From NCBI GenBank assembly GCA_964472945.1, contig CAYYNM010000002.1, positions 1 through 52,021 of the forward strand: a DNA stretch of 52,021 bases. Reading direction: 5' to 3'. Of the stretch, positions 1 to 52,021 are shown piece after piece. How positions within the stretch are numbered: position 1 is the first letter of the stretch; each line of letters begins with the position of its first letter. Source of the stretch: an uncultured Methylomarinum sp. GTDB taxonomy: Bacteria > Pseudomonadota > Gammaproteobacteria > Methylococcales > Methylomonadaceae. The notes under the pieces were generated by a model, which worked only from the letters and a program-made list of their open reading frames with translations, ran no database searches and was not told where the DNA came from. The position numbers and the translations under genes were made by a program.

Positions 1-74
1 ATAAATAACCTCATAACTTTTGACTTCACCTATCGATATGCTATGGTTTCAAAAATCATAATAAAGAGATCTCC

Positions 75-1175
75 ATGAATTCTGATAAACAACCCTCAAA
101 CCTTACTGCGTATCAACAACCAGTCTATGAAGATGAAATAAGCTTAGTCGACATAGTTAACGTACTTTTGCGCAGAAAAAAACTTATTTTAGGGATAACT
201 ATTTTTGTTATTGGTATTGGCTTGTTCTATGCTTTTAGTCAAAAACGCGTATATCAAGTAGAAACTATATTATCCCCTCCTAGTAATGAAATTATTCAAT
301 CTTTTAATTTGCATAATCTTCAGAATATCAAGAAAAATGATATTTACTCACGTTTTACTCAAGTTATTAAGACAAGAACATTCAGGCAAGAATTTTTTAA
401 TAAATTTAATGTTATTGAAACACTTTCAGATATACCTAAAAATAAAATGACAGCAAGTGAAATTAATAAAACTTTTGAAAACTTTAGTGATTCATTAAAA
501 ATAATTAAAAAAGATAAAAAAGATAAAAAAGATAATATTAAAATTTCCTTAGAAGGGCTTGATAAAGATAAATTAGGGGGCTGGCTAGATGGTTTTGTTG
601 TACTAGCCAATAGCGCAATTGTTAATCAGATTGTGAGTGATATGCGAGCAGGGATAAATTATAAAGTTAAGGACTTAAGATTGAAAATAAAAAACAAAAA
701 ACTTTTTTACAATCAAAGACGTAAAGATGAATTAGAGCGTTTACATGATGATTATCAAATAGCAAAAAATTTAGGAATTACAGAACGCAACGACAGTAAA
801 AATATGATTTCATCTAAGAATAACTTGTCAATATATATGAACGACGCAAAACGTTATATGGAAGGTACAAAAATATTACAAGCTGAAATAAATGCATTAA
901 AAAATAGAAAGTCGGATGACATCTATATAAAAGGCTTACGTGATTTACAGGAACAGTTAGCAATGCTTGAAGTTATAAAAATTGATAAAGATAAGCTGCA
1001 AGCAGTAACTGTTGAGAAAAAAGCTGCCTTAAATATCGAACCGATTCGACCAAATAGAAAATTAATTGTCATACTTTCACTTATTTTAGGTGTGATGTTA
1101 GGAATTTTTGCAGTATTTATTATGGAGTTTATAAGTAGCTTCAAAAGACAAGCTGATAGTGTTGATGTTGTATGA
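75..1175 (+). CDS. wzz: Polysaccharide co-polymerase / O-antigen chain-length determinant (Wzz, PCP-1 family)
   Basis: 366-aa ORF. One N-terminal TM (LILGITIFVIGIGLFYAF) and one C-terminal TM (LIVILSLILGVMLGIFAVFIMEF) bracket a ~290-aa K/D/E-rich, coiled-coil-looking periplasmic region. The ends 'EISLVDIVNVLLRRKKLI' and 'PIRPNRKLIV' look like typical Wzz-domain termini. Confidence 0.8.
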   Translation: MNSDKQPSNLTAYQQPVYEDEISLVDIVNVLLRRKKLILGITIFVIGIGLFYAFSQKRVYQVETILSPPSNEIIQSFNLHNLQNIKKNDIYSRFTQVIKTRTFRQEFFNKFNVIETLSDIPKNKMTASEINKTFENFSDSLKIIKKDKKDKKDNIKISLEGLDKDKLGGWLDGFVVLANSAIVNQIVSDMRAGINYKVKDLRLKIKNKKLFYNQRRKDELERLHDDYQIAKNLGITERNDSKNMISSKNNLSIYMNDAKRYMEGTKILQAEINALKNRKSDDIYIKGLRDLQEQLAMLEVIKIDKDKLQAVTVEKKAALNIEPIRPNRKLIVILSLILGVMLGIFAVFIMEFISSFKRQADSVDVV

Positions 1176-1478
1176 ATCATCAATATAAGTAGGTCTTTAG
1201 GTTGCCTCATGAGTTTGAATATTGCGAGTAGTTGTCATTAAGAGTGAAAATACAGCATAAAATACTATAGAATTATTTAAAATAGGTTTTGCCTGTTTAC
1301 GGCTGCATATATTAAGGTAAAGAAGCCCGTAATAAGTAAAACAACCAGAAGCAGTTGCTAAGGGCAAATAGCTGGACATTCTTAGAAATCTCACCACCAA
1401 ACCCTCAAAATTGTTACGAACTGTAACATAACAGTGACTTCAAAAATAAACCTTGAAACAACATAATAATATGATATT

Positions 1479-1493
1479 GTTCAATGATTGAAC
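1479..1493. promoter_or_regulatory. Inverted repeat GTTCAA-tga-TTGAAC about 20 nt upstream of the MarR-like gene; candidate operator
   Basis: Perfect 6-bp arms with a 3-nt spacer, read directly from the sequence. The position fits an autoregulatory winged-helix operator, but the repeat is short and sits in AT-rich DNA. Confidence 0.2.
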
Positions 1494-1512
1494 GCAAAAG
1501 GACACTGCTAAA

Positions 1513-1863
1513 TTGCAAGATGAAACAGCCTATAAATTGCTCAAACTCATAGAGGCCGAACCTCATTTGAGCCAACGCGAGATTGCGCAAAAAATGGGTG
1601 TTAGTCTTGGCAAAACTAACTATTGCCTAAAGGCTTTAATTGATAAGGGCTTTATAAAACTTCAAAATTTTTATAAAAATAAAAAGAAAAGAGCATATAT
1701 CTATTTCCTTACCCCACAGGGAATAGAAGAAAAAGCCGAAGTGACTTATCGCTTTTTACAAAGAAAAATAAAAGAATATGAAAATATTAAAGTTGAAATT
1801 GAAAGCTTAAAGAATGAAGCAGCTTCAGCAAAAGAAATAGGAATGAAAGATAGTGACAGTTAA
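1513..1863 (+). CDS. MarR-type winged-helix transcriptional regulator of the small EPS-locus-associated kind
   Basis: 116-aa ORF with a TTG start. 'LSQREIAQKMGVSLGKTNYCLKALIDKGFIK' is a helix-turn-helix/wing, and 'YIYFLTPQGIEEKAEVTYRFLQRKIKEYENIK' is a C-terminal helical tail. The size and layout match MarR-like regulators found at the head of exopolysaccharide loci. Confidence 0.7.
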   Translation: MQDETAYKLLKLIEAEPHLSQREIAQKMGVSLGKTNYCLKALIDKGFIKLQNFYKNKKKRAYIYFLTPQGIEEKAEVTYRFLQRKIKEYENIKVEIESLKNEAASAKEIGMKDSDS

Positions 1864-2374
1864 TAATAAAAATCAGACACGCTCCTGGTATCTAGTTGTA
1901 ACAAAACCGAAATCCGAATTTAAAGCCCGAGAAAATTTGCTACGCCAAGGTTATGAAACCTATTTACCCCTCGTACAAACGTCACATCGACGTAATGGAA
2001 AAAATATAAAACGTACTGAAGCTTTTTTCCCACGTTATCTTTTTATCTCTCTCGATAAAGAAACTGATAATTGGGCACCCATTCGTTCAACAATAGGTGT
2101 TGCAGGTATGGTGCGGTTTGGTGGAATGCCAGCCGTCGTTCCTGAAAACATGATCGATAATTTGAAGAGCAATGAAAATGAATTCGGTTTGCAATCATTT
2201 GAAAAGAAAGTATTAAAGCAAGGCGATAAAGTAGAAATTATAAATGGCCCGTTTGAAGGTTATAAGGCTATTTATCAAAAAATGAAAAGCACAGAACGAG
2301 TTTCTGTTTTGTTGGATATTGTAGGAAAAAATACTCAAGTTACTTTGAGTGTGCATGAGCTTGAAATAGCTTAA
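1853..2374 (+). CDS. rfaH: RfaH/NusG-family transcription antiterminator (NGN plus KOW domains)
   Basis: 173 aa. The N-terminal 'WYLVVTKPKSEFKARENLLRQGYETYLP' resembles an RfaH-type NGN start, and 'KQGDKVEIINGPFEGYKAIYQ' is KOW-like. The GTG start overlaps the MarR gene end by 11 nt. A perfect ops site lies 137 nt downstream. Confidence 0.8.
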   Translation: MTVNNKNQTRSWYLVVTKPKSEFKARENLLRQGYETYLPLVQTSHRRNGKNIKRTEAFFPRYLFISLDKETDNWAPIRSTIGVAGMVRFGGMPAVVPENMIDNLKSNENEFGLQSFEKKVLKQGDKVEIINGPFEGYKAIYQKMKSTERVSVLLDIVGKNTQVTLSVHELEIA

Positions 2375-2483
2375 AGAATGCCACCGTTGGTTCCTTCACT
2401 TCCAAGGGAAAGGTTACGACTGCATGGACGCAGGAGGTAGAGCAACGCATGGAGCAGTTGCCGAGGATGGGATGATTATAAAA

Positions 2484-2522
2484 TCTTATACTTGCAGTTA
2501 AGCACGGTAGGGCGGTAGCGTG
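2484..2522 (+). promoter_or_regulatory. JUMPStart-like leader segment
   Basis: 'TTAAGCacGGTAGGGCGGTAGCGTG' has a tandem CGGTAG-gg-CGGTAG. It resembles the conserved TTAAGCC...GGGGCGGTAGCGTG part of the 39-bp JUMPStart element found upstream of polysaccharide operons. This is recalled from memory, not aligned. Confidence 0.55.
2511..2522 (+). promoter_or_regulatory. ops (operon polarity suppressor) element, the RfaH recruitment site
   Basis: Exact GGCGGTAGCGTG on the + (non-template) strand. This matches the 12-nt ops consensus GGCGGTAGNNTG. It lies 45 nt upstream of the first biosynthetic ATG (2567). Confidence 0.85.
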
Positions 2523-2566
2523 TTTAAAATATCAATTAGATAGAAGTTAAATTACAAAAAATTAAT

Positions 2567-3535
2567 ATGAAAAATCCACTGAAAATATATATTGCAGGCC
2601 ACCGTGGCATGGTGGGCTCTGCAATTATGAGAGTTTTACAGCAACAAGGTCAAACTGATTTTGTAACACGCACTCATGCTGAACTTGAACTTACCAATCA
2701 AGCTAAAGTTAGAGGATTTTTTGAGTCTGAAAAGCCAGATCAAGTTTATCTAGCAGCTGCTAAAGTTGGAGGTATATATGCGAATAATGCATATCCGGCT
2801 GAATTTATTTATGACAATTTGATGGTACAAGCAAATGTTATTGATGCCGCATTTAATAGTGGCGTAAAAAAACTGTTATTTCTAGGTTCAAGTTGTATAT
2901 ACCCCAAACTTGCTCAGCAGCCTATGAGTGAGAATGCATTACTTACAGGCTTACTTGAACCAACAAATGAACCTTATGCTGTAGCAAAAATTGCAGGTAT
3001 TAAGCTTTGTGAAAGTTACAATCGCCAGTATGGTGTAAGTCATGGGGTAGATTATCGAAGTGTTATGCCTACTAACCTTTATGGCCAAGGTGATAATTAT
3101 CACCCCGAAAATTCCCATGTTATTCCTGCAATGATTCGTCGATTTCATGAAGCAAAAATCAAGAAATCACCAAACATATTAATTTGGGGAACTGGTACTC
3201 CATTTAGAGAATTTCTTTGTGTAGATGATATGGCGGCTGCATCAGTATATGTAATGAATTTAGATAAAGAAATTTATGAACAATATACTCAACCTATGCT
3301 TAGCCATATTAATGTTGGTGTTGGTCATGACCTCACAATAGCAGCGCTAGCTAAAATAATAGGGAAGGTAGTTGGTTATAAGGGAAAAATTGAATTTGAT
3401 ACTTCAAAACCAGATGGTACACCTCGAAAATTAATGGATAGTACTCGTTTGAATAATCTTGGGTGGCATGCAAAAGTCAAATTAGAAGATGGACTAACGC
3501 TTGCGTATCAGGATTTCTTGAAAAACAATTGTTAA
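2567..3535 (+). CDS. fcl: GDP-L-fucose synthase (GDP-4-keto-6-deoxy-D-mannose 3,5-epimerase/4-reductase)
   Basis: 322 aa. Motifs are '[14 protein letters not shown]' (Rossmann), 'GSSCIYP', 'YAVAKIAG' (YxxxK), 'NLYGQGDNY', '[14 protein letters not shown]' and '[11 protein letters not shown]'. These are collinear with Fcl/WcaG as I remember the family. Confidence 0.88.
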
Positions 3536-3566
3536 AAACATAATAAAAATCAGCGGATATATTCTA

Positions 3567-5369
3567 GTGGCAAGCAGTAATTCAACCTACCCATCTTCAG
3601 TAAAACTGATCAAGAGACTTTGGCTGCATCTCTCTCAACGTCGTCAAAAACAGTTTTGGATATTACTTGTGTTAATGGTTTTTGCTTCATTTGCTGAAAT
3701 GATTAGTATTGGTGCTACTTTGCCATTTCTTGGTGCGTTAACTGCCCCGGAATCTTTGTTTAATCATCAGTTAATGAAACCTCTTGTTGAACTACTTGCT
3801 TTAACTGAGGCAAGTCAGCTTCTTCTTCCACTAACTATTATTTTTATTTTCGCAGCTTTAGTTTCTGGAGCAATTCGATTGGTTCTTCTCTATGTTATGG
3901 TCCGGTTATCCTTTGCAACGGGGGCTGACCTTGGAATTAATATTTATAGAAAAACACTTTATCAGGAATATGAAATTCATATCGCCCGTAATAGCAGTGA
4001 AATAATCAATGGAATTATTAATAAAACAAGTTTGGTTATTCATAGTGTCATAACACCAACTTTAAGCTTAATTAGTTCAATAATAATGCTCGTGGGAGTA
4101 ATGATTGCTTTGCTTTTAATAGATTTTATTACAGCAATAACTGCTTTTGTAAGTTTTGGTGTTATTTACTGGTTAATAATTCATTTCACCCGACAACAGT
4201 TGTTCGACAATAGTCAGTGTGTAGCGAATGAGTCCAGTCGAATGATAAAGTCCTTACAAGAAGGTTTGGGCGGTATTCGAGATGTACTTATTGATGGCAG
4301 TCAAGAATTTTATTGTCGAGAATTTCAGAATGCAGATCTTCCTCTACGTCGAGCACAAGGTAATAATCAATTTATTAGTAGTAGTCCACGCTATGTATTG
4401 GAGGTGATAGGCATTACTTTGATTGCGATTTTAGCATATATCATGACTCAGCGAGCTGATGGTATCACTACTGCTATCCCTGTACTCGGTGCTTTGGCTC
4501 TTGGAGCACAAAGACTTATGCCAGCATTGCAACTTGCATATGGATCATTGAGCACAATAAAAGGTTCAAAAGTGTCATTGGTAGATGTTTTAGATTTGTT
4601 AGAGCAACCATTACCAAGTGACGCAAATATAACATTTGTATCACCTGTGGTATTTAAACAAAATATTAACTTAAATAATGTTAGTTTTCGTTATGCATCT
4701 GACGCACCATGGGTAGTTAAAGATATTAATCTCAATTTGATCAAAGGTAGTTGTATAGGTTTTATGGGGGTAACAGGTAGTGGCAAGAGCACTCTAATCG
4801 ATATTATTATGGGGCTATTGCCACCTACAGTAGGAGGACTTGTCATTGATGGACAAGAAATCACTACAGCGAATCGACGTGCCTGGCAGTCCCATATTGC
4901 CCATGTGCCACAGAACATCTATCTCTCTGATAGTACTATCGAGGAAAATATCGCTTTTGGTTTACCTAAAGATCAGATTAACTTTAAGCGTGTTCAGCAA
5001 GCAGCACGTCAGGCACAGATTGCAGATTTAATTGAAGGTTGGCCGAAAAAATATCAGACATTTGTTGGCGAACGTGGAATACGGCTTTCTGGTGGCCAAC
5101 GGCAACGCATAGGTATAGCCCGTGCTCTTTACAAACAGTCAGATGTTATTATCTTTGATGAAGCGACGAGTGCATTGGATAATGAAACAGAGCTAGCCGT
5201 GATGGAGGCAATTGAGTCTTTAGGGAGTGATTTGACTATCATAATTATTGCACATCGATTAACTACTTTGAAAAATTGTGATCAGATTATTGAAATGGGA
5301 AATAATAGCATTCTACGTGTTGGGAAGTATGATGAGCTGATTGATGCTTTTTATAAGAGAAAAACTTAA
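3567..5369 (+). CDS. Fused TMD-NBD ABC exporter (MsbA/PglK-like half transporter)
   Basis: 600 aa with a GTG start. The N-terminal half has ~6 hydrophobic helices. The C-terminal NBD has Walker A 'GVTGSGKST', signature 'LSGGQRQR', Walker B 'IIFDEATSALD' and H-loop 'IIAHR'. Confidence 0.85.
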   Translation: MASSNSTYPSSVKLIKRLWLHLSQRRQKQFWILLVLMVFASFAEMISIGATLPFLGALTAPESLFNHQLMKPLVELLALTEASQLLLPLTIIFIFAALVSGAIRLVLLYVMVRLSFATGADLGINIYRKTLYQEYEIHIARNSSEIINGIINKTSLVIHSVITPTLSLISSIIMLVGVMIALLLIDFITAITAFVSFGVIYWLIIHFTRQQLFDNSQCVANESSRMIKSLQEGLGGIRDVLIDGSQEFYCREFQNADLPLRRAQGNNQFISSSPRYVLEVIGITLIAILAYIMTQRADGITTAIPVLGALALGAQRLMPALQLAYGSLSTIKGSKVSLVDVLDLLEQPLPSDANITFVSPVVFKQNINLNNVSFRYASDAPWVVKDINLNLIKGSCIGFMGVTGSGKSTLIDIIMGLLPPTVGGLVIDGQEITTANRRAWQSHIAHVPQNIYLSDSTIEENIAFGLPKDQINFKRVQQAARQAQIADLIEGWPKKYQTFVGERGIRLSGGQRQRIGIARALYKQSDVIIFDEATSALDNETELAVMEAIESLGSDLTIIIIAHRLTTLKNCDQIIEMGNNSILRVGKYDELIDAFYKRKT

Positions 5370-5424
5370 TAGCAGTATTAAATAGTGAGAAGTTAACAAT
5401 GACAAATTCTAAAATAGGTAATAA

Positions 5425-6405
5425 ATGAAAAGGGCTCTCATTACAGGTGCGGATGGTTTTATCGGGTCACATCTGACAGAAATGCTTGTAGCTAAAGGAT
5501 ATAAGGTTAAGGCGCTTTCTCAGTATAATTCTTTTAACAACTGGGGTTGGCTAGAAGGTGTTAATTGCAAAGAACAAATCGAAGTGTTAACTGGCGATAT
5601 ACGTGACCCCCATTACTGTAAACATATTACAAAAGATGTAGATATCATTTTCCATCTGGCAGCACTTATTGCGATTCCTTATTCTTATGTAGCACCTGAT
5701 AGTTATGTGGATACAAATATAAAAGGCACGCTGAATATTTGCCAAGCAGCCAAAGAAAATGGCGTTGCCCGTGTTATTCATACTTCAACGAGTGAAGTGT
5801 ATGGTACTGCGCAATATGTCCCTATCGATGAAAATCACCCATTGCAACCTCAATCGCCTTATAGTGCAACTAAGATTGCTGCCGATGCGATGGCTATGAG
5901 CTTTTATAATGCTTTTGATTTACCTGTAACGATCGCAAGACCTTTTAATACTTATGGACCACGCCAATCAGCGCGTGCTGTAATCCCAACAATTATCACG
6001 CAAATCGCTACAGGTAAAAAAGAAATTAAGTTAGGAGATGTATCGCCTACTCGTGACTTTAATTATGTTGAAGATACTTGTCGTGGATTTATTATGCTTG
6101 CAGAGAGTGATGCGACCATTGGCGAGACAATTAATATTGGTTCCAATACAGAAATAAGTATTGGCGATACACTTCAATTAATTAAAGAATTAATGTCTAG
6201 CGATGTTACCTTTACGTATGATGAACAACGAAAACGACCAGAAAAGTCAGAGGTTTTCCGACTTTGGTGTGATAATAAAAAAATTGAAGAGTTAATAGGT
6301 TATAAGTCACAGATTGATATTCGAAATGGACTACAAAAGACTATTGATTGGATTACTCAAGCAGATAATCTGAAAATGTATAAAGCAGAAATTTATAATG
6401 TTTGA
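5425..6405 (+). CDS. legB: Extended-SDR NDP-HexNAc 4,6-dehydratase, LegB-like
   Basis: 326 aa. Motifs are 'ITGADGFIGSHL', 'ALSQYNSFNNWGWLE', 'TSTSEVYG', 'YSATKIAAD' (YxxxK) and 'ARPFNTYGPRQSARAVIPTIITQI'. The pattern matches my recollection of the LegB family dehydratase of legionaminic acid pathways. Confidence 0.75.
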   Translation: MKRALITGADGFIGSHLTEMLVAKGYKVKALSQYNSFNNWGWLEGVNCKEQIEVLTGDIRDPHYCKHITKDVDIIFHLAALIAIPYSYVAPDSYVDTNIKGTLNICQAAKENGVARVIHTSTSEVYGTAQYVPIDENHPLQPQSPYSATKIAADAMAMSFYNAFDLPVTIARPFNTYGPRQSARAVIPTIITQIATGKKEIKLGDVSPTRDFNYVEDTCRGFIMLAESDATIGETINIGSNTEISIGDTLQLIKELMSSDVTFTYDEQRKRPEKSEVFRLWCDNKKIEELIGYKSQIDIRNGLQKTIDWITQADNLKMYKAEIYNV

Positions 6406-7546
6406 TGGTTTTATTGACTTTGTTCGAGAAATTTATGGGACAAATGATTTTATACCATTACACGAACCTCGGTTTTCTGGCAATGAAAAAAAATATTTGA
6501 TGGATACTATTGATTCTACATTTGTATCCAGCGTAGGTAAGTATGTTGATGATTTCGAATTAGCTGTTGCGGAATATACAGGTGCTAACTATGCTATTGC
6601 CACGGTAAATGGCACCGCTGCACTTCATACGGCATTAATTTTGGCCGGTGTGCAAAATAATGATGAAGTGATTACACAGTCGTTAACATTTGTCGCAACT
6701 TGTAATGCTATTCGTTATTGTAATGCAGAACCTGTATTTGTAGATGTAAGTAAAGAAACACTTGGGCTTTCAGCTGAAAGCATGTCTGCTTTTCTCGAAG
6801 AAAACTGTGAAGTGCGGAATGATGGTTATTGTTGGAATAAACGTTCTAATAAAACTGTTCGAGCGTGTATCCCTATGCATACCTTTGGATTTCCTGTTGA
6901 GTTAGATGCAATAAGTCAATTGTGCCATCGCTACAATATTACTTTAATAGAAGATGCTGCTGAGTCGCTTGGAAGTGTATATAAGGGACAACACACAGGA
7001 ACGGTAGGAAAAATTTCTGCAATAAGTTTTAATGGAAATAAAATTATTACTACCGGTGGCGGTGGCATGTTGTTAACAAATGATAAAACTTTAGCAGAGA
7101 AAGCAAAACACATTACAACCACAGCTAAAGTTATGCATAAATGGTCTTTTGAACATGATGAAGTGGGATTTAACTATCGACTACCGAACCTAAATGCAGC
7201 CTTAGGATTGGCGCAGATGGAATTATTGCCAAAAATTTTAGAAGGAAAACGTATAGTTGCAGAAAAATACCAGGAATGGGGGGAGGTTAATGGCATTGAA
7301 TTCATTAAAGAGCCTGAGCAGACAAAGGCTAACTACTGGTTAAACACCATTATAACCAAGGACTTATCTCAGCGAGATACGCTGTTGGAGCAGACAAACA
7401 ATAATGGTGTAATGACTCGTCCTGCATGGACACCGATGCATAAATTACCAATGAATTTACAATGCCAGACAACTAAGTTAACTAATACTGATTGGTTACA
7501 TCAACGGTTAGTGAGTGTGCCTAGTAGTTTGCCTCATGTTTTGTGA
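6398..7546 (+). CDS. legC: DegT/PLP-dependent sugar aminotransferase, LegC-like
   Basis: 382 aa with an ATGA-type overlap with legB. Motifs are 'IPLHEPRFSGNEKKYLMDTIDSTFVSSVGKYVDDFE' and 'ISFNGNKIITTGGGGML' (PLP-lysine block). The position directly after a LegB-like gene supports the call. Confidence 0.78.
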   Translation: MFDGFIDFVREIYGTNDFIPLHEPRFSGNEKKYLMDTIDSTFVSSVGKYVDDFELAVAEYTGANYAIATVNGTAALHTALILAGVQNNDEVITQSLTFVATCNAIRYCNAEPVFVDVSKETLGLSAESMSAFLEENCEVRNDGYCWNKRSNKTVRACIPMHTFGFPVELDAISQLCHRYNITLIEDAAESLGSVYKGQHTGTVGKISAISFNGNKIITTGGGGMLLTNDKTLAEKAKHITTTAKVMHKWSFEHDEVGFNYRLPNLNAALGLAQMELLPKILEGKRIVAEKYQEWGEVNGIEFIKEPEQTKANYWLNTIITKDLSQRDTLLEQTNNNGVMTRPAWTPMHKLPMNLQCQTTKLTNTDWLHQRLVSVPSSLPHVL

Positions 7547-7575
7547 CAGTTTTGTTGGGTAAAAGAAAAAATGAA

Positions 7576-8445
7576 ATGGTTGTTGTTGGAACTGTTTACC
7601 CTGGTATTGAGAAATATATAAGTGATTATTTTTTGTCACTAAACAATCAAAGTATGAATGAATTTGATGTTCTTATTGCAAATGATGGTTTGAGTGAATT
7701 TGAGATAACATTAGATTCAAACAAGCATTTATGCAAGAGCTTAAATGTTAATGGAACTATTTCATCCAATAGAAGAAATGTTATTAGTCATGCAATTGAA
7801 ATGGGATACAAGAAAATAGTATTTACAGATTGCGATGATACATTTGAACAAAACCGAATAGAAGTTTTATGTGAGCTTCTTGGTAGAAATGCAGTCGTAG
7901 TGAATGACCTTGATCTAACCAATGAAGATGGAATACAACAAACAACTAAATATTTTTCTCAACGATTTAATGATGCTGATAAAATTAATGAGAACATGAT
8001 TCGTACCGGAAATATAATGGGTTTATCTAATACAGCTGTTTGTATTGAAGCTCTCAACGATATACCGGCCTTGATAGAAGGAGACTCTATTGCCTTTGAT
8101 TGGTATTTATGGGCTTGCGTTTTTCAATCAGGAATTGATGCGCTCTTTACTAGTAAAACATCAACTAAATATCGAGTTTATGGCAAAAATACGGCAGGGC
8201 TGCCGCAGGTACTTAATGAAAGTAATGTTCGTAAAGGTATAGAGGTAAAGCAGCAGCATTATAAGTTAATGAGTAAGTTTAATCGTGTATATGATGAATT
8301 ACACTGTGAATTTGAAGAGCTAAGTGGTAAATGGAAAAATAAGACTTGGCGAAATGAGTATATTAACGCACTAAAAGATAATTTTATTGGAAATCACATG
8401 TGGTGGGAAAATATACGGCCGCCATCAGAGGTAGGATTAGTATGA
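7576..8445 (+). CDS. GT-A-fold (DxD) glycosyltransferase-like protein, specificity unknown
   Basis: The ORF is open from GTG 7543; ATG 7576 gives 'MVVVGTVYPGIEKY...FDVLIANDGL', typical of a GT2-like N-terminus. 'FTDCDD' is a DxD candidate. I recognise no closer family. Confidence 0.45.
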   Translation: MVVVGTVYPGIEKYISDYFLSLNNQSMNEFDVLIANDGLSEFEITLDSNKHLCKSLNVNGTISSNRRNVISHAIEMGYKKIVFTDCDDTFEQNRIEVLCELLGRNAVVVNDLDLTNEDGIQQTTKYFSQRFNDADKINENMIRTGNIMGLSNTAVCIEALNDIPALIEGDSIAFDWYLWACVFQSGIDALFTSKTSTKYRVYGKNTAGLPQVLNESNVRKGIEVKQQHYKLMSKFNRVYDELHCEFEELSGKWKNKTWRNEYINALKDNFIGNHMWWENIRPPSEVGLV

Positions 8446-9497
8446 AAGTTAAGCTGACGCAGGAACGCAATGTAGGAATAGGGGAAAAGCCTTATATCAT
8501 TGCTGAATTAGGTTCCAATCATAATGGTGATATGGAGCTTGCGAAAAAGCTTATTGATGCAGCAAAAGAAGCAGGTGCGGATTGTGTGAAGTTTCAATCT
8601 TGGTCAAAAGATACTATTTTCTCACGGAAAACTTATGAGGATAATATATTTTTAACTGATGATTATCGAGATAGAAATGATTACACGCTTGAGACAATAG
8701 TTGATGAATATTCAATTTCTTCGCAAGAATTATTGGATATGAAAATATATGCTGATGAAGTAGGGATTGACTGTACTTCAACGCCATTTTCAAAAGATGA
8801 AGTGGATTTTTTAGTCAATGATTTGGAGGCAGATTTTATTAAGGTTGCCTCGATGGATCTTAATAATTATCCTTTGCTTAAGTATATGGCTGCAAAAGGT
8901 AAACCAATGCTTCTATCTACAGGCTTAAGTAATTTGTCCGAGATTGATACTGCAATACGGACAATAGAACAAGCTGGTAATTATAAAATAGTTATACTTC
9001 ACTGCGTTTCCCTTTATCCTCCTGAAGATACGCAAGTTAACTTACGTAATATGGATACTTTACTACAAGCATATTCATATCCAGTTGGATTCTCCGATCA
9101 TACTCTTGATACCTGTGTCCCTCTGGCTGCTGTTGCAAGAGGAGCATGTGTTATTGAGAAACATTTTACTTTAGACAAAGATATGGAAGGGTGGGATCAC
9201 AAGGTATCAGCAACACCAGATGAAATGAAAAGACTTGTGGGTGATGCTAAACGAATATATAACGCTCTAGGAACCGGTCGGATTGATTGCGTAGAGAATG
9301 ATGATCGTATAGGAGCTTTTCGTCGTAGTATCGTTGCCGCACAAGAGATTATTGCGGGGCAGGTGATTACAGAAGATATGATTGATTTCAAGCGACCTGG
9401 AACAGGTATGCCACCAAAGGCAGCGATGTACATAATTGGTAAACAGGCAAAACGTAATATTGCATTTGATGAAATTATTGAGTTTGAAGATTTCTAA
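8442..9497 (+). CDS. legI: Nonulosonic acid synthase (NeuB/LegI/PseI family) with a C-terminal SAF domain
   Basis: ATG 8442 is preceded by GAGG; the track ORF extends to 8400. Motifs are 'IIAELGSNHNGDMELAKKLIDAAKEAGADCVKFQ' and 'GFSDHT'. The C-terminal 'FRRSIVAAQEIIAGQVITEDMIDFKRPGTG' is a SAF/AFP-like domain. Confidence 0.85.
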   Translation: MKVKLTQERNVGIGEKPYIIAELGSNHNGDMELAKKLIDAAKEAGADCVKFQSWSKDTIFSRKTYEDNIFLTDDYRDRNDYTLETIVDEYSISSQELLDMKIYADEVGIDCTSTPFSKDEVDFLVNDLEADFIKVASMDLNNYPLLKYMAAKGKPMLLSTGLSNLSEIDTAIRTIEQAGNYKIVILHCVSLYPPEDTQVNLRNMDTLLQAYSYPVGFSDHTLDTCVPLAAVARGACVIEKHFTLDKDMEGWDHKVSATPDEMKRLVGDAKRIYNALGTGRIDCVENDDRIGAFRRSIVAAQEIIAGQVITEDMIDFKRPGTGMPPKAAMYIIGKQAKRNIAFDEIIEFEDF

Positions 9498-9502
9498 TTT
9501 AT

Positions 9503-10168
9503 ATGTCAAAAAATATAGATACTGATTTTAAGAAGCCAATCATTATTTTAGGCGCTGGTGGACATGCAAAGGTTTTAATTGAAGCAATACGCCAATCTGT
9601 CCATGAAATAATCGGTCTTACTGATCCTGTTATGGCTGAGTCTTCACGTTTTTTAGGCATAAAGGTACTTGGTCATGATGATGTAGTCTTTAACTATTCA
9701 ACGAGTGAGGTGGAATTAGTTAATGGTATTGGCGCTATGCCGGGTAGTAAATTGCGGCATGAATTGAATGAACGTATGGAAAAGAAAGGCTTTCAGTTTG
9801 CAAAAGTTATTCACCCTTCCGCAATGATTGCTAGTGATGTAGAGATCGGTAGTGGTGCACAAATAATGGCAGGTGTAGTGATCCAGCCAGGTGTAAGAAT
9901 AGGTCGATCTTGCATAATTAATACTGGTTCCATTCTAGATCATGATTGTGTTATTCATGACGATTGTCATTTAGCACCTGGAGTAACACTTAGCGGAAAT
10001 GTTGATATTGGCGAACGAACTCACATTGGTACGGGAACTTCGGTTATTCAAGGGATTACTATTGGGCATGATTGTATTATTGCAGCGGGATCTATTATCC
10101 ATCATAAGATACCTTCAAATACTAAATACATTCAATTTCGTAAAGAGCAGCTAGAGGAGCAAGTTTAA
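9503..10168 (+). CDS. legH: NeuD/PglD/LegH-family hexapeptide sugar N-acetyltransferase
   Basis: 221 aa. It has an N-terminal Rossmann-like 'IIILGAGGHAKVLIEAI' followed by left-handed beta-helix repeats ('IGSGAQIMAGVVIQPGVRIGRSCIINTGSILDHDCVIHDDCHLAPGVTLSGNVDIG'). Confidence 0.8.
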   Translation: MSKNIDTDFKKPIIILGAGGHAKVLIEAIRQSVHEIIGLTDPVMAESSRFLGIKVLGHDDVVFNYSTSEVELVNGIGAMPGSKLRHELNERMEKKGFQFAKVIHPSAMIASDVEIGSGAQIMAGVVIQPGVRIGRSCIINTGSILDHDCVIHDDCHLAPGVTLSGNVDIGERTHIGTGTSVIQGITIGHDCIIAAGSIIHHKIPSNTKYIQFRKEQLEEQV

Positions 10169-10170
10169 AC

Positions 10171-10869
10171 GTGTTAGCAATTATTCCAGCGCGTGGTGGT
10201 AGTAAAGGTTTACCAGGTAAAAATATCAAACCTTTGAATGGTTCACCATTGATTTGTCATACGATTAAAGCGGCTTTGGCAGCAAAATCTATATCTCGAG
10301 TAATCGTAACAACTGATGATGAATCTATTGCAGAAGTCGCTATTGAATGTGGTGCTGAGGTTCCATTTATGCGTCCAGCTGATCTTGCACAAGATGACTC
10401 AATGGTAATGGACACATACTTTTATGTGACTGATAAAATTGCAGAAGAAACTGGTAAGCCTGTAGATTCTTTTGTTGCCTTGTTACCAACTGTTCCACTA
10501 AGAATCTCTGATGATATTGATAATGCTGTTAAGATATTTCATGACAACAATGCTGACTCTGTGATTAGTGTGACGGAGTCACCAGTTCCAATAGAATGGT
10601 ATAGAAAAATTAATAGTGAAGGTGTGCTGTGTGATTATTTGCCAGAGTTCAATGCAGTAAAGAATCGTCAGGAATTGGAACAAACGTATGTGCCTAATGG
10701 TGCTATTTATGTTTTTCGTACGGAAAATTTACGAGAGACACGTCAATATTATATGGATAAAACATTTCCATACATTATGCCTCGTGAACGCTCCGCTGAT
10801 ATTGATGAGTTATTAGATTTTGAGTGGGCTGAGTTTCTATTAGGTAAACAAGCCGACTCAAATGGCTGA
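10171..10869 (+). CDS. legF: CMP-nonulosonic acid synthetase (acylneuraminate cytidylyltransferase family)
   Basis: 232 aa with a GTG start. 'AIIPARGGSKGLPGKNIKPLNG' is the cytidylyltransferase P-loop-like motif, and 'NGAIYVF' is also present. Confidence 0.8.
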   Translation: MLAIIPARGGSKGLPGKNIKPLNGSPLICHTIKAALAAKSISRVIVTTDDESIAEVAIECGAEVPFMRPADLAQDDSMVMDTYFYVTDKIAEETGKPVDSFVALLPTVPLRISDDIDNAVKIFHDNNADSVISVTESPVPIEWYRKINSEGVLCDYLPEFNAVKNRQELEQTYVPNGAIYVFRTENLRETRQYYMDKTFPYIMPRERSADIDELLDFEWAEFLLGKQADSNG

Positions 10870-11836
10870 ATGTTATAAAGCGGCTGTAATCGGCCTGGGA
10901 CGAATAGGTTCTTCTTATCCTTCTGGTGATATTCCACGAACACATGCTGGAGCATATTCAAATAACCCAAGAACAGAGATCATTGCTGGCGTTGATTCAG
11001 ACGAAAAGGCTCGAAATGATTTTTCACTAAAATGGGGAAAAGATATTCCCGTATTTTCAACAGTGAAAGAGATGCTCGCTCACATTCACCCTGATATTGT
11101 TAGTGTTTGTGTTCCGCCTCCTTATTTAGCTAATATTATTGCAGAATTTTCACAGCAGTCGCCTAAATTATTCTTTCTTGAAAAACCCGTGGTTGTTGAA
11201 CCTGATAACTCTAAAAACCTGTTAAAAGAAATAAATAATGTACCCACTGCAGTAAACTATCATCGTTGCTGGGACCCGGCTCATAATCGTTTTTTTGAAC
11301 ATGTGCTTAAGTCAGAACGTGTAATATCTATTCATGTGATGTATGCCAAAGGGATGTTTAACTATGCAAGTCATATAATTGCATTGCTTATTCGATATTT
11401 TGGTCCAGTAGGTAATGTTACAAGCATTCCAGTAAATACTCATAATAAAAGAAACCCAGATCCATCCTTGAGTTTTGTTTTGAAGTTTGAAAATGGAATT
11501 CATGCTGTTTTTCAAGGTTTTGATGAGATACCTTTTGATCTACTTGAAATGGATATTATGACTACTTCTGGTTTGTTTTCGCTTAAATCAGCAGGGTGTA
11601 GAAGACGGCAAGAGTTACCTAAACGTGATGCATTCTACCCAAATTACACTCAATTGATAGATGTTCCTTATACAGAAATGGATGGACAAGTAGAAGGGGT
11701 AAGTCAGGCTGTTGATAATATTGTAGGCTTTCTGGATGGTATTGAGGAGAAATTATCCTGTGATTTATCATTGGCCCTGGATGTGTTTGATGTAATGTGG
11801 CGAGTGAAAGAATCTTTAAATTCGGAGAAAAAATGA
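10862..11836 (+). CDS. Gfo/Idh/MocA-family NAD(P)-dependent oxidoreductase
   Basis: 324 aa. 'AAVIGLGRIGS' is the Rossmann motif and 'FFLEKPVVVEP' is the EKP motif. It overlaps both neighbours. Confidence 0.75.
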   Translation: MAECYKAAVIGLGRIGSSYPSGDIPRTHAGAYSNNPRTEIIAGVDSDEKARNDFSLKWGKDIPVFSTVKEMLAHIHPDIVSVCVPPPYLANIIAEFSQQSPKLFFLEKPVVVEPDNSKNLLKEINNVPTAVNYHRCWDPAHNRFFEHVLKSERVISIHVMYAKGMFNYASHIIALLIRYFGPVGNVTSIPVNTHNKRNPDPSLSFVLKFENGIHAVFQGFDEIPFDLLEMDIMTTSGLFSLKSAGCRRRQELPKRDAFYPNYTQLIDVPYTEMDGQVEGVSQAVDNIVGFLDGIEEKLSCDLSLALDVFDVMWRVKESLNSEKK

Positions 11837-13125
11837 CTAAACCAGCGATATTAGGTGGAGACCCGGTAAACACAAAAGTTTTCCCACCCTATAACACAAT
11901 AGGTGATGAAGAAAAAAAAGCTGTTATGGAAGTTTTGGAGAGTGGAGAGCTTTCTGGATTCATAGCTGCAGCCATACCTGAATTTAATGGTGGCCCTAAA
12001 GTTAAAGCATTAGAACAAGCCTTTTGTGGGTATTTTGATACTAAGCATGCAGTATCAGTTAATTCAGCAACGAGTGGTATCTACTGTATGCTTATGGCAA
12101 TGGGTGTTGGTCCAGGAGATGAGGTAATTACTTCACCTTACACTATGCATGCAACGGCATCGAGTATATTGCAATGTGGAGCTGTTCCAATATTTGCAGA
12201 TATTGAAGAGGATACTTTTGGTTTGGATCCAGTATCTGTTAAAAAAAATATTACTGAAAATACCAAAGGTATTCTTGCTGTTAATATTTTTGGTCACGCT
12301 GCTATGCTGAACGAGTTAAAAGATGTTGCTGATCAAAATGATCTTTGGTTACTGGAAGACAATGCGCAGGCACCAGCAGGTATTATCGAAGGTGGTAAAT
12401 TTACCGCCACAGTAGGCAAAGCTGGTGTATTTAGTTTTAATCGTCATAAAACCATGCAAAGTGGTGAGGGCGGTGTAGTTATCACTGATGATGACTCCAT
12501 TGCTCAAAAAATGAGGTTAGTTCGCAATCATGGAGAAGCGGTTGTTGATGCAATGGAGATTGAGGATATTGCTAATACCATTGGACAAAATTTAAGAATG
12601 ACGGAAATGGAAGCAGCTGTTGCTTTATGTCAATTCCGTAAACTCGATGCACTAAATGCATCTCGAATTAAATTGGCAGAGCGCTTAACCGAAGGATTAA
12701 AGGATATAGCGGGGATTACTCCACCTGCTGTAAGAAATGATTGTAAACATGTCTATTATTTTTATGTAATGAAATACGATGCTAATAAAACAGGATTGTC
12801 TCGCGATAAATTTGTTAAAGCAGTGAATGCTGAAGGCTATTATATTCGGGAAGGTTATTTAAGACCTATATATCTAGAGCCGATGTTTACACAAAAAATC
12901 TGTTTTGGTAAAGGTGGTTATCCTTTTACAGCCAATAACCGTAATAATGAAATAGTCTATGCTCGAGGTTTATGTCCTGTCTGCGAAAAATTAAATGATG
13001 AAAAAATTGTACTGACAAACATTATCTACCCTCCACTGACAGAACAAGATATGGACGGATTTATTTCTGCTATTAAGAAAGTGATTACTTATAGTGTAGA
13101 GATTGAGAACCATCCAGATTTATGA
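11833..13125 (+). CDS. DegT/DnrJ/EryC1/StrS-family PLP-dependent sugar aminotransferase
   Basis: ATG 11833 overlaps the upstream stop (ATGA); the track ORF starts at 11797. Motifs are 'KPAILGGDPV', 'GDEVITSPYT' and 'FSFNRHKTMQSGEGGVVITDD' (PLP lysine). Confidence 0.85.
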   Translation: MTKPAILGGDPVNTKVFPPYNTIGDEEKKAVMEVLESGELSGFIAAAIPEFNGGPKVKALEQAFCGYFDTKHAVSVNSATSGIYCMLMAMGVGPGDEVITSPYTMHATASSILQCGAVPIFADIEEDTFGLDPVSVKKNITENTKGILAVNIFGHAAMLNELKDVADQNDLWLLEDNAQAPAGIIEGGKFTATVGKAGVFSFNRHKTMQSGEGGVVITDDDSIAQKMRLVRNHGEAVVDAMEIEDIANTIGQNLRMTEMEAAVALCQFRKLDALNASRIKLAERLTEGLKDIAGITPPAVRNDCKHVYYFYVMKYDANKTGLSRDKFVKAVNAEGYYIREGYLRPIYLEPMFTQKICFGKGGYPFTANNRNNEIVYARGLCPVCEKLNDEKIVLTNIIYPPLTEQDMDGFISAIKKVITYSVEIENHPDL

Positions 13126-14096
13126 TTCTGTTTGTGACAGGTCAGTATGCTGGCGCACAGTATATTCACCCATTATTGGAGAAATGGTCAGTTTCAAATT
13201 CTCCTAACTGGAGTTTGGTAGCAACTGGTGCATCGCGCAAATATTGGGATGATGCTCAAGTCAGTTATAATTTGGTTGAAACACCCTTGATAAACAACGT
13301 TGCTAAGTGTATCGATGAATTAAAGCCTTCGCTCATAATTGTTTCTGCATCGGCAAATATTCATCTTGAAGGTTTGTTTATAGCAAATGCAAAAAAGAGA
13401 GGAATAACTACAGCTAGCTTTATCGATATATGGGCAAATTATCTGATGCGTTTCAAGCATAGTGGTGAATTAATATTTCCAGATAGTGTTTTTGCAATTG
13501 ATGAAAAATGTGCTGAGGAAATGATTGTCGATGGAATTCCTCAGGATATTATCAGAGTAATTGGTCAGCCTTACCTGGAAAAAATCACTAAAAATACACC
13601 TAGGCTTGGTACTACTACCCTATTAACAAGTCAGCCAATAAAAAAATATTTAGGCAACAGTCTAGGATACGATGAAGCAGATTTTTGGAAAATTTGTTTA
13701 GATGCAATTAAAAAAACGAGGAGGGGGGATGTCCTGGCAACTCGGCACCCCGATGAAGATAGCTATACTGACAGGCAAGCTAATTCAAATATTATCTGGT
13801 CAGCGGGACAGGGAATAGACGATGTTGCTGATAGCCATACTGTGATAGGAATGTTTTCAATGCAGATGATGGTTGGGTATTTGTGGGGACGAAAGGTGGC
13901 AAGCATTCAGCCTCACCTCCGTGAAAATGACCCATCACCACTGTCTCGCTGGGGTCTGATTCCATTATTAGAACAAGTTGATGAGTTAGTGCAATTTCTT
14001 AGCGAGGAAAGAGCACCAAACGTTAATCAGGAATTAAAAGGTAATCTTGCTGGCAGTCTTGAAAGACTAGAGATATTTTGCGAAAAATATCATTGA
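13122..14096 (+). CDS. Hypothetical protein; possible divergent GT-B / 2-epimerase-like or NDP-sugar hydrolase-like fold
   Basis: 324 aa with an ATGA overlap to the upstream gene. 'ILFVTGQYAGAQYIHPLLEKW' and 'IRVIGQPYLEKI' loosely recall the N-terminal half of NeuC/WecB-type or PseG-type GT-B proteins. No catalytic motif is recognised. Confidence 0.4.
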   Translation: MILFVTGQYAGAQYIHPLLEKWSVSNSPNWSLVATGASRKYWDDAQVSYNLVETPLINNVAKCIDELKPSLIIVSASANIHLEGLFIANAKKRGITTASFIDIWANYLMRFKHSGELIFPDSVFAIDEKCAEEMIVDGIPQDIIRVIGQPYLEKITKNTPRLGTTTLLTSQPIKKYLGNSLGYDEADFWKICLDAIKKTRRGDVLATRHPDEDSYTDRQANSNIIWSAGQGIDDVADSHTVIGMFSMQMMVGYLWGRKVASIQPHLRENDPSPLSRWGLIPLLEQVDELVQFLSEERAPNVNQELKGNLAGSLERLEIFCEKYH

Positions 14097-14181
14097 GCAT
14101 ATCAGGTAAAATCTATCGAGTGCTAACGTCTGGTTGGTATCTTATATTACAAGTATTTTTATAGTATTAAAGGTTAATAAA

Positions 14182-15552
14182 ATGAGTAAAAAGAAAGGAT
14201 GTGTCCATTTTGTCCATGCTGTCGATACTGAAGGCCCACTTTACGAGAGTCTGGACGAGATTTTTAAGCGTGTAAAAGAATACTATGGTGTAGACGTAGA
14301 AGCCTCCGAAGAAAACCTTAATAAACTGCAAAACAAGGAAATCGATTGCGGGAATTTTACTGATGCGATAGCGGAAATGCTACAGCCCGATCAAATTACA
14401 TTTAATGGTACTTGGGATAAAGTATATGAAATGATGGATGGGTTGATGGCTGATGAGTTTAGATATCAGCTGCCAGATATGGATGGTAACGGCTATTCTT
14501 TTAGTTGGTTTTGTGTTGACCATGTAGGGTATAACAATAATCCAAGAAGAAGAACTATGGGGTTTCATGGCATACATGAGGAGTATCTCAGAATACTGAA
14601 AAAGTATAATTGCTCTGCAGACAGGATTTATTGGCATTATCACCCCATGAGTTTTTCAATGGATGCGCACCGATCTGGTAATAATTTCAATTTCACAAAT
14701 TTGCATAATGAAATACTGACGCGAAGAATTATAGACCACTCCTGGTTTCCCGCAGCCTTCCGTCCCACATCATCAATTCGTATGGATGGTAATGTTTGGC
14801 TTGAACAATGGATACCGTTTGAGTTGGGCAACATGAATGTCGATGACCATGAAGATCTGATTAACAACCAAAGATTAACTGGTGTGTATGGCTTAGATAA
14901 TGACTGTCGGGGAGCACCAACAGATTGGTCTATTTACAACCCCGATGTGCGTGACTATAGAAAACAAGGCAGTTTGAAAAGGTACATTGGTCGATGCTTA
15001 AACGTGAAATCTTATTGCCTTGAAATCAATGAGAGAGAAATGAAAAAAGCCTTTGATAAGGCTGCGTCAGGAGAAGATGTACTTGTTTCTGTAACGAATC
15101 ATGACTTTAGGGATATGGTCGCGGAAACAAATGAGTTTATAGACCTGGTGAAGACTGTCTCAAAACAATATCCGGATGTTGGCTTTAAGTGGAGTAATGC
15201 TGTAAGTGCATTCAGGCATGCGGTTGGTATGGAGAAACAGGAAGCGGTAGCACTTTCTTTCTCTATGCCGGAAAACGTTTTGCACGTAAAAAGCGACAAA
15301 CAAATCTGGGGTCCTCAACCTTTTCTGGCAATCAAGACCAGGGAAGGAAAATATTATACTGATAATTTTATTAACGACGATGAGTATAATTGGCGATATT
15401 CATTCGATTCCTGGACTATAGAATTAGATGCCATTCAGGCGATAGGTGTTGCAACGAATGATCTGGCAGGAAATTCAGTAGTCTACGTTAATAATATTGC
15501 AGATCAAACAGGTGAGTGGAAGCCCGCTGTTTATAATAATAAGGATTGGTAA
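14182..15552 (+). CDS. Hypothetical protein (possible metal-dependent carbohydrate esterase/hydrolase-like barrel plus C-terminal beta-sandwich)
   Basis: ATG 14182 ('MSKKKGCVHFVHAVDTEGP'); the track ORF starts at TTG 14134. It is His/Asp-rich ('VHAVDTEG', 'WHYHP') with no TM segment. I cannot assign a family. Confidence 0.4.
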   Translation: MSKKKGCVHFVHAVDTEGPLYESLDEIFKRVKEYYGVDVEASEENLNKLQNKEIDCGNFTDAIAEMLQPDQITFNGTWDKVYEMMDGLMADEFRYQLPDMDGNGYSFSWFCVDHVGYNNNPRRRTMGFHGIHEEYLRILKKYNCSADRIYWHYHPMSFSMDAHRSGNNFNFTNLHNEILTRRIIDHSWFPAAFRPTSSIRMDGNVWLEQWIPFELGNMNVDDHEDLINNQRLTGVYGLDNDCRGAPTDWSIYNPDVRDYRKQGSLKRYIGRCLNVKSYCLEINEREMKKAFDKAASGEDVLVSVTNHDFRDMVAETNEFIDLVKTVSKQYPDVGFKWSNAVSAFRHAVGMEKQEAVALSFSMPENVLHVKSDKQIWGPQPFLAIKTREGKYYTDNFINDDEYNWRYSFDSWTIELDAIQAIGVATNDLAGNSVVYVNNIADQTGEWKPAVYNNKDW

Positions 15553-15558
15553 ATTAAA

Positions 15559-16560
15559 TTGACTACAACCACCCCTATATTTATTACAGGTCTTTATCGA
15601 TCTGGTACCAGTTTGTTATCGAGAGTGCTAAACGCACATCCTAAATTATCAATTACCTTTGATAATGTGCATTTTATGCGGTTCTGTAATAATAAGTTTG
15701 ACCCACTTAATACTGAAAATATATCGAAGCTTCTCGATGATGTCTCAGAGCGAGTGCTTGAACGTAGCAAGATTCAACTGGATAAAAAATCAGTTATATC
15801 AGAATTGAGTAGGTTGGACAAAGTCAACTATGCTGATATTTACGACCTCATAATGAAGGACTGTTTCCTGCGTGAGACTGGAAAAGAAATATGGGGAGAA
15901 AAAACAAATGTGGCATGGGGTGCAATACCGGACTTTATAAGTATGTTTCCCAATGGGAAGTGTATCTTTTTGGTAAGGGATCCCAGGGATGTTTTGTGCT
16001 CATTTAAAAGGATGACCACCAATCCCTGGCCAGACTATCTCGATGGGATATTCGCTTCTTTAGGGGCATTTCAACAGGCGTCACGCCTGGCTAATCGTCT
16101 CTCAAAGGATTCTTTGTATATTGTTAAGTATGAAGACTTTGTCGTAGAGCCAGAGAAACATTCCCGAGAAATGTGTTCTTTTATTGGTGTTGAGTACGAT
16201 GATGTGATGCTGGACACCAGCACTTACATTGATGTGGATGGTGAAAAGTGGTCTGCTAATACCAGTTATTCAGAAAAAATAGTCAATATCTCTCCTGCGT
16301 CCGTTGGTAGATGGAAAAAGAATATTCTAAAAGAGGAGCTTTCTCTTCTGGAAATGATCCTAAAAGAGGAAATGGAGTCATACGGATATGAATTGTCCGG
16401 AAATACTTTTACCAATGATGATTATTTAAAATCTTTTGAAATGCTTAGGGCATCTCCGACATTAATGTCCAGGTTTGAGTTCTGGCTTAAAGAAAAACGA
16501 GGGATTGATACATATCCAAATAATCCAGGCTGGCAACCACAAACTGTAAAATTAAACTGA
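15559..16560 (+). CDS. PAPS-dependent sulfotransferase family protein
   Basis: 333 aa with a TTG start. 'ITGLYRSGTSLLSRVL' is a 5'-PSB-like loop and 'FLVRDPRDVLCSF' is a 3'-PB-like motif. Confidence 0.72.
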   Translation: MTTTTPIFITGLYRSGTSLLSRVLNAHPKLSITFDNVHFMRFCNNKFDPLNTENISKLLDDVSERVLERSKIQLDKKSVISELSRLDKVNYADIYDLIMKDCFLRETGKEIWGEKTNVAWGAIPDFISMFPNGKCIFLVRDPRDVLCSFKRMTTNPWPDYLDGIFASLGAFQQASRLANRLSKDSLYIVKYEDFVVEPEKHSREMCSFIGVEYDDVMLDTSTYIDVDGEKWSANTSYSEKIVNISPASVGRWKKNILKEELSLLEMILKEEMESYGYELSGNTFTNDDYLKSFEMLRASPTLMSRFEFWLKEKRGIDTYPNNPGWQPQTVKLN

Positions 16561-16581
16561 TAGCACTAGGTAGAATTGGTA

Positions 16582-17286
16582 ATGAAAATTGTATTGTTGA
16601 CGAAGCATAATATTTATCATGGCAGAGAATATATGTCTGCACTGATCAAAAATAATATTCGATTCGACGTAATTTCAATTGATCCCGATAGTGAATGTAG
16701 TGATATTGAGGATATAAGAACAAATTACAGATGGAAACCAGAGTCACTGGAAAATATGATTGATAGTGTGGACAATCACTATGTTTTTGAATCATTAACT
16801 GACCCGGATTTCCAAAGACACATGGATGTGAGTGGTTATGAGGTAGGAATTCAAGGTGGTGGCCTTGGTATCCTTAAAGATAATGTGATTAGTAATTTTA
16901 AACTGGGATTATTGAACTTTCATCCCGGTGACTTACCTGCATATCGAGGTAGCTCTGCCCCGGAGTGGCAACTATTTGAAGGAAAAGAAGTGGTCGCAAC
17001 GTGTCATTTAATTGATGCTGGGATTGACTCCGGCGATATTGTAGGAAAGAAAAATCTCCAGTTGGATTATTCAGACTACTACTCGATGAGAGCGGGTATT
17101 TATCCGGAAATGGCTTTATATCTTGTCGAGATAATACTGCAGATTATTTTGGATAATGGAATTAATTCGTTGCAAGAACAGGATGAAGATAACTCGGTGT
17201 ATAGAAATTATATCGGTGATGATGCTATCGAAGAGTTAAAGGAAAGGATGGAGCAGGGGGATATTTTTAAACATAATGTTTTATAA
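16582..17286 (+). CDS. Formyltransferase-fold protein (Fmt/PurN N-terminal domain-like sugar N-formyl/acyl transferase)
   Basis: ATG 16582 ('MKIVLLTK'). 'LLNFHPGDLPAYRGSSAPEWQLFEG...ATCHLIDAGIDSGDIV' matches the HP..LP.YRG...D.G.I core of formyl transferases. Confidence 0.68.
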   Translation: MKIVLLTKHNIYHGREYMSALIKNNIRFDVISIDPDSECSDIEDIRTNYRWKPESLENMIDSVDNHYVFESLTDPDFQRHMDVSGYEVGIQGGGLGILKDNVISNFKLGLLNFHPGDLPAYRGSSAPEWQLFEGKEVVATCHLIDAGIDSGDIVGKKNLQLDYSDYYSMRAGIYPEMALYLVEIILQIILDNGINSLQEQDEDNSVYRNYIGDDAIEELKERMEQGDIFKHNVL

Positions 17287-17303
17287 AATTACAGGTATAG
17301 CAT

Positions 17304-18512
17304 ATGAGTGAAGATTTGAATTATGGCAAACCGCCAATCGATGGCGTTCGGTATTGCGCCAGGTGTTGTTTTCCCGAAACGGTTGAAGGTATTGAGTTTG
17401 ACGAAATGGGCATATGTCGTTCATGTCAGTCCTCTGAACAAAAAATTCACATCAACTGGAAAGAGAAAGAAAAAGAGCTTGGAGAAATAATCAAGCATGC
17501 TAAAGAAAAATCAGGCGATAACTATGATTGTGTGATACCCATAAGCGGTGGTAAGGACAGCACATTTCAGCTCTACGTGCTTACCCAGATATATGGCATG
17601 AACCCACTGGCAGTGACATTCAATCATAATTGGCTTAGCAAAACCGGTTTTTATAACCTTATGAATTGTTTGGAAGAGTTTGATGTCGACCATATAATGT
17701 ATACACCAAAAAGAAGCACGATAAGTCGTTTAGCAAAGAAATCAATTGAGGAAATCGGTGATTCATGCTGGCATTGTCATGCAGGTATTGGTGCGTTTCC
17801 ACTACATATTGCACAAAAATTCAGAATACCTCTGTTGATCTGGGGTGAGTCAATTGCGGATTCATCTGGTAAAGCGACTTATGAAGATTCTAAGTTCAAG
17901 TTTGATAGAGACTATTTTACAAAAGTTTCTGCTAAGGTTCGCCCGGAACAAATGACTTGCGGTAACTCATCATTGTCAATGAAAGAACTTCATATGTTTG
18001 AGCCACCAACGGCTGATGAGTTGGAAGAGGCGGGTGTTTGGGGTATGCATTTAGGTGATTATATATTTTGGGACGATGAGCGCCAAACAGAGTTTGTGAA
18101 AAAACATTTTGGGTGGCGAGAAGTAGAGATGGAAGGTACCTATAAAAGGTATAAAGGAGTCGAATGCATCATGCAGGGGGTACATGATTTCATGTGTTAC
18201 CTCAAACGAGGTTATGCGCGTACAACCTGGCAGGCAAGTTTAGATGTCAGGAATGGCCTGATGACCAGGCAGGAAGCATTTGAATTAATAAAAAAACATG
18301 ATAAAGAAGTACCTGAAGCATTGGATTATTTTCTGGAAATTGCTGATATGGAAGAGAGTGAATTTTACGATATGATAAATAAATTAAAAGTGGAGGGTGT
18401 AAAAGGGATAGAGTTACCGACATCGCACCGCCAATCAGCTTTGGAAGAAACCAAGAGAAAACCTTTTGTGCGGCAACTAATTGATGAGTTAAGGCCTTCT
18501 AATGACGACTAA
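17304..18512 (+). CDS. N-acetyl sugar amidotransferase (PP-loop ATP pyrophosphatase; WbuX/PseA-like)
   Basis: 402 aa. It has an N-terminal Cys4 'CARCCFPET...FDEMGICRSCQ', the PP-loop 'ISGGKDST' and a second 'CWHCH' cluster. This architecture belongs to enzymes that convert N-acetyl to acetimidoyl groups. Confidence 0.78.
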   Translation: MSEDLNYGKPPIDGVRYCARCCFPETVEGIEFDEMGICRSCQSSEQKIHINWKEKEKELGEIIKHAKEKSGDNYDCVIPISGGKDSTFQLYVLTQIYGMNPLAVTFNHNWLSKTGFYNLMNCLEEFDVDHIMYTPKRSTISRLAKKSIEEIGDSCWHCHAGIGAFPLHIAQKFRIPLLIWGESIADSSGKATYEDSKFKFDRDYFTKVSAKVRPEQMTCGNSSLSMKELHMFEPPTADELEEAGVWGMHLGDYIFWDDERQTEFVKKHFGWREVEMEGTYKRYKGVECIMQGVHDFMCYLKRGYARTTWQASLDVRNGLMTRQEAFELIKKHDKEVPEALDYFLEIADMEESEFYDMINKLKVEGVKGIELPTSHRQSALEETKRKPFVRQLIDELRPSNDD

Positions 18513-19866
18513 TAAATCAAAAAGTTTATTTTACGACTACAATATTGAACAGTTACATTCTTTAATTAAGAGTAAAGAGTTACGTTACCGTGATCTTGTA
18601 GAAGAATGTATTAACAGAACGAAGGAAGTAGACCCTAAATATCACGTCTGGGCATCTTTTGATGAAGATGATTTCCTGAGTCAGGTTGATGACAATATGA
18701 CTCTTACAGGAAGAGATTATGATATGTCAGGTATTCCTGTGGCTGTTAAGGATATATTTAATACAATAACGCTGCCAACGCAGATGGGAAGTCCGTTATG
18801 GAAAGGTTTTACAGCAGGAAATGATGCTCGAGTTGTTCATACCTTAAAAGAGGCCGGTGCACTTATTGCTGGTAAAACTGTCACTGCCGAATTTGCTGTT
18901 CATGCTTTGAATGAAACCTTAAACCCACATGATATTTCACTCACTCCAGGCACATCCTCCAGTGGTTCCGTAGTTTCTATTGCAATGGGTGTTTGTCCAG
19001 TGGCGCTTGGAACTCAAACAGCCGGTTCAATTGTTCGTCCAGCTAGTTTTACGGGTGTCTATGGGTTTAAACCGTCATTTGGACTTGTGCCAAGAACAGG
19101 CATACTCAAAACTACGGATAGTCTTGATTCAGTAGGCTTTTTTACTATCCATTATAAAGATATTTTAAGGGTTTTTGAGGCAGTTAGGGTAAGGGGTAAA
19201 AATTACCCAATCAGTAATGCTGCCCTCTATGACGCGCAGCGACAGAATAAAGATAAATCAAGACCATGGCGAGTTGCATTTTTCAAGACCTGCACCTGGG
19301 GTGACGCAGCGGACTATGCAAAAGAAAATATGGAGCATTATATAAACAAACTTGCAAACCTGAATGATGTAGAAGTAGTAGAAGTAGAGTTGCCAAAAGA
19401 ATTTGAAAGAATTCATGATCTGCATTTGACGATATACAGGAAAGCACTTTCATATTATTTCAGTAAAGAATATAAAACATTTGACAAGATGTCAGACAAA
19501 ATGGTCGATTTGATTGAACAAGGAGTGAAAATATCACCGGCAGAATATTACGATGCGATTCGTGATCAGGATGCTCTTTGTAATTCAATGGATGAAATGA
19601 TGAAAAAATATGATGTGTTAATTTCTCTATCGACTGCTGGTGTTGCACCACCTAGAGAAATTGAAGAGATGCCTGATCCTGCATTGATCTGGAATACACT
19701 GCAATTACCCGTTGTAGCAGTTCCCGGATTTGTCAATGAAAATAATTTGCCTTACGGCTTTCAGGTGTGCAGCAGAAAATACAATGACTACTTGTTGTTA
19801 AATTTCCTCGATTATTTGCGCGAAAATGACATGATTCCGGAAAAGATGAATCCGGTTTTATCTTAA
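18502..19866 (+). CDS. Amidase-signature (AS) family amidase (GatA-like)
   Basis: 454 aa, overlapping the upstream gene by 11 nt. Motifs are 'GIPVAVKDIF' (catalytic Lys), 'GALIAGKTVTAEFA' and 'TPGTSSSGSVVSIAMGVCPVALGTQTAGSIVRPASFTGVYGFKPSFG' (Ser-cisSer block). Confidence 0.85.
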   Translation: MTTNKSKSLFYDYNIEQLHSLIKSKELRYRDLVEECINRTKEVDPKYHVWASFDEDDFLSQVDDNMTLTGRDYDMSGIPVAVKDIFNTITLPTQMGSPLWKGFTAGNDARVVHTLKEAGALIAGKTVTAEFAVHALNETLNPHDISLTPGTSSSGSVVSIAMGVCPVALGTQTAGSIVRPASFTGVYGFKPSFGLVPRTGILKTTDSLDSVGFFTIHYKDILRVFEAVRVRGKNYPISNAALYDAQRQNKDKSRPWRVAFFKTCTWGDAADYAKENMEHYINKLANLNDVEVVEVELPKEFERIHDLHLTIYRKALSYYFSKEYKTFDKMSDKMVDLIEQGVKISPAEYYDAIRDQDALCNSMDEMMKKYDVLISLSTAGVAPPREIEEMPDPALIWNTLQLPVVAVPGFVNENNLPYGFQVCSRKYNDYLLLNFLDYLRENDMIPEKMNPVLS

Positions 19867-19903
19867 TGCTATATAACTTTAGAAATGACAGGGATTATAA
19901 AAT

Positions 19904-20914
19904 ATGAGTTCTGAGTACAGTAAAATTAAGCCAATTCAGCAACTGGATGATGTGCTGTCAACTTTGGATTCTCTATTCGACGAATTCGAAAAAAAGAATC
20001 CTGAAAAAACACAGGTAAGCTGTCCATTCTGTAATGCTGATGAATCAGTTAAAGCTTTTTCATATAAAAATTGTGACTATCGTAAATGTTCTAATTGTGA
20101 ATCTGTTTATTTGTCACCACGAGTCACTGAAGAATGGTTGGGTGAATATTATTCTTTCATGCAGGAACGGTTTGCTTTTGAAATGCCGGAATCAAATCGA
20201 CAGTCTAGAATTGATAACCTGATGAAACCACGTTGGGAGCTTTTATATAACAAATTTAAACCCTTTATTAAAAGTTTGCCTGTGAAGCGTTATATGGAAG
20301 TGGGGCCGGGTGTGGGGTATTTCACTGAAGTGGCACAAATGAACAATTGTGCAGATGAATACATACTAATTGAGCCAGATGTTCATTGTCAGGAACAATT
20401 AAAAAAACTCGGTGGCAACACTAAAATTTATGACTGCATACTTGAGAATGTCGATGCAGCTGAGTGCGGTAAGGTCGATATCATATTTATTAATAGCGTT
20501 ATTGAGCATCCATTTTCAATTAATAACTTTTTTGCCAAGCTAAATGAGTTATTGAGTGATAATGGAATAATCGTGCTTGTTGATATGCACTGCAAGGGTC
20601 TTGATATTGAGGTTCTGAAAGAAAATACGCCAAATGTTAATGTCTATAGTATTTTGCAAATTGCTTCTATTAATGGTATTGAAACAATGTGCAAGAATAA
20701 TGGATTTGAAATGAAGGATGTGTTTTCTATTGGTAAAATGGATATTGATATTATTTATGAGTACGCTAAGAGTCTGGATGATGAACATCCGCTAAAAGGA
20801 TTTGAGAATGTTTTCGGTGGTGCTTTGGTTCGGCAAGAAATCCAGGATGTTTTATCAAAACATTTACTTACCGGTTATAATGGTTATATATTTCAAAAAT
20901 CTAGTAATAGTTAG
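19904..20914 (+). CDS. Class I SAM-dependent methyltransferase with an N-terminal Zn-ribbon
   Basis: 336 aa. 'CPFC...CSNC' is a four-Cys motif. 'YMEVGPGVGYF' is motif I, and 'VDIIFINSVIEHPF' and 'LSDNGIIVLV' are also present. Confidence 0.72.
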   Translation: MSSEYSKIKPIQQLDDVLSTLDSLFDEFEKKNPEKTQVSCPFCNADESVKAFSYKNCDYRKCSNCESVYLSPRVTEEWLGEYYSFMQERFAFEMPESNRQSRIDNLMKPRWELLYNKFKPFIKSLPVKRYMEVGPGVGYFTEVAQMNNCADEYILIEPDVHCQEQLKKLGGNTKIYDCILENVDAAECGKVDIIFINSVIEHPFSINNFFAKLNELLSDNGIIVLVDMHCKGLDIEVLKENTPNVNVYSILQIASINGIETMCKNNGFEMKDVFSIGKMDIDIIYEYAKSLDDEHPLKGFENVFGGALVRQEIQDVLSKHLLTGYNGYIFQKSSNS

Positions 20915-21071
20915 TTGATGTTGAGTAAAAGAATCATAACCAGTGGTTTCGGTGAAGAGCGACTGTTAGTTATAAATTACTTGTACGAAAAACATAACTG
21001 GAATTCTGTATTAAACTTTTTATGAGGTTTATGAAAATTATTATGAGAATAATATACAAAGTGGCCCATAT

Positions 21072-22136
21072 ATGAAAAATCATGAATTATATATGATCTC
21101 AGAGGATGAGAATATTCGGGATGCTATAAAGAAAATGGATGTTGAGCAACTGGATTTGTTGGTTGTTGTAAAACAAGACGCAACTGTAACTGGTGTTTTT
21201 ACTAGTGGTGATTTTAGAAATGCAGTACTAAAGGGAATAGATATAAATAACAAAGTTTCTACTATCGCAAACAAAAACTTTTTAAGTCTTGGTGAAAATT
21301 ACTCATTTGATGAGGCTTCAGAATTATTTGAAGATGAATACGTGGTTGTAGTTCCAGTCCTTCAAAATGATAAGCTAATTGATGTGGTGCATCGGAAAAA
21401 ATTCCATGGAAGTGATGGTGGCAACTTTAAACTTCTGGAAAAAAAACTGGCAACTGTCATCATGGCTGGTGGTAAAGGTACTCGGCTTGACCCTTTTACT
21501 AGAATTTTGCCAAAACCCCTTTTGCCACTCGGCGATGATCCTGTAATTAAAGTTATCATGGACGAATTTATATCGCATGGTTTAGAAAATTTTTTTATTA
21601 CCTTGAAAGATAAAGCAAAAATGATTAAAGCATATTTCCATGACCATGACATGGGATATAAAATCAACTATATTGATGAAGAAAAACCGTTGGGGACAGC
21701 TGGTTCTTTGAAGTTGATGGAAGATGTACTAGATGATGTATTTTTTGTCTCTAACTGCGATATTATTATTAAAAGCGATTATGCGGAGATTTTGTCTTTT
21801 CATAATAAAGGTGAATATTCGATCACTTTGGTAGGGGCAATGAAGCAATATTCTGTTCCCTACGGTGTTTGTGACATAGAAAAAGACGGAAAGTTAAAAT
21901 CATTTATAGAAAAGCCGGAATTTGATTATCTTGTTAATACAGGTTTGTATGTGATTGCCCCTTCAGTGATTAAACTGATTCCAGAAGATACGTATTTTGA
22001 TATGACTGACCTTTTAAAAGCCCTGATGGATAAGGGAGAGAGAATTGGTGTCTACCCTGTTTCTGAAAAATCATGGGTTGATGTTGGTCAATGGGAAGAA
22101 TTTAATAATGCATTGAATGATATTCGATTTATTTAA
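21072..22136 (+). CDS. ptmE: CBS-domain sugar-1-phosphate nucleotidyltransferase (PtmE-like, possibly a GlcN-1-P guanylyltransferase)
   Basis: 354 aa. An N-terminal CBS pair ('IRDAIKKMDVEQLDLLVVV...') is followed by 'VIMAGGKGTRLDPFTRILPKPLLPLG' and 'EEKPLGTAGSL'. Confidence 0.78.
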   Translation: MKNHELYMISEDENIRDAIKKMDVEQLDLLVVVKQDATVTGVFTSGDFRNAVLKGIDINNKVSTIANKNFLSLGENYSFDEASELFEDEYVVVVPVLQNDKLIDVVHRKKFHGSDGGNFKLLEKKLATVIMAGGKGTRLDPFTRILPKPLLPLGDDPVIKVIMDEFISHGLENFFITLKDKAKMIKAYFHDHDMGYKINYIDEEKPLGTAGSLKLMEDVLDDVFFVSNCDIIIKSDYAEILSFHNKGEYSITLVGAMKQYSVPYGVCDIEKDGKLKSFIEKPEFDYLVNTGLYVIAPSVIKLIPEDTYFDMTDLLKALMDKGERIGVYPVSEKSWVDVGQWEEFNNALNDIRFI

Positions 22137-22352
22137 TTGGCATTATCAAATACTAATAGTTAAAATAAATGTTTCTCCCTTTTTTATGACGATATATTCT
22201 GAATAATATTCCTTTTGGAGTTCAGTTATTTTCATGAGAATATCAGGGCTATTCTCTTATTGATTTTCCTGATTCTTTATCTAAAGAAGGTTTCATTCCA
22301 AGACAATCATGTAACCCTATAATAAGCGAGATTAACCTTTAGCGAGTATATT

Positions 22353-23855
22353 ATGAAGAAGATATTAGTAGAGCGTTTTCCTTCTATAGCAATTGACATA
22401 TTTCAACAACAACTAAAAAACTTAATAGATATTAAGATTGTTGTATATAATGGCGAAAAAATTGCTGTAAATCAAAATATTGAACTTTTAAATTCTTTAT
22501 CAATTTCAAAAGGTATTGGTATCGATTCTTGTCCTTGGTCTATAGGCTATATTGAGCAGAGATATTTTAGTGCGCATGAAGGTGTTTTTTTAAGTATTCT
22601 TTCTCGCTATGATATATATAAAAAAGCATTTACAACAGAAGAGATGTTAGATCACTACTATCGTCTAGTTAACTTCTGGATAAATAAAACAAAAAATATA
22701 GACGCTGTCTTTTCACTTGATATACCGCATGTACCTAGTTCTTTTGCACTATACTTGGTGACAAAGTTTTTAAAAATTCCATTTATCTATATTGATTCTG
22801 CTCTTGTTTATAATAAATTACAGTATTTAGGATGTTCTTTTAAACATAGAATGCTTTTAGCTGAAAATGAGCAGTTAACAGCAAAAGAATTTTTGACTGC
22901 TCATTATGATTTTTATACGGAGTATAATTCAGCTGATCAAGGCGTTGTTTCTAAATATGTCACATACTTAGAAAGTAGAGTAGAACGGTTATGGTGGAGT
23001 ATGTTAGTTCAAGATATTAATAGTAGTTTACCAATTTCCATTAAATCTATATTTAATGGAAATATAAAGTTAAGGGGTTTATACACGACAGAGCTAGGTT
23101 GGAAGATATCACGCAGAAGGTGGGATGACCCAAGATCTGGATTTTTACGCCCCTTTCTTTTTTTTGCAAAGTTACAAGAAAGAATAAAAATTTTATTTTC
23201 AAAAATAAGATATAGAAGGCTCTGTACAAACCATAAAAAACTCAATTCCTATATACTTTTTGCAGCAACAACGGAACCAGAATGTGCAACTTTACCTACT
23301 GCATTAGGTGGAAGGTCTATTGCAATAGCATTAAGAAGAATTGTTGAGGCGTTACCAGATGGTTGTACAGTCCTTTATAAAGGGCACCCAGGCCAGTTTG
23401 AACAGCAAGTATTATTTACAACAGAATGGAAAAGTAAATATTATTATGAGGACTTACAAAAGATAGGTAAAATAATCTTTGTAAGGGATGATATACCTAC
23501 GAAAGACTTGATTGAAGGCTCTATTGGTGTTGCTACAATTAATGGAACAATTGGGCTAGAGGCTTTGATGGGAGGAAGGCGTTGTATTACATTTGCTCCG
23601 CAGTGGTATGATGATTTTGATGGCTTACACTGTGTAAAATCTGGCAGTGATATTTCAGATGCTGTAAAATTAATGCTAGATAAAGTTTCTCCTAATCCGC
23701 AACCTAATCAGATTAAGTTTTCAAAACATTTTGTTGATATGGACGGTTATAATAATGCTACTTATACTAAAGAGGATTTTGAGAAAATATGTGCTGGTAT
23801 GTGGGGAGCATATAATGATTTTTTAGAAATTGATGATAGAAAATGGGAAGTATGA
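22353..23855 (+). CDS. Large orphan protein; candidate CMP-ulosonic-acid-dependent glycosyltransferase (Capsule_synth / sialyltransferase-like C-terminal half)
   Basis: 500 aa. The C-terminal 'ILFAATTEPE...LYKGHPGQ...IGVATINGTIGLEALMGGRRCITF' recalls the HP motif and the T(V/I)NST.G.EAL block of KpsC/KpsS/LpsZ-type enzymes. This is a recollection, not an alignment. Confidence 0.4.
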   Translation: MKKILVERFPSIAIDIFQQQLKNLIDIKIVVYNGEKIAVNQNIELLNSLSISKGIGIDSCPWSIGYIEQRYFSAHEGVFLSILSRYDIYKKAFTTEEMLDHYYRLVNFWINKTKNIDAVFSLDIPHVPSSFALYLVTKFLKIPFIYIDSALVYNKLQYLGCSFKHRMLLAENEQLTAKEFLTAHYDFYTEYNSADQGVVSKYVTYLESRVERLWWSMLVQDINSSLPISIKSIFNGNIKLRGLYTTELGWKISRRRWDDPRSGFLRPFLFFAKLQERIKILFSKIRYRRLCTNHKKLNSYILFAATTEPECATLPTALGGRSIAIALRRIVEALPDGCTVLYKGHPGQFEQQVLFTTEWKSKYYYEDLQKIGKIIFVRDDIPTKDLIEGSIGVATINGTIGLEALMGGRRCITFAPQWYDDFDGLHCVKSGSDISDAVKLMLDKVSPNPQPNQIKFSKHFVDMDGYNNATYTKEDFEKICAGMWGAYNDFLEIDDRKWEV

Positions 23856-24343
23856 TTATTGTCTAAAGAATTACTGGATAGAAAAAAAGACGCATGAATT
23901 TCGTTGATGATTGTAGAAGTAATGTTTTTTGTAATGATCGAAAAGTTTTTTTCAGAAGTAGTTGCAATTAACTTAAAAGTTCCCTGAATTGTTGGTTTAT
24001 TCTTATTTAGAATAAATTTTATTGGCGTTTTCTTGAAGTCTCTTTTGAATAGAATGGGCAAATTATCTAGGACAGTCCCTAGTATTAATATCAAATTTTG
24101 AAACGAGTGTAATAGGCAGTCTATCTTGTACTAATTTCTTTAATTTATACCTTTGTCAAATTTAAGCTCCTATTTATATAATTGGTCGATAATAGTAATG
24201 TGATGGAAAATTTCATAATAATTTAATACTTTTGTATTGTGATTTAGAATTATAAAACGTTATTTTAAATTCTATAAAACTATTGTTATTAAATTAATAT
24301 AATACTTCACATCTCATACATTTGTTTACATCTGGAGTAGGCA

Positions 24344-24955
24344 TTGAGTAATAAAATTGAATCTACGTTTCACGAATCCATAGCAGTTAAGCAGAAGTGC
24401 ATTGACATGGGTTTTAATGTTTTAGAAAAAATGGGAAATGAAATTACTGAGCTTTTACAAGTTGGCGGTAAAATCATGTTATGCGGCAATGGTGGTTCAG
24501 CCGCTGATGCACAACACCTAGCTGCTGAAATGCTTGTTCGATTACGTCCAAAGAATAACCGTGAAGGCATTCCCGCAATTGCTTTGGCACAGGATACTTC
24601 TACGATTACTGCATGCGGTAATGATTTTGGTTACGATGTGCTTTTTGAGCGCATGGTGACCACATTAGGAAATGAAGGGGATTGTCTCATTGCAATTACC
24701 ACATCAGGTAATTCTATAAATGTCATCAAAGCTATGCAAGCTGCAAGACATATAGGTATTAAAGTTTATGGTTTCCTGGGAGCAAGGGGTGGCGAAGCCT
24801 TACAGTATTGTGATGATGCTTTTGTTGTTCCAAGTGATAACACGGGTAGGATTCAGGAGTCACATATCACCGCTGGCCATGCCCTAATGGAATGCATCGA
24901 AGATAGTTTAATAGAAAATGGCTATCTTCATCTTCAGAGTCATAACTCGAAATGA
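24344..24955 (+). CDS. SIS-domain sugar-phosphate isomerase (GmhA-like)
   Basis: 203 aa. The TTG start has GGAG 7 nt upstream. Motifs are 'MLCGNGGSAADAQHLAAEM', 'ITTSGNS' and 'QESHITAGH'. Confidence 0.8.
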   Translation: MSNKIESTFHESIAVKQKCIDMGFNVLEKMGNEITELLQVGGKIMLCGNGGSAADAQHLAAEMLVRLRPKNNREGIPAIALAQDTSTITACGNDFGYDVLFERMVTTLGNEGDCLIAITTSGNSINVIKAMQAARHIGIKVYGFLGARGGEALQYCDDAFVVPSDNTGRIQESHITAGHALMECIEDSLIENGYLHLQSHNSK

Positions 24956-25467
24956 ATAATATGCAAAGTACAGTAATAAGCATTGATGATATTGATGTGA
25001 TTTTTTTTGATTTTGATGGTGTCTTAACAAATAATCTTGTGCATTTAGATCAAGATGGTAAAGAATGGGTAAGCTGTAGTCGAGCAGACGGATTAGCTTT
25101 CGACGTATTACGCAAACTAAATAAACCCGTATATATTCTTTCGACAGAAAAAAACTCAGTAGTAACAGCTAGAGCTAACAAGCTCAAAATACCTGCAATA
25201 CAAGGTGTTGAGAATAAGGCTGAAAAAATTAAAGTCTTGGTGAGTGAGATGAAGTTTGACCTTACTAAGGTGCTTTATGTTGGTAACGATTTGAATGACT
25301 TTCAGGCGATGGAGCTGTGCGGTTATACCGCTTGTCCATCTGATAGTCATGAAAAAATAAAAGAAATTTCATCTTTTGTGCTCGGTACTATGGGCGGAAA
25401 AGGTGTTGTTCGTGAATTACTGGAAAATGTTCTTAAGTTGAATTTTATTCAAATACTTTATCCATAA
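24952..25467 (+). CDS. HAD-IIIA (KdsC/YrbI-type) ulosonate-phosphate phosphatase
   Basis: 171 aa with an ATGA overlap. 'VIFFDFDGVLTNN' is the DxDG nucleophile motif. 'RADGLAFDVL', 'GNDLNDFQAM' and 'GGKGVVRELLE' are collinear with KdsC. Confidence 0.8.
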   Translation: MNNMQSTVISIDDIDVIFFDFDGVLTNNLVHLDQDGKEWVSCSRADGLAFDVLRKLNKPVYILSTEKNSVVTARANKLKIPAIQGVENKAEKIKVLVSEMKFDLTKVLYVGNDLNDFQAMELCGYTACPSDSHEKIKEISSFVLGTMGGKGVVRELLENVLKLNFIQILYP

Positions 25468-25488
25468 TTAAATTTAGAGAGGAAAGCT

Positions 25489-26334
25489 ATGTCTATATTT
25501 ATAGTTGCAGAAATTGGAATTAACCATAATGGTGATATGTCAATCTGTAAAGAATTAATTGATGTTGCATCAGACACGGGTTGTGATGCTGTTAAATTTC
25601 AAAAAAGAGATATCGACCAGGTATACACTCAAGATTTTCTTGATTCATCAAGAGAAAGTCCATGGGGAACAACTCAACGTGAACAGAAAGCGGGACTTGA
25701 GTTTACAGCTGATCAATATAATGAGATAGCTGACTACTGTAAAAGTAAAAAACTTGAATGGTTTGCTTCTGCTTGGGATACTAATAGCCAGAAATTTTTA
25801 CAACAGTTCAATTGTAAATTTAATAAAGTCGCTTCAGCTATGATTGTTCATGAAGAATTACTGAAGATGATTGCGCAAGAAAAGAAACACACTTTTATTT
25901 CAACGGGTATGACCACATACGAAGAAATCCAAACTGCTGTTGATATTTTTAGAGCTGCAGACTGTCCATTTGAATTAATGCATACAGTTTCTACTTATCC
26001 TATGAAGGATGAAGATGCCAATCTCAATATGATTAATACGCTAAGAGATAAATATCAGTGTGATGTTGGTTACAGTGGGCATGAGGTCGGTCTTGCAGTT
26101 TCTTATGCGGCTTCCGCCTTGGGAATTACATCACTTGAACGTCATATCACTGTTAATCGTGCAATGTATGGTTCTGATCAGTCAGCTTCTGTCGAGCCTG
26201 CAGGTATTCGCCAACTAGTGGGAGCCGTTAGAAAAATCGAAAAAGCAATGGGAGATGGTGTTAAAAAAGTGATTGATGCAGAAACACCCATTGCTCAAAA
26301 ATTACGTGAGCACCTAGCTTGGCAAGGTAGTTAA
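25489..26334 (+). CDS. NeuB-family PEP-condensing ulosonic acid synthase lacking the SAF domain
   Basis: 281 aa. Motifs are 'IVAEIGINHNGDMSICKELIDVASDTGCDAVKFQKR', 'GYSGHEVG' and 'LERHIT'. The protein ends right after the TIM barrel, with no C-terminal SAF/AFP-like domain, unlike the paralogue at 8442. Confidence 0.8.
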   Translation: MSIFIVAEIGINHNGDMSICKELIDVASDTGCDAVKFQKRDIDQVYTQDFLDSSRESPWGTTQREQKAGLEFTADQYNEIADYCKSKKLEWFASAWDTNSQKFLQQFNCKFNKVASAMIVHEELLKMIAQEKKHTFISTGMTTYEEIQTAVDIFRAADCPFELMHTVSTYPMKDEDANLNMINTLRDKYQCDVGYSGHEVGLAVSYAASALGITSLERHITVNRAMYGSDQSASVEPAGIRQLVGAVRKIEKAMGDGVKKVIDAETPIAQKLREHLAWQGS

Positions 26335-26359
26335 TCGTTCATTCTACAAGGTAAGCGAA

Positions 26360-27196
26360 GTGAAAAATATATTTGGTGTAATGCAAGGTAGGCTTGTTCC
26401 GAAATACCAAGGAAGATACCAAGCCCACCCCATAGGTAACTGGCAGAGAGAGTTTGAAGTTGCACAAGAAATTGGACTCGATTGTATCGAGTTTATTCTC
26501 GATTATAATGATGCTAATGAAAATCCTCTTTTGAAAGAAGGAGGAGTTAAAGAAATACAGTCAGTGATAGCGAAAACGGATGTTACAGTTAAAACAATTT
26601 GTGCAGATTATTTTATGGAAGCACCATTACATTCTGAAGATATTATAGAAGGAAAAAAGAGTCAGAAAATTATGGAGAGTTTATTGAATAGCGCAGCACA
26701 ACTCGGTGTTTCAGACGTGGTTGTACCCTGTGTAGATCAGTCAACACTTCATAATCAAGAGGCTGCTGATCGTTTCGTAAAGATGATGGCACCGGTTGTA
26801 CTGATTGCTGAACAACATGGCATCAACCTTTCTTTAGAAACAGACTTAGCACCAGCCCCTTTTGCTACTCTACTACAACGATTTAATTCTGATCGCGTTA
26901 CTGTTAATTACGATATTGGTAATAGTGCTGCACTGGGATTTGACCCGATTGAAGAGTTGAATTCATACGGCAAAAAAATTACAGATATTCACATTAAAGA
27001 CCGAGTTCTCGGTGGAGGGCCTGTGGAACTAGGTCAGGGTGATGCTGACTTTAATTCGTTCTTTTTAAAGCTCAAAGAGTTTGATTATACCGGCCCATTT
27101 ATAATGCAAGCTTATAGAGACGATGAAGGTGTTGCTATTTTTAAAAAACAATTAAAGTGGATCAAAAAACAAATGGAAGCATATAGTGCGAGTTAG
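26360..27196 (+). CDS. Xylose-isomerase-like TIM-barrel sugar(-phosphate) isomerase/epimerase
   Basis: 278 aa with a GTG start. Motifs are 'GLDCIEFILD', 'INLSLETD', 'VNYDIGNSAALGFDP', 'DIHIKDR' and 'GQGDADFNSFF', the pattern of the AP-endonuclease-2/UlaE-like fold. Confidence 0.7.
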   Translation: MKNIFGVMQGRLVPKYQGRYQAHPIGNWQREFEVAQEIGLDCIEFILDYNDANENPLLKEGGVKEIQSVIAKTDVTVKTICADYFMEAPLHSEDIIEGKKSQKIMESLLNSAAQLGVSDVVVPCVDQSTLHNQEAADRFVKMMAPVVLIAEQHGINLSLETDLAPAPFATLLQRFNSDRVTVNYDIGNSAALGFDPIEELNSYGKKITDIHIKDRVLGGGPVELGQGDADFNSFFLKLKEFDYTGPFIMQAYRDDEGVAIFKKQLKWIKKQMEAYSAS

Positions 27197-27884
27197 CTCA
27201 ATTATTCTGGCAAGAGGAGGTTCTAAAGGGATACCAAAAAAGAATCTTATAAACTTTTGTGGTAAACCACTTTTAGCATGGACAATCTTACAATCACTAG
27301 CAGCAAATAATGTAAGCGACACTTGGGTTAGCTCGGATAGTCAGGAAATGTTAGACGTAGCAGAGCAATATGGTGCTAAGTCTATTAAACGGCCAGATGA
27401 AATATCAGGGGATACTGAATCTTCAGAATCTGCATGGTTGCATGCAATAGATTTTATTGAAAGTCAACCAGACTCTGCTGCAATTGATTATGTGCTGGCT
27501 CCGCAAGTAACATCGCCATTAAGAGACGCATCTGATTTTTCTAATGCCATAAGTCAGTTTATAACAGAAAAATCTGACACACTTCTCTCTGTAGCAGAAA
27601 TTGAAGACTTTTTTATTTGGAAAAAAGATGAAAATGGAAATCCAGAGTCAGTTAATTATGATTATAAAAACCGAAAACTTCGTCAACAAATAGAAAATAG
27701 ATATTTAGAAAACGGTTCATTTTACATCTTTCCCCCTCAATTTCTGAAAGATAACAATAATAGATTGGGTGGAAAAATATCGCTGTATGAAATGGAGCGA
27801 TATAAAATGTTTCAGATTGATAATATAGAAGATGTTGAACTGTCTTCAGTTATTATGAAAGGATATGGTCTAGACAAAATATGA
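27186..27884 (+). CDS. Second acylneuraminate/ulosonate cytidylyltransferase (CMP-sugar synthetase)
   Basis: 232 aa with a GTG start overlapping the upstream gene. Motifs are 'IILARGGSKGIPKKNL', 'QVTSPLR' and 'NGSFYIF'. Confidence 0.8.
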   Translation: MRVSSIILARGGSKGIPKKNLINFCGKPLLAWTILQSLAANNVSDTWVSSDSQEMLDVAEQYGAKSIKRPDEISGDTESSESAWLHAIDFIESQPDSAAIDYVLAPQVTSPLRDASDFSNAISQFITEKSDTLLSVAEIEDFFIWKKDENGNPESVNYDYKNRKLRQQIENRYLENGSFYIFPPQFLKDNNNRLGGKISLYEMERYKMFQIDNIEDVELSSVIMKGYGLDKI

Positions 27885-28630
27885 GTAACTATATTGATAC
27901 TCTTTTTTCCTTAAAAGGAAAAACTGCAATTATAACGGGGGGATCTCGTGGGATTGGCGCTGGAATTGCACTTGGTTTTTTAAAAGCAGGCGCGAATATT
28001 ATTTGTGTGTCGAGATCAGAAAAAACCGAATTGAATGAACTCCAAGAATTTTATAAACAATGTGATATCACTGATAAGAAGCAATTCGATGCTATATGTA
28101 AGCAAGCTTGTGAATCATATGGAGGAATTGATATCCTTGTTAATGCAGCAGGCATTAGTTTGCCTTCAGATGATTCCTATTCAAAATTTGAACGATTCAC
28201 TAAAACCTTATCCGTTAATTTAATCTCAACCTATCAATGTTGTGAAATAGCATCTGAATTAATGCTAAATGGTGGAGCAATTATTAATATTACAAGTATT
28301 GGATCTATTCTTGGATTTCCTGATAATCCAGGTTATGTAGCAAGCAAAGGAGGCATTAGAGCTTTAACTAAAGCACTTGCTGAGGATTTGTCTGAAAATA
28401 ACATACGAGTCAATAATATCGCGCCTGGTTACACTAAAACTGATATGACTCAAAAAAGTTTTAGTGACTTAGAATTAAATAAGCAAAGAGTAGATAGAAT
28501 GATGATAAAGCGTTGGGGAAGTGTTGAGGATATAGCTGCTGCTGCAATTTTCTTAGCATCAAATGCATCATCATATATCACAGGTACAGACTTAATAGTT
28601 GATGGTGGCTGGACCGCAAAAGGTATCTAA
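27881..28630 (+). CDS. Short-chain dehydrogenase/reductase (classical SDR)
   Basis: 249 aa with an ATGA overlap. Motifs are 'AIITGGSRGIGAGIA' (TGxxxGxG), 'NAAG' and 'YVASKGG' (YxxxK). Confidence 0.85.
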   Translation: MSNYIDTLFSLKGKTAIITGGSRGIGAGIALGFLKAGANIICVSRSEKTELNELQEFYKQCDITDKKQFDAICKQACESYGGIDILVNAAGISLPSDDSYSKFERFTKTLSVNLISTYQCCEIASELMLNGGAIINITSIGSILGFPDNPGYVASKGGIRALTKALAEDLSENNIRVNNIAPGYTKTDMTQKSFSDLELNKQRVDRMMIKRWGSVEDIAAAAIFLASNASSYITGTDLIVDGGWTAKGI

Positions 28631-28631
28631 T

Positions 28632-29405
28632 GTGAATTTACAGTTGTCTGGGAAAAAGGTTCTTGTTACTGGCTCGTCTCAAGGTATAGGTGCCGCTATC
28701 GCCATTGGTTTTCTTAATGAAGGAGCTGATGTTGTTATTGTCTCAAGAGGCAAAGAAAAACTGTCCGCTTTGGCAAGTAAACTGAAAACTAAATATGGTA
28801 AAAGTCGAATACTTCATGCTACTTGTGATTGTGCTGATGCAGAGTCTCTTGAAGGATTAAGAAATTTTATCATTGCTAAGTGGGACAGGTTAGATATTGT
28901 TATCGCTAATGTAGGCGATGGAAAAAGTGTTCCTGAGGCTATTCCAAGTGATGAAGAATGGGTAAGAACATGGAATAGTAATTTTGAATCTGCACTTCAA
29001 ACATCACGAGTCTTTCTTCCTGAACTAAAAGTATCAAAAGGCAATTTACTTTTTATATCTTCAATAACCGCGCTGGAGGCATTTGGTGCACCGGTTGATT
29101 ACTCAACTGCTAAAACAGCGGTTGTTGCCTTTGCAAAAAATATAGCGAGAAAATTAGCACAAGAAGTTCGGGTTAATGTTTTAGCTCCGGGCAATGTTAA
29201 TTTTCCCGGAAGTTCTTGGGATAAAAAAATTAAGTCTGATCCTGAACGGATTAAAATATTAATAGAAAATACAGTTCCAATGAATCGCTTTGGAACACCT
29301 GAAGAAATAGCAGATGCTGCCATCTTTTTGTGTTCAGAAAAGGCAAATTTCATTACTGGTTCAGTGTTGGTGATTGATGGTGGTCAAACAGTAGGTATTT
29401 TGTAA
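28632..29405 (+). CDS. Short-chain dehydrogenase/reductase (classical SDR)
   Basis: GTG 28632 gives 'MNLQLSGKKVLVTGSSQGIGAAIA'; the track ORF extends to ATG 28599, overlapping the upstream gene. 'YSTAKTA' is the YxxxK motif. Confidence 0.82.
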   Translation: MNLQLSGKKVLVTGSSQGIGAAIAIGFLNEGADVVIVSRGKEKLSALASKLKTKYGKSRILHATCDCADAESLEGLRNFIIAKWDRLDIVIANVGDGKSVPEAIPSDEEWVRTWNSNFESALQTSRVFLPELKVSKGNLLFISSITALEAFGAPVDYSTAKTAVVAFAKNIARKLAQEVRVNVLAPGNVNFPGSSWDKKIKSDPERIKILIENTVPMNRFGTPEEIADAAIFLCSEKANFITGSVLVIDGGQTVGIL

Positions 29406-29407
29406 AT

Positions 29408-30244
29408 ATGAAAAATAATTTAGATACATTATTCAACTTAGAAGGCCAGGTTATCGTCATCACTGGTGCTGCTGGTCTACTCGGAAAACAACACGCTGAA
29501 GCGGTTGCAGCTTATGGTGGAACCCCAATTTTATTGGATCTTTCCCAAGAAGCTGTTGATACATTAGCAAAGCAGCTGAATGAGAAATATGATGTAAAGT
29601 CATCAGGTTTTGCGGTAGACATTACCGATGAAAAGCAAATAGAAGAGAATTCCAGTTTATTGATAAAACAATACGGCAAGATCGATGGACTTGTTAATAA
29701 TGCTGCAAACAACCCTAAAGTAGAGGATAGCTCAGAGAAAAATTTTTCGAGGCTTGAGAACTTTCCAATTGATGTTTGGAATCAAGATATTGCGGTGGGA
29801 TTGACTGGATCATTTCTTTGTTCGAAACACTATGGTTATCAGATCTCTCAAAATTCCAATGGTGGGAGTATCGTAAATATTTCCTCTGATCTTGGTTTAA
29901 TGGCGCCAGACCAAAGACTCTATGCTAAGCAAGGATTAGCTGAAGAGCTACAGCCCGTTAAACCAATAACTTACTCGATTGTTAAAACGGGAATGATAGG
30001 TTTGACAAGGTATTTAGCTACTTATTGGGCCGAAAAGAATGTTCGTTGCAATGCAATATGCCCAGGTGGAGTTGAAAATGGACAACCTGAAGATTTTTTA
30101 AAAGAGGTGTCTTCAAGAATCCCTATGAATAGGTTGGCGAATAGTAATGAATATCAAGGAACGCTACTTTGGATGTTGAGCGAAGCCTCTAGCTATTTAA
30201 ATGGAGCAATTGTGCCAGTAGAAGGTGGACGAACCGTTTGGTAA
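29408..30244 (+). CDS. Short-chain dehydrogenase/reductase (longer SDR variant)
   Basis: 278 aa. Motifs are 'VIVITGAAGLLGKQHA', 'NNAA' and 'YSIVKTG' (YxxxK). Confidence 0.82.
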   Translation: MKNNLDTLFNLEGQVIVITGAAGLLGKQHAEAVAAYGGTPILLDLSQEAVDTLAKQLNEKYDVKSSGFAVDITDEKQIEENSSLLIKQYGKIDGLVNNAANNPKVEDSSEKNFSRLENFPIDVWNQDIAVGLTGSFLCSKHYGYQISQNSNGGSIVNISSDLGLMAPDQRLYAKQGLAEELQPVKPITYSIVKTGMIGLTRYLATYWAEKNVRCNAICPGGVENGQPEDFLKEVSSRIPMNRLANSNEYQGTLLWMLSEASSYLNGAIVPVEGGRTVW

Positions 30245-30355
30245 AATAAATTCATTTTATCATTATGAATTTAGACAACCATGTAGAGTTATGCTTATGA
30301 AACAATTAATAACTATTCATTAGTTTTGATGTAAGTAAAAGGAAATAGTAACTAT

Positions 30356-31708
30356 ATGTCAAAAGAGTTGTTGGATAGAGAAAAAAATTACATGGATTTT
30401 GTAGAGCGCTGTTCTGATAACGCATTTCCAGATAGCTTATCTAATTTGTTGTATTATGAGAAAAGTTTATTTTTAAGAATTTGTGCTGGTCAGAGGTTAC
30501 TAAAAGGTTTATTTTTTAATGGGCACAAGGAGAGACTTTTAAATATTTCACAGTATGGTCCACAGAGGTTTTTTTTAGAATTAATAGTTATTCACTTACA
30601 CATTCCTTTGTTTTTAGCGCGAGTATTGTCAAAAATTAAATTTAGTATCACCTTATTCCGCTTATCATTGCGTTGGACAAGTAAAGAGTCTGCTAGTGAT
30701 TTATCCAATTATGAAAATCTAACCTTTCTAATGTCAGATTTTGCTAGATTAACCAATAGATTTACTGATGTCATTAGAGATGCTAAAAACCTTTGTGAGA
30801 TTCATTCTGACTGTGAAGTAAGATTGATTGCTAATGGTGATCATAGTTATTTCTTTTTACCACGGTTGTCACTTAATCAGTTCTTGAGCGTATTGCGCGC
30901 ACCATCATGGAAAATGACGTATTTAATCCGCGCTTATAGACAGCACAACTTTATTGAGAAATATAATATTGATAATGCTTATATTGTAGATGGTGACTCT
31001 CCTAGCAGTGTAAGTTCTGCTTATGCAGCGAATTTATCTGATACTACCAGCACTTGTATTCAATGGGGAACGATGGCTATGGGTATTAAACCTGGATACA
31101 AACTTTTTCCGTTTAACTATTTTTTATGTACAGGACAATATTATGTTGATTTACTAAGTCCTTTTTCAGATAGAACTAAATTCCTGGTAAGTGAATTTAT
31201 AAATAATGCCAAATTTGATGAAAAAATTGATTTTAATAGATGCGGCTCAGTATTGTTCGTATTGAATGAATCAGAAACAGCAATTTCAAAAGAGGAATCT
31301 GATTTTTTAATAAATTTATGTGTCGAAACAAAGAAGCGATTTCCAGATTTAAATGTTACCGCTAGACCTCATCCAGATATGTTTTTAAATGAGGTGGCTG
31401 TCAGTTTATTTAAAGAGTGTGGGGTGGTTATCGATAACGCCACTAATCCAAATATTGCATTAAGTGAAAATAAATTTTTGGTTGGGCATGTATCAAGCCT
31501 TATGATTGAATCTATAGAATATGATTGTTTCCCTATATTTATGGAGATAGGTATAAAACAGCTACATCCAGATTTGGTGGCTTTATCTGCTGCAATGAAG
31601 TTTGAAACAAAAAAAGAGTGGTTTCTATTATTAGATGACCTATTAAAAAACTATTGTAACTATACAGCGCAAACATCACTTAAGATGTCTTTAAATAATA
31701 GAGAGTAA
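30356..31708 (+). CDS. Large orphan protein; second candidate CMP-ulosonic-acid transferase
   Basis: 450 aa with no clear TM segment. The C-terminal half has 'VLFVLNESE', 'VTARPHPDMF' (HP motif) and 'LVGHVSSLMIESIEYDCFPIF', the same order of blocks as in ORF 22353. No family is assigned. Confidence 0.35.
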   Translation: MSKELLDREKNYMDFVERCSDNAFPDSLSNLLYYEKSLFLRICAGQRLLKGLFFNGHKERLLNISQYGPQRFFLELIVIHLHIPLFLARVLSKIKFSITLFRLSLRWTSKESASDLSNYENLTFLMSDFARLTNRFTDVIRDAKNLCEIHSDCEVRLIANGDHSYFFLPRLSLNQFLSVLRAPSWKMTYLIRAYRQHNFIEKYNIDNAYIVDGDSPSSVSSAYAANLSDTTSTCIQWGTMAMGIKPGYKLFPFNYFLCTGQYYVDLLSPFSDRTKFLVSEFINNAKFDEKIDFNRCGSVLFVLNESETAISKEESDFLINLCVETKKRFPDLNVTARPHPDMFLNEVAVSLFKECGVVIDNATNPNIALSENKFLVGHVSSLMIESIEYDCFPIFMEIGIKQLHPDLVALSAAMKFETKKEWFLLLDDLLKNYCNYTAQTSLKMSLNNRE

Positions 31709-31720
31709 TTTGTATGGTAT
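31688..31720. repeat. Direct repeat copy A (33 nt; 30/33 identical to copy B)
   Basis: TCTTTAAATAATAGAGAGTAATTTGTATGGTAT. It contains the last 6 codons plus the stop of ORF 30356-31708 and a dead 'ATG GTA TAA'. Confidence 0.9.
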
Positions 31721-32301
31721 AAAAAAGTTGGAGATGATGTATTGATATCTTCTAATATTGCTTTCACTTTATTATGGGAAATATATCTCTACCTTTATTA
31801 GAAGTTTTTTATTTGAAGTTTTATTATGTGTGGGTAGGCTAGAAATTTAGCATGGTGATAGAACGTCTGGAATGTGATTGCTTGTTAGCTTTCATGATAT
31901 CGGATTAAATTATTTATAACTTGAATTAATTAAGTTGTTAGCAGTAAAGTTTTTTAAAATGAAATAAATGGTTTGATATTGTTAATAATATCAATTAATA
32001 ATTACGGATTTCCTTCAAAATTAAAGTTGGCACAGGTTTGCTATGAATAATACAAGGTCATAGAGTATTAATAAAACTCTAATTTTTAGTTAGGTATTAT
32101 ATCAATAATAATCTCATTTCTTCGAATTTATGTTAACAATAATTATTAATAAAAAATAATTCAATTTACAATGAGCGCGCTAGAATATAAAGATATCTAT
32201 TTTTATTAGATATGATTGATTCCTGATGAATTATATTAAATCTGATTTTCTATCAGCTTATGATAAATATATTGTAATAATAAGGGTAAGTTTTTTATAA
32301 T

Positions 32302-33855
32302 ATGCTTTTTAATTCATATGAGTTCATTTTTCTTTTTCTACCCTTAACGCTACTTGTTTTTTATTTAATAGGCGCGCAAGGATATCATCGAATTGCAATT
32401 GCTTGGTTGGTTGGTGCATCACTCTTCTTTTATAGCTGGTGGAATCCTGCATATCTTGGGCTGATGCTATTCTCAATAATCTTTAACTATAGTATTGGTG
32501 TAGCACTTGGAATTAACCAAAATAGCCCACAGAAAAAATTAATACTGTTTTTGGGCGTTGCAACAAACTTAAGCTTACTTGGATATTTTAAATATGCCAA
32601 TTTTTTTGTAGAAAATATCAACTCATTGAATAGTAATGATTTTAATTTCAATGAAATTATCCTTCCTCTTGCTATTAGCTTCTTCACCTTTCAGCAAATA
32701 GCTTATCTTGTTGACACATACCGAGGAGAGACTAAGGAGTATAATTTTCTCCACTATTGCCTCTTTGTTACATTTTTCCCACAATTAATCGCGGGACCTA
32801 TTGTTCATCATAAGGAGATGTTGCCACAGTTTGCAAAAGATATTGTGTATAGAATGCAAGCTAAAAATTTTTCAATAGGTTTAACTATCTTAGCTATAGG
32901 GCTTTTTAAAAAAGTTGTTCTTGCAGATGGTATATCAATTTATGCAATCCCCGTATTTGATCTTGCTGAAGCAGGTGGGGCGTTAACAATTTTTGAGGCT
33001 TGGGGCGGGGCATTAGCATATAGTTTCCAACTCTATTTTGATTTTTCTGGTTACTCTGATATGGCAATAGGATTAGCTAGAATGTTTGGAATACGCCTTC
33101 CACAAAACTTTAATTCACCTTATAAGGCGACTTCTATTATTGATTTTTGGGGGCGTTGGCATATTACATTGTCTAGATTTCTGCGTGACTACGTATATAT
33201 TCCTCTTGGCGGAAATAGAAAAGGTGAATTTCGTCGCCTTACAAATATATTGTTTACAATGCTGCTGGGTGGTTTATGGCATGGCGCTGGGTGGACTTTT
33301 GTTCTGTGGGGAGGACTACATGGTACTTATCTTGTTATTAATCATATTTGGCGAAAAATATTTAGTTCAAAGATAAAATCTAAGTCTGGTATATTTATTG
33401 CGTGGATATTAACCATGTTTGCTATAGTCATATCTTGGGTTCCTTTTAGGGCAGCAAGTATAGAGGGAGCGAATAATATGTTAATAGCAATGGTTGGGGG
33501 GAATGGCATTTCTTTGCCAGCACGACTTACGGGGAGTATTGGCAATCTAGAACATTGGTTGGTTGAATACGGGGTTACTTATACTAGTGTTTTTTATAAC
33601 GGAGTATTCGACCTGCAAGGAGTAGTATGGATTGTAGTCTTACTTTTAATTTCTGTTTCTTTGCCAAACATACAACAAATTATGTTTCATACTAACTCTG
33701 ATACTGAATGTTTTAAAGGTGAGGTTTCAAAATTACGACATCACTGGATTAAGTGGCAACCATCAAGAGCATGGTCCATATTTACAGCAGTAGTTTTCCT
33801 GATTTCAATTATAAATTTATCAAAAGCGAGTGAGTTTTTATATTTTCAATTTTAA
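32302..33855 (+). CDS. MBOAT-family membrane O-acyltransferase (AlgI/DltB-like)
   Basis: 517 aa and polytopic. It has the 'MLFNSYEFIFLFLPLTLLVFYL' N-terminus, 'FFTFQQIAYLVD', 'DFSGYSDMAIGLARMFG' and 'GGLWHGAGWTF' (conserved His). Confidence 0.9.
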   Translation: MLFNSYEFIFLFLPLTLLVFYLIGAQGYHRIAIAWLVGASLFFYSWWNPAYLGLMLFSIIFNYSIGVALGINQNSPQKKLILFLGVATNLSLLGYFKYANFFVENINSLNSNDFNFNEIILPLAISFFTFQQIAYLVDTYRGETKEYNFLHYCLFVTFFPQLIAGPIVHHKEMLPQFAKDIVYRMQAKNFSIGLTILAIGLFKKVVLADGISIYAIPVFDLAEAGGALTIFEAWGGALAYSFQLYFDFSGYSDMAIGLARMFGIRLPQNFNSPYKATSIIDFWGRWHITLSRFLRDYVYIPLGGNRKGEFRRLTNILFTMLLGGLWHGAGWTFVLWGGLHGTYLVINHIWRKIFSSKIKSKSGIFIAWILTMFAIVISWVPFRAASIEGANNMLIAMVGGNGISLPARLTGSIGNLEHWLVEYGVTYTSVFYNGVFDLQGVVWIVVLLLISVSLPNIQQIMFHTNSDTECFKGEVSKLRHHWIKWQPSRAWSIFTAVVFLISIINLSKASEFLYFQF

Positions 33856-33894
33856 AATTGAAGAAAATAAATATTTATTTAAAATCTAGCAATT

Positions 33895-34944
33895 ATGAAA
33901 TTTTCGACATACTTAGTAAGCACGATCTCATTAGTTTTTCTTGGGCTTATGATTGTATCAATAACTAATTATACCGTTGATCCAGCTGGTATCTACCATA
34001 AGTATAAGTTTTCAGAAAAGCTTGTTTTGAAATTAGCGTCATCTAAGAATGGATTGATATTTCGTGGTGCCTGGAACAATAGAGATGTTGTCTTAGCCCT
34101 GGCAAAATACTCTGCCGAAACTTCTTGTTATGTAATTGGTAGTAGTCATGTGGGTCATATTGGATCTGCTAGGCAGAAAAAATCACTCACTCATAGTTGC
34201 CCAGATCTGATAAACCTATCAGTGGCAGGAGCTTCATTAGAAGATTATATTGCTCTATCAAGCGCTATCTTAGAAAATAAAAACCAGCCTAAAACTATTG
34301 TTTTTGGAATTGACCCCTGGAGTTTAAATTTTAATCGAGACAAAAGGTGGCTTAGATATAAGGATGAATATGAGTCTTTATCACAAACAATAAGTAATAC
34401 TAACAATAAATATTATATAGAAAACTCATTAATAAAAAATCTAATTAATGCCGAATATTTTATTCGCTCTATTAATAATATTAAATCAACAGATAAAACG
34501 ATTACTGAGGCCCCTGATTTTGATCAAATAGTTGGTTATAACGAACCAGTACGATTACCCGATGGTAGTTCTGTGTACTCTAAAAAGACTATCCAAAAGA
34601 GAAAAGGTCAAGTCGTGACAGGACTCCACCGTTATAAAATTGTTGAAAATGTTTGGTATAGTGAAAATGCTGTTAAGACATTTAATCTTCTCCTGAAGTA
34701 CTTACAACAAAGGTATAAAGTAATATTAGTTTTGGCACCTTACCACCCCGCTATTTGGAAGCATGAAGATCAGCCTATTGTTACTGCAATGAAGGTTATA
34801 GAAGATAAAGTACATGAGATAGCCAAATCTTTAAGCATAAAAGTTCTTGGTTCATATGATCCTGAAATAGTTGGTTGTACAGCAGGAGATTTTATTGATG
34901 ATATGCATTCATCAGCCGATTGTATGATGAAATTAGAAAGATGA
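33895..34944 (+). CDS. Membrane-anchored periplasmic SGNH/DltD-like partner of the MBOAT
   Basis: 349 aa. An N-terminal signal anchor (LVSTISLVFLGLMIVSI) is followed by 'VIGSSHVG' (block I Ser candidate) and the C-terminal 'IDDMHSS' (DxxH block V candidate). It lies immediately downstream of the MBOAT. Confidence 0.55.
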   Translation: MKFSTYLVSTISLVFLGLMIVSITNYTVDPAGIYHKYKFSEKLVLKLASSKNGLIFRGAWNNRDVVLALAKYSAETSCYVIGSSHVGHIGSARQKKSLTHSCPDLINLSVAGASLEDYIALSSAILENKNQPKTIVFGIDPWSLNFNRDKRWLRYKDEYESLSQTISNTNNKYYIENSLIKNLINAEYFIRSINNIKSTDKTITEAPDFDQIVGYNEPVRLPDGSSVYSKKTIQKRKGQVVTGLHRYKIVENVWYSENAVKTFNLLLKYLQQRYKVILVLAPYHPAIWKHEDQPIVTAMKVIEDKVHEIAKSLSIKVLGSYDPEIVGCTAGDFIDDMHSSADCMMKLER

Positions 34945-34967
34945 TAATGTGGTATAACAATAATCAA

Positions 34968-35000
34968 TCTTTCAACAATAGAGAGTAATATGTATGGTAT
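34968..35000. repeat. Direct repeat copy B (33 nt)
   Basis: TCTTTCAACAATAGAGAGTAATATGTATGGTAT. It carries a relic '...SFNNRE*' reading and the functional ATG (34994) of the Wzy-like gene. Confidence 0.9.
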
Positions 35001-36169
35001 TAAGTAACAAAGAAGCTTCCACATATAAGTTGTTTATAGCTCTTAATGTTATAGTGATCCTATTTGCGGTTACACTTTTACTCTCCTTATGGAAACCTGG
35101 ATCTGGAGTTGAAAGAGTTGGGAATGTTATATCACTTCTGCTGATATTGCTTTCATTTCTTTTTTATGGAAAATTTAAATTTACCCCTGTTAGAGGCTTT
35201 TTATTTTCAATCAGCATTGCTTTATATGTAGCTCGGCCAGGTATTTTTACAATTGGCGTGCCACTTGTACCATTACTAGGCTTATTTCTATCCACTAAAA
35301 AACATAATTTTGATTTATTCAAAAGAGTGTATATGAAGAGTGCAAAAAAAATATCTGTAGCCACTTTTCTCGTGGTTTATTTGATTCTTTATCTGTCAAA
35401 ACTTAAATTTGGAGGCGGTACCGCTAATTTAGTGTCTATTTTGGCGATATATATTATTGCATTAAATTTAATTTTTTTTCGTGAAGCATTTATTTCTACC
35501 GTTCTTGTTGCCGTAGTGTTTAGTGTTTTATTTACTCCCGGCCCAGTAAGTTATGGCGAATCTCCAACCTTTGGGGTTCCAAATACTCATCAAGGTAATA
35601 GATCGGCTGTTTTTTTATTGCTGTTTTTATTCAGTATAAAACATATAAAGTACTTGTATTCTGTCGTCATCAAAAAAAAATATTTTGTTTGGTTTTCTCT
35701 TGCACTAATCCCTTTCTTTATCTTAATGGTACTAATAATTAGTGATTTTATGCAAAGAGGTAAAATGGCTAATATTTATTCCGATCCGAGGTTTCAATGG
35801 TTTATGCCAATGATTAAATTGCTTGTAAATGAAGGTTTTATTTCATTTTTTGATAATGGATCGGAGATGTTGCGTACTTTAGGTGATGGAAGAAGAAACC
35901 CACATAACTCATTTTTCTATTTATTGTTAGAGCAATATTGGCTTGGGCTATTTAAAATATTAATATTCTTTTTCTCAGTATTCATAATACCTGTTTCAGC
36001 TTGGCTTGCCATAGCTGGTAGAGCATCATTTGATATCTTTTTTCTCCTCGGCCCGCAAGATATTATTTTAGTTGTATTATTTTCTGAGTTTTATAATTTC
36101 AGGTTTAAGAAGGGATATTATTTACCACTTTTAAGTAATAGGAAAAATGATGAAAAAATTAATACATAA
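34994..36169 (+). CDS. O-antigen polymerase / ligase-family membrane protein (Wzy/WaaL-like)
   Basis: 391 aa with ~10 hydrophobic helices. A loop followed by 'RRNPHNSFFYLLLEQYWLG' resembles the HN..L...E.G motif of the Wzy_C/O-antigen ligase domain. Confidence 0.6.
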   Translation: MVLSNKEASTYKLFIALNVIVILFAVTLLLSLWKPGSGVERVGNVISLLLILLSFLFYGKFKFTPVRGFLFSISIALYVARPGIFTIGVPLVPLLGLFLSTKKHNFDLFKRVYMKSAKKISVATFLVVYLILYLSKLKFGGGTANLVSILAIYIIALNLIFFREAFISTVLVAVVFSVLFTPGPVSYGESPTFGVPNTHQGNRSAVFLLLFLFSIKHIKYLYSVVIKKKYFVWFSLALIPFFILMVLIISDFMQRGKMANIYSDPRFQWFMPMIKLLVNEGFISFFDNGSEMLRTLGDGRRNPHNSFFYLLLEQYWLGLFKILIFFFSVFIIPVSAWLAIAGRASFDIFFLLGPQDIILVVLFSEFYNFRFKKGYYLPLLSNRKNDEKINT

Positions 36170-36872
36170 AATAAAATTAATAATCAACTCAATTGGTATG
36201 CTCTATCCTCGAATCCTTTGTAAGCTTGAATATGATCATCAGAAATTTTCACAACTAAATGAGCGTCCAGTTGAGTTTAGTTTTGTGTTTAGACAAATTA
36301 CTAAAATTTGGCCTAAAACAGTTTTAGATGTTGGAACAGGGAAAACAGCATTGCCATATATGATGCGTAATTGTGGCTTACTCGTAACTGCAGTTGATAA
36401 TATTAAGGATTACTGGGAATATGGTATGGTCAATCGACATTATCATGTCTTAAATGATGATATTAAGAATACAAAGTTAAATAAAAAATTTGATGTGATT
36501 ACTTGTATTAGCGTTTTAGAGCATATTGATGATCATAGGGCGGCTATGAGTTCGATGTCTAATTTATTAAACCCTGGAGGGCATCTTATATTAACTTGCC
36601 CATATACTGATAATGAGTATATTCCTAATGTTTATGATATTAAAGAGTCCAACGTTAAACAAAAAATTTCGTTTGTTACTCAATCATTTTCTTCTAATGA
36701 AAGGGATAACTGGTTACAAGATAGTAAGTTAGATTTGGTGTGCGATGAATATTGGCAGTTCTTCGAGGGTCGATTTTGGACTTGTGGAGAAATGCTTAGT
36801 AAGCCCAAGCTTGTTAATAAAAATGATAAACATCAAATTTGTTGCATGATGTTTAAGAAGAAAGATGATTAA
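36147..36872 (+). CDS. Class I SAM-dependent methyltransferase
   Basis: 241 aa. Motifs are 'VLDVGTGKTALPYMM' (motif I), 'FDVITCISVLEHIDDH' and 'LNPGGHLILT'. Confidence 0.75.
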   Translation: MMKKLIHKIKLIINSIGMLYPRILCKLEYDHQKFSQLNERPVEFSFVFRQITKIWPKTVLDVGTGKTALPYMMRNCGLLVTAVDNIKDYWEYGMVNRHYHVLNDDIKNTKLNKKFDVITCISVLEHIDDHRAAMSSMSNLLNPGGHLILTCPYTDNEYIPNVYDIKESNVKQKISFVTQSFSSNERDNWLQDSKLDLVCDEYWQFFEGRFWTCGEMLSKPKLVNKNDKHQICCMMFKKKDD

Positions 36873-36881
36873 TTCAGAATC

Positions 36882-38081
36882 ATGAAAATTGTACTTATTT
36901 CACAGTTTTTCTCTGAAGGTATGGGGTACACAGAGAATATACTTCCAAAATATTTATCAAAGTTAGGTCATGAAGTAATCGTTATCTCTTCAGATCTACA
37001 GGTTTATGGGAATAGCCCAAGCTATACTGATAATTATGCTAGCTTTTTAGGTGACGCGAAGTGTTCTATTGGAGAAAGCCAACAAGATGGCTTTGTATTG
37101 CATCGACTGGAGAGTTATTCAATTGCAGGATATGTAGGTTTAAAAAAATTAAGCTCTCAAATTAAGCGATTACAGCCAGACATTATTCAATTTATTCAGG
37201 TTGCCGGAATAAATAACTTTTCTACTTTACTAAGCCCATTTAAATTGCACTCTGCAGTTTTTACCGAATGTCATCAACACGCTTCGATATCAAAAAACAT
37301 GACTGGCCGGATGAGTGTATCCGTATATGTTAACAAGCTTTGGTACAGAATTAGCAGAACGTTCCCATCCTTCATGTCACATAGAAGGGTTGAGAAATGC
37401 TTTGCAATTACACCCGACTGTGAAGTTGTGGCTAATGAGTTGTATGGTGTTCCTGTTAGGAAAATAGTGCCATTGTCATTAGGTACTGATACGCAATTAT
37501 TTCATGTTTGCACATCCCAAGAAGAAAAAAAACAAAGGAATGAGTTAAGAGTTGAATTAGGTGTAGAAAGTAATCAAATATTGGTTGTCTACACAGGAAG
37601 ATTTAGTGCAAATAAAAATCCATTAATTTTGGCGAAGGCAATTGAAAGTTTGTACATAAAAGATAAAAAATTCACAGCCGTCTTTATTGGATTTGGTGAG
37701 CAAGAGGTTGCAATAAAGGCTTGTAAAGGTTGTCAAGTTATTAATTTTCAGCCACATAATAAATTGGCAGAGTTATATCGATCGGCAGATATTGCTGTGT
37801 GGCCTAGAGAAGAATCGATGTCTATGTTAGATGCAGCAGCATCAGGATTACCACTAATTGTGAGTAATAAAATGGGTGAGTTAGATCGAGTTTCAGGTAA
37901 TGGCTTCACCTATGATGAAGGGAATGTCGATTCACTTGTTGAATCTTTATCTCAATTAGAGGATAAGTCTAAAAGAGACGAAATGTCTAAAATTGGTGTT
38001 GATAAGATGGTTAAATCTTATAGTTGGCTTGCTCATGCTAAAACTAGAATAGAGCACTATCAGGTTGCTGTATCTAAATAA
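36882..38081 (+). CDS. GT-B glycosyltransferase, family 4-like
   Basis: 399 aa. It has the 'MKIVLISQFF' N-terminus, 'VVYTGRFSANKN', and the EX7E-region equivalent 'PREESMSMLDAAASGLPLIVSN'. Confidence 0.8.
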   Translation: MKIVLISQFFSEGMGYTENILPKYLSKLGHEVIVISSDLQVYGNSPSYTDNYASFLGDAKCSIGESQQDGFVLHRLESYSIAGYVGLKKLSSQIKRLQPDIIQFIQVAGINNFSTLLSPFKLHSAVFTECHQHASISKNMTGRMSVSVYVNKLWYRISRTFPSFMSHRRVEKCFAITPDCEVVANELYGVPVRKIVPLSLGTDTQLFHVCTSQEEKKQRNELRVELGVESNQILVVYTGRFSANKNPLILAKAIESLYIKDKKFTAVFIGFGEQEVAIKACKGCQVINFQPHNKLAELYRSADIAVWPREESMSMLDAAASGLPLIVSNKMGELDRVSGNGFTYDEGNVDSLVESLSQLEDKSKRDEMSKIGVDKMVKSYSWLAHAKTRIEHYQVAVSK

Positions 38082-38338
38082 TGTTTAAATTTTTCTGATT
38101 CAAAATATAAAATCTTTTTTAATCTAAATGGAAAAGATGTCTAAATCATATTTTAGAGATGGCTTATTGGGTTGAGAAACAGAGCTTACGCTTGATAGTG
38201 CTATATCTTATGTTGATGGACATGGATGAAAATACTTTTAGGTAGATAGCAATAGATACAAGAGGGGAGTTGAATGATAAATGATAGATTTAATAACTTA
38301 ATGGACCTGGTTGTGAAAATCGTAGTTAAGGTTTTAGT

Positions 38339-38959
38339 ATGATTAAAAAAATAGCTCTAATAATTTTAAAAAATATTTCATATTTAAGAATTTTTAAAAA
38401 ACATCATGAGAAATTAAATCTTTGTTCTGGTAATCAAGTTATCGAAGGGTATACCAGTTTAGACTACAATTTTTCTGCTGACCTAACTGTTAATTTAAAT
38501 AGAGGGAGGTTGCCATTTAAATCAAACTCTATGTCTGTGGTTGTTTGCACCTCAGCTATTAATTACTTTACTCGCTCAAGAGGCCAAGAGATAATTGATG
38601 AAGTGTATCGTATCTTAAAAACAGGAGGCGTTACTCGATTTTCATCACAAGATTTAGAATTGATTGCTAATAAATATGTGAATAAAGATACTGAGTTTTT
38701 CTTTCAAAAGCTTTCAAATGGAAATGAAAGGTTTGAAGGGAAAACAATGGGAGATAAGTTTAACTCATGGTTTTATGGTTACAAGGCGCATGCTGGTGGC
38801 TGCAAATATTTCTATGATTTTGAGACTCTTTCTGATCTTTTTATCTGCGCAGGTTTTAAAACAGTTGAAAAAAAAGATTATCTCGATAGCAGGATAGATA
38901 ATATTAAAATGATTGATAATCGCAAAAATCAGATGTTTTTTTTAGAGGCTGTTAAATGA
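38339..38959 (+). CDS. SAM-dependent methyltransferase (Methyltransf_11-like, degenerate motif I)
   Basis: 206 aa. Motifs are 'LNLCSGNQVIEGYTSLD', 'SMSVVVCTSAINYF' and 'RILKTGGVTRF'. Confidence 0.6.
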   Translation: MIKKIALIILKNISYLRIFKKHHEKLNLCSGNQVIEGYTSLDYNFSADLTVNLNRGRLPFKSNSMSVVVCTSAINYFTRSRGQEIIDEVYRILKTGGVTRFSSQDLELIANKYVNKDTEFFFQKLSNGNERFEGKTMGDKFNSWFYGYKAHAGGCKYFYDFETLSDLFICAGFKTVEKKDYLDSRIDNIKMIDNRKNQMFFLEAVK

Positions 38960-40194
38960 GAGTTATAAGGTTTTTTGAAAAAATCCCCTTCGCATATCAA
39001 GTTAAAAGTATATTATTATTTATATCGAGGTTTGGAATTGGTAAGCAGCAGTTAGGTATTTTGTATAAATACATTTCTCCTTCCTTGTTTTCAGAGAATA
39101 AAGATAAAATTCATCTAGATGCAGCAATGACTTGGTTAAAGCATGCTCAAGATATTGATCCAATAGATAGAGGTGTGTCATGTGTGTTTTATTTGCAAAA
39201 AGGTTGGGGTGTCTCATATCCTGAAACGAGCGGTTATATTTTAGCAACTTATCTTGCTTATGCTGAATTTAGCAATGATCCACAATATATAGAACGTGCA
39301 ATAGAAATTGCTGATTGGGAAATAAAAATTCAAGCTCCAAGTGGAGGGGTTTATTCAAATCCAACACCAGGAAATATTGCAGCTTTTAATACTGGCCAAG
39401 TAATATTAGGTTGGTGCTCGATCTATGAGCATACAGGCGAGCAAAAATATCTTGATGCAGCAGTGCGTGCTGGAAATTATTTGAAATTAACACAGGACTT
39501 AGATGGTAACTGGGTAAATGGTAGTTATAGTGGAGCAAGAACTTATGAAGCGAGGGTCGATTGGGCATTACTAAAACTAGCCAAATTAACTGGCGATGAT
39601 GCTTATCGAGATGTAGCAGTGAAAAACTTGAAATGGGTTTTATTACAGCAAAAAGAAAATGGTTGGTTCATGAACTGTGGGTTTAACGATTCTCAACCAA
39701 TTATGCATGTTATTATTTATACCTTACGTGGATTATTAGAATGCGAACTAATTGAAGATGATATTGTTAAAGATATGAGATTAATGGAGGTTGTGAAAAA
39801 AACAGTTAACCAACTATGTGAAGCAGCTAATCAGCAGTTTGTTCATGGCATAGAGGGAATGATGCCAAGTGCATTTAATGAAAAATGGGAAGGTGTAATG
39901 ACTGATTCATGCCTAACTGGCAATGCTCAATTTGTTATTTTACTTTATAGACTTTCACATGTTGTAAAAGACAATACGCTATACCTAAAAACTGCTGACT
40001 TGATTCTTTCTTCGCTTAAAAAAACTCAACATATTGATACTGATCTACAGAATATAAGAGGTGCATTACCAGGAACTTTTCCTATTTATCGCGGCTATCT
40101 TCATGACGCGTATCCAAACTGGGGTACTAAATTCTTTGCCGACGCATTATTAATGAAGATTGGGTATGAGCATCGACTTGTTATTAATGCTTGA
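38956..40194 (+). CDS. Hypothetical protein with a repeated alpha/alpha-hairpin (six-hairpin toroid-like) pattern
   Basis: 412 aa with an ATGA overlap to the methyltransferase. It has recurrent aromatic/Gly-rich hairpin repeats: 'ETSGYILATYLAYAEF', 'TGQVILGWCSIYEHTGEQKYLDAAVRAGNYL', 'DGNWVNGSY', 'ENGWFMNCGF' and 'GNAQFVILLYRLS'. The fold guess is by eye only. Confidence 0.35.
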   Translation: MRVIRFFEKIPFAYQVKSILLFISRFGIGKQQLGILYKYISPSLFSENKDKIHLDAAMTWLKHAQDIDPIDRGVSCVFYLQKGWGVSYPETSGYILATYLAYAEFSNDPQYIERAIEIADWEIKIQAPSGGVYSNPTPGNIAAFNTGQVILGWCSIYEHTGEQKYLDAAVRAGNYLKLTQDLDGNWVNGSYSGARTYEARVDWALLKLAKLTGDDAYRDVAVKNLKWVLLQQKENGWFMNCGFNDSQPIMHVIIYTLRGLLECELIEDDIVKDMRLMEVVKKTVNQLCEAANQQFVHGIEGMMPSAFNEKWEGVMTDSCLTGNAQFVILLYRLSHVVKDNTLYLKTADLILSSLKKTQHIDTDLQNIRGALPGTFPIYRGYLHDAYPNWGTKFFADALLMKIGYEHRLVINA

Positions 40195-40274
40195 TTTTAA
40201 TGGCCAACATAATAATAGTACGAACTTGGTTTTTGACCATTTAATTGCATGGAATGTAACCTGTAGTAATAAAT

Positions 40275-41426
40275 ATGGATAAATCAAAGTACCGAATTTT
40301 AGCTGTTGGCGTAACATCGAATGAAATAGTAACAGGTTTATCTGTGGCCTTTGATGCTTTTATAGAAGGGTTAGATGAACGTTCAATCGAATATACATTA
40401 GTTGATGCTGGTGTTGGCGCATCAGTTAATAATGCAGGTGTTTTTTCCACTAATCGAATGTTAGGTGTATTTTTAGTTCTTTTTAGAATTTTTAAAGGCT
40501 TAGTTAAAACGGATATTGTTTATGTCACAATGGGTGCATCACGTTTAGGTTTTATTCGCGATTTATTTATTATTTTGATGACAGCCCTATTTAAACGCAG
40601 ACTTGTTTTTCATTTACATGGTGGCGGATATGGCGACTTCTATCAAAGATGTCCTTCGTTATTAAAGTTCATTATTCGGCATACTCTTAATTCTGTCGAC
40701 AAAATAATAGTATTAGGGGATTTACTTCGAAATCAATTTAATTTTCTTTCTGAAAATAATAGACAGAAGATTGTCGTAGTAGCAAATGGTTTACCTATTA
40801 AAGATACTCCAGCACAGGAATTTAAAACTATTTCGGCTGATAAGCCATTAAAATTTTTATACTTATCAAACATGATTCCTTCAAAAGGTTATTTGCAAGT
40901 TTTAGAAGTATGTAAAATATTAAAAATAAATAAAGTTAATTTTGTTTGTGATTTTGCAGGTGAGTTCATGAGTACTGGCTCTGTCAATGACAGCGTAAAT
41001 CCAGATTTAGCGAGAAATCATTTTTTCGATCTCATATCTAAATATGATTTGCGAGATGAAGTTAAATATCATGGAGTAGTTCGAGGTAATGAAAAACAAA
41101 AGCTTTTCAGTGAAACGAATATCTTTCTTCTACCAACTAATTATAGTGGCGAGGGGCAACCGATTAGTATAATTGAAGCTCTCAGTTATAGTGTTCCAGT
41201 CATTGCGACACGTTTTCGTGGTATACCAGAACAGATAGAAGATGGAGAAAATGGTATATTGATAGACTCGGCAAGTCCTTCAGACATAATTGCAGCGATT
41301 GAAAAGATGACGAAAACTAGCCGTGTTTATGAAAAAATGAGCGCCCACGCATACCATGTTTTTAAAGAAAAGTTTACAAGAGAACAATACCTTAATAGGT
41401 TGGTTTCTACAGTTTTAAGTACATAA
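40275..41426 (+). CDS. GT-B glycosyltransferase, family 4-like
   Basis: 383 aa. Motifs are 'FLYLSNMIPSKG' and 'PTNYSGEGQPISIIEALSYSVPVIATRFRGIPEQIEDGENGILI' (EX7E region). Confidence 0.8.
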   Translation: MDKSKYRILAVGVTSNEIVTGLSVAFDAFIEGLDERSIEYTLVDAGVGASVNNAGVFSTNRMLGVFLVLFRIFKGLVKTDIVYVTMGASRLGFIRDLFIILMTALFKRRLVFHLHGGGYGDFYQRCPSLLKFIIRHTLNSVDKIIVLGDLLRNQFNFLSENNRQKIVVVANGLPIKDTPAQEFKTISADKPLKFLYLSNMIPSKGYLQVLEVCKILKINKVNFVCDFAGEFMSTGSVNDSVNPDLARNHFFDLISKYDLRDEVKYHGVVRGNEKQKLFSETNIFLLPTNYSGEGQPISIIEALSYSVPVIATRFRGIPEQIEDGENGILIDSASPSDIIAAIEKMTKTSRVYEKMSAHAYHVFKEKFTREQYLNRLVSTVLST

Positions 41427-41447
41427 AATAACATTAGGTTATATTTA

Positions 41448-42167
41448 ATGAAAGCAAAAATTATCCATTATCTCAGGAAAATCAGGAGAATCTTTAGAAT
41501 TATTATTGGTAAGGAATATTTTACATTAACGGACTGTAAGCTGGGCCATGAAAATTTTGGTTCAGAGTTTGGGGGGTGGGATATTTTTATAGATGATATT
41601 AACAAGGATTCTGTCGTGCTCAGTTTTGGGCTCGGAGAAGATATCACTTTTGATACTGAATTGATTGAAAGATTTAACCTTAAAGTTCATGGTTTTGATC
41701 CTACGCCAAAATCAATAGATTGGATTGAATCCCAAACTTTATCAAATAATTTTGTATTGCATAAAACGGGTTTAGCGGACTTTAATGGAACAATAGATTT
41801 TAATCCACCAGATGATCCTAATCATGTTTCGCATACGATTTTAGAACGCTCATCGACAAATTCATCTTCTATTAAAGCGCCCGTTAAAAACATCAACACA
41901 ATTGTTTCTGAGTTAGAATTAGATGAAATTGATATCATCAAAATGGACATTGAAGGTGCAGAATATTCAGTGATTACTGATTTTGTCTCTACAAATGTAC
42001 GACCCAAACAATTGTTGATTGAATTTCATCACCGATTTCCAGGTGTTGGTGTAAGTAAAACAGCAAATGCGATTAATGAGATAAGAGCAATGGGATACCG
42101 TTTATTTTGTATTTCACCTCGTGGTGAAGAATATTCATTTATTTATGATCCTTCTAATAATTATTGA
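41448..42167 (+). CDS. FkbM-family methyltransferase
   Basis: 239 aa. Motifs are 'VLSFGLGEDITFD', 'VHGFDPTP' and 'IDIIKMDIEGAEYSVI'. Confidence 0.75.
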   Translation: MKAKIIHYLRKIRRIFRIIIGKEYFTLTDCKLGHENFGSEFGGWDIFIDDINKDSVVLSFGLGEDITFDTELIERFNLKVHGFDPTPKSIDWIESQTLSNNFVLHKTGLADFNGTIDFNPPDDPNHVSHTILERSSTNSSSIKAPVKNINTIVSELELDEIDIIKMDIEGAEYSVITDFVSTNVRPKQLLIEFHHRFPGVGVSKTANAINEIRAMGYRLFCISPRGEEYSFIYDPSNNY

Positions 42168-42232
42168 AAATAATTTCATGCAAAAATACCGATTGAAACA
42201 CTCTAATAGGGATAGGGGTTAAAAGATATAAT

Positions 42233-42973
42233 ATGACAGTCATAAATGTAGATAGCGACCTCAAGAAAACTTACGATGAATATTATCAAAGTGGAACTGA
42301 AAGTGAATGGAGGAGGCTAGGAGCAGTTGATAAGGCAATTAATATAATTTCAGCCTGTAGTGATATACCTCATGCTACGGTTTTAGAAATTGGCGCGGGT
42401 GAAGGCGCTCTTCTCCAAGAACTTTCAAATCATAATTTCGGGAATGAACTAAGTGCGCTAGAAATATCAGAGTCTGGAGCAGAGTCGATTTCTCAAAGAA
42501 ACTTAAAAAATATAAAAGAAGTGAAGTTGTATGATGGTTATGTTGTCCCCTTTGAAGATAATGAATTTGATGTTGTTATTTTAAGCCATGTTGTCGAACA
42601 CTTGGAACATCCTCGTATTTTAATCCGTGAGGCTGCGCGCGTGTCAAAACATCTGTTTATCGAAGTCCCACTAGAAGATGTTTTGTCTGCACCAAAGGAT
42701 TTCAAAATGACCCGTACTGGACATATTAACTTTTATTCATATAAAAACATTAGAAAGTTGGCGCAATCAGTTGATCTTGATTGCTTGAATCAAAAATTAA
42801 GCAACCCATCTTTTGCAGTTCATAAGTACCTATATAAAAATAAAATTAAAGCAGTTGTTAAATATTCAATTAGAAAACTAATGTTGATCCTTTTCCCGAA
42901 AATGGCCTCATATATTTTTGTTTATCACTGCCATCTATTATTAAAATCAAAATTGGTTGATCAAAATCCTTAA
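42233..42973 (+). CDS. Class I SAM-dependent methyltransferase
   Basis: 246 aa. Motifs are 'VLEIGAGEGALLQEL' and 'FDVVILSHVVEHLEHP'. Confidence 0.75.
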   Translation: MTVINVDSDLKKTYDEYYQSGTESEWRRLGAVDKAINIISACSDIPHATVLEIGAGEGALLQELSNHNFGNELSALEISESGAESISQRNLKNIKEVKLYDGYVVPFEDNEFDVVILSHVVEHLEHPRILIREAARVSKHLFIEVPLEDVLSAPKDFKMTRTGHINFYSYKNIRKLAQSVDLDCLNQKLSNPSFAVHKYLYKNKIKAVVKYSIRKLMLILFPKMASYIFVYHCHLLLKSKLVDQNP

Positions 42974-43038
42974 CGCCAAACGAAATAAATGATATTTTAA
43001 TTCGTTGGTTCTCATGATGTATCTTGGGTGGAAATAAG

Positions 43039-44169
43039 TTGAAGAAAATTCTTGCGGTGTTTGGAACTCGTCCTGAGGCAATCAAGATGGCTCCAGTTAT
43101 AAAATCACTATCAAAAAAAATGAAGGTTCGAGTTTGTGTGACGGCTCAACATAGAGAAATGTTAGATCAGGTCTTAAATGTATTTGAAATTAAGCCAGAT
43201 TATGATCTCGATATAATGAAACCAGGGCAAGATCTATTTGATGTTACTACAAACGTTTTGCAAGGTATAAAAGAAGTACTATCGACAGAAACGCCTGATA
43301 TCGTACTTGTACATGGTGATACCACAACGGCAATGGCCACTAGCTTAGCTGCATTTTATAAACAAATCCCCATTGGACATGTTGAAGCAGGATTGCGTAC
43401 ATATAACCCAGCTTCTCCTTTTCCGGAAGAGATTAATCGTCAGATTGTAGGACGTTTAACAAAATTACATTTTGTACCAACAGAAAAGGCACGTCAAAAT
43501 CTATTAAATGAAGGTATTGAAGACTCAGACATTACAGTCACAGGTAACACCGTGGTAGATGCCTTGCTAAGCATACTCGAAAAAGCAAGAACGAACAGTT
43601 TTCCAAATAAATTAGTAAAGCAGTTACCCTTTTTAGATAATATTGATACAAGCAAAACGCGCATCATATTGGTAACAGGCCATCGACGTGAAAATTTTGG
43701 AAGTGGTTTTGAAAATATTTGTAAAGCATTAAGTGAAATTGCAGTCATGCATCCAAATATCCACATCATATATCCTGTACATTTAAATCCTAATGTACTT
43801 GAGCCAGTAGAACGCCTCCTATCTCCTATAGGTAATATTCACTTGATTAAACCAATGGATTATTTGTCCTTTGTAAAATTAATGGACACTTCATATTTAA
43901 TTCTTACAGATAGTGGAGGAATACAGGAAGAAGCTCCTAGTTTAGGTAAACCTGTTTTAGTCATGCGAGAAACAACTGAACGTCCAGAAGCTGTGAATGC
44001 TGGTACTGTAAAGTTAATAGGTACAAATTGTTCGAGGATTGTTGATATGACAAATGAACTTCTGACGAATGATAATGCTTATAAAAAAATGGCAAAAGCG
44101 ATTAATCCATATGGTGACGGAACAGCTAGCGAACAAATATGTAAAGTTTTAGAAGGAGCATTATTGTGA
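43039..44169 (+). CDS. wecB: UDP-N-acetylglucosamine 2-epimerase, non-hydrolysing (WecB/MnaA type)
   Basis: TTG 43039 gives '[20 protein letters not shown]'; the track ORF starts at TTG 43024. '[15 protein letters not shown]', '[11 protein letters not shown]', 'VLVHGDTTT' and 'GHVEAGLRT' are nearly collinear with E. coli WecB as I remember it. Confidence 0.9.
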
Positions 44170-45416
44170 TTGTTTCAATATTTGGGTTGGGGTACATAGG
44201 CCTCCCAACTGCTGCAGTTTTAGCCTCAAAGGGCATTGATATTGTTGGTGTCGATGTTCAACAAGAAGTTGTTGATATTATTAATCAAGGTAAAATTCAT
44301 ATCGTTGAACCTGGATTAGAATCACTTGTGCATAGTTCAGTACGCGCAGGAAAATTTCGTGCGACAGTTAATGCAGAAAAAGCTGATGCATTTTTAGTTG
44401 CAGTTCCTACGCCATTCATTGATGATCATAAGCCAGATCTAACTTATGTTCATTCATCAATTAGAGCCATCGCCAAAGTTTTAGAGAAGGGTAATTTGAT
44501 CGTGTTGGAATCAACGTCTCCAGTTGGTACTACAGAAAAAATGATGGATTGGTTACGCGATGAAAGACCTGACTTGTCTTTTCCTGTTTTTGGCTCAGAT
44601 GAGGAAGCTGATGTTGCGATTGCTTATTGTCCTGAACGTGTCTTACCTGGATGTGTGGTTCGAGAGTTAATAGATAATGATCGCATCATAGGAGGTGTCA
44701 CTCCAAAGTGTGCTGAACTTGCTCAGAAATTGTATAAAATATTTGTTGAAGCAGAGTGTTTTATTACTGACTGTCGTACTGCTGAACTGAGTAAGTTAGT
44801 AGAGAACTCATTTCGTGACGTAAATATTGCCTTTGCTAATGAGCTTTCACTGATATGCGATAAATTAGGTATTAACGTATGGGAAATGATTAAGCTTGCT
44901 AATCATCATCCTCGAGTTAACATATTACAGCCTGGGCCTGGTGTCGGGGGACATTGTATTGCTGTTGATCCGTGGTTTATTGTGGATTCTGCACCTAATG
45001 AAGCAAAGTTAATTCGCACCGCTAGAGTTGTGAATGATAGTAAGCCAGGTTTTGTGTTAAATAAGATTAAGGCCTCAGCTAACATGGTTGGGCGTGAAAT
45101 TTCAGAAGTGACTATTGCGTGTTTAGGTTTAACATTCAAGCCTGATATTGATGATTTACGCGAAAGTCCTGCATTAGGCATTGCCCGTAAGGTCGCTACA
45201 ATGAATTTCAACCAAACATTGATTGTAGAACCAAATATTACAAAGTTACCTGATGGTTTCAATAGTGAACTTGTAAAATTAACGTCGTTAGAAAAAGCAA
45301 TAAAATCTGCTGATGTGATCGTTCTTTTGGTGGACCATTCTGAATTTAAATTGATGGATTTGGGATTACTCTCTGGTAAGCAGGTCATTGATACAAGAGG
45401 AAGTTGGTCTCATTAG
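44166..45416 (+). CDS. wecC: UDP-N-acetyl-D-mannosamine (UDP-HexNAc) 6-dehydrogenase, WecC/MnaB family
   Basis: 416 aa with a GTG start overlapping the wecB stop. Motifs are '[12 protein letters not shown]', 'ESTSPVGTT', 'YCPERVLPG', 'GPGVGGHCI' (catalytic Cys) and '[15 protein letters not shown]'. Confidence 0.9.
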
Positions 45417-45523
45417 AAGTAATACTGTATGAACTTTCTATATTTCGATTTTATTTTCTAAGACATAATCAAAGAGTTGAATTTGATAGTTGTTAATAGT
45501 TATATAAGCCTTACAATTTTCCC

Positions 45524-46771
45524 ATGAAACATATAAATAATATGAAAAATACGCATTTGATTTTTGTCCATAGTCTTTTTTATCCAGATTATTCTGCAGG
45601 TAGTCAAATGTTATCGGATTTAGCTTTTTATTTAGCAAAAAAAGGTATGAGTGTATCGGTTATTACAAGTAGGCAAATGTACGATGGAAGCGGCGATTTA
45701 TTACCTAGCTATGAAGAAATTAATAATGTAAAAGTTTTTCGTACTTGGTCTACAACTTTCGGAAGAAAAACATATACTGGAAGAATATTTGACTATTTAT
45801 CACTTGAAATATCATTAATTTTTAAGCTATTTAGAATCACAAAAAAACATAATATTGTTGTATTAATGACTGATCCGCCTTTATTAAATATTATTGCAAG
45901 ACCAATAATAGGCTTTAAAGGTGGAAAAGTCGTTAATTGGCTACAAGATTTATTTCCTGAGGTTGCTGTTGGAGCTGGATTACTTAAGAAATCATCTTTA
46001 ATAAATAAAATGATAACTAAACTGCGAAATATTTCGTTAAATAGATCTGAGAACAATATTGTTATTGGTCATCTCATGCAGGATTATTTACTCAAAGCAG
46101 GAATTGATCATAAAAAAGTTCTTCGAATTTCAAATTGGGCAGATGGAAGCGCTATAAAACCATTAGGCCGAGATGAAAATTCTATTCGATTAGAATGGGG
46201 ATTAAAGGATAAATTCGTTGTTGGTTATTCCGGAAATTTAGGTAAAGCTCATGATGTGAGTACTTTTTTAAGCGCGATAGAACAATTGCAAAACGAAGGC
46301 CACATTTGTTTTCTTTTTATCGGTAGTGGCGTAGGCATGAGGCAATTAGAAAAACATGTCATTGAAAATAAATTAAAAAATGTTTTATTTAAACCTTATC
46401 AGCCACGAGAAATTTTACACTTAACTTTAAGTGTCGCAGATATACATTGGGTAACATTAGAACCCCAAATGGAAGGGTTTATTGTTCCAAGCAAAATTTA
46501 TGGAATTCTTTCTGCAGGTAGGCCCATCATATTTCTAGGAGATAAAGAGGGTGAACTTTCAATAGAAGTTAATAAATTAAAGTGCGGGGTAGGTGTAGAA
46601 ATTGGTGATACTGAATCACTCGTTGATCTTATAAAAACTTATTCAACAGACATTGAGTCGATTCAAAAAATGGGTAATCGCGGAAGAGAAGCTTTTGAAG
46701 AGTTATATGATCTTCCCGTTTCAGCCAGTAAATTCCATACATTATTTAATGATATGAACTCGGTTAAATGA
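45524..46771 (+). CDS. GT-B glycosyltransferase, family 4 (WbuB/WcaI-like)
   Basis: 415 aa, with an alternative ATG at 45542. Motifs are 'FVHSLFYPDYSAGSQMLSDLAFYLAKKGMSVSVIT', 'GYSGNLGKAHD' and 'VPSKIYGILSAGRPIIF'. Confidence 0.8.
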   Translation: MKHINNMKNTHLIFVHSLFYPDYSAGSQMLSDLAFYLAKKGMSVSVITSRQMYDGSGDLLPSYEEINNVKVFRTWSTTFGRKTYTGRIFDYLSLEISLIFKLFRITKKHNIVVLMTDPPLLNIIARPIIGFKGGKVVNWLQDLFPEVAVGAGLLKKSSLINKMITKLRNISLNRSENNIVIGHLMQDYLLKAGIDHKKVLRISNWADGSAIKPLGRDENSIRLEWGLKDKFVVGYSGNLGKAHDVSTFLSAIEQLQNEGHICFLFIGSGVGMRQLEKHVIENKLKNVLFKPYQPREILHLTLSVADIHWVTLEPQMEGFIVPSKIYGILSAGRPIIFLGDKEGELSIEVNKLKCGVGVEIGDTESLVDLIKTYSTDIESIQKMGNRGREAFEELYDLPVSASKFHTLFNDMNSVK

Positions 46772-46822
46772 CTTGAATAAGACTCAATGAGTATCGTTAA
46801 TTGAAAATAGGGTGTTATTGAA

Positions 46823-47863
46823 GTGAGTTTCATTGAATTGTTTTTTGGTTCTGTATTAAACAGTATCCTATTTTTTGTCTATGTATTTATCGTCAATAGT
46901 GCGGGTGTCTTTCTATATAGAAAAATTGCAATTAGTTCGGGGATTCTTGCGAATCCAAACTATAGAACTCTTCATGAGTTTCCAGTTCCAAGAGGTGGTG
47001 GAATAGTTTTTTCTCTTATCTTTGTCATCGGTGTTTTTGTATTTTGGTACATTGATTTTCTATCCGAAGAGTTACTCATCATCTTAGGTTTTGGCGGAGC
47101 AGTGGCCGCATTATTTGGCTTTATTGATGACGTTTATAATATTAGGGCGAGTCGTAAACTATTAATACAAATTTTTTTGAGTATTTGGATATTATATTGG
47201 TTAGAGGGCGGTGATCTAGTACATGATACTGGGTTGTTAGGCATTATCACTATTCCACTCTTAATGCTTTTTATCGTTTGGATGATTAACGCTTACAATT
47301 TTATGGATGGAATAGATGGAATGGCAGTATCAGGTGCTTTTTATATAACGGGCACCCTTACACTAATCATGCTAATAACAAATGGTTCCTCAGAATTAGC
47401 CGTGCTCTTTGTCTTGTTAATGGCGAGCGTAGGCGCTTTTATGCTATTTAATTGGCCACCGGCAAGTATTTTTATGGGCGATTCTGGGAGTGTTTTCCTT
47501 GGTTATATTTTTGCTTCATTTATTCTTATATCAGTCGTACGAAATGAATTAAGTCTTTGGACTTGGCTTGTTATTTTTGGATATTTTTTCGCTGATACGA
47601 CAGTTACACAAATAGCGAGATTAATCCTCGTTAAAAAATGGTATGGCGCACACCGTAGTCATGCATACCAAAACCTTGCTAGGATAACGGGCAGTCATCT
47701 AAAAATAACAGGCGGAGTCGCTATTTATCATATTGCATGGTTATTACCTCTATCACTTTGGACTGTACTACAACCCGATAACGCGTTAGTTGCTGCGTTT
47801 CTTGCTGTTATTCCAGGGTTAGTCATAGCGTATAAATATGGTCCTGTTTTGTCATCATCCTAG
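46823..47863 (+). CDS. Polyprenyl-phosphate HexNAc-1-phosphate transferase (WecA/WbpL/MraY superfamily), the initiating enzyme
   Basis: 346 aa with a GTG start and ~10 TM helices. Motifs are 'VPRGGGIV', 'GFIDDVYNI', 'NAYNFMDGIDGM' and 'FMGDSGSVFLGY'. Confidence 0.85.
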   Translation: MSFIELFFGSVLNSILFFVYVFIVNSAGVFLYRKIAISSGILANPNYRTLHEFPVPRGGGIVFSLIFVIGVFVFWYIDFLSEELLIILGFGGAVAALFGFIDDVYNIRASRKLLIQIFLSIWILYWLEGGDLVHDTGLLGIITIPLLMLFIVWMINAYNFMDGIDGMAVSGAFYITGTLTLIMLITNGSSELAVLFVLLMASVGAFMLFNWPPASIFMGDSGSVFLGYIFASFILISVVRNELSLWTWLVIFGYFFADTTVTQIARLILVKKWYGAHRSHAYQNLARITGSHLKITGGVAIYHIAWLLPLSLWTVLQPDNALVAAFLAVIPGLVIAYKYGPVLSSS

Positions 47864-47871
47864 GAGGGTAA

Positions 47872-48588
47872 ATGAATAATAAAGCAATTACCGATGCCAA
47901 GGAGGCCGCTCGAAAAGAGCGTGAAATTTTTTCGAATAAAGCATACGAGTTAATAGCACGCGGGGTGGTGATTAGAGACCCTGAACGGCTTGATATTCGT
48001 GGAAATCTCACTTGTGGTGAAAATGTAGAAATTGATATTAATGTGATCATTGAAGGTGATGTTCTCTTAAGTGATGACGTCACTATTGGCGCCAATTGCA
48101 TTCTTAAAAACTGCAAAATTGGAAAAGGAACTTGCGTCAATCCTTATTCACTCGTCGAAGAGGCTACTGTAGGCGAACAAACTTTCATCGGTCCATATGG
48201 CCGACTTCGCCCGGGTTCCATAGTTGGCGATAACGTACAGATTGGAAATTTTGTCGAAATTAAAAACAGTAAAATTGATTCTCAATGTAGAATCAATCAT
48301 TTGTCGTTTGTCGGAGATTCGGAACTCTCGCCAAGTGTTACAATAGGAGCGGGTTCTATCACGTGTAATCATGATACGGTAAATGTAAATCGTACAGTTA
48401 TAGAAGAAGGGGCCTATGTTGGTTCTGGATGTAATTTGGTCGCTCCCATTACAATAGGAGAAAAATCGGTTGTTGGTTCCGGCTCAACAGTTACTGAAAA
48501 TGTTCCCGCAAATAAACTTGTTCTTGCAAGGTCACGACAAGTGACAATTGATAACTGGAGTGGTCCTAAAAGTCGTAATGATGGTTAG
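47872..48588 (+). CDS. Stand-alone left-handed beta-helix acetyltransferase equivalent to the GlmU C-terminal domain
   Basis: 238 aa. 'LDIRGNLTCGENVEIDINVIIEGDV', 'IGPYGRLRPGS', 'GNFVEIKNSKI', 'INHLSFVGDSEL', 'IGAGSITCNHD' and 'VGSGCNLVAPITIG' track the E. coli GlmU acetyltransferase half. There is no uridylyltransferase domain. Confidence 0.8.
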   Translation: MNNKAITDAKEAARKEREIFSNKAYELIARGVVIRDPERLDIRGNLTCGENVEIDINVIIEGDVLLSDDVTIGANCILKNCKIGKGTCVNPYSLVEEATVGEQTFIGPYGRLRPGSIVGDNVQIGNFVEIKNSKIDSQCRINHLSFVGDSELSPSVTIGAGSITCNHDTVNVNRTVIEEGAYVGSGCNLVAPITIGEKSVVGSGSTVTENVPANKLVLARSRQVTIDNWSGPKSRNDG

Positions 48589-49549
48589 TGTTAGAAAGAT
48601 TGCAGTTTGGGGCATGGGCAAGCATGCAATTAGCCGTATTTTGCCAGCGATAAGCGAAGTGAACGGTTTGCAATTAGTTGGCGTTTGTTCTCGTACGGAG
48701 AGTGTGGTCAAAGAATGTGTAGAAAACTTGAATTGTCAGGGCTGGACCGATCCATCTGACATGCTACAAGAACAAGATCTTGATATTATATACCTAGCAA
48801 CACCGATTGGTTTGCATGCAGATCAAGGTAAGAGAGTACTCCAAGCAGGTAAGCACCTGTGGTGTGAAAAGCCATTTACTTGTGAGCTTGCTCAAAGTGA
48901 AGAGCTTATAAGGCTTTCTCGGACAAAGGAATTAACAGTTGCAGAAGGTTTTATGTATCTGCATCATACACAATTTAAAGAAATACGTAATAGAATACAT
49001 GCTGGCCAACTAGGGGATATTAAGGAAGTTAGTTTGAGATTTGGTTTCCCTCTGCTCGAACGACCAGGCTTCCGTTATGAATCCAGTCTATGTGGAGGAG
49101 CATTATGGGATGTTGGAAGTTACTTCATTTCAGCTGCGCTCAATTTGTTTAGGAATGAGACGGTTACTGTAAAATATGTCGATTTACGTAAGTCAGATAA
49201 TTATAATGTTGATTTCGATGGCACGGTAATATTAGATTTTTCTGGTGGCGCACGCGTGATATCAACATGGCACATTGGTACTAGCTATAAAAATGAAATC
49301 GATGTCTGGGGAGAGGAAGGATCGCTCTATTCAGATAAAATATTTTCAAAGGTGGATGGTTATACTCCCGAGTTGAAAAGCCGCGATAAATATGGCGTGG
49401 AAACGAGCGAAACACTGGACTCAATGAATCAATTTGTAGAAATGTTTAATCAATTTTTGTCCTTATTAGAGTCAAAGGATGATGCAGAACATGAACGTAA
49501 AGACATAATTCACCGAGCAAGAGTGATGGATGAAATAGCACATTATTGA
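48578..49549 (+). CDS. Gfo/Idh/MocA-family oxidoreductase
   Basis: ATG 48578/48581 overlaps the upstream stop; the track ORF starts at 48548. Motifs are 'RKIAVWGMGKHA' and 'LWCEKPFTCE' (EKP motif). Confidence 0.75.
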   Translation: MMVSVRKIAVWGMGKHAISRILPAISEVNGLQLVGVCSRTESVVKECVENLNCQGWTDPSDMLQEQDLDIIYLATPIGLHADQGKRVLQAGKHLWCEKPFTCELAQSEELIRLSRTKELTVAEGFMYLHHTQFKEIRNRIHAGQLGDIKEVSLRFGFPLLERPGFRYESSLCGGALWDVGSYFISAALNLFRNETVTVKYVDLRKSDNYNVDFDGTVILDFSGGARVISTWHIGTSYKNEIDVWGEEGSLYSDKIFSKVDGYTPELKSRDKYGVETSETLDSMNQFVEMFNQFLSLLESKDDAEHERKDIIHRARVMDEIAHY

Positions 49550-49647
49550 TTCAACACAAAAAAGTTAAAAGTTTTAATATTGTCAAATACAAAAGAGAGA
49601 ATATTTACAGTTAAAAAATGAATATATTTTAATAGGAGATAGTTTTA

Positions 49648-50088
49648 ATGAATAAATGGCAAGATGTGAAATTAGATGATGAGACAATGTGGCCAAAAGA
49701 AGGCTTAGTCGAATTAGAAGCCCCGCATACTGATGATAGAGGCTATATTCAAAGTCTTGTTAACTTCCCAATGAAAAACCTCTCGTTGATTTCATCAAAG
49801 AAAGGCGCTGTTCGCTCTAATCATTATCATTTAACCGATTGGCACTATATGTATGTTTTGTCGGGTTCTTTTGATTACTTTTATAAACCAACAGATAGTG
49901 ATGAAGAATTGCAGTGTGTTCGGGTTAAGGCCGGTGAAATGATCTTTACTCCTCCTATGGAAGATCATGCGACAGTATTTTTGGAAGATTGTGATTTGTT
50001 GGCGATGAGTCGTAATCCACGAGATCAAAAAGCGTATGAAGAAGATGTTCGAAGAGTAATCTTAGTTGAACCAGAAGATATTAAATAA
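49648..50088 (+). CDS. Cupin-fold sugar-nucleotide isomerase/epimerase-like protein
   Basis: 146 aa. 'RGYIQSL...GAVRSNHYHLTDWHYMYVLSGSF...GEMIFTPPMEDHA' gives two cupin motifs. The size is similar to 3,4-ketoisomerase/WbuC-type cupins. Confidence 0.55.
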   Translation: MNKWQDVKLDDETMWPKEGLVELEAPHTDDRGYIQSLVNFPMKNLSLISSKKGAVRSNHYHLTDWHYMYVLSGSFDYFYKPTDSDEELQCVRVKAGEMIFTPPMEDHATVFLEDCDLLAMSRNPRDQKAYEEDVRRVILVEPEDIK

Positions 50089-51341
50089 TGTCTAATTCTA
50101 CTCACTATTTAAGAGATACTTGCAGAATGTGCGGTGAATCTTCATTAACGAAGGCAATGGCGCTCACGCCTACGCCTCCTGGAAATGATTTTCTCACCGA
50201 AGAAGAACTTGGACGTGATGAAGCTAAATATCCTTTAGAGTTGTACTTTTGTGAAGATTGTTTCCACGTACAGTTAGGTCATGTTGTTGATCCAAAAATT
50301 CTTTATCAAAAGAATTACACCTATGTGTCTGCAACATCGGCTCATTTTGTTAACCATCTTAAAAATTATGCTGTGGATATGGTAAAGCGTTTTGGCTTGA
50401 AGTCAGGCGCGTTAGTGAGTGATATTGGTTCAAATGATGGAACATGCTTAAGTTTTTTTAAAGATGCAGGCATGAAAGTAGTTGGGGTTGACCCAGCTAA
50501 AGAAATTGCTCTTAAAGCGACAGAAGATGGAATCGAAACGATAGGTGACTTTTTCAGTCATTCATTAGCTGTAGAGTTAAAAGAAAAATTTGGTCCTTGC
50601 AAATATATTACATCTCATAATGCGTGTGCGCATATTGATAACTTAATAGATGTTGCAAAAGGGGTTGAACATTGGTTGGATGATGATGGTATATTTGTCC
50701 TTGAAGTAGGTTATTTTGTCGATGTATATCAAAATACTTGGTTTGACACGATTTATCATGAACATGTTGACTATCATACTGTTGCGCCATTCGAAAATTT
50801 GTTTGCTCGTGTTGGTATGGAGCTCATTGATATTGAAAGAATTGATCCACAAGGTGGTTCAATTCGCGTCATGGCTCAAAAACAAGGTGGTAAACATCAA
50901 AGAGCGGCCTCTGTTGATGAGTTGATTGCTCTCGAGCATGAGCTTGGTCTGGATAAAGCTGAGACGTTACATGAATTCGATAAAAAGATTAGTCTTGTAA
51001 GAGATAATCTACAGAAATTAGTTCACTCTCTAAAAGAAGACGGTAAAGTTATTGCGGGCTTTGGTGCACCAACTAAAGCAACAACACTAATGGCTCATTT
51101 TGGTTTGGATGAAAAAGTGCTGGATTTCATAGTTGATGATAATCCCTTAAAGCAGGGACTATATACTCCGATAACGCATATCCCAGTATTATCGTCAGAA
51201 GCACTTTATGAACGCAAGCCAGATTACGTTCTCATCTTAGCTTGGAATTTTGCAGAGCCAATAATGAAAATGCAAGAAAGGTATGGGAAAGAGATAGGTC
51301 AATTTATTGTACCGATGCCTATACCTCAAATTGTTAAATAA
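50088..51341 (+). CDS. NDP-hexose C-methyltransferase family protein (Zn-ribbon, SAM-MTase and C-terminal domains)
   Basis: 417 aa with a TAATG overlap. 'CRMCGESSL...CEDCFHVQL' is a Cys4 motif and 'VSDIGSNDGTCL' is the SAM motif. 'HNACAHIDN' and a long C-terminal domain give the architecture of TylC3-type C-methyltransferases. Confidence 0.75.
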   Translation: MSNSTHYLRDTCRMCGESSLTKAMALTPTPPGNDFLTEEELGRDEAKYPLELYFCEDCFHVQLGHVVDPKILYQKNYTYVSATSAHFVNHLKNYAVDMVKRFGLKSGALVSDIGSNDGTCLSFFKDAGMKVVGVDPAKEIALKATEDGIETIGDFFSHSLAVELKEKFGPCKYITSHNACAHIDNLIDVAKGVEHWLDDDGIFVLEVGYFVDVYQNTWFDTIYHEHVDYHTVAPFENLFARVGMELIDIERIDPQGGSIRVMAQKQGGKHQRAASVDELIALEHELGLDKAETLHEFDKKISLVRDNLQKLVHSLKEDGKVIAGFGAPTKATTLMAHFGLDEKVLDFIVDDNPLKQGLYTPITHIPVLSSEALYERKPDYVLILAWNFAEPIMKMQERYGKEIGQFIVPMPIPQIVK

Positions 51342-51379
51342 AAAAATTGAGATAACAAAACTTAATACGGAAACTCTAA

Positions 51380-52021
51380 ATGACAAAAAAAAGGGTCCTC
51401 GTTGTATCACCTCATCCTGATGATGAAACACTGGGTGTCGGTGGAACAATAGCAAAATATTCTGCTGAAGGTCATGAAGTTCATGTTTTAATGATATCGG
51501 GTCATCTACCACCGTTATATAAACGTGAAGATTATGAAAAAACGGTAGATGAAGCACATCGTGCTTTTAAGGTTTTAGGTGTGACAAAGTCAGACTTTCT
51601 AGAACTACCCGCCACAATGATAGGCGATCTTCCTTTGCATGAAGTAAACGGTAAAATCTGTAAAATTGTGGATGATTTCAGTCCGCATATTGTTTTCTGT
51701 CCGTACCCAGATCGCCATATCGATCACCGTCTTGTATTTGATAGTGTGATGGTTGCTACAAGACCTGTTGGCAAGGGCAAAGATATTGAAATTGTTGCGG
51801 CGTATGAAACTTTATCTGAAACACACTGGAATGCACCACATATAGAACCGAATTTTACTCCGAACTGGGTTATTGATATCACCAGTACGATTGATAAAAA
51901 AATCGAAGCATTAAAATCTTATGAGTCTCAAATTTCCGATTTTCCTGGACCTAGATCAATTGAGGCCGTAGAAGCACTAGCTAAATTTAGAGGAACACAG
52001 GCAGGTTTTGCTTATGGTGAA
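51380..52021 (+). CDS. PIG-L/LmbE-family N-deacetylase (3'-partial, runs off the window)
   Basis: I translated this by hand from ATG 51380: 'MTKKRVLVVSPHPDDETLGVGGTIAKY...FCPYPDRHIDHRLV...'. The PHPDDE and HxDH metal-binding motifs are present. It is not in the ORF track because there is no stop before the window end. Confidence 0.8.
   Translation, partial: MTKKRVLVVSPHPDDETLGVGGTIAKYSAEGHEVHVLMISGHLPPLYKREDYEKTVDEAHRAFKVLGVTKSDFLELPATMIGDLPLHEVNGKICKIVDDFSPHIVFCPYPDRHIDHRLVFDSVMVATRPVGKGKDIEIVAAYETLSETHWNAPHIEPNFTPNWVIDITSTIDKKIEALKSYESQISDFPGPRSIEAVEALAKFRGTQAGFAYGE

Follow-up and report, generated by a model that had tools for sequence, protein, structure and literature searches.

The eight open reading frames found on the forward strand between positions 24344 and 30244 in an uncultured Methylomarinum sp. 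may well form a portable cassette whose enzymes build a non-amino 3-deoxy-ulosonic acid through a phosphate route and activate it, apart from the legionaminic-acid pathway located upstream in the same operon. An earlier note on this DNA had proposed a second, self-contained ulosonic-acid route running through a phosphorylated intermediate. This reading is supported by the clade and motifs of the synthase, by phosphatase residues that follow Bacteroides thetaiotaomicron BT1713 and not KdsC, and by the nearness of the cytidylyltransferase to CMP-Kdn synthetase. The same note could map the block to no known pathway, but its core does match the CMP-Kdn pathway that has been characterised in B. thetaiotaomicron (BT1713-BT1715) and Prymnesium parvum (PMC6200933). 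The genes found beyond this Kdn-like core probably change the stereochemistry of the sugar.

Organization and recurrence of the cassette

The block belongs to a large cell-surface polysaccharide operon in the window, defined here as the whole stretch of 52,021 nucleotides that was analysed. Its tightly packed genes are separated by gaps of -4, 21, 25, -11, -4, -29 and 2 bp, in that order, and encode proteins with SIS_2, HAD (Hydrolase_3), NeuB, AP_endonuc_2 and CTP_transf_3 domains followed by three adh_short domains. The coordinates and all the domain calls made earlier are confirmed, and Pfam also bears out the lack of Leg/Pse-type dehydratase, aminotransferase and 2-epimerase domains in the block. 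The count of nine genes, on the other hand, has to be corrected to eight, which is also the sum of the list that accompanied it.

A gap of 489 bp lies 5' of the first gene and contains, at 24153..24182 (+; TTGTCA-18-TATAAT, 11/12 matches), the top-ranking sigma-70 promoter candidate between 21900 and 32400. It is suggestive only, because no more sites were counted in all than shuffling leads one to expect. The block is flanked by a 500-aa Capsule_synth (KpsC/KpsS-like) protein (22353..23855, +; PF05159, 33.4 bits, cut-off 20), a candidate transferase for a CMP-ulosonic acid, and by a 450-aa protein (30356..31708, +) without match in either Pfam or NCBIfam and without detectable similarity to the protein at 22353. 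LegB and LegC of the upstream legionaminic-acid pathway score above their cut-offs in the window, and a PtmE-like gene combining CBS and NTP-transferase domains (21072) is located two genes 5' of the SIS gene.

The association of these genes is more than chance. In the genome survey suggested in the earlier note, 80 loci spread over many phyla encode the synthase at 64-82% identity and surround it with varying subsets of the same gene families; Pelagibacter and Prochlorococcus are among the organisms concerned. Synthase and TIM-barrel proteins 92-93% identical to those of the window occur on other metagenome contigs. The co-occurrence counts given below for the isomerase, the TIM barrel and the SDRs refer to 44 well-flanked related loci. 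Our literature search found no paper describing the full cassette.

The Kdn-like core

The PEP-condensing synthase (25489..26334, +; 281 aa) matches only NeuB in Pfam, whereas its paralogue (8400/8442-9497) carries NeuB plus SAF domains, a difference already remarked upon from the sequence and borne out here. The phylogeny proposed for ORF 25489 was computed by NJ with a verified human NANS sequence. The synthase, human NANS and the Prymnesium Kdn-9-P synthase form one clade with a bootstrap of 94/100, from which the NeuB, PseI, SpsE and Leptospira references and the SAF-containing NeuB of the window are excluded. The identity reaches 36.6% with the catalytic domain of human NANS and 34.7% with the P. 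parvum Kdn-9-P synthase, and 28-33% with the 6ncs, NmNeuB, PseI, SpsE and window NeuB+SAF references. The three clade members share the KFQK(R/S) motif, an S/P-(W/Y)-G-x-T loop and (Y/F)SGH replacing SDH; the loop insertion and the SGH motif are absent from the non-phosphate enzymes compared here. The P. parvum enzyme is SAF-less and specific for Man-6-P (PMC6200933). The synthase tree is split neither by the presence of the TIM barrel nor by that of the isomerase, and the condensation substrate is therefore probably the same in all loci.

The second core enzyme (24952..25467, +; 171 aa) is a C0-type HAD phosphatase of the Kdn-9-P phosphatase kind, as judged from NCBIfam, PDB and residue comparisons. 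Its best NCBIfam match is KDN-9-P phosphatase (NF058599; 107 bits, under the cut-off of 180), and in the PDB it retrieves 3mmz and then BT1713 (3e81; 35% identity), both ranked above KdsC entries. It carries Glu and Lys at the sites of Glu56 and Lys67 of the Kdn-9-P phosphatase BT1713, where E. coli KdsC has Arg and Thr. Position 56 is Glu and position 67 is Lys or Arg in all 38 cassette HADs.

The CMP-ulosonic acid synthetase (27186..27884, +; 232 aa, CTP_transf_3) is 32% identical to the P. parvum CMP-Kdn synthetase, which scores 124 bits as compared to 83 bits for the other cytidylyltransferase of the window (10171). In five loci, a homologue and the HAD phosphatase form one fusion protein.

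The first gene of the block (24344..24955, +) starts with a TTG codon preceded by GGAG and encodes a GmhA-like single-domain SIS_2 ketose/aldose-phosphate isomerase of 203 aa. Its top PDB matches are GmhA enzymes (1tk9 at 153.6 bits). It shares with GmhA and Campylobacter jejuni PtmF a single SIS domain, a length of about 200 aa and the GmhA-type motifs (H-x3-E pair, TSGNS and Q-x7-H). It differs from them in scoring under every NCBIfam GmhA equivalog cut-off (186 versus 276 and 170 versus 209, for example) and in being embedded in an ulosonic-acid cassette. This isomerase, present in 23 of the 44 loci, would supply the aldose phosphate by converting either Fru-6-P to Man-6-P or Sed-7-P to D-glycero-D-manno-heptose-7-P. 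The downstream heptose genes HldE and GmhB were not seen in the surveyed loci.

The characterised counterpart of this core is the CMP-Kdn pathway, composed in B. thetaiotaomicron of the BT1714 synthase, the BT1713 phosphatase and the BT1715 synthetase (PMC6200933). As in the Bacteroides and Prymnesium CMP-Kdn pathways, an aldose 6-phosphate would be condensed with PEP, dephosphorylated and activated with CMP; P. parvum moreover provides a SAF-less synthase of the same clade and the CMP-Kdn synthetase nearest to the cassette enzyme. Identities are only about 32-35%, however, and the cassette also encodes an isomerase of the GmhA type, a TIM-barrel epimerase and three SDRs. The animal route (NANS, NANP and CMAS) likewise proceeds through a phosphorylated intermediate, and its NANS substrate-loop and SGH motifs are found in the synthase. 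However, NANS has a C-terminal antifreeze-like (SAF) domain that the cassette synthase lacks, NANP is a HAD of a different subtype and nothing in the block would supply ManNAc-6-P. Among the observations that run counter to the CMP-Kdn-like reading, the identity of the synthase to characterised enzymes is only about 35% and the HAD match stays under the NCBIfam equivalog cut-off.

The TIM-barrel and SDR genes

The xylose-isomerase-like TIM barrel (26360..27196, +; 278 aa, AP_endonuc_2) is predicted to be a metal-dependent keto-sugar epimerase. Its AF2 model (pLDDT 84) retrieved UlaE, YcjR and tagatose/psicose 3-epimerases as top Foldseek matches. The metal ligands E160, D185 and H211 are invariant in the family; at the place of the fourth ligand, 36 of 42 sequences have Gln instead of Glu, and the chemistry may therefore differ from that of UlaE. 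SDR2 (28602..29405, +) and SDR3 (29408..30244, +; 278 aa) are classical SDRs (adh_short). The open reading frame of SDR2 opens with TTG at 28599, but its ATG at 28602 agrees with the 267 aa of the gene call on an identical contig. SDR3 is distantly PtmA-like, with NCBIfam scores of 169 bits for PRK09186 (cut-off 255) and 108.6 bits for PtmA (cut-off 350).

SDR3 accompanies the TIM barrel in 27/27 loci (Fisher p = 4e-11), SDR2 is present in 21 of these 27 and never without the TIM barrel, and the whole module is missing from 17 of the 44 loci. The strict TIM-SDR3 linkage and the TIM fold fit the earlier proposal that an epimerase and redox enzymes alter stereochemistry, and the three proteins could act as an oxidise-epimerise-reduce tailoring module. 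A similar logic operates in the E. coli YcjS/YcjR/YcjQ 3-keto-glucoside 4-epimerase system, where two dehydrogenases and a xylose-isomerase-like TIM epimerase invert a stereocentre via a keto intermediate. Among the structural matches of the TIM protein, YcjR ranks near the top but shares just 16% identity with it; YcjS and YcjQ come from other families of dehydrogenases, and the substrates are neutral glucosides undergoing catabolism. It should be observed that an unchanged synthase equally fits a TIM barrel and SDRs operating upstream and supplying the same substrate.

The neuA-neuB genes of the Serratia marcescens KL1/KL2 capsule offer another comparison. A NeuB-family synthase and a COG1082 TIM domain make up one fusion protein of 746 aa there, sialic acid and capsule both depend on neuB, and Kdn is a constituent of the polysaccharide (PMC9000132). 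By its published description, the fusion joins what resembles two adjacent genes of the cassette, a synthase and a COG1082 sugar-phosphate isomerase/epimerase TIM domain, but no dedicated SDRs have been reported. The Serratia TIM domain seems to work without them, and the oxidise-epimerise-reduce idea fits this case poorly.

SDR1 (27881..28630, +; 249 aa, adh_short) is a classical short-chain dehydrogenase whose gene shares its first 4 bp with the end of the cytidylyltransferase gene. Among named families, those of sugar and sugar-acid dehydrogenases (glucose 1-dehydrogenase and KduD, for instance) come closest, all NCBIfam matches being under their cut-offs. SDR1 lies immediately 3' of a window-type cytidylyltransferase in loci L008, L016, L020, L026, L068 and L069.

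Proposed route

From a ketose phosphate, the GmhA-like isomerase would form an aldose phosphate of manno configuration, most likely Man-6-P from Fru-6-P. The NANS/Kdn-9-P-type synthase would condense this aldose phosphate with PEP into a terminally phosphorylated ulosonate, most likely Kdn-9-P, from which the Kdn-9-P-phosphatase-type HAD enzyme is expected to remove the phosphate before the cytidylyltransferase forms the CMP-sugar. The TIM barrel, SDR2 and SDR3 would constitute one optional tailoring module: one SDR may oxidise a hydroxyl to a ketone, the TIM barrel epimerise the neighbouring carbon and the other SDR reduce the ketone, following the YcjS/YcjR/YcjQ logic and yielding a Kdn stereoisomer. 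SDR1 might contribute a further redox or epimerisation step. A transferase encoded next to the block, perhaps the KpsC/KpsS-like protein at 22353, would finally make use of the CMP-sugar.

Alternative readings

The isomerase could instead be a true sedoheptulose-7-P isomerase, its D-glycero-D-manno-heptose-7-P product being condensed with PEP into a 3-deoxy-dec-2-ulosonate 10-phosphate, then dephosphorylated, tailored and CMP-activated. The GmhA matches and motifs are in keeping with such a ten-carbon product, and Man-6-P is so common that a dedicated isomerase should be needless, yet about half of the loci encode one. We nevertheless consider this unlikely: the isomerase falls short of the GmhA equivalog cut-offs, and C. 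jejuni PtmF, another GmhA-like protein, is reported to act on Fru-6-P. Every characterised enzyme of the synthase clade takes a hexose-6-phosphate as its substrate (PMC6200933). There is a precedent in the ten-carbon CMP-ulosonic acids inferred by mass spectrometry in Magnetospirillum, to which no genes are assigned (bioRxiv 10.64898/2026.04.20.719630), but these sugars are di-N-acetylated, unlike anything the block could make. It is also rather doubtful that the TIM barrel, SDR2 and SDR3 work on the sugar phosphate ahead of condensation, for instance by turning Glc-6-P into Man-6-P in a redox-assisted 2-epimerisation; the product would then be plain CMP-Kdn, or the epimer would be set at the hexose stage. 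UlaE/SgbU, the closest relatives of the TIM protein in sequence and fold, do act on phosphorylated ketoses, the synthase is unchanged with or without the TIM barrel, and the Serratia fusion accompanies plain Kdn. Such a function would however duplicate the role of the isomerase in the 17 loci having both, and aminotransferase, VOC and methyltransferase genes, seemingly of late tailoring, intermingle with the module in relatives.

In a further reading, the isomerase and one SDR, as equivalents of PtmF and PtmA, would lie outside the second pathway and, together with the PtmE-like CBS-nucleotidyltransferase at 21072, supply the legionaminic-acid pathway located upstream by leading from Fru-6-P to GlcN-6-P. 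LegB, LegC and the position of that gene, the weak PtmA match of SDR3 and an Azospirillum plasmid on which the cassette adjoins Leg genes speak for this arrangement, which is still quite improbable: SDR3 scores far below the PtmA cut-off, the isomerase gene is immediately 5' of the HAD or synthase gene in most loci that carry it and is statistically independent of SDR3 (p = 0.21), and a nearby PtmE-like gene occurs in only one of the 80 genome loci (L034), in addition to the Azospirillum plasmid locus. An animal-type synthesis from ManNAc-6-P through Neu5Ac-9-P and Neu5Ac to CMP-Neu5Ac appears most improbable, even though the synthase groups with human NANS, and Serratia strains with the NeuB-TIM fusion also hold a little Neu5Ac (PMC9000132). 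By Pfam, the block encodes no ManNAc kinase, N-acetyltransferase or GNE/NanE-type 2-epimerase, and the only 2-epimerase of the window (43024) forms a pair with a gene of the UDP-ManNAc dehydrogenase type.

Gene content of the block

The block at 24344-30244 on the forward strand consists of eight tightly packed ORFs, where the earlier note had counted nine consecutive genes, separated by gaps of -4, 21, 25, -11, -4, -29 and 2 bp. The domain calls of that note hold across the block in Pfam, which assigns a GmhA-like isomerase (SIS_2, hereafter SIS, 24344-24955), a HAD phosphatase (Hydrolase_3, 24952-25467), a NeuB synthase devoid of SAF domain (25489-26334), a xylose-isomerase-like TIM-barrel protein (AP_endonuc_2, hereafter TIM, 26360-27196), a cytidylyltransferase (CTP_transf_3, 27186-27884) and three classical SDRs (SDR1-3; 27881-28630, 28602-29405 and 29408-30244). 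The SAF domain is found in the paralogous synthase encoded at 8400-9497 and not in the block enzyme, and no dehydratase, aminotransferase or 2-epimerase domain is detected in the block, both as previously read from the sequence. All eight proteins display their expected sequence motifs, among which the two expected His of the synthase, the DxD motif of the phosphatase, the RGGSKG-x3-KN motif of the cytidylyltransferase and the YxxxK and glycine-rich motifs of each SDR are readable. A gap of 489 bp precedes the first gene; of all promoter-like sites in the region scanned, the best lies in this gap and is a candidate promoter. The start of SDR2 (28599-28630) reads TTG-ATG-ATG, and the gene call on an identical contig starts one codon later, giving 267 aa and a 29-bp overlap with SDR1.

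Operon context

With the exception of one nested ORF, all ORFs of at least 120 aa in the window lie on the forward strand. The window starts with Wzz followed by a true RfaH gene (region 1853-2518; TIGR01955, 163 bits against a cut-off of 144.5), and an exact ops element, GGCGGTAG, is located at 2511-2518, after RfaH and directly before the first biosynthetic gene. Since the later ORFs of this size share the same orientation, the locus of about 50 kb may be a single antiterminated operon. The ops element is followed by an ABC exporter, a legionaminic-acid set, then sulfotransferase, formyltransferase-like, amidase and methyltransferase genes. The fused TMD-NBD ABC transporter (3567-5369) belongs to a family whose members (ORFs of about 597 aa) also lie near the cassette, i.e. 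the synthase and its neighbour families, in 20 related loci. The legionaminic-acid-type set (5425-14096, forward strand) comprises LegB and LegC, both above cut-offs, a NeuD-type acetyltransferase, a NeuB with SAF and a cytidylyltransferase; a GFO/IDH/MocA oxidoreductase and a second DegT aminotransferase are encoded in the same region, and a PtmE-like CBS-nucleotidyltransferase is found at 21072-22136, apart from the rest of this first ulosonic-acid pathway. A hydrolysing 2-epimerase was not clearly recognised in the first pathway, in which no family could be assigned with confidence to 7543-8445 and 13122-14096.

Genes for the sulfotransferase, the formyltransferase-like protein, a 402-aa protein without assignment, the amidase and the methyltransferase sit between both ulosonic-acid pathways (15559-20914, forward strand), which suggests that the glycan is heavily decorated. 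Downstream of the block are found MBOAT, glycosyltransferase and WecB/WecC-like genes and a WecA-like initiating transferase. The AlgI-like MBOAT acyltransferase and the 349-aa and 391-aa proteins without family match that follow it (32302-36169, forward strand) possibly form an O-acylation system. The proteins flanking the block, encoded at 22353 and 30356, are unrelated to one another, and neither is related to the LIC12162 family. Given the RfaH/ops start, the legionaminic-acid set upstream and glycan genes on both sides, the block is a second ulosonic-acid module inside what may be one very large RfaH-controlled surface-polysaccharide operon.

A core related to CMP-Kdn synthesis

The closest solved relative of the block synthase is a SAF-less Leptospira enzyme of undefined specificity (6ncs). 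NeuB proteins lacking SAF have been recorded as a functionally unstudied environmental group, and in NeuB the C-terminal SAF domain contributes the essential Arg314 (PMC8208679), as known from the N. meningitidis enzyme. The block enzyme, lacking this domain, scores 246.5 bits with the NeuB equivalog TIGR03569, below its cut-off of 399.65. For comparison we used the Kdn-9-P synthase of Prymnesium parvum (PpKdn9PS), taken from the supplement of PMC6200933, and human NANS, whose sequence was confirmed as an exact match to SIAS_HUMAN. Identity reaches 36.6% with NANS, 34.7% with the P. parvum enzyme and 28-33% with 6ncs, NmNeuB, PseI, SpsE and the window NeuB with SAF, and bit scores are 184 and 149 for the former two against 100-157 for the other references. 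As the earlier note had proposed, a phylogeny was built for ORF 25489; in this neighbour-joining tree NANS and the P. parvum Kdn-9-P synthase join the cassette synthases in one clade (94/100 bootstrap), apart from NmNeuB, PseI, SpsE, 6ncs and the window NeuB with SAF. Three signatures, defined here from few characterised sequences, accompany this clade: KFQK(R/S), a loop insertion with (W/Y)G-x-T, and (Y/F)SGH at the metal-binding His. They are present in the window synthase, in 12 of 12 aligned cassette homologues (one with WSGH), in NANS and in PpKdn9PS, and absent from NmNeuB, PseI, SpsE, 6ncs and the window NeuB with SAF, where SDH takes the place of SGH. The P. parvum enzyme is itself SAF-less and converted Man-6-P alone of seven substrates tested (PMC6200933). 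Clade membership and shared signatures support a phosphorylated aldose as the predicted substrate of the block synthase.

The phosphatase points in the same direction. Its top NCBIfam match is the Kdn-9-P phosphatase model NF058599 (107.1 bits, below the cut-off of 180), and among solved structures a Streptomyces avermitilis protein and BT1713, the Kdn-9-P phosphatase of Bacteroides thetaiotaomicron, come closest, both ranking above all KdsC entries. At the positions of BT1713 Glu56 and Lys67, which in the work of Daughtry et al. from 2013 reportedly determine specificity, the cassette phosphatases carry Glu in 38/38 and Lys or Arg in 38/38, and E. coli KdsC (sequence confirmed against 2r8e) carries Arg and Thr. 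This KdsC Arg is the position binding the Kdo carboxylate; in the block protein it is replaced by Glu, and the KdsC model gives 79.7 bits, below its cut-off of 208. Synthesis of Kdo was considered and rejected: the synthase is not of the KdsA type, the Arg of KdsC is missing from the phosphatase, and Ara-5-P is not used by the P. parvum relative.

The cytidylyltransferase scores 124 bits with the P. parvum CMP-Kdn synthetase, compared with 83 bits for the other cytidylyltransferase of the window. Fusions of a homologue of the block cytidylyltransferase to the HAD phosphatase, about 390-414 aa long, are encoded upstream of the synthase in five related loci (L042, L045, L047, L054 and L080). Taken together, the affinities of synthase, phosphatase and cytidylyltransferase mark the block core as the predicted counterpart of the known CMP-Kdn pathway. 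The route through a phosphorylated intermediate anticipated in the earlier note thus gains support from the synthase clade and signatures and from the BT1713-type residues of the phosphatase. Its statement that the block maps to no known pathway no longer applies to the core; what is new relative to the CMP-Kdn core is the addition of the isomerase and of the epimerase/SDR set.

The isomerase and the length of the product

The best matches of SIS are solved GmhA enzymes, and its scores remain below every GmhA equivalog cut-off (186 against 276, 170 against 209 and 136 against 265). Alignment with 1tk9 shows that the H-x3-E, GNDFG, TSGNS and Q-x7-H motifs, which we take to be the catalytic, metal-binding and phosphate-binding residues of GmhA, are kept. 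By these comparisons, SIS is a GmhA paralogue. Acting on Fru-6-P, its chemistry would yield Man-6-P; acting on Sed-7-P, it would yield a heptose-7-P, a possible precursor of a ten-carbon acid. In the loci devoid of SIS, no mannose-6-P isomerase was found in its place among the regulator, TPP, radical-SAM and aminotransferase families scanned; such a replacement would have spoken for the nine-carbon reading. Mass-spectrometric hints of ten-carbon CMP-ulosonic acids come from Magnetospirillum, where they concern diamino sugars with no genes assigned (bioRxiv 10.64898/2026.04.20.719630). We consider it rather unlikely that SIS makes D-glycero-D-manno-heptose-7-P and that the synthase condenses it with PEP into a ten-carbon 3-deoxy-dec-2-ulosonic acid, then epimerised and CMP-activated. 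If true, such an acid would represent a new class of surface sugar and, given how widely the synthase is distributed, some of the most abundant marine bacteria would carry it. SIS and SDR3 are unlikely to be equivalents of the C. jejuni PtmF/PtmA pair: SDR3 scores 108.6 bits against a PtmA cut-off of 350, SIS and SDR3 occur independently of each other (p = 0.21) and a PtmE-like gene lies nearby only in L034 and in L084, an Azospirillum plasmid locus.

A proposed tailoring module and its variants

Among the 44 related loci with enough flanking DNA, TIM is accompanied by SDR3 in 27/27 cases (Fisher p = 4e-11) and by SDR2 in 21 of these 27, SDR2 never being found without TIM; in the other 17 loci, the synthase is present without TIM/SDR module. 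The synthase tree is not split by the presence of TIM or SIS (71-75% identity within and between groups; 9 and 10 parsimony changes for TIM and SIS, against shuffled means of 13 and 14), which argues that the condensation substrate is probably the same in all loci.

The AlphaFold model of TIM (pLDDT 84) matches best UlaE, YcjR and tagatose/psicose 3-epimerases, with a TM-score of 0.78-0.83 to UlaE, and the sequence scores 76-83 bits with the UlaE NCBIfam models, below their cut-offs of 200-317. In its metal site Glu, Asp and His are invariant, and 36 of 42 family sequences have Gln at the position of the fourth ligand, in contrast to the Glu-Asp-His-Glu of keto-sugar epimerases. The linkage to SDR2 and SDR3, the epimerase-like fold and the metal ligands suggest that TIM, SDR2 and SDR3 could operate as an oxidise-epimerise-reduce unit akin to YcjS/R/Q, a system in which dehydrogenases pair with the epimerase YcjR, a 3-keto-glucoside 4-epimerase. 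The target of such a unit could be the free acid, the CMP-sugar or a sugar phosphate.

In some relatives the corresponding position is taken by a class-III aminotransferase, a VOC-fold protein and a methyltransferase, together with a different cytidylyltransferase, and other modules involve class-IV aminotransferases, TPP enzymes, or B12- and SPASM-type radical-SAM enzymes. Synthase relatives amid the sets with class-III aminotransferase, TPP or radical-SAM enzymes are found in L001 (9954-12410), L033, L051, L066, L071, L078 and L079, one set having an acetolactate-synthase-like TPP enzyme directly 3' of the synthase. The sets of these loci may produce amino, C-methylated or chain-extended ulosonic acids.

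Distribution and significance of the cassette

A search with the synthase returned at least 8000 matches at E <= 1e-20, the best 120 listed being 80-93% identical to the window enzyme. Scanning one genome per species yielded 467 relatives, of which the best 80 are 64-82% identical and occur in genomes attributed to Gammaproteobacteria, Pelagibacter, Prochlorococcus, SAR116, Thioglobus, Nitrospinaceae, Elusimicrobia, Bacillota, Actinomycetota and others. That the synthase is so conserved between phyla points to horizontal spread of the enzyme and its cassette. Synteny analysis of the related loci, the genome survey of co-occurrence proposed earlier, shows that the same gene families recur around the synthase, but as varying subsets rather than as the entire block: HAD in 30/44 loci with enough flanking DNA, the cytidylyltransferase in 32/44, SIS in 23/44 and TIM in 27/44. 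No DNA match to the block was found in E. coli genomes.

The full cassette was not described in any paper found by literature search, and a paper on Pelagibacterales O-chains does not mention its sugars. The Serratia marcescens capsule that contains Kdn and a little Neu5Ac depends on a NeuB carrying a fused COG1082 TIM domain (PMC9000132). This fusion would link both families to Kdn; in protein searches of plasmids, neither the synthase nor TIM retrieved a NeuB-TIM fusion.

Making sialic-acid-like sugars by the phosphate route is usually associated with animals, apart from one gut Bacteroides and some algae. In the present case, a NANS-type synthase is the central enzyme of a cassette that appears to have spread horizontally, with thousands of close relatives in metagenomes and changing tailoring modules around it (epimerase and SDRs, aminotransferases, radical-SAM or TPP enzymes). 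To our knowledge, none of the sugars made by this family is chemically known; since such surface sugars commonly affect phage adsorption, grazing and immune recognition, their identification would be useful. The window holds one compact version of this diversifying family, with eight genes suited to heterologous expression. L084 (Azospirillum thermophilum plasmid NZ_CP029359, 10004-19182) adjoins a Leg cluster: downstream of a 55%-identical synthase comes a HAD protein of 361 aa whose N-terminal half has no family assignment, and an SDR-TIM-SDR-SDR set lies across an IS21 insertion.

Follow-up and report, generated by a model that had tools for sequence, protein, structure and literature searches.

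A putative O-acylation gene pair between two copies of a duplicated gene junction in a polysaccharide operon of an uncultured marine bacterium

The stretch of DNA analysed here (the window, 52,021 nucleotides) is, by its gene content, one long single-strand polysaccharide operon of the O-antigen or capsule type, and it comes from an uncultured marine bacterium that is probably gammaproteobacterial. One strand carries all of the genes for Wzz, a NusG/RfaH-like protein (with an ops element), two NeuB pathways, glycosyltransferases, WecB, WecC and an initiating transferase of the GT4 family. The sole taxonomic clue is WecC, with 69-70% identity to proteins of a Candidatus Thioglobus single-cell genome and of a Gammaproteobacteria MAG. 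In the segment considered below, ORF30356 on the left and a gene for a Wzy-like membrane protein on the right are separated by two genes that encode an MBOAT-family O-acyltransferase and its membrane-anchored partner (Table 1). The coordinates of these four ORFs are the same as in the preliminary description of this DNA, and all data, for the window as well as for the related loci, come from metagenome contigs. A dead 5' fragment of ORF30356 also immediately follows the Capsule_synth gene, and a 6.4-kb pathway block lies to the right of this fragment.

Table 1. Features of the segment from ORF30356 to the Wzy-like gene, in window coordinates
Feature	Position	Strand	Content or basis
ORF30356, left flank, 450 aa	30356..31708	+	GT-B fold, candidate glycosyltransferase
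Copy A of the junction repeat	31688..31720	+	Live last 21 nt of ORF30356, 5-nt spacer, dead ATGGTAT
w', decayed 5' fragment of the Wzy-like gene	31709..31842	+	nt 1-7, then about nt 119-247; deletion of about 111 nt, in-frame stops
O', decayed 3' fragment of an ORF30356 allele	31843..32004 (about)	+	Colinear with -229 to -55 before the stop
AT-rich stretch	32005..32264	+	GC about 0.22
Conserved 5' leader of the MBOAT gene, common to L096	32265..32301	+	Start of homology in the L096 alignment
MBOAT-family O-acyltransferase, 517 aa	32302..33855	+	Pfam MBOAT, C-terminal FLYFQF
Membrane-anchored partner with SGNH-like fold, 349 aa	33895..34944	+	AF2/Foldseek, invariant residues
Right-hand joint, 23 nt, unique to the window lineage	34945..34967	+	Between the end of cassette homology and copy B
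Copy B of the junction repeat	34968..35000	+	Relic of the last 21 nt of ORF30356 with stop, 5-nt spacer, live Wzy-like start
Downstream duplicate of the junction segment, full extent	34968..35240	+	-21 to about +247
Wzy-like polytopic membrane protein, right flank, 391 aa	34994..36169	+	Hydrophobic segments, loop

Family searches placed neither flanking gene. ORF30356 has no sequence match in Pfam, NCBIfam or the PDB, only 17 homologs of it were found, and a scan of a genome collection with its family profile returned no relative among 185,579 species representatives. Its AF2 model (pLDDT 77) was matched by Foldseek to GT-B proteins, including the polysialyltransferase 5wcn and UDP-GlcNAc 2-epimerases (E about 2e-4), which makes it a candidate GT-B glycosyltransferase; its donor may possibly be a CMP-activated ulosonic acid. 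The Wzy-like protein contains about 10 hydrophobic segments, and an invariant RRNPHNSF stretch lies in its large loop (residues 250-321). Searches of Pfam, NCBIfam and the PDB gave no match that supports Wzy membership, the sole match being DUF6442 with an E value of 1.4e-3, below the cutoff of that model. We take the RRNPHNSF motif to resemble the O-antigen ligase family.

The two genes in between look like a standard MBOAT-SGNH acyltransferase pair. The first product matches Pfam PF03062 (E 3.1e-34, 119 bits against a cutoff of 27 bits) and PF13813 (E 8.5e-9), has about seven strongly hydrophobic segments by prediction and ends in SEFLYFQF, the last six residues of which fit FXYXXF, the C-terminal acyl-shuttle motif with the acyl-accepting Tyr of MBOAT-SGNH systems (PMC12148441). 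The best match to this protein in a metagenome scan is only 66% identical and so offered no closely related gene context. Its identification as DltB was rejected: it reaches 176.9 bits with the NCBIfam model TIGR04091, which has a cutoff of 375, and dltA, dltC and dltD were not found in the window. The partner gene starts 39 nt 3' of the MBOAT gene. Its product is predicted to have one N-terminal transmembrane helix (residues 5-23), and its AF2 model (pLDDT 90.7, pTM 0.83) finds in the PDB, among the best Foldseek matches, almost exclusively SGNH/GDSL esterases such as 3dt6 (E 4e-3) and 7pzg, with probabilities of 0.95-1.0, E values of 4e-3 to 1e-1 and target-normalised TM scores of 0.5-0.63. 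Residues S84 (in G82-S83-S84), D335 and H338 are invariant or nearly so in 51 homologs, and their order and spacing are those expected for the block I Ser and the block V DxxH of a Ser-His-Asp catalytic triad, which they may form. All four genes are under purifying selection, with dN/dS values of, for example, 0.08-0.18 for the MBOAT gene and 0.15-0.23 for ORF30356.

Judging from these sequence and model features, the pair probably adds acyl groups to a surface sugar polymer. According to the mechanistic model taken from PMC12148441, cytoplasmic acyl-CoA would be the source of an acyl group, most likely acetyl, that the MBOAT protein would transfer to the Tyr of FLYFQF, and the Ser of the SGNH partner would then hand this group to the polymer in the periplasm. 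The arrangement resembles PatA/PatB, AlgI with AlgJ/AlgX and WssH/WssI (PMC12148441, PMC4148444) in that an MBOAT protein with the C-terminal FXYXXF motif adjoins a membrane-anchored protein of SGNH fold with conserved Ser, Asp and His. Unlike in those systems, the partner here is matched by neither Pfam nor NCBIfam, nor by any sequence in the PDB, and the pair resides within an O-antigen or capsule-type operon and is accompanied by no AlgF-like or other accessory gene.

The preliminary description drew attention to a 33-nt direct repeat around this pair, and our recount bears this out. Copy A (TCTTTAAATAATAGAGAGTAATTTGTATGGTAT) and copy B (TCTTTCAACAATAGAGAGTAATATGTATGGTAT) are identical at 30 of 33 positions by direct comparison. 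When the 24-nt core was searched across the 52-kb window, with the variable base set to N and up to three mismatches allowed, it occurred exactly twice, and none of 100 dinucleotide-preserving shuffles contained any match; a chance origin of the repeat is thus ruled out. A search of the genome for the core had been proposed as a means of recognising a dispersed repeat family. On the scale of the window and the related loci such a family is rejected, since the window holds no third copy and the related loci carry the junction sequence once each, always at the same junction. An assembly artefact is rejected as well: three other assemblies, probably from related samples, are colinear with the window and show the layout free of indels (L001 with 7 SNPs, L002 with 1 and L003 with 0). 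The relic in copy B carries AGAGAG 8 nt upstream of the Wzy-like ATG, which is likely the ribosome-binding site of that gene.

The related loci bear on the meaning of the repeat. At five of them (L007, L008, L009, L010 and L011) the Wzy-like gene comes immediately after a homolog of ORF30356 with 66-76% protein identity, either across a gap of 5-7 nt or with an overlap, and the MBOAT pair is absent. The empty site for which an alignment of relatives had been suggested was therefore found, and the uninterrupted junctions support the proposal that the repeat is the conserved original junction (stop, about 5 nt, ATG) of ORF30356 and the Wzy-like gene. The pair is present in the window, in the related locus represented by L004 and L092, in the P0003 contig and in L096, so that the cassette is variably present among related lineages, and the preliminary interpretation is supported on this point. 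In the P0003 contig the MBOAT protein is 89% identical and the pair is situated upstream of a methyltransferase gene and an ORF30356 homolog. In L096 the order is ORF30356 homolog, 125 nt, MBOAT gene, partner gene, 95 nt, Wzy-like gene, with no duplication and no junction sequence at all; here the MBOAT protein is 78% identical, and the ORF30356 homolog and the Wzy-like protein only 45-46%. Upstream of the ORF30356 homolog L096 also carries a relic of the 3' end of Capsule_synth.

Across the relatives, cassette homology sets in 0-37 nt upstream of the MBOAT start codon and does not go beyond the stop codon of the partner gene; the unit that they have in common is only the two ORFs. In L096, positions 3576-6257 are homologous to window positions 32265-34944. 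The right-hand joint is bounded accordingly, with homology ending at 34946 for L092 and at 34944 for L096, and similarity to the 3' end of ORF30356 starting at 34968. Between the window and L004/L092, dS values are similar, at 0.39 for ORF30356 and 0.49-0.51 for the cassette genes.

The duplication, which had been put at 33 bp, is in fact at least 268 bp long and extends from the last 21 nt of ORF30356 to about nt 247 of the Wzy-like gene. With blastn, 31722-31814 matches 35112-35206 (74% over 96 columns, E 5e-12); with tblastn, residues 38-77 of the Wzy-like protein align to 31716-31832; and the fragment w' obtains 14.5-14.8 bits with nhmmer against a profile of the uninterrupted junctions, whereas none of 500 shuffles exceeds -1.5 bits. 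Relative to the downstream copy of the Wzy-like gene, the copy A side has an internal deletion of about 111 nt. The 33 nt are the best-kept part of the duplication, and they stayed alike because each part of them is under constraint in at least one copy. The 'dead ATG GTA TAA' that had been noted in copy A is indeed there, and it is where the decayed Wzy-like 5' fragment w' begins.

The debris continues with O', which directly follows w'. This fragment matches the ORF30356 homologs of L011 (65.6% over 154 nt, E 1.6e-11) and L096 (67.9% over 159 nt, E 1.8e-13) by blastn, and its nhmmer score of 9.8 bits was reached by 0 of 500 shuffles. Therefore, the AT-rich leader of about 580 nt is not simply cargo of the cassette, as had been thought, since its first 300 nt or so are decayed fragments, one of the 5' end of the Wzy-like gene and one of the 3' end of an ORF30356 allele. 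The remaining AT-rich stretch (32005-32264) has no detectable homology to anything and contains no further significant Wzy-like or ORF30356 remnants. An RNA gene, a promoter or a terminator in the AT-rich spacer was considered and dropped: there is no credible Rfam match and no terminator, and promoter-like sites are not enriched (21 versus 17.9 ± 5.1 in shuffles). L004/L092 have a frameshifted w' remnant of 72 nt to the left of the pair and no junction relic on the right side. Their spacer additionally harbors an IS1595 element with its own 25-nt inverted repeats and an 8-bp target-site duplication (TACTAAAG), and once this element is subtracted, the spacer has only w' in common with that of the window.

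This anatomy bears on whether the pair was ancestral at the junction and was lost from the apparently empty relatives by precise deletion between the repeats. Recombination of direct repeats would leave a single clean junction, and L096, with an ORF30356 homolog of only 45% identity, has the pair at the same position. However, the two junction copies in the window imply that the junction is older than the insert, all five pair-less relatives (66-76%) keep the tight junction, L096 has no junction sequence, and the order of w' followed by O' records an insertion with duplication. We regard such a loss as very improbable.

In our favoured account, to which we give a probability of roughly 0.72, a piece of about 3.1 kb from another allele of the locus recombined into the junction, and at least 268 bp of the target were duplicated in the process. 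Ancestrally, ORF30356 and the Wzy-like gene would have been packed 5 nt apart, and from this spacing it follows that the ribosome-binding site of the Wzy-like gene likely lay inside the last codons of ORF30356. The incoming piece (about 31843-34967 of the window) would have comprised the 3' end of ORF30356 of the foreign allele, the leader, the MBOAT gene and the gene of the SGNH-like partner, and it would have come from an L096-like locus, in which ORF30356 is already followed by the pair; a donor with identical ends was not found among the loci compared. Integration may have occurred by illegitimate joins or by a single-crossover 'insertion-duplication', the duplicated target being the segment that starts with the last 21 nt of ORF30356 (-21) and reaches about position +247 in the Wzy-like gene. 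Copy A would then complete ORF30356, and copy B would provide the Wzy-like gene with its native upstream region and start. The duplication would thus have kept both neighbours intact, and the spare halves w' and O' would have decayed towards AT, with deletions.

A foreign origin of O' is part of this account. O' is 56% identical to the resident ORF30356 allele versus 60-65% to other alleles, and its divergence from the resident gene exceeds that of w' from the Wzy-like gene (Fisher p = 0.004). It agrees with L096 at 31 sites and with the resident allele at 16 (p = 0.02), and at sites on which the seven near alleles all agree, it shares their base in 10 cases and departs from it in 6. These statistics are modest, and by them O' probably arrived with the cassette from a foreign allele. 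The same map would also result if a resident segment of about 480 bp (-229 to +247) was first duplicated in tandem and the pair was inserted later, between -55 and -21, into the spare ORF30356 fragment; the selection-free stretch of w' and O' between two intact genes would then have served as the landing site. One would argue for this order of events that w' abuts O' directly at about 31842/31843, like the joint of a tandem duplication, that only some 33 nt are unaccounted for between the end of O' at -55 and the beginning of the copy B relic at -21, and that w' is closest to the resident Wzy-like gene (74%). However, O' resembles the resident ORF30356 less than it does any other allele and is significantly more diverged than w', and a second independent insertion would be needed almost where L096 already carries the pair. 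A weak, non-significant alignment with L010 additionally suggests that O' may reach its own stop codon. We consider a tandem duplication as the first step unlikely.

It could also be asked whether the pair travels as a dedicated mobile element, either with the 24-33-nt core as an att-like site or as a transposon with an unusually long target duplication. Direct repeats flank the insert, the same pair occurs at different positions in related loci, and fragments of IS elements or integrases adjoin MBOAT pairs in two relatives. Against this, the window has no recombinase or transposase ORF, which confirms the earlier statement that transposase and integrase are lacking; in the ORF domain search, no ORF from 28.6 to 40.2 kb has a transposase domain, and no integrase is present. 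The insert has no terminal inverted repeats, the homology of the cassette stops at the ORF boundaries, and the similarity runs far past the core into fragments of both flanking genes, with a duplication (at least 268 bp) that includes gene fragments. The pair-bearing loci L092 and L096 have no second copy of the core. IS1595 was rejected as the vehicle, as its own inverted repeats and target-site duplication inside the spacer mark it as a secondary insertion. Both a transposon or IS insertion with a target-site duplication and a site-specific att-type cassette were therefore rejected, and a mobile element of any such kind seems hardly credible here.

The anatomy fits recombination between alleles, either illegitimate or by a single crossover, and of the two options put forward earlier the cassette exchange by recombination is the one supported. 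We infer this route from the sequence, and recombination is likely the cause of the presence and absence of the cassette among lineages. The other option, an unrecognised insertion mechanism, is not needed, as the anatomy is consistent with ordinary recombination of the kind seen in other polysaccharide clusters that have wzy remnants (PMC3715488). That recombination joints in O-antigen clusters can hold remnants of genes is well established, and in Salmonella (groups B1, D1 and D3) wzy remnants decaying by serial deletions as well as a partial wzy duplication have been described (PMC3715488). The present locus shares with these mosaic clusters a polysaccharide operon with a module that is lineage-specific, being present or absent among syntenic loci, fragments of wzy and of neighbouring genes left at the joints, decay of the remnants by different serial deletions in each lineage (the window versus L004) and secondary IS insertions in the debris. 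It differs from them in that the debris amounts to a 5-nt gene junction cleanly duplicated in direct orientation, with both neighbours intact, that the inserted module is a modification pair and not a sugar-pathway, glycosyltransferase or wzy block, and that the host is an uncultured marine bacterium.

Single-crossover (Campbell-type) integration and merodiploids (PMC3784515) offer a second comparison. As there, the insert is flanked by directly duplicated target DNA, here a few hundred bp, and no dedicated recombinase is needed. In contrast, the recombination-generated duplications that arise on DNA uptake measure 100-900 kb (PMC3784515) and ours only a few hundred bp, and unlike in Campbell-type cases the insert begins on the left with part of a divergent homologous gene, which is joined at a position without homology.

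Phages or islands also carry serotype-converting O-acetylation modules, which as a rule encode acyltransferases of the AT3 family and reside on prophages outside the cluster. The MBOAT-SGNH pair described here is like them in being an accessory acylation function that varies between lineages and is expected to alter the surface antigen, and unlike them in lying inside the cluster with no phage genes nearby. O-acylation of the polysaccharide is expected to differ between lineages that have the pair and those that lack it, and such predicted variation among co-occurring marine lineages bears on recognition by phages and grazers.

The case as a whole is a tidy but ordinary instance of the evolution of polysaccharide gene clusters and reveals no new mechanism or kind of element. 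Its value is that of a well-resolved natural example in which an operon gains a modification module between two translation-coupled genes and neither of them is broken, with the direction of the insertion polarised by the duplication, by the uninterrupted junctions in relatives and by the likely arrangement of the donor. Two unannotated protein families, the GT-B family of ORF30356 and that of the SGNH-like partner, are also flagged by it. A more general reading would be that junction duplications of a few hundred bp are a recurrent, recombinase-free means by which modules pass from one allele of this operon family to another: with a junction copy on either side, a module could be looped out by homologous recombination and could re-enter at any plain junction by a single crossover, restoring both coupled neighbours. 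We consider this generalisation quite doubtful, and the hint that the pattern is not a one-off comes from a second trace, namely the ORF30356 5' fragment near Capsule_synth together with the Capsule_synth relic of L096.

Our analysis indicates that the MBOAT gene and its SGNH-like partner were inserted between two genes whose junction is now present twice. The preliminary description had reported a 33-nt direct repeat around the pair, and its two copies, A at the end of the left flanking gene (ORF30356) and B at the start of the Wzy-like gene, indeed have the sequences claimed and are identical at 30 of 33 positions. The repeat is also above chance: a search of the 52,021-nt window for its 24-nt core, with one variable base set to N and up to three mismatches allowed, found it twice, and none of 100 dinucleotide-preserving shuffles contained a match. 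The four open reading frames agree with the earlier description as well. Three further public assemblies (one NCBI metagenome contig and two Logan contigs) are colinear with the window with 7, 1 and 0 SNPs, which makes an assembly artefact unlikely, though the samples are probably related. The Logan contigs L003 and L002 end at window positions 31737 (17 nt past copy A) and 34964 (4 nt before copy B), respectively; the cause could be poor coverage of AT-rich DNA or an assembly-graph branch from a co-existing variant.

The repeat is, however, not confined to 33 nt, as had been supposed, but continues into fragments of both flanking genes. Positions 31722-31814 are 74% identical to 35112-35206 (E 5e-12), and the offset between the copies shifts by about 111 nt, therefore copy A has suffered an internal deletion. 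When translated, this decayed 5' fragment (w') matches residues 38-77 of the Wzy-like protein and contains in-frame stops. In every available ORF30356 allele, the DNA directly 3' of w' has a colinear counterpart between -229 and -55 upstream of the stop codon; this DNA constitutes a decayed 3' fragment of that gene (O'). A DNA profile built from the uninterrupted junctions of relatives scored w' at 14.5-14.8 bits and O' at 9.8 bits, while the top score in 500 dinucleotide shuffles of the spacer was -1.5 bits.

Features discussed in the text, in window order and then in related contigs
Feature	Position	Strand	Remark
NusG/RfaH-like gene	1853-2374		
ops element GGCGGTAG	2511-2518	+	exact; just upstream of first biosynthesis gene (2567)
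ORF, 300 aa	7543-8445		no Pfam match at E 1e-5
Two NeuB-type pathways	8400-9497 and 24344-27884		
ORF, 324 aa	13122-14096		no Pfam match at E 1e-5
ORF, 472 aa	14134-15552		no Pfam match at E 1e-5
Capsule_synth gene	22353-23855		
ORF30356 decayed 5' fragment	23830-24021		right after Capsule_synth gene; intergenic region 23856-24343
6.4-kb block	24344-30244		SIS, HAD, NeuB, AP_endonuc_2, cytidylyltransferase, three SDRs
ORF30356	30356-31708	+	
Junction copy A	31688-31720		
w' (Wzy-like 5' fragment)	31716-31832 (part aligned to residues 38-77)		
O' (ORF30356 3' fragment)	31833-32004		
AT-rich DNA			~260 nt, after O'
Conserved leader			37 nt, before MBOAT gene
MBOAT gene	32302-33855		
SGNH-like partner gene	33895-34944		followed by 23 nt
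Relic of last 21 nt of ORF30356			leads into copy B
Junction copy B	34968-35000		
Wzy-like gene (live)	34994-36169	+	
IS1595-family element	L004 1663-2202 joined to L092 1-481		Pfam DDE_Tnp_IS1595, E 3.6e-9
Capsule_synth-ORF30356 boundary	L010 6172-6185		Capsule_synth gene, 12 nt, ORF30356 homolog; no block between
Capsule_synth 3' end relic	L096 2029-2139		111-nt spacer upstream of ORF30356 homolog
Integrase-core fragment, 71 aa (rve_2/rve_3)	L094 9714-9929		71 nt upstream of MBOAT-partner pair

The inserted segment had been thought to include an AT-rich leader. Homology of the cassette among the window and the related loci L092 and L096 extends only from 0-37 nt before the MBOAT ATG to the stop codon of the partner; the mobile unit thus consists of the two genes only, and the leader lies outside it. 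The low GC content of the spacer (0.23 vs 0.355 for the window) is the appearance of decaying non-coding DNA in an AT-rich genome.

The ORF30356 family is small (17 proteins among 5.8 billion). Relatives derive from marine metagenomes, TARA among them. The empty site that had been suggested as a check exists: five contigs carry the same flanking genes with an uninterrupted junction and no MBOAT gene. Their ORF30356 homologs are 74, 72, 68, 66 and 76% identical to ours (L007 to L011, in this order), and the gap to the Wzy-like gene is 5 nt in three of them and 7 nt in one, while in the fifth the genes overlap. A closer lineage (ORF30356 homolog 85% identical) is represented by two sets of contigs. 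In L004, L005 and L006 the junction is followed by a frameshifted 72-nt Wzy-like fragment, 88% identical to the live gene of the window; L092 and L093 stem from two of these samples and have the MBOAT gene (83%) and the partner (71%); their live Wzy-like gene has no junction relic. One IS1595-family element, whose inverted repeats are imperfect and 25 nt long (GGCTATGTTTGA...) and whose target duplication spans 8 bp (TACTAAAG), bridges the two sets. This element entered the spacer that separates the Wzy-like fragment from the MBOAT gene after the debris had formed. The closest MBOAT (89%), with a partner of equal length, was found on the 8,128-nt P0003/P0018 contig of JGI 3300072015, upstream of a methyltransferase, an ORF30356 homolog (81%) and a Wzy-like gene. 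In L096 the pair (MBOAT 78%, partner 66%) lies between a very divergent ORF30356 homolog (45%) and a divergent Wzy-like gene (46%), with spacers of 125 and 95 nt and no duplication. A 71%-identical pair in L094 lies downstream of an integrase-core fragment in an unrelated context, with a DUF4123 gene and large unannotated ORFs on the opposite strand.

The presence of two junction copies means that the junction predates the insert and therefore that the pair was gained in this lineage. Two routes yield an identical map. In the first, a piece of about 3.1 kb (about 31843-34967) would have been imported from a locus with the pair after ORF30356, as in L096, and on integration a target stretch of at least 268 bp, from -21 to about +247, would have been duplicated. 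In the second, a tandem duplication of about 480 bp of resident DNA (-229 to +247) would have come first, followed by entry of the pair into the spare ORF30356 fragment. We prefer import with moderate confidence, because O' is farthest from the resident allele (96/171, 56%, vs 60-65% to other alleles, L096 being highest), because w' matches its resident gene significantly better (71/96) than O' does its own (Fisher p = 0.004), and because the L096 arrangement, a plausible donor type, exists. The affinity of O' is mixed rather than clean: 31 sites favour L096 and 16 the resident allele (p = 0.02), and at sites where the seven nearer alleles agree it sides with those alleles 10 to 6. In principle, recombination can duplicate its target with no dedicated recombinase: known cases are insertion-duplication by a single crossover and duplications triggered by transformation (PMC3784515).

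Comparison of the window with the L004/L092 lineage gave similar dS values for ORF30356 (0.39) and for the cassette genes (0.49-0.51), and w' is present in both lineages; thus the gain of the pair probably predates their split. The debris then probably decayed along separate paths, as wzy remnants in Salmonella did (PMC3715488).

It could be asked why the 33 nt stayed alike while the rest decayed. The first 21 nt of copy A are the coding end of ORF30356, which is under purifying selection (dN/dS 0.15-0.23). Copy B has AGAGAG 8 nt before the Wzy-like ATG, and this region with the first codons would be the native initiation region of the gene; the two changes in the ORF30356 relic of this copy both fall within the first nine bases of that relic. 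We infer from these features that copy A was retained as the end of ORF30356 and copy B for initiation of the Wzy-like gene. The duplication permits insertion between genes with overlapping signals, since otherwise ORF30356 would be truncated or the initiation region lost.

The insertion was tested as a transposon and as an att-type integrative cassette and proved to be neither. In sequence and fold the pair has the features of an MBOAT-SGNH pair, and the locus is a mosaic polysaccharide cluster with gene remnants. The insertion belongs to already known kinds; particular here is that a 5-nt gene junction was duplicated cleanly and that a fragment of probably foreign origin can still be traced at the insert's left end.

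Debris of this type occurs a second time: a decayed ORF30356 5' fragment follows the Capsule_synth gene, left of the 6.4-kb block. This fragment covers about nt -30 to +52 and +213 to +289, with an internal deletion between. The L010 locus has no such block, and L096 retains a Capsule_synth relic (0/300 shuffles) that is weak in the window.

All 49 large ORFs of the window share a single strand; their products include Wzz, a fused ABC transporter, WecB, WecC, an initiating transferase, several glycosyltransferases and methyltransferases, and two NeuB-type ulosonic or nonulosonic acid pathways. WecC, a gene prone to horizontal transfer, is 69-70% identical to homologs in a Candidatus Thioglobus single-cell genome and a Gammaproteobacteria MAG. 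On this gene's evidence an uncultured gammaproteobacterium of marine origin is the probable source. The NusG/RfaH-like gene followed by the ops element points to antitermination of the RfaH type along the entire 49-kb single-strand operon; since 22 of 100 shuffles contain at least one such 8-mer somewhere, it is solely its position that makes the case. With such an opening, read-through transcription over the 593-nt spacer is plausible; the region searched had no terminator, and promoter-like sites were not enriched.

The pair likely O-acylates the polysaccharide of this operon, the acyl group probably being acetyl. The MBOAT is assigned to Pfam PF03062 (E 3e-34) and, at 177 bits against a 375-bit cutoff, does not qualify as a DltB equivalog. 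Its C-terminal FLYFQF fits FXYXXF, the motif whose Tyr bears the acyl group in PatA and DltX (PMC12148441). Sequence-family searches with the partner gave no match; its predicted fold is confident (pLDDT 90.7), and SGNH/GDSL esterases make up nearly all of its best structural neighbours. A single TM helix is predicted at its N terminus, and Ser84, Asp335 and His338, the candidate catalytic triad, are invariant or nearly invariant in 51 homologs. Both genes are under purifying selection. The acyl group would pass from acyl-CoA to the MBOAT tyrosine, the SGNH serine and finally the polymer.

The first NeuB pathway comprises a NeuB with SAF domain, a dehydratase, two aminotransferases, a PglD-like acetyltransferase and a cytidylyltransferase; the second has a short NeuB, SIS, a HAD phosphatase, a xylose-isomerase-like TIM barrel and a second cytidylyltransferase. 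ORF30356 has no Pfam, NCBIfam or PDB sequence match. Its predicted structure combines a GT-B fold with a helical domain at the N terminus and has neighbours that include a bacterial polysialyltransferase (5wcn), and R337, H339 and P340 are invariant; ORF30356 may transfer one of the CMP-activated ulosonic acids that the operon makes.
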